Positions 1 to 25,775 of a stretch of DNA of 25,775 nt are shown piece after piece; the stretch's first letter is position 1, and each line of letters opens with the position of its first letter. The stretch is from a virus (taxonomy: Duplodnaviria > Heunggongvirae > Uroviricota > Caudoviricetes). Below the pieces are notes generated by a model. That model was not told the origin of the DNA. It ran no database searches and saw only the letters and a list, made by a program, of their open reading frames with translations. The position numbers and the translations under genes were made by a program. Where the stretch lies: the IMG/VR virus record IMGVR_UViG_3300047159_000049. One strand, written 5' to 3'.

Positions 1-1254
1 CTCAAGTTGGGCCAGAACGACTTCTGCAAAGAAGCCGCGTCCGTCATAGAGCAGCAATACGATTATTACAAGCAGATGGCCGACGAGCTCGAGAAGATCA
101 TCCCGGTGGCTACCGAGCGCCAGCTGCTCAGCTGCATGACCCCTTCCGAGAAAAAGGCATACGAAGCCGAGAAGAAGGAGTTCGGGGAATCGTACAAGCA
201 TCCGCTTCCGAAGAAGCTCAACAAGAACAGATACAGCGACGACCTCGGGTTCTATTGGAAGAAATCCCACGAATACATCGATCCGGACATCAAATGGAAA
301 GACGACCAAAGGGTGTTCGACGGATTCAAGATGACGTTCACGATCCTCAAAGAGAACCCATTGGTCCCGGGATCCAAGCTTTCCGGAAGGTACGGCAACA
401 AAGGCGTCGTCTCCCTCATAGAGGACGACGATAAGATGCCGATGACCGAAAGCGGGGTCAGGGCCGACGTATGCCTCAACAGCTTAGGGATCATCAACCG
501 CCTCAACCTGGCGCAGATCCAAGAGCAGCATATCAACTTCATGTCGGACCACGTCGTCGCGATCATGAAGTCTAAGCAGAGCCTAGGCGACAAAGCCGAC
601 GTCCTGTTCGATTACCTCCAGAACGTCAACAAGCAGGAATACGACTTCTTCTATTCCAGATACGCCACGATGAGCAGATCCGACAAAGAGGCGTTCATCG
701 CCGACATAGAAGCCAACGGAATCTTCGTGCATCAGCCCCCGTTCTTCGGGAACACCACGATGCAGCAGTTCGTCGACATATTCGAGAAGCATCCGGAATG
801 GTGCTCCAGATACAAGATGAAGGGAATCGAGAAGCCGATGGTCTTGGGCGACATGTACTTCATCCGCCTCAAGCACGAACCGGCCAACAAATCGAGCGCC
901 AGGTCCGCTTCGATCCTCAACATCCGCGACCTGCCGTCCAAATCGAACCTCAAGAAGGACAAGCGCCAGCTCATAGCCTCGACGCCGATCCGCTTGGGAG
1001 AGATGGAGACCGACAACCTGATGCTAACCAAGCGCGGCGACATAGTCGCCAAAGAGCTGAGGGAGGCTTCGTCTTCCCCGACCGACCGCGAGAGCATCAT
1101 CGAGAAGCTCCTCACTTCGGAGGACCCGATGAACGTCAGCATCGAGATGTCCGGAGAAAAGAACATCAACCGCAAGACCCTTGATAAGTACCTGGAGATC
1201 CTGGATCTGGCGATAGACGACGACGAGCCGGACGGTTCTCAAAAGAACCCTTGA
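1..1254 (+). CDS. rpoB: Phage multisubunit RNA polymerase beta subunit, C-terminal half (5'-truncated by window)
   Basis: Beta-subunit motifs GSKLSGRYGNKGVVS, DVCLNSLGIINRLN, GDMYFIRLKH and PIRLGEME; the frame is open from base 1. Flanking context is phage-like. Confidence 0.93.
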   Translation, partial: LKLGQNDFCKEAASVIEQQYDYYKQMADELEKIIPVATERQLLSCMTPSEKKAYEAEKKEFGESYKHPLPKKLNKNRYSDDLGFYWKKSHEYIDPDIKWKDDQRVFDGFKMTFTILKENPLVPGSKLSGRYGNKGVVSLIEDDDKMPMTESGVRADVCLNSLGIINRLNLAQIQEQHINFMSDHVVAIMKSKQSLGDKADVLFDYLQNVNKQEYDFFYSRYATMSRSDKEAFIADIEANGIFVHQPPFFGNTTMQQFVDIFEKHPEWCSRYKMKGIEKPMVLGDMYFIRLKHEPANKSSARSASILNIRDLPSKSNLKKDKRQLIASTPIRLGEMETDNLMLTKRGDIVAKELREASSSPTDRESIIEKLLTSEDPMNVSIEMSGEKNINRKTLDKYLEILDLAIDDDEPDGSQKNP

Positions 1255-1301
1255 TGATATATGATTCCAGTGAAGCTAGGAAGACGTTAATCCTACTAGC
1301 C

Positions 1302-1330
1302 AGCCTTGAGCCAATAACTCAAGGCTTTTT
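1302..1330 (+). terminator. Intrinsic terminator
   Basis: AGCCTTGAG-ccaataa-CTCAAGGCT followed by TTTT, after the RNAP gene. Confidence 0.8.
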
Positions 1331-1384
1331 AAATGTATACGAAACAGTTAGGGAAATTATTTATTTTTCCCGGAAGGACAAGTC

Positions 1385-2054
1385 ATGAAGACACAGAACA
1401 ACCAGCCAAGCCAGTTAAGCGGCGTGAACTGGAAGTCAGTCAAAGAATGCATGCATAGCCTTGCTCGATATGAGCATGCGTCGTTTAACGGCGTGAAGTA
1501 CGATCTGTCTAACGGCGTGGCATACGAATGCCATGGGTACAATCTCATGGATCTGGTCAGTCATCGTCACCGTCTCAACAGCTCTCAGAGCACTGGCAAA
1601 TGGGATCACTTTCCTCGTGAGCACCAACAAATACAGAGTGTTTGAATTCAGGGAATCCGGAAGCACGGGAAGGCGTGAAACCGGAAGATTCCTCGTCCTA
1701 ATGTATTGCCTTGGCAAGAACTACGCCATTCTGGCCACGATGAACCATACTGAGATAACGATAGGCAACAAGATATCGGAGCATGTGACGTACGCCCCGA
1801 TCGGCAGATACGTGTTCTCGTCATGCAGCGGCGATCCTAACAGCGTCGATAACATCACCAAAGAGCTGCATGGCTGCGATTGCTGCTATGGCTACAATGA
1901 CTATGGCTGCGGATTCGATGTCTATGAGAATGCCAGAAAGAAAGCGTATGGCCTTAAGCCATCCGAATTCTGCACTCCCAGGACGAAGCCGAAGCCGACT
2001 ATGACATCGTCGAATACTAAATCCGCGAATCCGTTTAAGACAAAGCGGAAATGA
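1385..2054 (+). CDS. Hypothetical protein with Cys-rich C-terminal part (apparent frameshift ~1545-1560)
   Basis: RBS GGAAGGA before ATG 1385. ORF 1385-1645 and ORF 1533-2054 overlap and the coding-like codon usage switches frame near 1550. Contains HGCDCCYGYNDYGCGF. Confidence 0.6.
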
Positions 2055-2079
2055 TCCGCTAGAAAGAAGGACATGTATC

Positions 2080-3506
2080 ATGTCAGTTCAAGAATCATCC
2101 AATCCTGCAGTTGAAGGAAGCGATACGATCTGCTTCCTTGGAGACAGCATCACAGGCGGCCTCAAATCAATAGTATTCTCCAAGCAGGCAAATCGGGTCT
2201 ATTTTCAAGGCGTTGAATCAGCGAAAGCCATGACTCCGTCTGAGCTTGAGTCAATCAATTCAGGCATCATGGTCGATAATCGCAAAGACTTCATGCTGAA
2301 ATGCGAGAAGATCTTCAATTGCCAATATGATCAGTTTTTTCCAATCGTTTATGTGCGGAAGGTACTTCCTGCTTATCAACGGAAGCAACGAGGCGGTTTG
2401 CCTATACAAAACCGAGAATGACGACGTCGCCAAAGAGCTTTGCGGAATCATGGGATTAAGCAAGCGCGAATCCGACGCATTGATCGCCGCGCATGATCAG
2501 CTTGGCCTAAAATCATGCGAAGAAAATCTGTCATACTACGAAAGGAAAGTCGAATCCCGCGGCACTTAAGAGGGCAGTTCTTCTTCATGCCTCAGATCGT
2601 ATCGGTCTTTCTTGCGTATGCGGATCTCGTCAATAAGAAAGAAATCATTTACAGGCAGTATCAGATCAAGAAGCCGAATGGCAAGACAAGAGACATCGTC
2701 GCTCCGCATGAGGAAATCAAAGTTCCTCTTCAGGATCTGAATAAGGTGTTTCAGCGCATCTTCGACAAGACCAACTCCAGCTTCCAGGTAGCGTACAAAG
2801 AGAACAAGAGCATCGTGGACAACGTCGACCCTCATAAGGATAACGACTTCGTCTTCAAGCTTGATTTCCATCACTTCTTCCAAAGCTGCAAGCGTCAGCT
2901 CGTCAGCGACAAGATCAAGTTTCTGTTCGCCAACGCGCCTGATCCTGAAAGAGCCCTAAACAGATTCCTCGATATGATTCTGATCGATGACGCGCTTTTC
3001 ATCGGGTCTCCGATCTCTGGCACTTTGGCCAACGCCATCATCGCCAAGCCGGTCGCCTATATGCGCAATATGTGCGCCAAATGCGGAATGGCCTTCACGG
3101 TCTATGCCGACGACATGACGATGAGCTCCTATAAGTTCATCGTTCCTGACGTCGCGCTCAAGATCTTCCAGAAGGCGTTCATCGTATGCGGATTGGAAAG
3201 CTACTTCACCCTCAATATGGATAAGGTCTATGGATGCACGAAAGACAAGCGTCATGTGACTGGGCTGTCTATCAACGACAAGAACCAGATCACTTGCAAG
3301 CGATCGCTTTACGAAAGCATCCGCCAGAAGGTTTATCTGCTATCCAAAGATCGCAAGATCGAAGGAACGATCGATCAGCTGGCTGGCCAAATCGCATATG
3401 CCGGAAATGTCGATAAGTCAGCAAGATCGAGCGTCTTCTGAAGAAATATCCTGACGTTATGACAAGATACAACTTCAAGATGCCCGAAGCCAAACCCTCC
3501 AAGTGA
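2080..3506 (+). CDS. Retron-like reverse transcriptase with long N-terminal extension (reconstructed ~475 aa across 3 apparent indels)
   Basis: RT core 2650-3420: IKKPNGKTRDIVAP, NVDPH (region X NAxxH-like, 2821-2835), KLDFHHFFQS, GSPISGTLAN, YADD (3103-3114), VTGL (region Y, 3256-3267). The only strong RBS (AGAAAGAAGG) precedes ATG 2080. Frames join via an extra T at 2335-2340, a missing base ~2550 and a missing base ~3420 (continuing KIERLLKKYPDVMTRYNFKMPEAKPSK-stop 3506). The RT call is firm; the N-terminal fusion is inferred. Confidence 0.88.
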
Positions 3507-3524
3507 ATTTCTAAAGACAGCCTC

Positions 3525-3553
3525 TTGCATTCAGCTCGCATGACCGCTATAAT
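3525..3553 (+). promoter_or_regulatory. sigma70/sigmaA-type promoter upstream of RNAP beta N-terminal gene
   Basis: TTGCAT-N17-TATAAT, embedded in the inverted repeat 3516-3578. Confidence 0.65.
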
Positions 3554-3599
3554 TTATGCGTACTGAAAAGAGGCTGTCAAGCCACTTGGGAGCTATTAA

Positions 3600-5185
3600 A
3601 TGCAAAATCTTCTAGCAGCGTATTCTGATTCAAACCCAGAGAGATTCAACCACGATTTTATTTTATCTCGTTCAAAGGATGAGAACGTCGTGTATATCGA
3701 GGACATCTTCAAGTCCCTCGAGATTCTCCCTGAGATCAAAGTCCGATCCGTCACGCTGGAAACCGACGAAGAGTCATTCGGACCTATCCGATCTCAAGGG
3801 CATTATTACAAGCCTATCACCGAGAGCCGATTCGATCGCATCTCACTACATCGTCGACATCAAAGGCCGCGACAAGCCTATCGACAGATTCATCTTCGTC
3901 AACAAGCTTTTGGACGATTGCTTCTATGAGAACGAATCAGTCAGATTCTTCCCGATCTATCAGATCGTCGACAATCTTTCCTACAGCACCGAAAACGGCG
4001 TGTCGATCAAATCGCTGCTCATGCCTATCACCCTCATCTTCGATGGGATGATGGATGCCAAAGCCGAGATGACCGGAACCGTGGTCGAGCGCATACCCGT
4101 GTATGACGCGCTGCTGTTCTCAAAGAGAGTCTCTCCGCTATATTACTTCATGACGAGATACGCGTTGGAGTCGCTTGACGCCAAAGGCATCTCGGCATTC
4201 GATGACTTCGCGGTGTTCGAAGCCTATAAGGATCCGAGCATCATCAAGAAGATGACGGACTTCTTGGGTGTCGACTTCAAATTCGGTCCAACCGCCGAAT
4301 CCGTGATGGGCGACGGACGAGAGGTGTTCTGCCTGAGATCAGACAAGAAAGACGGAGTGTTCTTATCGGTGAAAGCGTCAGACCTGTCCGATCAGAAAAC
4401 CAAGATCGTTCTTGGCATGATCCTCGGCTCGAAGTCCGACGTCAAGAAAAAGAAACTGTTCTTCACTTATGACGATATGACCTCTCCGTGGTTCTGGGTT
4501 GACAAGACCGCCGGCTTCTTCAGCAAACTTACCGATGCGTTCAAACGCTTCGAGAAAGTCAAAGCGGTTTATGTCTCGCTCGGAAGATTGATCGACTCCG
4601 CCACTCAGAGGACGATGCCGATCGCGGAAGAAGACAAGAAAGACATATTCTGCATCATCAGATATCTCATGTTCAACTTCCAGACGCTGTTCAACAGCGA
4701 CTCTCAGAATCTCGACAACAAGAGAATCCGTCTGTATGAGTACATCTTCTATCCGCTGAGATCCTACTTCAGCCAACAGATCTTCAAGGTCATCAACCAG
4801 CCTACCCGCAACGTTCAGACATTGGAGAAGATCTTCTCTGGCCTGACGCCGATGTTCATCATCAAGAAGCTGGTCACCGGAGAATTGCTGCGATACTACA
4901 ACGCCACCAACGAGATGAATCTGTTCAGCGCGTTCCTGAAAGTGACGTTCAGAGGCCCGCAGGCTCTAAGCAAGAGCGTGTCCGATCACCCAGCGAGACC
5001 TTCATCCGAGCTACACAGGAAGATTGTCTCTGGTCAACGCTTCGGCTGGAGATCCTGGGACAAGCTCGGTGATGACCCCGTTCGTGACCATTCACGAAGG
5101 CGGATACTTCTCCGAGCAGCCTGAGATCCTAAAGGAGCAAGCCGAAGCCGCCAAGGCCAAGGCCGATCAGGAAAATAAAAAATAA
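3600..5185 (+). CDS. rpoB: Phage multisubunit RNA polymerase beta subunit, N-terminal half (two apparent frameshifts ~3840 and ~4984)
   Basis: The N-terminus and FIFVNKLLDD..FFPIYQIVD..SIKSLLMPITL resemble my recollection of the AR9-type non-virion RNAP beta-N subunit. The shifted C-terminal frame reads QRDLHPSYTGRLSLVNASAGDPG, matching the RpoB RDVHPSHYGRIC motif, and ends at TAA 5183-5185. Confidence 0.82.
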
Positions 5186-5203
5186 TTCCGCGCTTAAACG
5201 CAA

Positions 5204-5233
5204 GTCCAGATGGCGAAAGCCGTCTGGATTTTT
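5204..5233 (+). terminator. Intrinsic terminator
   Basis: TCCAGATGGC-GAAA-GCCGTCTGGA followed by TTTTT. Confidence 0.85.
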
Positions 5234-5254
5234 GCTAGAAAGGAAACCGCGATT

Positions 5255-6142
5255 ATGCGCAAATGCGACGTCACGATGAAAGATATCGTGAACATGAGAT
5301 ACGACGACGTGCTAGGATTGCCGAGATTGATCAAAAGAATATCATGCGAGATCCCGGCGGACGCAGCATGATCGCCTCAACCGGATTCGAATTCGGCCAT
5401 CAATTCACTTATGGGAACTCTCGGACGATGACGCCATCAATCTATACAACATTGACGACAATGGCGACAAATCAGGCGACAAGCATATTCGTTGGAGGGT
5501 GTTTTCCCCAAGGGAACCGTTAGAAAAGCCTATTACATCCCATATTACAAAGACGGATGCTTCGTTCGCGGCCAAGTGATCATGTACGGACGAGACAGCA
5601 AAATAAACCGAGACCGGATCCTTGGATGCTCAGAATCATCGATAGACCGATCGACAAGATTCTCATTCTATCCTATGCAGGAAAAGCAAATCTATTCGAT
5701 CGTGTCTAAATTTATAGCTTCAAATAGCATTCTTTTCGATATCGTAAAATTCAGCAGCTTCACAGTCGTAGACTCCAAGAGCAAACCCTGGGGATACAAG
5801 AACCCTCACATATTCAGGTTCATGAAAGGGATGCGGGACCAGATCGTCATTGTTTTGACGACCGAGTATTCCAATATCTCTAACACCGCCGCATATGGCC
5901 TTCCTGATTACCCAAAGACATTCAGTCTGTCTCTGATGTATAAGAAAGACGACTCGGATCCAGCGTTCGTAAGCTGCGCCTACCGAAAGCCAGACATCGA
6001 TGAGATGTCCAAGGTTCAAAGGAAATACCTCGATAACTATTGGAGCCAGTACTTCGCCGGGTATCTTTGTCTGCTCGACCAATCAGATCTGCTCGAATAC
6101 AATATCAAGCTAGCTGTTCAAGTCAATAACCGAAAACGATGA
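5255..6142 (+). CDS. Hypothetical protein (5' part broken by apparent indels; intact ORF 5492-6142)
   Basis: RBS AGAAAGGA before ATG 5255; coding-like segments in different frames lead into ORF 5492-6142. Confidence 0.6.
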
Positions 6143-6272
6143 CTCCTTCGCTTATATCGACGAAGCGTTGGTGTATTTGGAATTGGCTGGGCTCGCCCCT
6201 CATCAATCAGATGATCCGTCTAAGCGCATGACTGAGCTTACGGAAAACAGAACATGTGAGAAAGGAATCCTT

Positions 6273-6425
6273 ATGCTGACAAGAGAAACAAAAGACGCTA
6301 ACGACAAACCAAAACGCGACTGGCTGGAAATAGCCGAGATCGTTCTTATGATGGCCGCATGCGCCGTGATGGCAGTCGCATGCGTCGCATTCGGATATGT
6401 CATCGTGAAAGGGGTGATGTCTTGA
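6273..6425 (+). CDS. Small single-TM membrane protein
   Basis: RBS AGAAAGGA, ATG 6273, hydrophobic stretch IAEIVLMMAACAVMAVACVAFGYVIV. Confidence 0.7.
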   Translation: MLTRETKDANDKPKRDWLEIAEIVLMMAACAVMAVACVAFGYVIVKGVMS

Positions 6426-7015
6426 TGCGGCGCTCTAGCATTCTATATCTGTCGAAGATAGCCCCAGACAACGGAAAGCGGTATTCCGCTTACTGCAAGC
6501 ACATCGACTACATCAGCCAATGGTGCTTTTACACCGCTTACGGAGACCTGGTGCAAGACGATGGCGATACCGGCAAGACCGTTGAGAAATTCGTCAAAGG
6601 CATCAACGAATACGCCGGGATGTCTCCTAACAGCCAAGACCGAGCAGTCCTAGTCGGAGGGGTTGGCCATCCTCCGTACTATATCTGTATCTCGGCCAGA
6701 TTCATCGATGCCTATCTGGACGCCAGATATCAGGAGATTCAGAGAATATTCAGATCGTTGACAAGCAAACAGTACATCAAGGGCTCAGCCAATTTCGACA
6801 AACTGGTTGATTATCTGAAATGCACAGGAGGAATCCATATTTTCGAGATCCAATCTGACGAGCCTAACTACAAGACCGCCATGGATTATACGTTTGAAGA
6901 GTTCCTCAGATTGTTGCGATCGGATATCTATTACCATCGCGGATCCAATACGAAAACGGTGCCAAACGAAAGCATCAATCTGTATGTGTACGGATCAGCC
7001 TTTTATACCTATTGA
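6425..7015 (+). CDS. Hypothetical protein
   Basis: TGATG stop/start overlap with the upstream gene; ~196 aa ORF. Confidence 0.75.
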   Translation: MRRSSILYLSKIAPDNGKRYSAYCKHIDYISQWCFYTAYGDLVQDDGDTGKTVEKFVKGINEYAGMSPNSQDRAVLVGGVGHPPYYICISARFIDAYLDARYQEIQRIFRSLTSKQYIKGSANFDKLVDYLKCTGGIHIFEIQSDEPNYKTAMDYTFEEFLRLLRSDIYYHRGSNTKTVPNESINLYVYGSAFYTY

Positions 7016-7029
7016 AAGGAGATATTATC

Positions 7030-7716
7030 ATGAATCCTAGTCTATTGAAAGATCTTGATCCTGGGTCATTTCTCAAGATCAAGAAGCTATACGTCACCTG
7101 CGTGTCATCCGGAGAGGATCTCATGCAGCCGGCATTGCTTGAGCCAGGAATCAAGCTTCCGATTCCGAAGTATCTCATAAACAAAGCCATTTCGGCCGAC
7201 ATCAGATACAACCGCAAATCATCGGCAGTGGTGTCATTCATGATGCCGGAAGGGCGCAACATCTGCGTCTATTACTCCGTCACAGATGGCAAAGGCCGTC
7301 TTGCCAGCGTGGACGTCGGAACCGACGGGATGTACTATGAGATTAAGAAATGCATCGTCGACACTCTGACGAACAGAGGCTTCTTCAATTTCACGGAGGC
7401 GTCCAGGCCATTCACCAGCTGCTACGTGTATACGACAAAGCTCATCCGAGAGTCTCTTATCCGAAACGGAACCGTGACTCCGTGGATAGAGAAAGTCAAA
7501 GAAAGATATGCCTGCAGCAGGGAGCCTGAGATCCATTTTGGCTGGAAGTATTCCGATGGCCGCAACGTCGGCCCTCATGAGCAAAAGAACTCATATATGT
7601 ACAGCAACTTCATCACGGTGTACGGCGAAGAAAGTATCAAGAACGCGGTAAACGCTTTCAAGGATTTAGTTCCAAAAGAGGTTTACGACTCTATGTACCT
7701 AAACGCCAGCATCTGA
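7030..7716 (+). CDS. Hypothetical protein
   Basis: RBS GAAAGGAG then ATG 7030; long ORF followed by a terminator. Confidence 0.8.
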   Translation: MNPSLLKDLDPGSFLKIKKLYVTCVSSGEDLMQPALLEPGIKLPIPKYLINKAISADIRYNRKSSAVVSFMMPEGRNICVYYSVTDGKGRLASVDVGTDGMYYEIKKCIVDTLTNRGFFNFTEASRPFTSCYVYTTKLIRESLIRNGTVTPWIEKVKERYACSREPEIHFGWKYSDGRNVGPHEQKNSYMYSNFITVYGEESIKNAVNAFKDLVPKEVYDSMYLNASI

Positions 7717-7720
7717 AACG

Positions 7721-7762
7721 ATCCGGAAGCCCGACAGCATCGGCCTTCCGGATTATTTTTTT
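7721..7762 (+). terminator. Intrinsic terminator
   Basis: ATCCGGAAG..CTTCCGGAT hairpin followed by a T-rich tract. Confidence 0.8.
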
Positions 7763-7790
7763 ATTTCCCGAATCGCCGAACAAATAATTT

Positions 7791-8027
7791 GTGCAGATAT
7801 GGCGTTACTATAGTGGTCACTTCGACGAATACCATCTGGCAAGCATTCCTTGGTCTGATGGCGCCGCCGTTTACCTCCCTAAGATCGATTTCGTCAACGC
7901 CAACTCTCCAAGCACATACTCGGCATTCGTCAAGATGAGCAAAGCCATGTGCGACAATTACATCACCTTCAATTTCAACGGAACTAGCGTATACGCGCTC
8001 ACGCAAGCCGGCGTAAAACTCGTGTAA
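7791..8027 (+). CDS. Possible small hypothetical protein
   Basis: 78-aa ORF with coding-like codon usage but a GTG start and no clear RBS. Confidence 0.4.
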   Translation: MQIWRYYSGHFDEYHLASIPWSDGAAVYLPKIDFVNANSPSTYSAFVKMSKAMCDNYITFNFNGTSVYALTQAGVKLV

Positions 8028-8144
8028 CCGTTTTCTGAAAACACTTACATACTGTCAGCTGCCTTGATAACGCCCTATATTGTAATGTCCGGATAACCAA
8101 TCCGGGCCAATTACAATATAGCCATTATCGAGAGGTTAACACAA

Positions 8145-8381
8145 ATGCTAGATGTAAAGTATTATGAATTAAAAGGCGTCGTTCATGGAGACGGATTCGT
8201 CGACAAGACGAAATACGTCACCAGAACGATGGCCGACAACCAGGTTGAGAAGCTTCTCTACAGAAACAATCTCCAGGTTGAAGACGTCATTCAGGTCAGC
8301 AAGCATGTCAAAGAGTACTACTGCGGCGACAAGTCAGCGTTCTGGGTCAGTCGGGTCGTGAAGCATTATGACTCCATCTGA
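8145..8381 (+). CDS. Hypothetical protein
   Basis: RBS GAGAGG, ATG, 78 aa. Confidence 0.7.
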   Translation: MLDVKYYELKGVVHGDGFVDKTKYVTRTMADNQVEKLLYRNNLQVEDVIQVSKHVKEYYCGDKSAFWVSRVVKHYDSI

Positions 8382-8577
8382 CGATGAGATGATGCTTGCC
8401 GAATTCCTGGCCGGGACTGATCGCTGGGCGGCGATGTTCCCGGACGAGAGGAAGCAAGCGGCAGAATCTGCGAAAGATCTTGCCAGCAGATTAGGCTCTA
8501 CGCCAGAAACCATATTCGATGGGACTCCGACCAAGAAGTTCTACGAGCGGTTTCTAAAGACCGGAAAGACTCTTTGA
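8368..8577 (+). CDS. Hypothetical protein
   Basis: 69-aa ORF overlapping the upstream stop, followed by a terminator. Confidence 0.6.
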   Translation: MTPSDDEMMLAEFLAGTDRWAAMFPDERKQAAESAKDLASRLGSTPETIFDGTPTKKFYERFLKTGKTL

Positions 8578-8582
8578 GAATA

Positions 8583-8612
8583 GAAGCGACAGCGATGCCG
8601 CTTCTTTTTTTT
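8583..8612 (+). terminator. Intrinsic terminator
   Basis: GAAGCG..CGCTTC followed by a long T run. Confidence 0.75.
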
Positions 8613-8623
8613 GAAACTAACGC

Positions 8624-8652
8624 TTGACCCTGAAGCCATATGCACCTATAAT
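8624..8652 (+). promoter_or_regulatory. sigma70/sigmaA-type promoter for the ncRNA/tRNA cluster
   Basis: TTGACC-N17-TATAAT. Confidence 0.8.
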
Positions 8653-9005
8653 AGTCTCAGATATCGAAATCGGTATCAGGAGAACCTTATGAAATTATCA
8701 GTCATGTCAAACGAAACGATTAAGCTTAGCAATGAGCTTAGTTTTGGCATGCCGGAGAATAAGGCGTCCTCGTATACCGATAGGCATTGTGATTGGCAGC
8801 GCGCATCAGTCGGCCCAAAGACCGCGGATAGATCCGTAACCAAATACGATTGCCTAATCGCTGATCAAAGCTCTTCGCAAGCGACATTGCGGTAAGCCCT
8901 GACTCCGATAATCAGTAAGCAATCGCGGACTCTAGCCCGCGGGGTATAAATACACAAGGCTGATCAGATTCAGTCTGCCAGCAAGGAATCCTTTTCCTTA
9001 GCCGG
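8653..9005 (+). ncRNA. Candidate ~350-nt structured non-coding RNA of unknown family
   Basis: Long-range helices ATCGGTAT/ATACCGAT (8669/8774), TGGCAG/CTGCCA (8794/8975), ACCGC/GCGGT (8821/8890); TTAAGCTTA-GCAA-TGAGCTTAG GNRA hairpin; lies between a promoter and the first tRNA. Confidence 0.55.
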
Positions 9006-9026
9006 AAAATAAAAATTATTTCTCGT

Positions 9027-9101
9027 GGTTCGTTGGCGAAACGGGAACGCATCAGGTCGCAACCCTGACACGACTCCGCTCGACACGGAGACGAACCTCC
9101 A
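9027..9101 (+). tRNA. tRNA-Cys(GCA)
   Basis: Cloverleaf, GGTTCGT/ACGAACC acceptor, U73, CCA; C33; T-loop CTCGACA. Confidence 0.9.
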
Positions 9102-9105
9102 ATAT

Positions 9106-9188
9106 GCCCACTTGGTCCAGTGGCAACGACGGCTGACTGTAAATCAGCTCCTTCGGGTTCGGTGGTTCGAGTCCATCAGTGGGCACCA
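9106..9188 (+). tRNA. tRNA-Tyr(GTA)
   Basis: Cloverleaf, long variable arm, TTCGAGT, CCA. Confidence 0.95.
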
Positions 9189-9194
9189 ATATAT

Positions 9195-9269
9195 GCAAGT
9201 GTAGTACAACGGCAGTATGCCGGCTTCCCAAGCCGGTGACACGGGATCGTTCACCCGTCACTTGCTCCA
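9195..9269 (+). tRNA. tRNA-Gly(CCC)
   Basis: GCAAGTG/CACTTGC, U73, CCA; atypical T-loop ATCGTTC. Confidence 0.9.
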
Positions 9270-9272
9270 GAT

Positions 9273-9346
9273 GCTGGCATGGTCAAACGGTATGACGGCT
9301 GTCCGCCAGACAGCCTGCACGGGTCCGACACCCGTTGCCAGCTCCA
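9273..9346 (+). tRNA. tRNA-Gly(GCC)
   Basis: GCTGGCA/TGCCAGC, U73; loop CC-GCC-AG; T-loop TCCGACA. Confidence 0.88.
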
Positions 9347-9350
9347 ATAC

Positions 9351-9425
9351 GGTGGCATGGTCTAACGGCTATGATGCTCGCCTGTCACGCGAGCGGTTCC
9401 GGATCGTCCCCGGATGTCACCGCCA
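9351..9425 (+). tRNA. tRNA-Asp(GTC)
   Basis: GGTGGCA/TGTCACC, G73, CCA; T-loop ATCGTCC. Confidence 0.9.
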
Positions 9426-9429
9426 ATAT

Positions 9430-9504
9430 GGGTCTCTAACACATGCGGTAGTGTGGGTGACTGAAAATCACCAGAAGCTGATTCAAACGCAGCGGGGCCC
9501 ACCA
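9430..9504 (+). tRNA. tRNA-Phe(GAA)
   Basis: GGGTCTC/GGGGCCC, loop CT-GAA-AA, irregular T arm, CCA. Confidence 0.85.
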
Positions 9505-9511
9505 ATTCAAT

Positions 9512-9586
9512 GGGGCTTTAGCTCAGTGGGAGAGCGCCTCCATGGCATGGAGGATGTCGAGGGTTCAAATCCCTCAAGTTCCACCA
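9512..9586 (+). tRNA. tRNA-Ala(GGC)
   Basis: GGGGCTT/AAGTTCC with G3.U70, TTCAAAT, CCA. Confidence 0.95.
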
Positions 9587-9590
9587 ATGT

Positions 9591-9679
9591 AGAGACTTGG
9601 CCGAACGGTAAGGCAATCGGTTGGAAGCCGATCGAGCGATCAACATCGCGAGCAGGTCCGACTCCTGTAGTCTCTGCCA
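9591..9679 (+). tRNA. tRNA-Ser(GGA)
   Basis: Long variable arm, G73, T-loop TCCGACT, CCA. Confidence 0.92.
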
Positions 9680-9683
9680 TCAT

Positions 9684-9762
9684 CGGGCTGTGGCCCAGCT
9701 TGGACTACGGCGCTTGCTTCGGGAGCAAGACATCGCAGGTTCGAATCCTGTCAGCCCGACCA
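9684..9762 (+). tRNA. tRNA-Pro(CGG)
   Basis: CGGGCTG/CAGCCCG, TTCGAAT, CCA. Confidence 0.93.
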
Positions 9763-9766
9763 ATAT

Positions 9767-9842
9767 GCCTCCTTAGCTCAGCGGCAGAGCAGCGGTCTCT
9801 TAAACCGTGGGTCCGGGGTCCGAATCCCCGAGGGGGGCACCA
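9767..9842 (+). tRNA. tRNA-Lys(CTT)
   Basis: Cloverleaf, T-loop TCCGAAT; one extra G in the 3' acceptor G-run (probable homopolymer error). Confidence 0.92.
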
Positions 9843-9856
9843 ATTACTATCAGATT

Positions 9857-9933
9857 CTCGACGTAGATCAATGGACAAGATCGGCTCTCCCCTAAAGAGC
9901 AGGTTCTAGGTTCGAATCCTAGCGTCGGGGCCA
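9857..9933 (+). tRNA. tRNA-Arg(CCT)
   Basis: CTCGACG/CGTCGGG, loop CC-CCT-AA, TTCGAAT, CCA. Confidence 0.9.
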
Positions 9934-9935
9934 AT

Positions 9936-10011
9936 GCCCAAGTAAGCCAGCGGACAGACGGAAGTTCCTCTAAAGCTTCAGGCAGAGGTTCGAATCCTCT
10001 CTTGGGCGCCA
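9936..10011 (+). tRNA. tRNA-Arg(TCT)
   Basis: GCCCAAG/CTTGGGC, anticodon stem AAGTT/AGCTT, loop CC-TCT-AA; weak D stem. Confidence 0.82.
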
Positions 10012-10014
10012 GAT

Positions 10015-10096
10015 GCTTGCTTGGCGCAATGGAAGACGCAGCGGACTCAAAATCCGCCGGGAAACCTTCAGGGTCCGAGTCCCTGAGCAAGCACCA
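10015..10096 (+). tRNA. tRNA-Leu(CAA)
   Basis: Variable arm with GAAA loop, T-loop TCCGAGT, A73, CCA. Confidence 0.93.
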
Positions 10097-10103
10097 TTCA
10101 TGT

Positions 10104-10190
10104 GGAGGATTACTCAAACGGCAAGAGGCCTGTTCGCTAAACAGGTAGCGGGTAACTCCGGAGTTGGTTCGACCCCAACATCCTCCGCCA
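10104..10190 (+). tRNA. tRNA-Ser(GCT)
   Basis: GGAGGAT/ATCCTCC, long variable arm, C33, G73. Confidence 0.92.
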
Positions 10191-10194
10191 TCAT

Positions 10195-10270
10195 CGTGAT
10201 GTCGTCTAATTCGGCAGGACACGTGCCTTGGGAGCACGGAATGAGGGATCGAAGCCCTACATCACGACCA
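10195..10270 (+). tRNA. tRNA-Pro(TGG)
   Basis: CGTGATG/CATCACG, T-loop ATCGAAG, CCA. Confidence 0.9.
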
Positions 10271-10274
10271 TTAT

Positions 10275-10361
10275 AGTGGGTTGACCGAACGGCAAGGTAT
10301 CGGCTTCGAAAGCCGACGAACGGGAAACCGCGAGCGGGTTCGACTCCTGCACCCACTGCCA
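10275..10361 (+). tRNA. tRNA-Ser(CGA)
   Basis: Long variable arm, TTCGACT, G73, CCA. Confidence 0.93.
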
Positions 10362-10366
10362 TTTGT

Positions 10367-10454
10367 AGAGGGCTGGCCGAGCGGCAAGGCATCGCGTCTG
10401 AGGCGCGACGAAGGACAGCATCCTGGGCGGGTTCGACTCCTGCGCCCTCTGCCA
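10367..10454 (+). tRNA. tRNA-Ser(TGA)
   Basis: Long variable arm, loop TC-TGA-GG, TTCGACT, G73. Confidence 0.9.
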
Positions 10455-10507
10455 AAAACGGGAAATAAAAAATAAATTCCCCGCGACGATCCGATCCGAT
10501 ACGATAT

Positions 10508-10582
10508 GGTCCCATAGAACAGCGTATTGTTCGCCGGGTTCTCAACCCGGAGATCGAGGGCAGGCACCTCATGGGATCACCA
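10508..10582 (+). tRNA. tRNA-Glu(CTC)
   Basis: GGTCCCA/TGGGATC, CCGGG-TTCTCAA-CCCGG; highly atypical T-loop GCAGGCA. Confidence 0.82.
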
Positions 10583-10584
10583 AT

Positions 10585-10660
10585 GGTCGCTTAGGCAATC
10601 GGCAAAGCCATGGGATTTTCACTCCTATATCAGCGCGATCGACACGCGCAGCGATCACCA
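10585..10660 (+). tRNA. tRNA-Glu(TTC)
   Basis: GGTCGCT/AGCGATC, T-loop ATCGACA, CCA. Confidence 0.88.
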
Positions 10661-10666
10661 TCACAT

Positions 10667-10742
10667 TCCCCTTTAGGCAAGCGGCTAAGCCACGAAGCTC
10701 TGAACTTCGCATAGCCACGCTCGACACGTGGAAGGGGAACCA
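10667..10742 (+). tRNA. tRNA-Gln(CTG)
   Basis: TCCCCTT/AAGGGGA (U1-A72), T-loop CTCGACA; near-duplicate of 11013-11088 outside the anticodon arm. Confidence 0.9.
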
Positions 10743-10744
10743 CT

Positions 10745-10818
10745 AGGGGTTTAGTCCAACGGTAGGACGGCGGTCCCCAAAACCGCTAACGGAGGTCCGA
10801 CACCTTCAACCTCTGCCA
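10745..10818 (+). tRNA. tRNA-Trp(CCA)
   Basis: AGGGGTT/AACCTCT, G73, loop CC-CCA-AA, TCCGACA. Confidence 0.9.
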
Positions 10819-10831
10819 TCAGAATTCTAGT

Positions 10832-10925
10832 CGGAAGAGCGCGCCGGTAACGCGTCCGCTTCCGGGGGATGCGCGCCATCGCATCCCATTATAACGGGAG
10901 GGCGGCTGCTGAGGCGCCCTCCCCA
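10832..10925 (+). ncRNA. Three-hairpin GC-rich element inside the tRNA array (unknown)
   Basis: CGGAAG..CTTCCG; GGGATGCG/CGCATCCC; GGGAGGGCG/CGCCCTCCC; not a cloverleaf. Confidence 0.45.
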
Positions 10926-10932
10926 TCAAGAT

Positions 10933-11006
10933 GGGTCTTTAGCTCAACGATAGAGCGCTCGGCCGTTAACCGAACAACAAGCGTCTGACTCGCTTAAGGC
11001 CCGCCA
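10933..11006 (+). tRNA. tRNA-Asn(GTT)
   Basis: GGGTCTT/AAGGCCC, G73; C33; D-loop A19 with T-loop T56 (TCTGACT). Confidence 0.88.
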
Positions 11007-11012
11007 ACTTAT

Positions 11013-11088
11013 TCCCCTTTAGGCAAGCGGTCAAGCCACAGGACCTTGAATCCTGCATAGCCACGCTCGACACGTGGAAGGGGAACCA
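11013..11088 (+). tRNA. tRNA-Gln(TTG)
   Basis: Same body as Gln(CTG); loop CC-TTG-AA. Confidence 0.9.
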
Positions 11089-11091
11089 CAT

Positions 11092-11169
11092 CTCCCATTA
11101 GCTCAACTGGATCAGAGCGTGTCGCCACGGACGATAAGGTTAGGGGTTCAAATCCTCTATGGGAGACCA
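11092..11169 (+). tRNA. tRNA-Arg(ACG)
   Basis: CTCCCAT/ATGGGAG, loop CC-ACG-GA, TTCAAAT. Confidence 0.9.
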
Positions 11170-11173
11170 ATTT

Positions 11174-11248
11174 GCTTCGATAGCTCAGCGGCAGAGCAGC
11201 GGGCTTTTAACCCGTGGGTCCAGAGTCCGAATCTCTGTCGAAGCACCA
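11174..11248 (+). tRNA. tRNA-Lys(TTT)
   Basis: GCTTCGA/TCGAAGC, TCCGAAT, CCA. Confidence 0.93.
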
Positions 11249-11251
11249 GAT

Positions 11252-11325
11252 GCCCTTGTAGTTAAACGGCAGAACGGATCCATGGTAAGGATCAGGTCTC
11301 AGTCCGACTCTGGGTGAGGGCACCA
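11252..11325 (+). tRNA. tRNA-Thr(GGT)
   Basis: GCCCTTG/TGAGGGC, TCCGACT, CCA. Confidence 0.9.
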
Positions 11326-11332
11326 ATTGCAT

Positions 11333-11406
11333 GGCCGAGTCGTTCAACGGTAGGACAGACGCCCCATACGCGTCGAACGGAAGTCCAACTCTTCTCTCGG
11401 CTACCA
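11333..11406 (+). tRNA. tRNA-Met/Ile2(CAT)
   Basis: GGCCGAG/CTCGGCT, loop CC-CAT-AC, TCCAACT; Met versus Ile2 cannot be resolved by eye. Confidence 0.85.
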
Positions 11407-11411
11407 AATTC

Positions 11412-11487
11412 GCCGGTCTAGTTCAGTGGCAGAACAGCCGTCTCGTAAGCGGCAAACCATTGGGTCCGATTCCCTGGCCCGGCACCA
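11412..11487 (+). tRNA. tRNA-Thr(CGT)
   Basis: GCCGGTC/GCCCGGC, loop CT-CGT-AA, TCCGATT. Confidence 0.88.
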
Positions 11488-11505
11488 TACGATACTAACA
11501 CGATT

Positions 11506-11590
11506 GCTTGAGTGGCGGAACCGGTATACGCAACGGACTTAAAATCCGTCGCCTTAGGGCTTGCGGGTCCGAATCCCGCCTCAAGCACCA
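11506..11590 (+). tRNA. tRNA-Leu(TAA)
   Basis: Long variable arm, TCCGAAT, A73. Confidence 0.93.
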
Positions 11591-11595
11591 CATCT

Positions 11596-11670
11596 GCTCG
11601 ATTAGCTCAGCGGGAGAGCGGCCCCTTTACACGGGGCGGGTCGTCGGTCCAAACCCGGCATCGAGTACCA
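11596..11670 (+). tRNA. tRNA-Val(TAC)
   Basis: GCTCGAT/ATCGAGT, TCCAAAC, CCA. Confidence 0.92.
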
Positions 11671-11673
11671 TTT

Positions 11674-11748
11674 GCCTCTATAGCTCAGTAGGAAGAGCGG
11701 GCGTCTTGTAAGCGTCTGATTCCCGTCCGAATCGGAATGGAGGCACCA
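11674..11748 (+). tRNA. tRNA-Thr(TGT)
   Basis: GCCTCTA/TGGAGGC, loop CT-TGT-AA, TCCGAAT. Confidence 0.9.
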
Positions 11749-11751
11749 TTT

Positions 11752-11827
11752 GTCCCAATAATCCAACGGCAGAGATGACAGCCTTAGAAGCTGTACAGTC
11801 CTGGTTCAAATCCAGGTTGGGACACCA
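11752..11827 (+). tRNA. tRNA with TAG anticodon (nominal Leu) and short variable loop
   Basis: GTCCCAA/TTGGGAC, ACAGC-CTTAGAA-GCTGT, 5-nt variable loop, TTCAAAT. Confidence 0.88.
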
Positions 11828-11833
11828 TTACAT

Positions 11834-11908
11834 CCTGGTGTAGCTCAGCGGTAGAGCGATCGGCTGATAACCGATAGGTCGGGAGGCCAGCACTCTCTAC
11901 CAGGACCA
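11834..11908 (+). tRNA. tRNA-Ile(GAT)
   Basis: CCTGGTG/TACCAGG, loop CT-GAT-AA, atypical T-loop GCCAGCA. Confidence 0.87.
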
Positions 11909-11911
11909 TTT

Positions 11912-11986
11912 GTCCGATTAGTTCAGCGGGAGAACGCTTCCTTGACATGGAAGAGGTCGATCGATCGTCACGATCATCGGACACCA
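11912..11986 (+). tRNA. tRNA-Val(GAC)
   Basis: GTCCGAT/ATCGGAC, T-loop ATCGTCA. Confidence 0.9.
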
Positions 11987-11992
11987 ATATTT

Positions 11993-12067
11993 CTTCGCGT
12001 AGCTCAGCGGGAGAGCGTCCCCTTCACGAGGGGAAGGCCGATCGACCATCACGATCCGCGAAGACCA
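11993..12067 (+). tRNA. tRNA-Val(CAC)
   Basis: CTTCGCG/CGCGAAG, T-loop ACCATCA. Confidence 0.88.
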
Positions 12068-12070
12068 GAT

Positions 12071-12144
12071 GGGTCTGTAGTTCAACGGGAAAACGCTGCT
12101 TCCGCAAGGCAAAGTTCCGGGTTCGATTCCCGGTAGATCCACCA
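12071..12144 (+). tRNA. tRNA-Ala(CGC)
   Basis: GGGTCTG/TAGATCC with G3.U70, loop TC-CGC-AA, TTCGATT. Confidence 0.9.
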
Positions 12145-12151
12145 TTCTGAT

Positions 12152-12226
12152 GAGGACTCTAGCCTAAAGGTAAGGCATCCGACTGTGAATCGGAAAAAGC
12201 CGGGTCAGTACCGACGAGTCCTCCCA
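12152..12226 (+). tRNA. tRNA-His(GTG)
   Basis: G-1:C73 pair, AGGACTC/GAGTCCT, loop CT-GTG-AA, T-loop GTCAGTA. Confidence 0.9.
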
Positions 12227-12232
12227 TTCTAT

Positions 12233-12318
12233 GCCCTCGTGGCGAAATTGGTATACGCGCTGCTTTGAGGTGGCAGTGATCCAAAGTCGTACAGGTTCAA
12301 GTCCTGCCGAGGGCACCA
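12233..12318 (+). tRNA. tRNA-Leu(GAG)
   Basis: Long variable arm, TTCAAGT, A73, CCA. Confidence 0.92.
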
Positions 12319-12326
12319 GACACAAT

Positions 12327-12354
12327 AGCCCAAGAGATATCTTGGGCTTTTCTT
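12327..12354 (+). terminator. Intrinsic terminator closing the tRNA array
   Basis: AGCCCAAGA-gata-TCTTGGGCT followed by TTTTCTT. Confidence 0.88.
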
Positions 12355-12355
12355 G

Positions 12356-12384
12356 TTATCACGGGCAGTTCGAAAATATATGAT
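12356..12384 (+). promoter_or_regulatory. Possible sigma70-type promoter
   Basis: TTATCA-N17-TATGAT. Confidence 0.45.
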
Positions 12385-12409
12385 TTAATTGAAGAAAGGA
12401 GGATGGATC

Positions 12410-12775
12410 ATGACCAAAGTCGTGTCCGTCTGCAGATCGCTATGCAAAGCAAGCGATCAAGCATACTCTGAGCTTCTTGATGAGATAGATCGTGGTGGCA
12501 TCCGCCTTCACGTCGTCGAGTTGAGAAAGCTCAATAGGATGTTTCCGCATCCTATCAAAGGATGGAAGACCACAGGATATCGCTCCATAGATGGCCTGGA
12601 CGTCTACATCGAGAAAACCTCAATGGCCAACTCAGTGCATCTTCTGATGCACGAGCTGACGCATTCAGTTCAGGCGAATTCAGGGTTAGACCTGAGATCG
12701 CCTGGCATAGAAGACGAAGCCGAGAGAATCGGCTTCAGATTCTACAAGAGGTATCAAAGATCGGTTGGCAAATAG
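12410..12775 (+). CDS. Small zinc metallopeptidase-like protein (HEXXH)
   Basis: RBS AGAAAGGAGG; LLMHELTHSVQ followed by EDEAE (third-ligand Glu pattern of ImmA/IrrE-like and related zincins). Confidence 0.7.
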   Translation: MTKVVSVCRSLCKASDQAYSELLDEIDRGGIRLHVVELRKLNRMFPHPIKGWKTTGYRSIDGLDVYIEKTSMANSVHLLMHELTHSVQANSGLDLRSPGIEDEAERIGFRFYKRYQRSVGK

Positions 12776-12827
12776 CTGGCCGATCTTTTTTACGACCGCA
12801 ACAATAGATTATCGGAGGATAGTTGCT

Positions 12828-13145
12828 ATGACATACAACGAAAGATGCGCTAAAATGATCAGCGCCGGATACGATCCGGACAACATAACCTGGGAAGAGG
12901 TCTGCATCCTTGAAGGATGGAATCCTACCGGGGACCCGAAGAAAGACGAGGAAGCCAGAGCTAAGAATGGCGGAAAGCCGGCCCCGATGATCCAGTCGCA
13001 CATCCCCGCCAAAGACAACGCCATCCAAGCCATCAAAAATCAGCTATCAGATCTTGAATACGATTACGCTCATTATCATGTCGGACCTTCAGACTATGCC
13101 GAGAAGAAAGCAGCTCTTCAGACAAAGCTGAATGGATTGAAGTGA
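12828..13145 (+). CDS. Hypothetical protein
   Basis: RBS GGAGGA, ATG 12828, 105 aa. Confidence 0.75.
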   Translation: MTYNERCAKMISAGYDPDNITWEEVCILEGWNPTGDPKKDEEARAKNGGKPAPMIQSHIPAKDNAIQAIKNQLSDLEYDYAHYHVGPSDYAEKKAALQTKLNGLK

Positions 13146-13224
13146 TTCGTTTGGGCTGAAGACAGCATTCGTGCAGCCGGTATTCGGTCCACCTCTAGGC
13201 TGGGAAAGTTCTCGCCAAGATAGA

Positions 13225-13257
13225 TCCCCGAGAGATCGGGGGTTTATTTTATTTTTT
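13225..13257 (+). terminator. Intrinsic terminator
   Basis: CCCCG-agagat-CGGGG followed by TTTATTTTATTTTTT. Confidence 0.7.
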
Positions 13258-13265
13258 CCTCAGCA

Positions 13266-13294
13266 TTGACCTCCGCTCCTAGGCATGGTATCAT
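13266..13294 (+). promoter_or_regulatory. sigma70/sigmaA-type promoter
   Basis: TTGACC-N17-TATCAT with TG extended -10. Confidence 0.7.
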
Positions 13295-13300
13295 TTCGTC

Positions 13301-14257
13301 GTGGAAAGAAGGCTATTTGAGATGGACATCATCAAAAATACTAAGACCAACGAGATGAGAGGATGCGACAAGATTTATGCTGTTTTAGCAGCACATAAGC
13401 ATGAATCACGTCCATATGATGAAGACTTACCAGACATCTATGTTTTGGAATTCGGAAGATTCCCGATCAATGAAGATTTTTACAATTTCGAATACAGCGG
13501 ATCAAAGCAAGACATAAATGCGTTGTATGATCTGTATAATGATCAAGGCAAAGAGATTGCTGAAGTAATCACTAGGGCGATAGCTACTTCGAAAGGCTCA
13601 TCAGAGGATTTAATCAAGATGCTTGGAGGAGCTGCCGCTGTAGCATCATTTTGCGCGATCATTTCTGATGATCTTATGTGCAAAGATACTATTAAGTATT
13701 TATATAATAATGATTGCGATTTCAAAGCTGCGAATGCAAAAGGATTTTATAAAAATATCTTTGACATAGACGATAATTTATACAAGATGTCGTCGCATGA
13801 TTTAAGATTACATATGGCAGAAAATGTATGCACAAACGCCAAACTAATCGATACATTGATGAATAAGGCGGACGATGTTGATTCTAGATATACCTTTATG
13901 GGCATGCTGTACAATAATGCTAAAAACATCGACGACGATACGAAAGCGTATGAGAAGATGACTTTGTTTGGAAAGCCTATCACCATGTATCTAATGGAGC
14001 CTGGAGATTTTAAGCAGTGGCTTTATTGGATGATCTTTGACATAAACAGCGATTTGGCCATAAAGCTTATGTCTGATCAAGGATATGCCTCAACGGTGAT
14101 TTCCAAGATTCAGAAAGAGATCGATGATGCCATCAATAGAAAGAACGAATCTAATACGAGAGCCGATGCCGAAATAGATATCCTTAAGCACAAACTCGAG
14201 GATTTCAAGAAACTAAACTGCTCAGGCGGCGGGATTTCCTGGGAAGACGAGAAATGA
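13301..14257 (+). CDS. Hypothetical protein (AT-richer than neighbours; start may be ATG 13322)
   Basis: 318-aa ORF downstream of a promoter. Confidence 0.8.
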   Translation: MERRLFEMDIIKNTKTNEMRGCDKIYAVLAAHKHESRPYDEDLPDIYVLEFGRFPINEDFYNFEYSGSKQDINALYDLYNDQGKEIAEVITRAIATSKGSSEDLIKMLGGAAAVASFCAIISDDLMCKDTIKYLYNNDCDFKAANAKGFYKNIFDIDDNLYKMSSHDLRLHMAENVCTNAKLIDTLMNKADDVDSRYTFMGMLYNNAKNIDDDTKAYEKMTLFGKPITMYLMEPGDFKQWLYWMIFDINSDLAIKLMSDQGYASTVISKIQKEIDDAINRKNESNTRADAEIDILKHKLEDFKKLNCSGGGISWEDEK

Positions 14258-14931
14258 GCGACCGAGGATACATTGGAACGGCTAACGAGTCTAATGGCCT
14301 TTTCATGATCGATCGCCAAAAATCGTTTGTGAATGTCAGATCGGAAATGGAAAACAGCCCAGACGATTGGCATATCGCCGGGATGGTCAAGCTCCATGAT
14401 GGCAAAATCGATACCGGAAAGATCAAGTCGTATAACATGATTCTTGTTAAGAACGACATCGATATCTCCGGCAAATCGCCATCGGTTTTGATATTTCCGG
14501 CTGTTACCGATGAATACATTCCAATGATTCCAGCCGTCAAAGATGCCTATGACGCAGCGACAAGCAAATTCATCATTTCCAATCCTGGGAATTGCAAAAG
14601 CTACATCATAATGGAAACGCCAAAAGCCCCCAATTGCAAAATAGACATGTTCGTCGGCATCACTGCCAAGTCTTGTCGCACATCGATAGACTTCGGAGTG
14701 AGGATCAAGGACAGTGATCCGCTCACTCTTTCAGTAACGTCAGACATCAACGAATACGTCAAGTGCGCCCAGAAATGGGATGCGAGCCATATCAAGCTTC
14801 AGCTGATAGAGATCCATACCTGCAGCGTCACAACAAGCGCAAGGCTTCTGCGAAGCATAGTGGCTTCCTTCCCGAAGTCAGAGCAGGAAAACCCAGCTAT
14901 CGCAACAGCCCTTCTTAACGTCGAAATCTGA
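14254..14931 (+). CDS. Hypothetical protein
   Basis: ATGA overlap with the upstream stop; 225 aa. Confidence 0.8.
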   Translation: MSDRGYIGTANESNGLFMIDRQKSFVNVRSEMENSPDDWHIAGMVKLHDGKIDTGKIKSYNMILVKNDIDISGKSPSVLIFPAVTDEYIPMIPAVKDAYDAATSKFIISNPGNCKSYIIMETPKAPNCKIDMFVGITAKSCRTSIDFGVRIKDSDPLTLSVTSDINEYVKCAQKWDASHIKLQLIEIHTCSVTTSARLLRSIVASFPKSEQENPAIATALLNVEI

Positions 14932-14984
14932 TATCTCTGGCAAATCGCGCATGAACGATATATGATACTTGTGACTAGAAAGGA

Positions 14985-15830
14985 ATGTTCATGGAAAATA
15001 TTTTTAAAATCCTCAGGAACTACATCCTAATCAAACGGTTCCCGTTTCTGCATCCTCCCGAAGATTATTGCGGCAACGCTTTGGCAAAGCATGACTACCG
15101 CTACACGTACCTCGATGACATCCCAGACGGATGGCGAAAGGCATTCGGAGTGAAGCTCTGCAAGGAGCTGAAAGCCCAGCTTAAGAAAGATGGGCTCCTG
15201 GAGAAGTACCAGGTGGAGCAGGTGAAAGAGAAATACGGAACGCTTTGCTGGTATGACAGCGGAGGCAATGAGGCAACCGAGGAGATCGTCATGAAATACG
15301 AAGACGTCTCAGAATCGGTGTGCGCCCTTTGCGGAAAGCCGTCGTCTTACATCACGAGCGGGTATGTCTTGTACATATGCAAAGCTTGCTATGAGAAATC
15401 CGTCAAGCACGAATACGCCAGCAAGCTAACGTGGAGCGACACCCCTCATAGGAACTATCGCCTTGACAGCGGCGATTACGTCAATAAATTCTCGCCTATA
15501 GAAAGCACATTCGAGAAGATATGGGACCCGATAACCCCGAGTCGGTCGGAGGACGTCATCATGGACGCTGAATGCAGAAAAGCCGAAATCAAGAGAGACC
15601 TGTGCATACAGATCGCTCAATTCACCATCAATGACGCGTACGATTATCTGTCAAGGATGTTCATGCGCGTCGACGACGAGCGCGATGATCCTGATCATGA
15701 CGCGTACAAACAGCAGATCGACATCATTTTGGCTGAGCTCAGCGCGCTGCGCAAGAAGTTCGGAGGCGACGCCATCGTCGACTACGACTTCACGAACAGC
15801 GAATTGAAGACCAGCAAAGCCGGCGCGTGA
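14985..15830 (+). CDS. Conserved-looking phage hypothetical protein
   Basis: RBS AGAAAGGA; DIPDGW and QVKEKYGTLCWY motifs plus CxxC, a pattern I recall from uncharacterised phage proteins. Confidence 0.8.
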   Translation: MFMENIFKILRNYILIKRFPFLHPPEDYCGNALAKHDYRYTYLDDIPDGWRKAFGVKLCKELKAQLKKDGLLEKYQVEQVKEKYGTLCWYDSGGNEATEEIVMKYEDVSESVCALCGKPSSYITSGYVLYICKACYEKSVKHEYASKLTWSDTPHRNYRLDSGDYVNKFSPIESTFEKIWDPITPSRSEDVIMDAECRKAEIKRDLCIQIAQFTINDAYDYLSRMFMRVDDERDDPDHDAYKQQIDIILAELSALRKKFGGDAIVDYDFTNSELKTSKAGA

Positions 15831-16600
15831 CATCGCCGAAGAAAGGACAAATGAATTTTATGAATAAGACCACAGAAGTGTCGGAGATCCTGGCTCTCAT
15901 CGGAGCCATGACGACCGCCAAGAGATACGAGCTTAACGCCCAACAGACAAACGAGGCGCAATCGGTGTCTGCCCTAGGGGCGATCAACGCCCTGTCCGAG
16001 CTCGACCACGAAATCCGCAACCGCCTCGAAGAAGAGGCGAAGCCAGCTCCGGCTGAGGCCAATCCCCAGCCGCAGCAAACGCTTCTCGAAGGCAAGGATC
16101 CGGAAGGCCAATTCGAGGATAAGACCCCTGACCGCAGCGAAGAGGACGCCGCCAAGGCGCATGCCGCAAGCAAGCAGGAGATCATCCATTCCAAATACGC
16201 CAAGCGCGACGCCGACAAAGACAGCGCCTTGATGAGCGACCCCAATTCGGTCAACGTCAAGATGACCATCGCCGGCCAAACGTCGACGATGTACGTCGGC
16301 ATCATCAAAGCCGCTCCGGACAATCCCGGGGCCAAATACCATCATCGCGACACCTTCCACATCCTTCTCGTCGGAGATCCGGCGACCGAGATGGGATCCA
16401 GCGTCTCGAGGAGCGATTCGGCGGACATCCACTTCCCGGGATCCAAGGGCAACCAATACGACAAGATCGACAAACTGCTCGTCCATGTGATGAGAGTCAA
16501 TGAGAACGATGGCAATATGTACAAGTATCGCCGCGTCTTCTGCGACTGCTTCGCCCAGGCGCTCCGCAACTGCGGATACCTCGCTGCGAAGAAAAAATAA
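15827..16600 (+). CDS. Hypothetical protein (start possibly ATG 15851)
   Basis: 257-aa ORF; RBS GAAAGGA before ATG 15851. Confidence 0.8.
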   Translation: MTSPKKGQMNFMNKTTEVSEILALIGAMTTAKRYELNAQQTNEAQSVSALGAINALSELDHEIRNRLEEEAKPAPAEANPQPQQTLLEGKDPEGQFEDKTPDRSEEDAAKAHAASKQEIIHSKYAKRDADKDSALMSDPNSVNVKMTIAGQTSTMYVGIIKAAPDNPGAKYHHRDTFHILLVGDPATEMGSSVSRSDSADIHFPGSKGNQYDKIDKLLVHVMRVNENDGNMYKYRRVFCDCFAQALRNCGYLAAKKK

Positions 16601-16666
16601 AATAAATCCCTGGACGGAATCGGCAATAGATACTACAATATCTATGATCCCATCCAGGGGTGTCGC

Positions 16667-16740
16667 GCGGGATTTGTTCAATGGTAGAACATCACCCCTC
16701 CAAGGTGAATACGCGGGTCCGATTCCCGTATCTCGCTCCA
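16667..16740 (+). tRNA. tRNA-Gly(TCC)
   Basis: GCGGGAT/ATCTCGC, U73, loop CC-TCC-AA, TCCGATT. Confidence 0.92.
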
Positions 16741-16819
16741 GATCGGCCAGAGGGGCGGTACCCCCAAAAGGCCGAGAAACGCGCAGGGTAATGGCAAGCC
16801 CTCAATAGCTTGCCTTAAT

Positions 16820-16895
16820 GGGGCTTTAGCTCAGCCGGGAGAGCGCCTGCTTTGCAAGCAGGAGGTCAGGGGTCCGATCCCCCTAAGTTCCACCA
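16820..16895 (+). tRNA. tRNA-Ala(TGC)
   Basis: GGGGCTT/AAGTTCC with G3.U70, TCCGATC. Confidence 0.95.
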
Positions 16896-16899
16896 GCAT

Positions 16900-16996
16900 A
16901 GTCGGGTATCTCAATGTTTAGAGAGTTCAACTTATAATTGAATGTAAAAGCTGATACAATCAGTGAATGTGGGTTAAAGTCCCGCCCCGACTACCA
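16900..16996 (+). tRNA. tRNA-Ile(TAT) with 26-nt variable region
   Basis: AGTCGGG/CCCGACT, D stem TCTC/GAGA, TTCAA-CTTATAA-TTGAA, V-arm GCTGAT/ATCAGT, T-loop TTAAAGT, CCA. Confidence 0.8.
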
Positions 16997-17140
16997 TCTA
17001 AAAATAAGAGTCGCGTATGCGGTTCTTTTTTTTTGATTAAAGCAACCGCTAAATTAGTTATAGTAGTAGTCATTTTGCCGATACAAGATATATAATAATC
17101 GTGAGCGAAGGACGATTGTAAGTCCGCTCAACGTTCGTTC

Positions 17141-17217
<77 letters not shown>

Positions 17218-17219
17218 GT

Positions 17220-17307
17220 GGAAGGATGGCCGAGTGGTTGATGGCACCGGTCTTGAAAACCGGCAGGGAGCAATCCCTCTAGGGTTCAAACCCCTATCCT
17301 TCCGCCA
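17220..17307 (+). tRNA. tRNA-Ser(TGA), second copy
   Basis: GGAAGGA/TCCTTCC, canonical U33 and TTCAAAC, long variable arm. Confidence 0.95.
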
Positions 17308-17322
17308 ATACGATACTAAAGA

Positions 17323-17417
17323 CCTGTACCCTTGGACCGGCTAAAGACCGGGAAACTCGGATCAGACCACGGAAACGCGGCAAGGATCAACAGGCCTGCG
17401 CGAAATAAAAGGGTAGG
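17323..17417 (+). ncRNA. Candidate small structured RNA downstream of tRNA-Ser
   Basis: Closing helix TACCCTT/AAGGGTA around two GAAA-loop hairpins. Confidence 0.4.
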
Positions 17418-17496
17418 AGAATAAGCGCTTGAAATTCGTTGTTTAAGGCCTCAAGAAAATTAAAATATTTCCAGGTCGGAAAGGGCATATACTATC

Positions 17497-18018
17497 ATGG
17501 AAGACGAAGGTTTTGTTTTGCGCCGAATCGCCTCGGAAAAGAGAGCTCCAAAAGGCGCCCCAGAAATGATTACTATCAAGGCGTACATGCTAGACAATAA
17601 GAGAAAATGCCAAGCAAGATGCTTCTGGAATACATGCACACGCTACATCGATGCCAGCAGCCTTGATGACATCTCAGCGACGGATGTGATCGAAGATCTG
17701 AAGAAATCCGGTTATGCCCAATGGCGCGACTGGATGATCAGCAAGGAATTCTTGAGGAACGCCAAAGGAATTCATATTGATTTAGATATCATACATTCGA
17801 CTACGTCACTAACGGATATCGAGAACGTGCTTGGCTGGGGCGGGGTTCCAAAGGACAACCCCAGCGTTTTGATTACGATACGCTACAAAGGCCTACGGGC
17901 ATCGTTCTGTTCGCCAGATCTCGAAGATGTCAAGATATCGCTTAATCAGATCAAGCTTCTAGGAAACGACAGGCTGAGCATCGAATCTGATCAGATCGCG
18001 ATGAGTCTTAGCATTTGA
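17497..18018 (+). CDS. Hypothetical protein, paralog A
   Basis: 173 aa; shares GYxxWRxWMIxKxF and the C-terminal pattern with the next gene. Confidence 0.8.
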   Translation: MEDEGFVLRRIASEKRAPKGAPEMITIKAYMLDNKRKCQARCFWNTCTRYIDASSLDDISATDVIEDLKKSGYAQWRDWMISKEFLRNAKGIHIDLDIIHSTTSLTDIENVLGWGGVPKDNPSVLITIRYKGLRASFCSPDLEDVKISLNQIKLLGNDRLSIESDQIAMSLSI

Positions 18019-18037
18019 TTTTAGAAAGGAGATCGCT

Positions 18038-18613
18038 ATGGACAGCAAAGGATTCACCATCAAGCAGATCATGGAATCTGTAAGCGAAGACGACGAGCTT
18101 AAAAAACTAATCAAATCCTACCCAGACGTGATTTCGGTCAAGACATACGGCCGCGAAGACGAAGAAGGAACTGAGCTAAAATGCAAATGGATGGACGTCC
18201 GAGACAGCGAAGGCAGCTCCAAAGAGCTAAAAGTCTCGTTCGACGACATCTCGTCAAGCATCATCTACAAGGATCTGGAATCGATGGGATACATCAGATG
18301 GCGCAATTGGATGATCGGCAAGGACTTCTTCAAATCCAACGAGAAAGGCCTTAGCGTAATCTGCAGGCGTTTCGATCCATCGAACAACGTCCTTATGTTG
18401 ATGACGCTGATGACAAGCCGATCGTCGTCTGCGGAAGACTTCAAGCCTAAAGTCGTCGTCGCCATCGTCAGGGAATCGACCGAGCAAGTCGTGGCGTCGT
18501 TTTATTCAGGGACCGACAAAGACGCCAAGCTATCGCTCGACGATATCAAGAATCTCGGAAGCGAGGATCTATCTATGCAGGCCGATGAGCTGACGGTAGA
18601 TCTTCAGATCTGA
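18038..18613 (+). CDS. Hypothetical protein, paralog B
   Basis: RBS AGAAAGGAG; 191 aa; similar to 17497-18018. Confidence 0.82.
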   Translation: MDSKGFTIKQIMESVSEDDELKKLIKSYPDVISVKTYGREDEEGTELKCKWMDVRDSEGSSKELKVSFDDISSSIIYKDLESMGYIRWRNWMIGKDFFKSNEKGLSVICRRFDPSNNVLMLMTLMTSRSSSAEDFKPKVVVAIVRESTEQVVASFYSGTDKDAKLSLDDIKNLGSEDLSMQADELTVDLQI

Positions 18614-18654
18614 CGCCGGGCTTCAAAGAAAGGAAAAAATAAAATAATTTCTAT

Positions 18655-19980
18655 ATGGACAATTCAGTAATAGACGAATATCTGTCTCATCAGAATGAGT
18701 GCAGGAAGATCGAACGCGATCTTACTAAGGAGCTCGCCGATTTATTCTACAATACGCTCAAAGCCCATCCTGAAGTTCCGATGGTCATGGTCGATTCCGG
18801 CACCGGGAAGATCATGCCTTACAACGGAAAGGGCAAAGTCGTCCAAGCCCAGATCGGGACGCTTGAGCCTCTGTACAAGCAAGTCAACACGATTCTCGAT
18901 TCCGTCGGATGCAACCAAGGCCGCGCAAACGACATGATCACCAACGGATTGGCCTGGGGCAAGATCAGGTTTTGCATGGTCGGCATCAACGGAGGCCTTA
19001 TCAACGACGCCTACGGGGATCTGATCGCCGTCAATCCGTATTATGACTTCCACGACAAGATCAGATCGTCGCTTCAGAACAGCATCGAAGATCTCGATCT
19101 TCCGGCATTCTCGTTCAAGTCGATGGAGAATTATCGAAGAGGGCTTCATGTCGTCGATGAGCTTCCGAAGAGCTGCATCGGAGACAGCGCAGCCCTCAAG
19201 GCCAAGATACACGAGACTATAGCCAAGGTGTTTTATGGAAGCGAGCATCTTAAAGATGCCTACAGCCAATACGACAAGATGATCGACCATGCGTATTTGA
19301 CGATGAAGAAGGAGGATGACGCCATCAACAACATCATCGCCTGCTCCAACGGGGTGTCTATCACGACAGGATACGACCCAGACATCGCCGGCCTCGAAAC
19401 AAGGCTAGACAAAAGCGGCCATTCCGAGATCGTCTCAGAAGACAAGACCTACCTTCCTCATAAGATCAAGGAAGGCATATTCATCGGCTCCGACAATAAG
19501 CATCCGAAGGTGTCGAAGGCCTATACAGAGTCTAAGTTCGCGGCCATGCCTGGGATGATCAAGTTCTATCGTTATGTTCGCCAGAGAGAGCGCGGCGGAG
19601 GATTTAGGTCATTCGGGTCCGGCAGATCCGGCAAAGAAAACACCAATCCGTATATGTACTTTAACTGCAACGAGACGATCTTCCTAAAATCAGCAATCGT
19701 CAAGACTCTCCCCGGATTCGAAGTCATGGGCATTCCCAACTCATCGTATTACGGAGATGGCAAGACCGTCGACAGACTCGTCATCAATATGGGAAACCTT
19801 TTGGATAAGGACTACCGTGGAGGCGGCGGAGGCTATGGGGATGAAACCACAAGCCAGGGTCTGCTAATCCTTGACTTCACCAAAGGCGGCCAGGATGATC
19901 TAAAACGCATGCTGGTAGATGAGCAGAAAGTCATGACCATCGAACAATTTAATTCGGTGATGATGGACTTGATTCTTTAA
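18655..19980 (+). CDS. Hypothetical protein
   Basis: 441-aa ORF with coding-like codon usage; no motif recognised. Confidence 0.85.
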   Translation: MDNSVIDEYLSHQNECRKIERDLTKELADLFYNTLKAHPEVPMVMVDSGTGKIMPYNGKGKVVQAQIGTLEPLYKQVNTILDSVGCNQGRANDMITNGLAWGKIRFCMVGINGGLINDAYGDLIAVNPYYDFHDKIRSSLQNSIEDLDLPAFSFKSMENYRRGLHVVDELPKSCIGDSAALKAKIHETIAKVFYGSEHLKDAYSQYDKMIDHAYLTMKKEDDAINNIIACSNGVSITTGYDPDIAGLETRLDKSGHSEIVSEDKTYLPHKIKEGIFIGSDNKHPKVSKAYTESKFAAMPGMIKFYRYVRQRERGGGFRSFGSGRSGKENTNPYMYFNCNETIFLKSAIVKTLPGFEVMGIPNSSYYGDGKTVDRLVINMGNLLDKDYRGGGGGYGDETTSQGLLILDFTKGGQDDLKRMLVDEQKVMTIEQFNSVMMDLIL

Positions 19981-19991
19981 GGAGGTCTGAT

Positions 19992-20672
19992 ATGGGCCAA
20001 AGATTAGTTATCACCATCAAAGAAGGAGGCAAGAACATTGCCGCCGGATATTGGCACTGGTCCGCGTATACGGCATCGTCGATCGAAGCCGCAAACAAAG
20101 TGCTCGAATTCATCAAGTCCAAATCGGCAGACATCGAAAGCTACAAAACTCATCAGAGGTTTGCGGCCGACGCTTTGCTGCATGAGGAGGATGGCGTGTC
20201 GTTCGAGAATACCGAATCCTATAAGATCTTCTTTGGAACTGACATGCCTGAAGATTATGGGCAAGACCGCAATAGCGGAGTCGTCTGCTTAGACGATGCC
20301 GGAATAGCCAGTTTGAGAGAATGGGCCGAAGGAAGCGTCGACATCGACATCACGGACCTCGCCAATCTTAAGATCTTGTTCGACGTGTTCTGGACGCAGT
20401 CTATCGAAGAATATGCCGAAAATTATCCAGGCGTTCTAAAGGCGAAAGACGTCAATGCGTCATTGGCTCATCACGGCATCGTCACTGTTTACACGGCAAA
20501 GCCGCGCAAGCAGGTATTCTCAAAAGACGTTTATCCGTGGCCGAAGAACGTGACGTCGATGACGTTAGCCGAATACGAAGCGATGGCTAGGATCATCGGA
20601 TCCGCGATGAGCAAAAACAAAAACGGCGTCAGAACCATTAAGCCCAGCCGCATATACATGTTCATCGAATGA
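19992..20672 (+). CDS. Conserved-looking phage hypothetical protein
   Basis: RBS AAGGAGG; N-terminal MGQRLVI..YWHWSAYT pattern. Confidence 0.85.
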   Translation: MGQRLVITIKEGGKNIAAGYWHWSAYTASSIEAANKVLEFIKSKSADIESYKTHQRFAADALLHEEDGVSFENTESYKIFFGTDMPEDYGQDRNSGVVCLDDAGIASLREWAEGSVDIDITDLANLKILFDVFWTQSIEEYAENYPGVLKAKDVNASLAHHGIVTVYTAKPRKQVFSKDVYPWPKNVTSMTLAEYEAMARIIGSAMSKNKNGVRTIKPSRIYMFIE

Positions 20673-20685
20673 CTAGTATAATGTA

Positions 20686-20828
20686 GTTGCGGCAAAGAGC
20701 TGCATAAGCTCATCGTGTTGCGGGCAGGCAGATCGTGCACGCCAGCCCTTACAACGAAAATTACGGTGCGATTCCGTAAGCCGCGATCACTGACCGGCCG
20801 CCCCGCAGTATAACTGGGGCGGCTTTCT
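20686..20828 (+). promoter_or_regulatory. tRNA-like cloverleaf followed by terminator-like hairpin in a gene leader
   Basis: GTTGCGGC/GCCGCGAT outer helix, GAGC/GCTC arm, 43-nt central arm, TTACGG-TGCGATT-CCGTAA T-like arm; then GCCGCCC..GGGCGGC-TTTCT. Confidence 0.5.
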
Positions 20829-20857
20829 GGTGCACCGAAAGGAAAAAAATAAAAATT

Positions 20858-21535
20858 ATGCCACAGCAAGATTCAGCCCAACCACCATTGGTTGCGGCTA
20901 AGACTCCGGTTGTCGAGACCATGGATATCAACCTCCCGGTCAAAGAAGCCGATGCCAAGATCGAGTATCTGTCCCAATTCGGATGAAAGCTTGAATCTCA
21001 GAAGTTCAAGACAAGCAGCAAGCCGTCGAAGTATTTCGTTGACGACGAAGGATACGTCCAAAGAAACGTCGTATACGAGCAAGTCGATCTCAAATTCACC
21101 AGAGTGAAGCATCCTGAGGTGTATGCCGCCGAGCGCGAATACCATCTCTATGAGAGCCATTATTCCGAGGCGAAAGACGAAGCCGATTATCTTTATACGA
21201 TCATCGATCCGAAAGCCGTAACGAAGAAGCGCCGCTCCAGAGTGGCTCTTTACATCTCGGCCGGGGTCATCGCGCTAGCGGCGATCGCGCTGATCATCGC
21301 GGCGGCCGTCATCAGAAAAGACGTCTGGTATCTCATCGCCCCGGCGGCGGCGTTCGCGATCGTTTCCGGGATTCTTCTATATTGCGCCCTCCACGTCAAA
21401 TGCGGGAAGGACTTCATCTCAGGCGTCACCGATCAATGCAATGACATCGAGGCTAGATGCGAAGAGATGAAATCGATCCTTGACGAAGACGTCAAAGAGA
21501 TGCACGCCGCGTATAACGGCGATGCCAAGAAGTAA
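20858..21535 (+). CDS. Two-TM membrane protein, interrupted by one in-frame TGA at 20984-20986
   Basis: ATG 20858 and the 21104-21535 ORF share a frame; a single TGA lies in YLSQFG*KLESQK; two hydrophobic helices in the C-terminal half. Confidence 0.65.
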
Positions 21536-21567
21536 GCCTGCGGGCTTTAAGGAAAAATAAAAAAATT

Positions 21568-22506
21568 ATGCCAAATCGCAAGATCCAAGCCGGAGTCACT
21601 CCGGATATTTTCAAAAGCAAATATGCCGCGTTCATCAAAAGCCACGCAAATGCTTTAGGTAGCTCCGTTTCTGACATCCAGCAATACAGCAATAACTTCA
21701 CTGATATCAGTTACATGGTGTTCTCATGCTGCGATTTCTTTCAGACTATGAAAGACCTTCAGAAGATCCAATTCGACTTCGAGAACCTCGATATCGGCCG
21801 TCCTGACGGATCAGATAACTGCTCCGTCGAGAGCGCCGCGTTCGAAGACATCGGAGGCACCAACGTTTTATGGGTTACTGCCGGAGGCGATTGGGAATGC
21901 CCGATTGCATTCGTTCTCTATTTCGATGACAAAGACGCGCTTCGCGCATACATCCCGGAAGATGGAAACGTCTATTGCCACCACTGCAAAGCGGCGTATG
22001 GCAACAACAACTGTGACAAATGCACCTTCGATGACATCACCAAAGCAGATATCCAGCGCATATGCCAGGAATGCAATTGCATCTGCAAAGGGACCGAAGA
22101 GTCCATCGAGGATATCAATTGCAACGACACCGCTCTGTCAAATGACGTCCGTGCCCGCCTTGAGATCGTCGATGCGTCTGGCAACGTTACCATTCCGGCT
22201 CAGCTTCCGGTCGCGGCATCAACCCCAGCCCAAGCGACGGCTCAGACTCAGGCTAGCTCCCAGGTGGCTAATCCCGCTCCGGCGCCTGCCCCGGTCGCTG
22301 CTACCAAGATCACGTCTGACCAATTGGCCGCGGCGCTCATCATCAGCGATGCTCTTGACAAGGATCTCATGAACAAGCTCACCGACACCATTGGCGCAAT
22401 CGCCGGCCAGATGAACTTCTACATCCCTCCTGTCAAGGATATCCTCAACGACGATTCCGTCGTCAAGGTCGTCAAGAAGATTCTCGATACGTATCCTTGG
22501 CATTGA
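21568..22506 (+). CDS. Hypothetical protein with Cys-rich segment and Ala/Pro/Gln-rich linker
   Basis: 312 aa; AGGDWECPIAFVLYFD..LRAYIP..GN motif, several CxxC, low-complexity linker. Confidence 0.85.
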   Translation: MPNRKIQAGVTPDIFKSKYAAFIKSHANALGSSVSDIQQYSNNFTDISYMVFSCCDFFQTMKDLQKIQFDFENLDIGRPDGSDNCSVESAAFEDIGGTNVLWVTAGGDWECPIAFVLYFDDKDALRAYIPEDGNVYCHHCKAAYGNNNCDKCTFDDITKADIQRICQECNCICKGTEESIEDINCNDTALSNDVRARLEIVDASGNVTIPAQLPVAASTPAQATAQTQASSQVANPAPAPAPVAATKITSDQLAAALIISDALDKDLMNKLTDTIGAIAGQMNFYIPPVKDILNDDSVVKVVKKILDTYPWH

Positions 22507-22531
22507 TTTAACGCGAAACTCGCTGTATCAT
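22503..22531 (+). promoter_or_regulatory. sigma70/sigmaA-type promoter for the tRNA-Met/ncRNA/tmRNA/tRNA-Leu unit
   Basis: TTGATT-N17-TATCAT with TG extended -10, 7 nt upstream of the tRNA. Confidence 0.7.
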
Positions 22532-22537
22532 AATACA

Positions 22538-22614
22538 AGCGGGTATACGGAACCGGGTATCCTATCAGCCTCATAAGCTGAAAATAGTGGGTTCGACTCT
22601 CACTCCCGCAACCA
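22538..22614 (+). tRNA. tRNA-Met(CAT), initiator-like acceptor end
   Basis: TCAGC-CTCATAA-GCTGA, TTCGACT, 3' CCCGCA-A-CCA with unpaired 1:72 as in fMet; lacks the three G-C anticodon-stem pairs. Confidence 0.82.
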
Positions 22615-22619
22615 ATTTC

Positions 22620-22954
22620 GAATGATTGCATCATCGGCCGGCGATACGGCCGATGGTGGTCAGATTAGGCGCGATTGCCTGCGCCGATATCACAAAGGCA
22701 GGCCGATTCTTGGCGTGATAACCGAGATCAAGCCCCGTGAGAAAACACGGAACGCTGAGTCACAAGGAGCGCTCGTAAAACGGCGTGGACTGGCTCAGAA
22801 AACTCCGCATATGACTGCATCGATGTCCATAAATCAATTATTCGGTTCCATCAAAAACAGCTAGGTGCGCCGGCGACATTCTAGTGCCAAAGGCGTGCTG
22901 AGGCTCTGCGGAAGGGAAACGACGGCGAAGGAAAACACCGCATCAAACCATTCT
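22620..22954 (+). ncRNA. Candidate ~335-nt structured non-coding RNA of unknown family
   Basis: Terminal pairing GAATGATT/AACCATTC, 12-bp hairpin CATCATCGGCCG/CGGCCGATGGTG and several further helices; fills the gap between tRNA-Met and tmRNA. Confidence 0.55.
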
Positions 22955-22959
22955 CTGTC

Positions 22960-23372
22960 GGGCCTGCCCAGGTTTTGACGGAGGCGACCAGATCTTAGTC
23001 GCAGCGGCCCGGTGAGCCTAATACACCAAGCCCAATAATCGCTAACGGTTATCATTATAACTACGGCGCAAGCCGTAGCTATGCCTACGCTGCCTAAGGC
23101 GTAGACCTCAGCTAGTCTGGGGCTCGTCGATCCTGCGGGACCGATGGCACGTCATCCGCGTTGTTTACGTCTCCAACGCGGGGAGTGACGTCACAAAAAG
23201 ACCGACGCTTCCGGTCCCATGGCAAACGGGAACGGAAAACGGTTATCGCCGATTGCTATCACGGCGTCAGTTCCGTTGGCGTAGATGCGCCGTGATTACA
23301 AACGCCAAACAAGCTGTAGTGACTATTTGATGGAACCTTCGGACAGGGGTTCGATTCCCCTCAGGTCCACCA
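22960..23372 (+). ncRNA. ssrA: tmRNA
   Basis: 5' GGGCCTG..GGTTTTGACGG pairs with 3' CAGGTCC-A-CCA (G3.U70); T arm GGGGTTCGATTCCCC; tag frame 23041-23097 ANGYHYNYGASRSYAYAA-stop after AATAATC. Confidence 0.93.
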
Positions 23373-23373
23373 T

Positions 23374-23458
23374 GCGCGAATGGCGAAATGGTATACGCTG
23401 CGGTCTCAGAAGCCGCTGCCCCAAAAGCATGCTGGTTCAACTCCAGTTTCGCGCACCA
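23374..23458 (+). tRNA. tRNA-Leu(CAG)
   Basis: GCGCGAA/TTCGCGC, long variable arm, TTCAACT, CCA. Confidence 0.93.
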
Positions 23459-23468
23459 TGCGTTCGAT

Positions 23469-23498
23469 ATCCCGGACAGCATCCGGGATTTTATTTTT
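23469..23498 (+). terminator. Intrinsic terminator
   Basis: ATCCCGGA-cagca-TCCGGGAT followed by TTTATTTTT. Confidence 0.82.
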
Positions 23499-23529
23499 AT
23501 TTCCCCTCGATTGGGGTGAAAGGACACTT

Positions 23530-24417
23530 ATGAAAAAGGATAATAAATCCGTTGCAGCCAAGCCAGCATATCCGTATTATAGCGACGATCTCCATAAAAA
23601 CTGCAAAACAACAGTCTTAGATTACATCGTCAACCGGACGGTCATCGCGGTTTTCAATCCGGCCCCGGAAAAGCTAAAGCCATCGTATCCGGATGCGTGC
23701 AATATCTACAACGTCGTCTTAGGATACCGCGGGAACCGCGCCGGGAAGTGCGTCGAGGACGTCTCGATGCGATCCAATTACAACGGGATGTTCCATGACA
23801 GCGTGTCCGATTGCGTCGGGATCGCGAGAAAGAGGAAAGACGACAGCGATCCATATCCGAAGACCCTTGAAGCCACTGGAGACCCGGTCGACATCGCTAG
23901 CCTGATGCCAAAAATCATCAGCAAAGCTCAGGACGGCAAATGGAATAAAGTCAGCATGCCGCTCCCATATCGGATCAAAGCCGACCAGACCAATTCGGCG
24001 AGCCATCCGATCATGAACTCGAATGGATTTGGCAACGCCGACATCTACGTCAATCCAGACGTCGTCGCCAGAAGCAAAAAGCAAACGGGGATAGTGTATC
24101 GCGTGCTGGTCGGATTCTCGAAGAGCGGCGCATACGTCTCCGTCCATGGGTTCTTCGATACCAAAACGGCCATCATCAAAAACGATTGCCCGATTTATAT
24201 CATGGGGACTCATCATATGTATCATGAGTGGGAATCAAAGATCATCAAGGTCTGGTTCTCGTATCGCAGATCGTCCGACTTCGCCGGAACCGTTCTAAAA
24301 GATATCTTCAGATACGCGGACGCATTCGTCAAGGCATTCGACCTTGGGGACTACGACTCCGAATCGATCAAGAGCACTCTGGTTTCCAGCGCGATGGATT
24401 TCCTAGTTGCAAAATAG
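23530..24417 (+). CDS. Hypothetical protein
   Basis: RBS GAAAGGA, ATG 23530; the upstream part of the ORF-track entry overlaps tRNA-Leu and is spurious. Confidence 0.82.
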   Translation: MKKDNKSVAAKPAYPYYSDDLHKNCKTTVLDYIVNRTVIAVFNPAPEKLKPSYPDACNIYNVVLGYRGNRAGKCVEDVSMRSNYNGMFHDSVSDCVGIARKRKDDSDPYPKTLEATGDPVDIASLMPKIISKAQDGKWNKVSMPLPYRIKADQTNSASHPIMNSNGFGNADIYVNPDVVARSKKQTGIVYRVLVGFSKSGAYVSVHGFFDTKTAIIKNDCPIYIMGTHHMYHEWESKIIKVWFSYRRSSDFAGTVLKDIFRYADAFVKAFDLGDYDSESIKSTLVSSAMDFLVAK

Positions 24418-24461
24418 TCGGCGCAAGCCTAAACTGTATTCGCTAGAAAGAAGGTACCATC

Positions 24462-25775
24462 GTGAGGATAACCAGACTTAAGTTAGTCAATTTCATCGGC
24501 ATCAAGCACGGCATGAACCGAGATGAGGTCGAAATCAATTTCCCTACCGACGGCAAGAATAAGATCACGATGCTGTCTGGCCAGAATGGGTCAGGCAAAT
24601 CGACGATCATGTCTCAGCTGCAGCCGTATAAGGATTCTTTCGATGATCGCAAGGATCTCATCGTCGAGCACAAGGAAGGGCGCAAAGAGATCGACATTCT
24701 AGGAGACGATGGCTGCAGATATACGATTCAGCACATCTATCCAGCCGATCTCAAAGCCACCGGAGGAACGGTGTCATGCTTCATCCAGGAAAACGGCATT
24801 GAGCTCAATCCAAGCGGAACGGTCCGCACGTTCGAAGACGTCATCAAAGACAAATTCGGAATCACCAAAGATTATTTTCAGATCGGCAAAGTCGGGACCA
24901 ATACGCAAAGCTTCATCAATCTGACAACTACCGAGCGGAAGGAGTTCTTCTCAAGGCTCATTCCGTCTGTAGGAAAATACCAAGCGGCATACGTCGAAGC
25001 CGCCGCCAAGTTCAAAGTGTCGAAAGACAGAATCGACGACATCGGAGTTTCGCTCAAGAAGTTTCAGGACCGCAAGGTCTTAGAGGCGTCCATAGCGCAA
25101 TTCAAGCTAGGCATCGACAACGCCGACAAGGCGATCTTGAATTACACCGGAAAGAAAGCCGTTCTTGAAAGCAAGAACGCCGAGCTCTCCGAAGCGATGG
25201 CGAAGATCAACTTCGCCGAATCCTCAGAGAAGCTGCAAAGCGATCTGGAGACTCTCAAGGCATACGCCATAGCCCAGCAGAAATTCGAATCGGATTATCA
25301 CGACATGAGCCTTGACGATTGCGCCGTTAAAGCAACCGGGCTCAGAGCCGACATTTCAAAATCGGAAGCCGATATCAAGATTCAGGAAGCCGCAAAGAAA
25401 ATTCCAACAAACTGATCTCGATGTACCAGAACGACGTCGCCAAGGCTAAGCTGAAGCTCGTCGGAATGGAGACAGGAGATCTTACATCGCTTGACGCCAA
25501 AATCAAGGCGGATGAGAAGAACAAAGCCGACGCCGAGAATCGCGTCGCCGTCAATTTCATGATCCCGACGATCAAGGGACGCGAGAAAGACATCCCGGCG
25601 TATCTCGCAAGATTCGAGGAGTTCATCTCATACTCCGTGTCGCATTACAAAGATCTCAATGAGCACGATATCTCTCCGGCTATGGCCAACGTCGAAGAAT
25701 TCTTCGACGCCGGATTCAAAGACACCATCCAGCATCTTACCAAAGATCGGCGCGATGCGATAGACGGGCGGCAGT
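24462..25775 (+). CDS. SbcC/Rad50/SMC-like ATPase (3'-truncated by window; apparent indel ~25400)
   Basis: MRITRLKLVNF start, Walker A GQNGSGKST, Q-loop-like FQIG, coiled-coil. After an A-run at ~25398-25402 the frame continues NKLISMYQNDVAKAKLK to the window end. Confidence 0.88.

Follow-up and report, generated by a model that had tools for sequence, protein, structure and literature searches.

Organization of the tRNA island

The window, as the whole analysed stretch of 25,775 nucleotides is termed here, belongs to an uncultivated giant phage of the Caudoviricetes (IMG/VR record IMGVR_UViG_3300047159_000049) and carries 45 tRNA genes and one tmRNA gene, identified by the combination of ARAGORN, the Rfam model RF00005 and cloverleaf folding (Table 1). 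ARAGORN called 41 of the tRNAs and the tmRNA, and RF00005 adds Asn-GTT, Met-CAT (11333-11406) and Ile-GAT. Glu-CTC is absent from both sets of calls; folded alone, it adopts a cloverleaf (MFE -32.5 kcal/mol, z -3.67). The gathering score of RF00005 (29-bit) is reached by 39 of the 45 tRNAs, and the six that are missed (Cys, Ser-TGA, Glu-CTC, both Gln genes and Val-CAC) are each either called by ARAGORN or fold into a cloverleaf. Variant tRNA genes of this type are under-called by standard finders, four of them being missed by ARAGORN in default mode and six by Rfam.

All 20 amino acids are covered by the 45 tRNAs, which form a nearly complete decoding set. CCA is encoded 3' of every tRNA gene, and all anticodon loops comprise 7 nt. 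Pairwise identity among the array members does not exceed 0.83, with the exception of the Gln pair (0.91).

Table 1. Coordinates of the tRNA genes and associated features discussed in the text.
Feature	Position	Strand	Remarks
Sigma-70-like promoter	8624..8652	+	TTGACC-17-TATAAT, 11/12 match; about 375 nt upstream of the main array
Main array	9027..12318	+	38 tRNA genes; spacers of 2-20 nt with three longer gaps; CCA encoded
Candidate tRNA-Glu(CTC)	10508..10582	+	T-loop GCAGGCA (G54, C55, A56, G58); D-loop AGCGTATT (T19)
tRNA-Asn(GTT)	10933..11006	+	T-loop TCTGACT (C55, T56); D-loop AACGATA (A19); C33
tRNA-Ile(GAT)	11834..11908	+	T-loop GCCAGCA (G54, C55, G58); Rfam 51.8 bits
tRNA-His(GTG)	12153..12226	+	T-loop GTCAGTA (G54, G58)
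Intrinsic-terminator-like hairpin and T-run	12327..12348	+	9 nt 3' of the last tRNA of the main array
Second cluster	16667..16996	+	Gly-TCC (C33, C55), Ala-TGC (C55), Ile-TAT (97 nt, T19/A56)
Terminator-like hairpin	17006-17027		3' of the second cluster
Promoter-like site	17067-17096		Ahead of the Arg-TCT/Ser-TGA pair
Second copies of tRNA-Arg(TCT) and tRNA-Ser(TGA)	17141..17307	+	Both fully canonical (TTC, U33)
tRNA-Met(CAT)	22539..22610	+	TTC, canonical
tmRNA	22960..23372	+	Tag ANGYHYNYGASRSYAYAA; canonical T-arm GGGGTTCGATTCCCC
tRNA-Leu(CAG)	23374..23458	+	TTC, canonical

Replacement of conserved loop uridines

Few nucleotides in biology are as strongly conserved as T54-Psi55-C56 and U33; the staphylococcal non-proteinogenic tRNA-Gly lacks T-Psi-C. 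In the window, TTC at positions 54-56 is kept in only 17 of the 45 tRNAs, the 28 changed ones covering about 16 amino acids. The most frequent variant is TCC (14 tRNAs), followed by ATC (Gly-CCC, Asp, Pro-TGG, Glu-TTC and Val-GAC) and CTC (Cys, Gln-CTG and Gln-TTG), and six triplets occur once each: GTC (His), ACC (Val-CAC), GCC (Ile-GAT), GCA (Glu-CTC), TCT (Asn) and TTA (Ile-TAT). Within the main array, TTC is found in 13, TCC in 12 and another variant in 13 of the 38 T-loops. Overall, C55 is present in 18 tRNAs and a nucleotide other than U54 in 12, three carrying both changes, so that 27 of the 45 tRNAs lack U54, U55 or both. The first-pass annotation of this DNA had arrived at 17 TTC, 14 TCC, three further C55 and about ten T54 replacements; these counts are correct, Glu-CTC being the fourth tRNA with C55 outside the TCC context. 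Recent duplication is ruled out as the origin of the 14 TCC genes by the low pairwise identity mentioned above.

In the anticodon loop, U33 is replaced by C in 13 tRNAs. Accordingly, the near-invariance of TTC and U33 that is characteristic of canonical elongator tRNAs is lost (TTC in 17/45, U33 in 32/45), and 33 of the 45 tRNAs are without at least one of these conserved nucleotides. The canonical base is present at 33, 54 and 55 in eleven tRNAs, among them the sole Tyr and the sole Phe species. The changes at 33 and 55 are exclusively T to C (13 C and 18 C, respectively) and never lead to A or G.

The remaining hallmarks of a canonical elongator tRNA, namely U8, A14, G18-G19, G53-C61 and the 3' CCA, are present. 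Among the 43 parsed tRNAs, U8 is found in 42 (the lone apparent exception is a parse shift, and position 8 is T in every tRNA), A14 in 41/41 and G53, C56, C61 and the GG of the D-loop in 41/43 each, whereas U33 (30/43), U54 (33/43) and U55 (27/43) are depleted. In related phages (78 tRNAs), the latter three are retained in 96%, 96% and 100%, respectively. The depletion is thus limited to the three loop uridines U33, U54 and U55, while U8, A14, G18-G19, G53-C61 and C56 show the degree of conservation seen in control arrays. The array had previously been described as showing a remodelled tRNA elbow. This description is too broad, because the change is confined to U54, U55 and U33, the last of which lies outside the elbow. 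Neither the D-loop nor the elbow platform is remodelled: G18-G19 and C56 are each present in 42/45 tRNAs, and the three exceptions at position 56 are compensated.

Fold and covariation

The stems of the cloverleaf (7/4/5/5 bp) are paired at 845 of 860 positions (98.3%), which equals the value in the relatives, and A.C mismatches within stems amount to 0.93% compared to 0.77-0.98% in controls. In all three tRNAs with a changed position 56 the partner at position 19 is changed as well, giving A19/T56 in Asn and T19/A56 in both Ile-TAT and Glu-CTC, while the other 42 tRNAs combine GG in the D-loop with C56 (Fisher p 7e-5). The G19-C56 covariation suspected in these three tRNAs is therefore exact. 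Positions 54 and 58 are likewise coupled (p 1.7e-5): position 54 is altered only together with 58, the alternatives in the window being A/T, A/A, G/G and C/A. The same four combinations recur in about 1320 environmental tRNAs (A/T 23, A/A 8, G/G 7 and C/A 3).

Given the coupling of 54 with 58 and the compensation at 19 of every change at 56, the genes look like real and folded tRNAs. The earlier proposal to this effect is further borne out by the paired stems, the 7-nt anticodon loops, the encoded CCA, and the presence of a near-consensus promoter before and a terminator-like hairpin after the array. A decaying pseudogene array is ruled out by a mismatch rate equal to that of controls and by deviations that occur only at 33, 54 and 55 together with 58.

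The loop bases are also reproducible. In all 34 ARAGORN-called tRNAs of three other assemblies (L001-L003; JGI samples 3300059061, 3300055294 and 3300056808) the D- and T-loops are identical to those of the window, the sole difference in the array being a one-G homopolymer indel at 9832, and the loop bases of the first tRNA are the same in a Logan contig. Systematic miscalls of a long-read assembly, or another sequencing or assembly artefact, would fit the at least 17 single-base indels that distinguish the window from the other assemblies outside the array, a pattern typical of error-prone assembly. However, the loop changes are substitutions instead of indels, covary with their partner positions and recur in independently assembled metagenomes of one phage. 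They are not assembly errors, and the probability of an artefact is negligible.

Comparison with other tRNA arrays

The array differs markedly from those of related phages: TTC is kept in 73 of 79 tRNAs in five related giant-phage arrays, all distant relatives, versus 17 of 45 in the window (p 9e-11). Three cultured phages with 63%, 54% and 45% GC have TTC in 81 of 82 tRNAs. Metagenome loci picked by a Lys D-arm probe, which serve as a control only and contain unrelated tRNAs, show TTC in 427 of 468 tRNAs among the matches listed; in the same set, again among the matches listed, TCC accounts for 3.8% and C33 for 11%. C55 tRNAs are present in at least 118 IMG/VR loci, and the highest non-TTC share among IMG/VR arrays of at least 20 tRNAs is 45%, compared to 62% here. 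Isolated C55 tRNAs are frequent in phage arrays, of which the array of the window represents an extreme case.

A single-protein scan of IMG/VR yielded no close relatives with arrays. The 77%-identical relative (L005-L008, L301-L305) lacks an array at the same locus, where only a C55 tRNA-Met and a tmRNA are found; the T-arm of this tmRNA in L005 is identical to that in the window (GGGGTTCGATTCCCC). Four further loci (L009, L010, L296 and L297) are without a tRNA island. Other heavily changed arrays (L085, L088, L152, L166 and L080), several of which are fragmentary records, gave no match to the family marker of the window phage.

In one of these, L088, tRNAs with A18 and G55 resemble the array of the window in that U55 is lost in many members and the fold is kept. 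In contrast to them, the window array retains G18, uses C55 and leaves the D-loop unchanged: G55 does not occur and GG is present in 42/45. The two types are also separate in about 1320 environmental tRNAs, where C55 co-occurs with an intact GG in 152/156 cases and G55 with a lost GG in 24/26. Cellular genomes also contain sporadic C55 tRNAs (mostly Gly-GCC, Glu, Thr and Met) that differ from normal tRNAs by this one substitution, but there they are single genes amid TTC neighbours, whereas 28 of 45 tRNAs are affected here.

Possible origins of the variant loops

Two tRNA-cleaving enzymes are known to depend on the altered T-loop positions. The CRISPR-associated Schlafen nuclease CbCash cleaves the UUC motif of the T-loop on the 5' side of U55, and its cleavage is abolished by single mutations of U54 or U55; Cash also cuts a U33-C34 site in anticodon loops, and whether phage tRNAs are targets was left open by the authors in July 2026 (PMC13462974). 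In the case of the toxin CdiA-CT(E479), the T-loop is cleaved between T and Psi (PMC9086364). Replacement of U54 or U55 in 27 of 45 tRNAs thus affects the very bases by which these enzymes recognize their substrates. Both enzymes are candidate selective agents without homologues in the window; the TCC loops keep a U-C step and 17 tRNAs keep UUC. C33 is not explained by loss of the U33-C34 site, as it is found in 4 of 15 tRNAs with C34 and in 9 of 30 others.

In addition, phage tRNAs are known to evade anticodon nucleases through loop mutations (van den Berg et al. 2023, PMC10264068), a further case being the T5 tRNAs that act against PARIS and Retron-Eco7 (PMC11464382, PMC11555353). As in these cases, the window contains a large phage set in which nucleotides needed by candidate nucleases are substituted and decoding capacity is kept, with C33 of the anticodon loop in 13 tRNAs. 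Its main changes, however, lie at U54 and U55 of the T-loop, which is unmentioned in PMC10264068, and both the host nuclease and the resistance are putative here.

We tentatively favour escape from a uridine-dependent T-loop tRNase as the explanation of the variant tRNAs. The phage carries its own near-complete decoding set of 45 tRNAs in putative promoter-to-terminator operons, with the exposed, near-invariant loop uridines replaced in most tRNAs and the L-shape retained. Position 55 remains a pyrimidine (U to C), while 54 changes only with 58, and 56 only with its Watson-Crick partner at 19. If expressed and charged, such tRNAs could still function in translation but would no longer be substrates of a tRNase requiring U54-U55, and phage translation would continue when a host possessing this nuclease destroys canonical tRNAs. 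Consistent with escape, the changes are specific to U33, U54 and U55, the fold is kept, the pattern is lineage-specific compared to canonical controls, and the genes are not recent duplicates. On the other hand, the sole Tyr and Phe tRNAs and the tmRNA remain canonical, so that translation would still stall under a nuclease acting broadly on UUC. Resistance of the TCC loops is not certain either, since they retain a U-C step shifted by one (U54-C55), and the three tRNAs changed at both 54 and 55 go beyond what one nuclease requires. The earlier suggestion of a defence nuclease reading the T-loop gains from the publication of such an enzyme, CbCash, but escape of the entire array is at odds with the eleven fully canonical tRNAs. 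The 19:56 face, on which RNase P, the L1 stalk and stem I of T-boxes stack, is preserved, which makes escape from T-box sensing, likewise suggested earlier, a poor fit and an unlikely explanation.

Mutation bias is a confounding factor, since positions 33 and 55 have changed exclusively from T to C and the lineage has 50% GC, compared to 26-35% in its TTC-keeping relatives. The changes might accordingly reflect tolerated drift, T-to-C changes having become fixed without adaptive role as the GC content of the lineage rose; U33, U55 and, together with 58, U54 would be weakly constrained, on the premise that a phage requires its tRNAs for a short time only and at high dosage. The GC content of the array itself (55-58%), the C-rich variable D-loop positions (AACGG and AGCGG versus AGTTGG in relatives), the sporadic occurrence of C55 and C33 in the environment, and the coexistence of eleven canonical with three doubly changed tRNAs are all in line with drift. 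Nevertheless, the cultured phages at 54% and 63% GC hold TTC in 57/57 and U33 in 56/57 tRNAs, and the non-TTC fraction does not correlate with GC (rho 0.03, 39 IMG/VR arrays), which rules out GC content as a sufficient cause. U8 is T throughout, A.C stem mismatches are not raised, the changes at U54 are largely transversions compensated at 58, and large environmental arrays stay below the non-TTC share observed here. Drift is the main alternative to escape, although somewhat unlikely.

TrmA/TrmFO and TruB have U54 and U55 as their substrates. The variant loops could thus mark the phage tRNAs as self, either by avoiding these host enzymes or by sparing them from a phage factor that removes canonical host tRNAs, which would amount to host takeover instead of escape from defence. 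With a near-complete set, the phage could dispense with host tRNAs, and the tRNA island contains about a dozen ORFs without an assigned function. These island ORFs gave no match in Pfam, PHROGs, NCBIfam, PADLOC or the ESM Atlas, and the same resources revealed no nuclease, deaminase or tRNA-modifying domain in any ORF of the window. As the 17 phage tRNAs with TTC would be hit as well, self-marking appears improbable. Finally, the one-way T-to-C pattern at two invariant uridines would be expected if genomic C33 and C55 were deaminated after transcription, yielding canonical mature tRNAs. To our knowledge, no editing occurs at tRNA positions 33 or 55, no deaminase domain is found in the window by the searches listed above, and the changes of U54 to A or G, at 58 and at 19:56 are beyond C-to-U repair. 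With A.C stem mismatches at control level, such editing is ruled out as the main cause and is very improbable altogether.

Implications

The array constitutes a natural set in which about three quarters of the tRNAs lack conserved loop bases and the other structural rules are kept. It provides a ready panel for determining what portion of the T-loop is indispensable to a functional bacterial tRNA and whether phage tRNAs evade T-loop nucleases, the question left by PMC13462974. It is conceivable, though somewhat doubtful, that the phage carries a natural, near-complete 'uridine-free-loop' tRNA set, a functional alternative to the usual tRNA design with which translation would be kept up while a host or phage enzyme destroys tRNAs containing U54-U55 (and U33). 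If this is true, T-loop counter-defence would represent a general, undescribed arm of the tRNA arms race between phages and their hosts.

Organization of the tRNA arrays

ARAGORN identified 41 tRNAs and a tmRNA in the window; three others, namely Asn-GTT, Ile-GAT and a second Met-CAT, come from Rfam. Together with a candidate tRNA-Glu(CTC) the total comes to 45 tRNAs covering all 20 amino acids. The window derives from an uncultivated giant phage and also carries genes for a reverse transcriptase, an SbcC-like ATPase and a fragment of a phage-type RNA polymerase beta; among cultured phages, no close relative was found. The tRNAs are located on a variable island flanked on one side by a conserved polymerase-like gene and on the other by the SbcC-like gene. 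Four relatives (L009, L010, L296, L297) lack a 19-kb stretch at this site, comprising the tRNA arrays, the tmRNA and about 12 unknown ORFs, and other relatives carry a different island at the same place. The island of the so-called 77% relative contains a tRNA-Met with C55 and an orthologous tmRNA with canonical T-arm, and the AT-rich relative G001 has a canonical tRNA array at the island site.

Features of the window and their coordinates
Feature	Position	Remarks
Divergent segment	1-1500	Fragment of the RNA polymerase beta gene; 268 positions, with many gaps, distinguish it from the other assemblies of the phage (L001-L003) (following 13 kb: about 26 positions); appears to be a hypervariable or recombinant stretch adjoining the reverse transcriptase gene
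Island	5200-24400	Variable, judging from sequence comparison
Promoter of main array	8624-8652	Near-consensus
Main array	9027-12318	38 of 45 tRNAs
tRNA-Phe	9430-9504	A53 opposite G61, replacing the conserved G53-C61 pair that closes the T-loop
Candidate tRNA-Glu(CTC)	10508-10582	Missed by ARAGORN and Rfam; cloverleaf when folded alone, z -3.67
tRNA with anticodon TAG (Leu)	11752-11827	Only 76 nt, variable loop of 5 nt, in contrast to the long variable arms of the other Leu tRNAs
Terminator hairpin	12327-12348	After main array
Smaller tRNA cluster	16667-16996	
tRNA-Ile(TAT)	16900-16996	97 nt; 6-bp extra arm in variable region; AT-rich compared with neighbours
Smaller tRNA cluster	17141-17307	
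Met tRNA, tmRNA, Leu-CAG	22539-23458	

Reliability of the loop sequences

Independent assemblies of this phage exist from three JGI samples and, for part of it, from one Logan run; from position 1500 onward these are >99.9% identical to the window. D- and T-loops are identical in 34/34 tRNAs called by ARAGORN in them, and the array itself differs solely by a single G in the homopolymer at 9832. Identical loop bases in independent assemblies confirm the existence of the T-loop variants; that they are an artefact is extremely improbable. Between 1550 and 9832 the window differs from L001 by at least 17 single-base indels, several in homopolymers, and its indels truncate the reverse transcriptase (308 versus 475 aa) and the polymerase-like gene (481 versus 527 aa). 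Since many one-base indels fall outside the array, the window is probably the noisier, error-prone assembly. This noise does not extend to the loop substitutions.

Selective replacement of three loop uridines

At positions 54-56, 17 tRNAs carry the canonical TTC and 14 carry TCC, followed by ATC in five (Gly-CCC, Asp, Pro-TGG, Glu-TTC, Val-GAC), CTC in three (Cys, Gln-CTG, Gln-TTG) and single cases of GTC (His), ACC (Val-CAC), GCC (Ile-GAT), GCA (Glu-CTC), TCT (Asn) and TTA (Ile-TAT). C55 is present in 18/45 tRNAs, U54 is replaced in 12/45 and both changes occur in 3/45. This tally bears out the counts of the first-pass annotation, as well as the G19-C56 covariation it had described: all three non-C56 tRNAs are complementary at position 19 (A19/T56 in Asn, T19/A56 in Ile-TAT and Glu-CTC) and the remaining 42 combine GG with C56 (p 7e-5). 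A further coupling, beyond that list, links 54 and 58, the latter being altered solely where 54 is altered (p 1.7e-5), with the pairs A54/T58 (n=4), A54/A58 (n=2), G54/G58 (n=3) and C54/A58 (n=3). U·A, C·A, A·A and G·G can each form the trans Watson-Crick/Hoogsteen pair required by the T-loop. The four alternatives of the window are nearly the sole ones among ~1320 environmental tRNAs (A/T 23, A/A 8, G/G 7, C/A 3; all other combinations together, five cases).

Near-invariant bases were scored in 43 parsed window tRNAs and compared with 78 tRNAs of relatives. U8 (42/43 versus 96%, the single apparent exception being a parse shift), A14 (41/41 versus 95%), GG at 18-19 (41/43 versus 75/78), G53 (41/43 versus 99%), C56 (41/43 versus 96%) and C61 (41/43 versus 99%) are kept, so that the elbow as a whole is unchanged and not, as previously proposed, systematically remodelled. 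Depletion is limited to the loop uridines U33 (30/43 versus 96%), U54 (33/43 versus 96%) and U55 (27/43 versus 100%), at least one of which is missing in 33/45 tRNAs. C33 occurs in 13 tRNAs between 9027 and 17217 (Cys, Gly-GCC, Arg-CCT, Arg-TCT, Ser-GCT, Ser-TGA, Trp, Asn, Gln-TTG, Arg-ACG, Met at 11333, Ala-CGC, Gly-TCC), compared with 2-4% in controls and ~11% in environmental arrays; within the window it is linked neither to C34 nor to the T-loop state.

The stems are 98.3% paired, identical to relatives. Intact stems and a loss confined to particular positions rule out a decaying array, and the sequences argue for functional tRNAs with position-specific change. Pairwise identity within the array does not exceed 0.83, two Gln genes excepted, and the 14 TCC genes are therefore not recent copies.

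Comparison with other tRNA arrays

Against TTC in 17/45 window tRNAs, the count is 73/79 (p 9e-11) in five arrays from the window's own phage family, with 45-50% identity in a conserved gene next to them, and 81/82 in three cultured phages (63%, 54% and 45% GC), where U33 is kept in 80/82. Metagenome tRNAs containing a 22-nt D-arm word common to the window's Lys tRNAs are TTC in 96/96 cases, and all tRNAs of those loci in 427/468, both among the matches listed.

C55 in itself is not rare. Probing IMG/VR with one C55 T-arm yielded at least 118 loci, mostly with 1-2 C55 tRNAs per array, and in GTDB genomes the same probe found single C55 tRNAs among TTC neighbours in 91/120 loci among the matches listed. 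Such lone tRNAs, most commonly Gly-GCC, Glu, Thr and Met, are present in numerous MAGs of both bacteria and archaea. A few more phage arrays are extensively altered as well, namely those of L085, L152, L166 and L088. The last, a 102-kb IMG/VR provirus record, has 13/29 non-TTC tRNAs (6 TCC, 6 TGC, 1 AGC), its G55 members mostly lacking the D-loop GG (A18-type), and represents a separate instance of U55 loss, in an array unrelated to that of the window. The marker gene of the window's phage family gave 0/5 matches in these four records and L080, some of which are fragments. Among the matches listed, no IMG/VR array of at least 20 tRNAs reaches the 62% non-TTC of the window, which stands at the extreme of a phenomenon that recurs elsewhere.

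Possible causes of uridine loss

The best-supported reading, albeit a tentative one, is that replacement of the loop uridines would allow escape from an enzyme needing them. Such an enzyme has been published: Cash (CRISPR-associated Schlafen, July 2026), a cA4-activated tRNase, cleaves many tRNAs at their UUC motif, on the 5' side of U55, and mutating either U54 or U55 alone abolishes this cleavage; its authors state the targeting of phage tRNAs as open (PMC13462974). Another T-loop cutter, CdiA-CT(E479), cleaves between T and Psi (PMC9086364). The earlier interpretation is supported in part: a T-loop nuclease of the kind it invoked has this precedent, but elbow-wide change does not hold and T-box sensing is a poor fit, the 19:56 face used for stacking being either kept or compensated. 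Several findings speak against escape: 11 tRNAs, the only Tyr and Phe species included, and the tmRNA remain canonical, a U-C step is still present in TCC loops, C33 does not track C34, and three tRNAs carry double changes.

Somewhat unlikely, though next in weight, is tolerated T-to-C drift as the GC content of the lineage rose from about 30% to 50%. Drift would account for the transitions only at 33 and 55 and for the incompleteness of the change; however, GC-rich cultured phages remain canonical, GC does not predict the non-TTC fraction across 39 arrays (rho 0.03), and both the untouched U8 and the U54 changes, which are compensated transversions, are contrary to it. That the tRNAs avoid TrmA/TruB, or are exempt from a killer of host tRNAs encoded by the phage, appears improbable, and no host-tRNA-killer gene or the like was seen within the window. 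C-to-U editing is very improbable: it does not explain the changes at 54, 58 and 56, and the stems lend it no support, A·C mismatches not being in excess (0.93% versus 0.77-0.98% in controls).

That loop mutations let phage tRNAs escape anticodon nucleases is an established hypothesis with experimental examples, in which the T-loop was not considered (PMC10264068). There the changes affect the anticodon loop, whereas the window array has T-loop changes too. Escape from a uridine-dependent enzyme is directly testable with the published enzymes, and the array is a candidate, as yet unproven, for a variant of this known counter-defence.

Follow-up and report, generated by a model that had tools for sequence, protein, structure and literature searches.

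A 349-nucleotide noncoding interval between the tRNA-Met and tmRNA genes of huge-phage DNA: a possible lineage-specific internal transcribed spacer

What is the nature of a 349-nt interval that separates a tRNA-Met gene from a tmRNA gene in DNA of a huge phage? A sequence-only reading of this locus had proposed that most of the interval is a novel structured ncRNA linked to translation rescue or tRNA maturation, or else the template of a reverse transcriptase (RT). We followed up this proposal by computational analysis of the window, meaning the whole 25,775-nt stretch of phage DNA that carries the locus. The account we favor, to which we assign about an even chance of being correct, is that the interval is an internal transcribed spacer within a phage RNA operon, peculiar to this lineage, which would be freed by processing and form ordinary hairpins. 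It most likely has no conserved, sophisticated structure-dependent function, and at most is likely to be a spacing or processing element or a lineage-specific by-product RNA.

Organization of the locus

The window is huge-phage DNA in which ARAGORN identifies 41 tRNA genes plus the tmRNA gene. Its proteins include a fragment of RNA polymerase beta, a retron-type RT, and an SbcC/SMC-like ATPase, and the 312-aa protein encoded upstream of the spacer has phage-database relatives only in Bacillus phage G and Lak megaphages. Huge phages have been described that carry tmRNAs along with large sets of tRNAs (PMC7162821). Three additional Rfam tRNA hits (45 to 52 bits) that were missed by ARAGORN are located in gaps of the arrays, at positions 10933-11003, 11333-11403, and 11834-11905. 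The features of the locus are as follows.

22503-22531, plus strand: putative sigma-70-like promoter (TTGATT-17-TATCAT), which matches 9 of 12 consensus positions
22539-22610, plus strand: tRNA-Met (CAU), found by ARAGORN and, with a weak score of 39.3 bits, by Rfam
22611-22959, plus strand: noncoding spacer of 349 nt
22960-23372, plus strand: one-piece tmRNA with tag ANGYHYNYGASRSYAYAA, found by ARAGORN and by Rfam (91.7 bits, model positions 1-374)
23374-23458, plus strand: tRNA-Leu (CAG), found by ARAGORN and Rfam
23469-23499, plus strand: intrinsic-terminator-like hairpin (8 bp) with a T-run after tRNA-Leu, based on a consensus match

The interval is bracketed by tRNA-Met and a full-length tmRNA, and the segment singled out by the sequence-only reading (22620-22954) forms its core. 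Both tRNA genes and the tmRNA gene are complete according to ARAGORN and Rfam, and a single base separates the 3′ end of the tmRNA from tRNA-Leu(CAG). The tRNA-Met sequence is followed on its 3′ side by AACCA (region 22539-22614) rather than by a clean encoded CCA, and most tRNAs of the arrays differ from it in this respect. Its Rfam alignment shows a gap of one base on the 3′ side of the acceptor stem. We also considered the spacer as a part of the tmRNA, in a two-piece or extended form, and rejected this idea because positions 22960-23372 alone span the model from 1 to 374 and include a paired acceptor stem.

The promoter-like site is located ~7 nt upstream of tRNA-Met, and no other plus-strand site of this type was found before position 23516. 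Judging from these consensus matches, the unit looks like an RNA-only operon composed of the promoter-like site, tRNA-Met, the spacer, tmRNA, tRNA-Leu, and the terminator-like site. No separate promoter-like site was found for the tmRNA, so the spacer would be transcribed as part of a precursor that begins at the site upstream of tRNA-Met and extends through tRNA-Leu to the terminator-like site. RNase P generates the 5′ ends of tRNAs and of tmRNA, so release of the spacer would produce a fragment whose 3′ end is position 22959. RNase P cleavage at 22959/22960, which is the tmRNA 5′ end, together with 3′ maturation of tRNA-Met would free the spacer, and the freed RNA would then form a series of unremarkable local hairpins. 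The position of the interval is thus compatible with the co-transcription and release by processing that had been proposed for it, given the promoter- and terminator-like sites and the established biology of RNase P. We infer these two events, as well as the lack of function.

The spacers of rRNA and tRNA operons are transcribed, are cut out by RNase P and other nucleases, and are poorly conserved, and local hairpins are common in them. The interval resembles such spacers in that it lies between mature stable RNAs, but at 349 nt it is unusually long, since the spacers within tRNA arrays of this genome are typically 2 to 8 nt. We count this difference against the reading of the interval as a plain spacer. 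No cryptic tRNA-like genes were found within it by ARAGORN with introns allowed and thresholds lowered, and the mitochondrial mode of this program returned spurious calls only.

Recurrence in other contigs

At least nine further contigs, each assembled independently (L001-L007, L283, and L284), also carry the spacer, which is 350 nt long in them. Eight of these contigs, derived from different samples (L001-L007 and L283), are identical to the window over this stretch apart from an additional G after position 22851. The phage was assembled from the data sets SRR19542532, SRR16379730, SRR35987601, and SRR32022426 and from JGI 3300055294 and 3300053673. The window derives from a 136.8-kb JGI contig, and its SbcC-like gene is also frameshifted relative to the other contigs: the gene is split near position 25415, but an intact protein of 911 aa is encoded by L001. 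The indels that set this DNA apart from the other contigs may therefore be assembly errors or mark a strain variant, and the source contig may be a defective variant.

Coding potential of the spacer

One alternative is that the spacer encodes a small basic protein of 80 to 87 aa (22622-22864/22885). The candidate reading frame is as follows.

22622-22864, plus strand: ORF of 80 aa with an ATG start (87 aa in other contigs, where it ends at 22885), judged spurious

This ATG-initiated ORF was called by JGI on some contigs, where it is listed as hypothetical, but gene callers passed over it on most of them. Its codon score, computed as log-odds from the codon usage of genes in the window, is -0.15 bits/codon. 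Real genes score from +0.03 to +0.61 by this measure, and 60 spurious minus-strand ORFs score -0.17±0.16, such that the ORF resembles the spurious set. Furthermore, each of the six spacer frames has a coding score below zero. The start codon is 12 nt past the tRNA, and neither the 80-aa nor the 87-aa version is preceded by a Shine-Dalgarno sequence. A search of 5.8 billion proteins returned no homolog other than the ORF itself, and no Pfam or PHROG family matches the spacer ORF or pieces of it. In addition, the one-base indel relative to other contigs alters the C-terminus of the ORF. The sequence-only reading had pointed to possible translation of this ORF as a concern for its ncRNA proposal; we judge the ORF to be spurious on the basis of its codon usage, the missing Shine-Dalgarno sequence, and the missing homologs. 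The spacer is noncoding, and we regard the existence of the small protein as extremely unlikely.

Predicted secondary structure

The minimum free energy (MFE) of the spacer is -121.9 kcal/mol, which corresponds to a z-score of -2.78 relative to 100 shuffled sequences. Predicted folding thus exceeds chance weakly, and the modeled z-score is within the background of this genome, in that 5 of 37 equal-sized (350-nt) windows sampled across this DNA have values as low or lower. The predicted structural features are as follows.

22619-22844, plus strand: predicted domain 1 (~226 nt), closed by a 10-bp helix formed by 22619-22628 and 22835-22844 (P of 0.87 to 0.98)
22852-22909, plus strand: predicted long irregular hairpin, with a core formed by 22864-22871 and 22892-22899 (P = 1.00)
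22921-22959, plus strand: predicted terminal hairpin, weak and with a loop rich in purines, which ends exactly at the tmRNA 5′ end

Within domain 1, the partition function predicts hairpins at 22629-22658, 22668-22685, 22701-22734, 22735-22750, and 22755-22798. Several helices are well defined (P ≥ 0.95), which we also count against the plain-spacer reading.

The complementary segments on which the sequence-only reading had built its model are all present within 1 to 2 nt of the places given for them, but only three of the nine helices it drew are favored in the Boltzmann ensemble. The three are the 12-bp hairpin at 22629-22658 (P = 0.996), the GGCGC/GCGCC helix (P = 0.95), and the CCGUG/CACGG helix (P = 0.98). 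The helix proposed to join the 5′ and 3′ ends (GAAUGAUU/AACCAUUC) forms seven of eight pairs with one A·C mismatch and has a mean pair probability of ~0.002. Enforcing it costs +5.9 kcal/mol, and the predicted partner of the 5′ end is 22835-22844 (10 bp, P = 0.98). Four other proposed helices (AUCAC/GUGAU, CGCU/AGCG, UGGAC/GUCCA, and UGCGG/CCGCA) each have P ≤ 0.003. The suggested loop pseudoknot also has P ≤ 0.003, a value produced by an algorithm that is blind to pseudoknots; by our own estimate, finding a complement of 6 nt for a loop in an interval of this size (349 nt) is close to the chance expectation.

One of the five low-scoring segments, at 12601-12950, is a run of near-perfect hairpins that closely follows the large tRNA array and is predicted to fold far more strongly than the spacer (MFE of -133 kcal/mol, z-score of -8.3 to -8.9, the former from 100 shuffles). 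This region overlaps ORFs at 12389-12775 and 12765-13145 and contains, at 12751-12793, a hairpin of the terminator type; Rfam gave no match for it.

Comparison with known RNAs

Only tRNA and tmRNA were matched at the Rfam gathering score, and a cmscan search of positions 22480-23000 at E ≤ 10 yielded nothing credible for the spacer. These negative results cover RNase P, 6S, SRP, GOLLD, ROOL, group I and group II introns, small ribozymes, and retron msr. The resemblance to RNase P RNA that had been suggested earlier was based on a similar length, a multi-helix architecture, and the supposed closing helix, but the same inspection had noted that the conserved GAGGAAAGUCC motif is absent from the spacer. 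No RNase P model matches even at E ≤ 10, including the bacterial A and B, archaeal, and other models, and the P1-like end helix has a P of ~0.002. RNase P RNA was rejected as a candidate.

Similarly, we found no support for the idea that the spacer is an RT template. Retron ncRNAs are encoded beside their RT. The RT in the window (2515-3441) is of the retron type and is 19 kb upstream of the spacer, from which it is separated by tRNA arrays and more than 15 genes, and the idea lacks support for this reason; in addition, no Rfam msr model matches. This RT is recognized by PADLOC as RT_II-A (5e-44) and by the NCBIfam model for the retron St85 RT (6e-46), the latter under the curated cutoff. The coding score of an ORF upstream of the RT (2080-2421, 113 aa) is near zero, and this region might hold an msr-msd RNA instead.

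GOLLD and ROOL RNAs are large ncRNAs that are often located beside tRNAs in phages or prophages (PMC5737381). The spacer occupies a setting of this type, flanked by tRNA-Met on one side and by tmRNA and tRNA-Leu on the other. However, neither Rfam model matches the spacer even at E ≤ 10, and both RNAs are much larger than 349 nt (ROOL averages 581 nt). Moreover, GOLLD and ROOL are defined by extensive covariation across phyla, whereas the spacer has no detected homolog.

Distribution among related phages

No spacer homolog beyond the strain level was found by either sequence or covariance-model searches. A blastn search of INPHARED phage records yielded none, and neither did exact 26-mer searches of IMG/VR and of GTDB genomes. 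Comparisons with the corresponding loci of relatives using blastn, nhmmer, and tblastx were also negative (best tblastx E = 0.78), as were BLAST and covariance-model searches (model R1, positions 22629-22798) of five whole IMG/VR relatives and 15 loci. The ~240 loci that share the tmRNA 3′ end have no spacer homolog upstream, matches in 401 Lachnospiraceae genomes were at chance level, and a metagenome scan with a tRNA-Met 24-mer recovered one unrelated contig. The flanking proteins offered no further route, because the 295-aa protein has no relatives; the best relatives of the 312-aa protein are in other gene contexts. On the strength of these sequence comparisons, the spacer is specific to this phage lineage. 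The absence of homologs may also reflect sparse sampling, and the tmRNA locus of the sister phage falls outside the recovered contigs.

Relatives were gathered via the downstream SbcC-like (SMC_N) protein. This search identified one sister phage with 66% identity (contigs from SRR26425198, SRR26424701, and JGI 3300053673 and 3300055294), and the rest of the protein cloud has at most 41% identity. The recovered contigs of the sister phage include neither a tmRNA nor the spacer, its gene order around the locus differs, and the order is not conserved among relatives. Three distant relatives carry a tmRNA (G001, G004, and L288), and none of them has a comparable noncoding stretch upstream of it. 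Rather, the tmRNA is directly preceded by a tRNA or by a short gap, and the larger gaps are occupied by ORFs, several of which encode Pfam domains. In G001 (L022), a tRNA is located 5 nt upstream of the tmRNA, and gaps of ~340 nt in its tRNA array are occupied by HPr-like (PF00381) and YqeY-like (PF09424) genes. A PD-(D/E)XK endonuclease gene lies upstream of and beside the tmRNA in G004 (L021), and L288 has a 104-aa ORF followed by a 94-nt gap. Likewise, a GIY-YIG gene is present within the tRNA cluster of the sister phage (L010).

These arrangements raise the possibility that the spacer is the remnant of a decayed gene or mobile element, such as a homing endonuclease or a small accessory gene, that was inserted between tRNA-Met and tmRNA and is transcribed as junk. 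The genes held at such sites by the relatives and the unstable gene order, evident even in the sister phage, are consistent with this explanation. However, the spacer has no translated similarity to the loci of these relatives, the ORF pieces give no Pfam or PHROG signal, and all six frames score negatively. We therefore consider a remnant unlikely.

Variation between strains

A single variant strain (L284) has 97.3% identity over 4.8 kb. Its spacer carries 3 substitutions in 349 nt (0.86%), compared with 3 in the tmRNA (0.74%) and 0 in tRNA-Met. Divergence in the upstream genes is ~2.7%, with pS = 0.064 and pN = 0.019, and ~22 substitutions would be expected in the spacer from this pS value versus the 3 seen. 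Spacer divergence is thus near that of the tmRNA and well under the pS of the upstream genes, which we count as a further point against the plain-spacer reading. Divergence between the strains is patchy, and a sliding-window control revealed that 21% of coding windows of 349 nt have 3 or fewer substitutions. Consequently, although the spacer appears conserved relative to synonymous sites, significant conservation was rejected on the basis of this control.

The three changes were also compared with the predicted fold. The change at 22812 is in a loop, U>C at 22866 converts a G·U pair to G-C, and C>U at 22953 converts a G-C pair to G·U. All three fit the predicted structure, which is suggestive but weak; about half of the transitions in helices keep pairing. 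This one 97%-identical strain provides 2 one-sided changes that preserve pairs and 0 compensatory changes.

Potential pairing between spacer and tmRNA

Positions 22844-22855 of the spacer are complementary at 12 of 12 positions to 23326-23337, which lies in the 3′ strand of the body of the tmRNA. The MFE structure of the precursor pairs the 3′ third of the spacer with this body; it contains 66 spacer-tmRNA pairs and has a ΔΔG of -13.2 kcal/mol compared to the separate folds. The spacer might be a cis-acting leader that, by pairing with the tmRNA while both are still in the precursor, delays or controls how the tmRNA body folds and matures. Despite the perfect 12-mer and the energetic gain, shuffled spacers perform nearly as well: they give -7.8±3.4 kcal/mol, 8% match the observed ΔΔG (p ~0.08), and 12% reach at least 66 inter-domain pairs. 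Also, the extra G present in other contigs breaks the 12-mer, and by our own estimate shorter complementarities between spacer and tmRNA occur at about chance level. A leader of this kind is highly improbable in our assessment.

Possible roles of a released spacer RNA

Non-tRNA RNA segments are also found within the tRNA transcription unit of phage T4. These are the species I and II RNAs, which at ~120 to 140 nt are shorter than the spacer. To our knowledge, their function is still unknown, and we know of no reason to expect that the spacer is related to them in sequence. They derive from the 1.75-kb tRNA precursor of this phage (PMC2330249). Species I and II are proven stable products, whereas the spacer RNA is predicted from sequence and has a tmRNA as its neighbor.

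By analogy with these RNAs, the spacer could be a functional, lineage-specific stable ncRNA that matures from the tRNA/tmRNA precursor and acts in trans during infection. It could affect translation rescue or tRNA maturation, for example, or act on a target in the host. The RNA-only operon setting and the noncoding nature of the interval are in agreement with such a role, as are the well-defined predicted hairpins, the structure-compatible strain substitutions, and a divergence as low as that of the tmRNA and under pS. Precedents exist in the T4 RNAs and in the tRNA-adjacent GOLLD and ROOL RNAs of phages. In opposition to this evidence, no homolog was found and hence no covariation, the z-score is no outlier, conservation is not significant empirically, and the spacer is absent from the distant relatives that carry a tmRNA. 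We consider a stable trans-acting ncRNA to be the main rival explanation, although not a probable one.

A more specific proposal is that the spacer represents the first member of an unsampled class of phage RNAs that mature with phage tmRNA and work with or on trans-translation, which we view as very unlikely. Examples would include an RNA that titrates SmpB or alanyl-tRNA synthetase, or one that tunes the timing of phage tmRNA activation, and these are given the same low standing. If true, this proposal would explain both the retention of the spacer between tRNA-Met and tmRNA and its slow, tmRNA-like evolution, and a dedicated RNA partner matured from one transcript with a phage tmRNA would open a new approach to how phages control ribosome rescue. 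The suggested link to translation rescue is an argument from position.

Nothing in these results points to a conserved, specially folded RNA, and the putative internal transcribed spacer is a weak lead rather than a discovery. As an orphan that has no family, no covariation, and an unexceptional folding energy, it is worth listing in a catalog of candidates. The useful result is a negative one: the interval is not RNase P-like, a protein gene, a known RNA, or a retron template, and the end-paired fold is not favored.

Additional observations on the RNA genes and the host

A 97-nt tRNA-Ile(UAU) at 16900-16996 has a long additional segment that follows its anticodon arm. This tRNA is kept in the sister phage (L010, 3722-3817), where the extra segment has changes. 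The last 35 nt of the tmRNA (23338-23372) are identical to the tmRNA of a Lachnospiraceae metagenome-assembled genome (MAG), and a distant phage relative was binned with a Waltera intestinalis MAG (loci compared for these two observations: L106, L063, and L288). As a weak hint from sequence, the hosts may be gut Lachnospiraceae.
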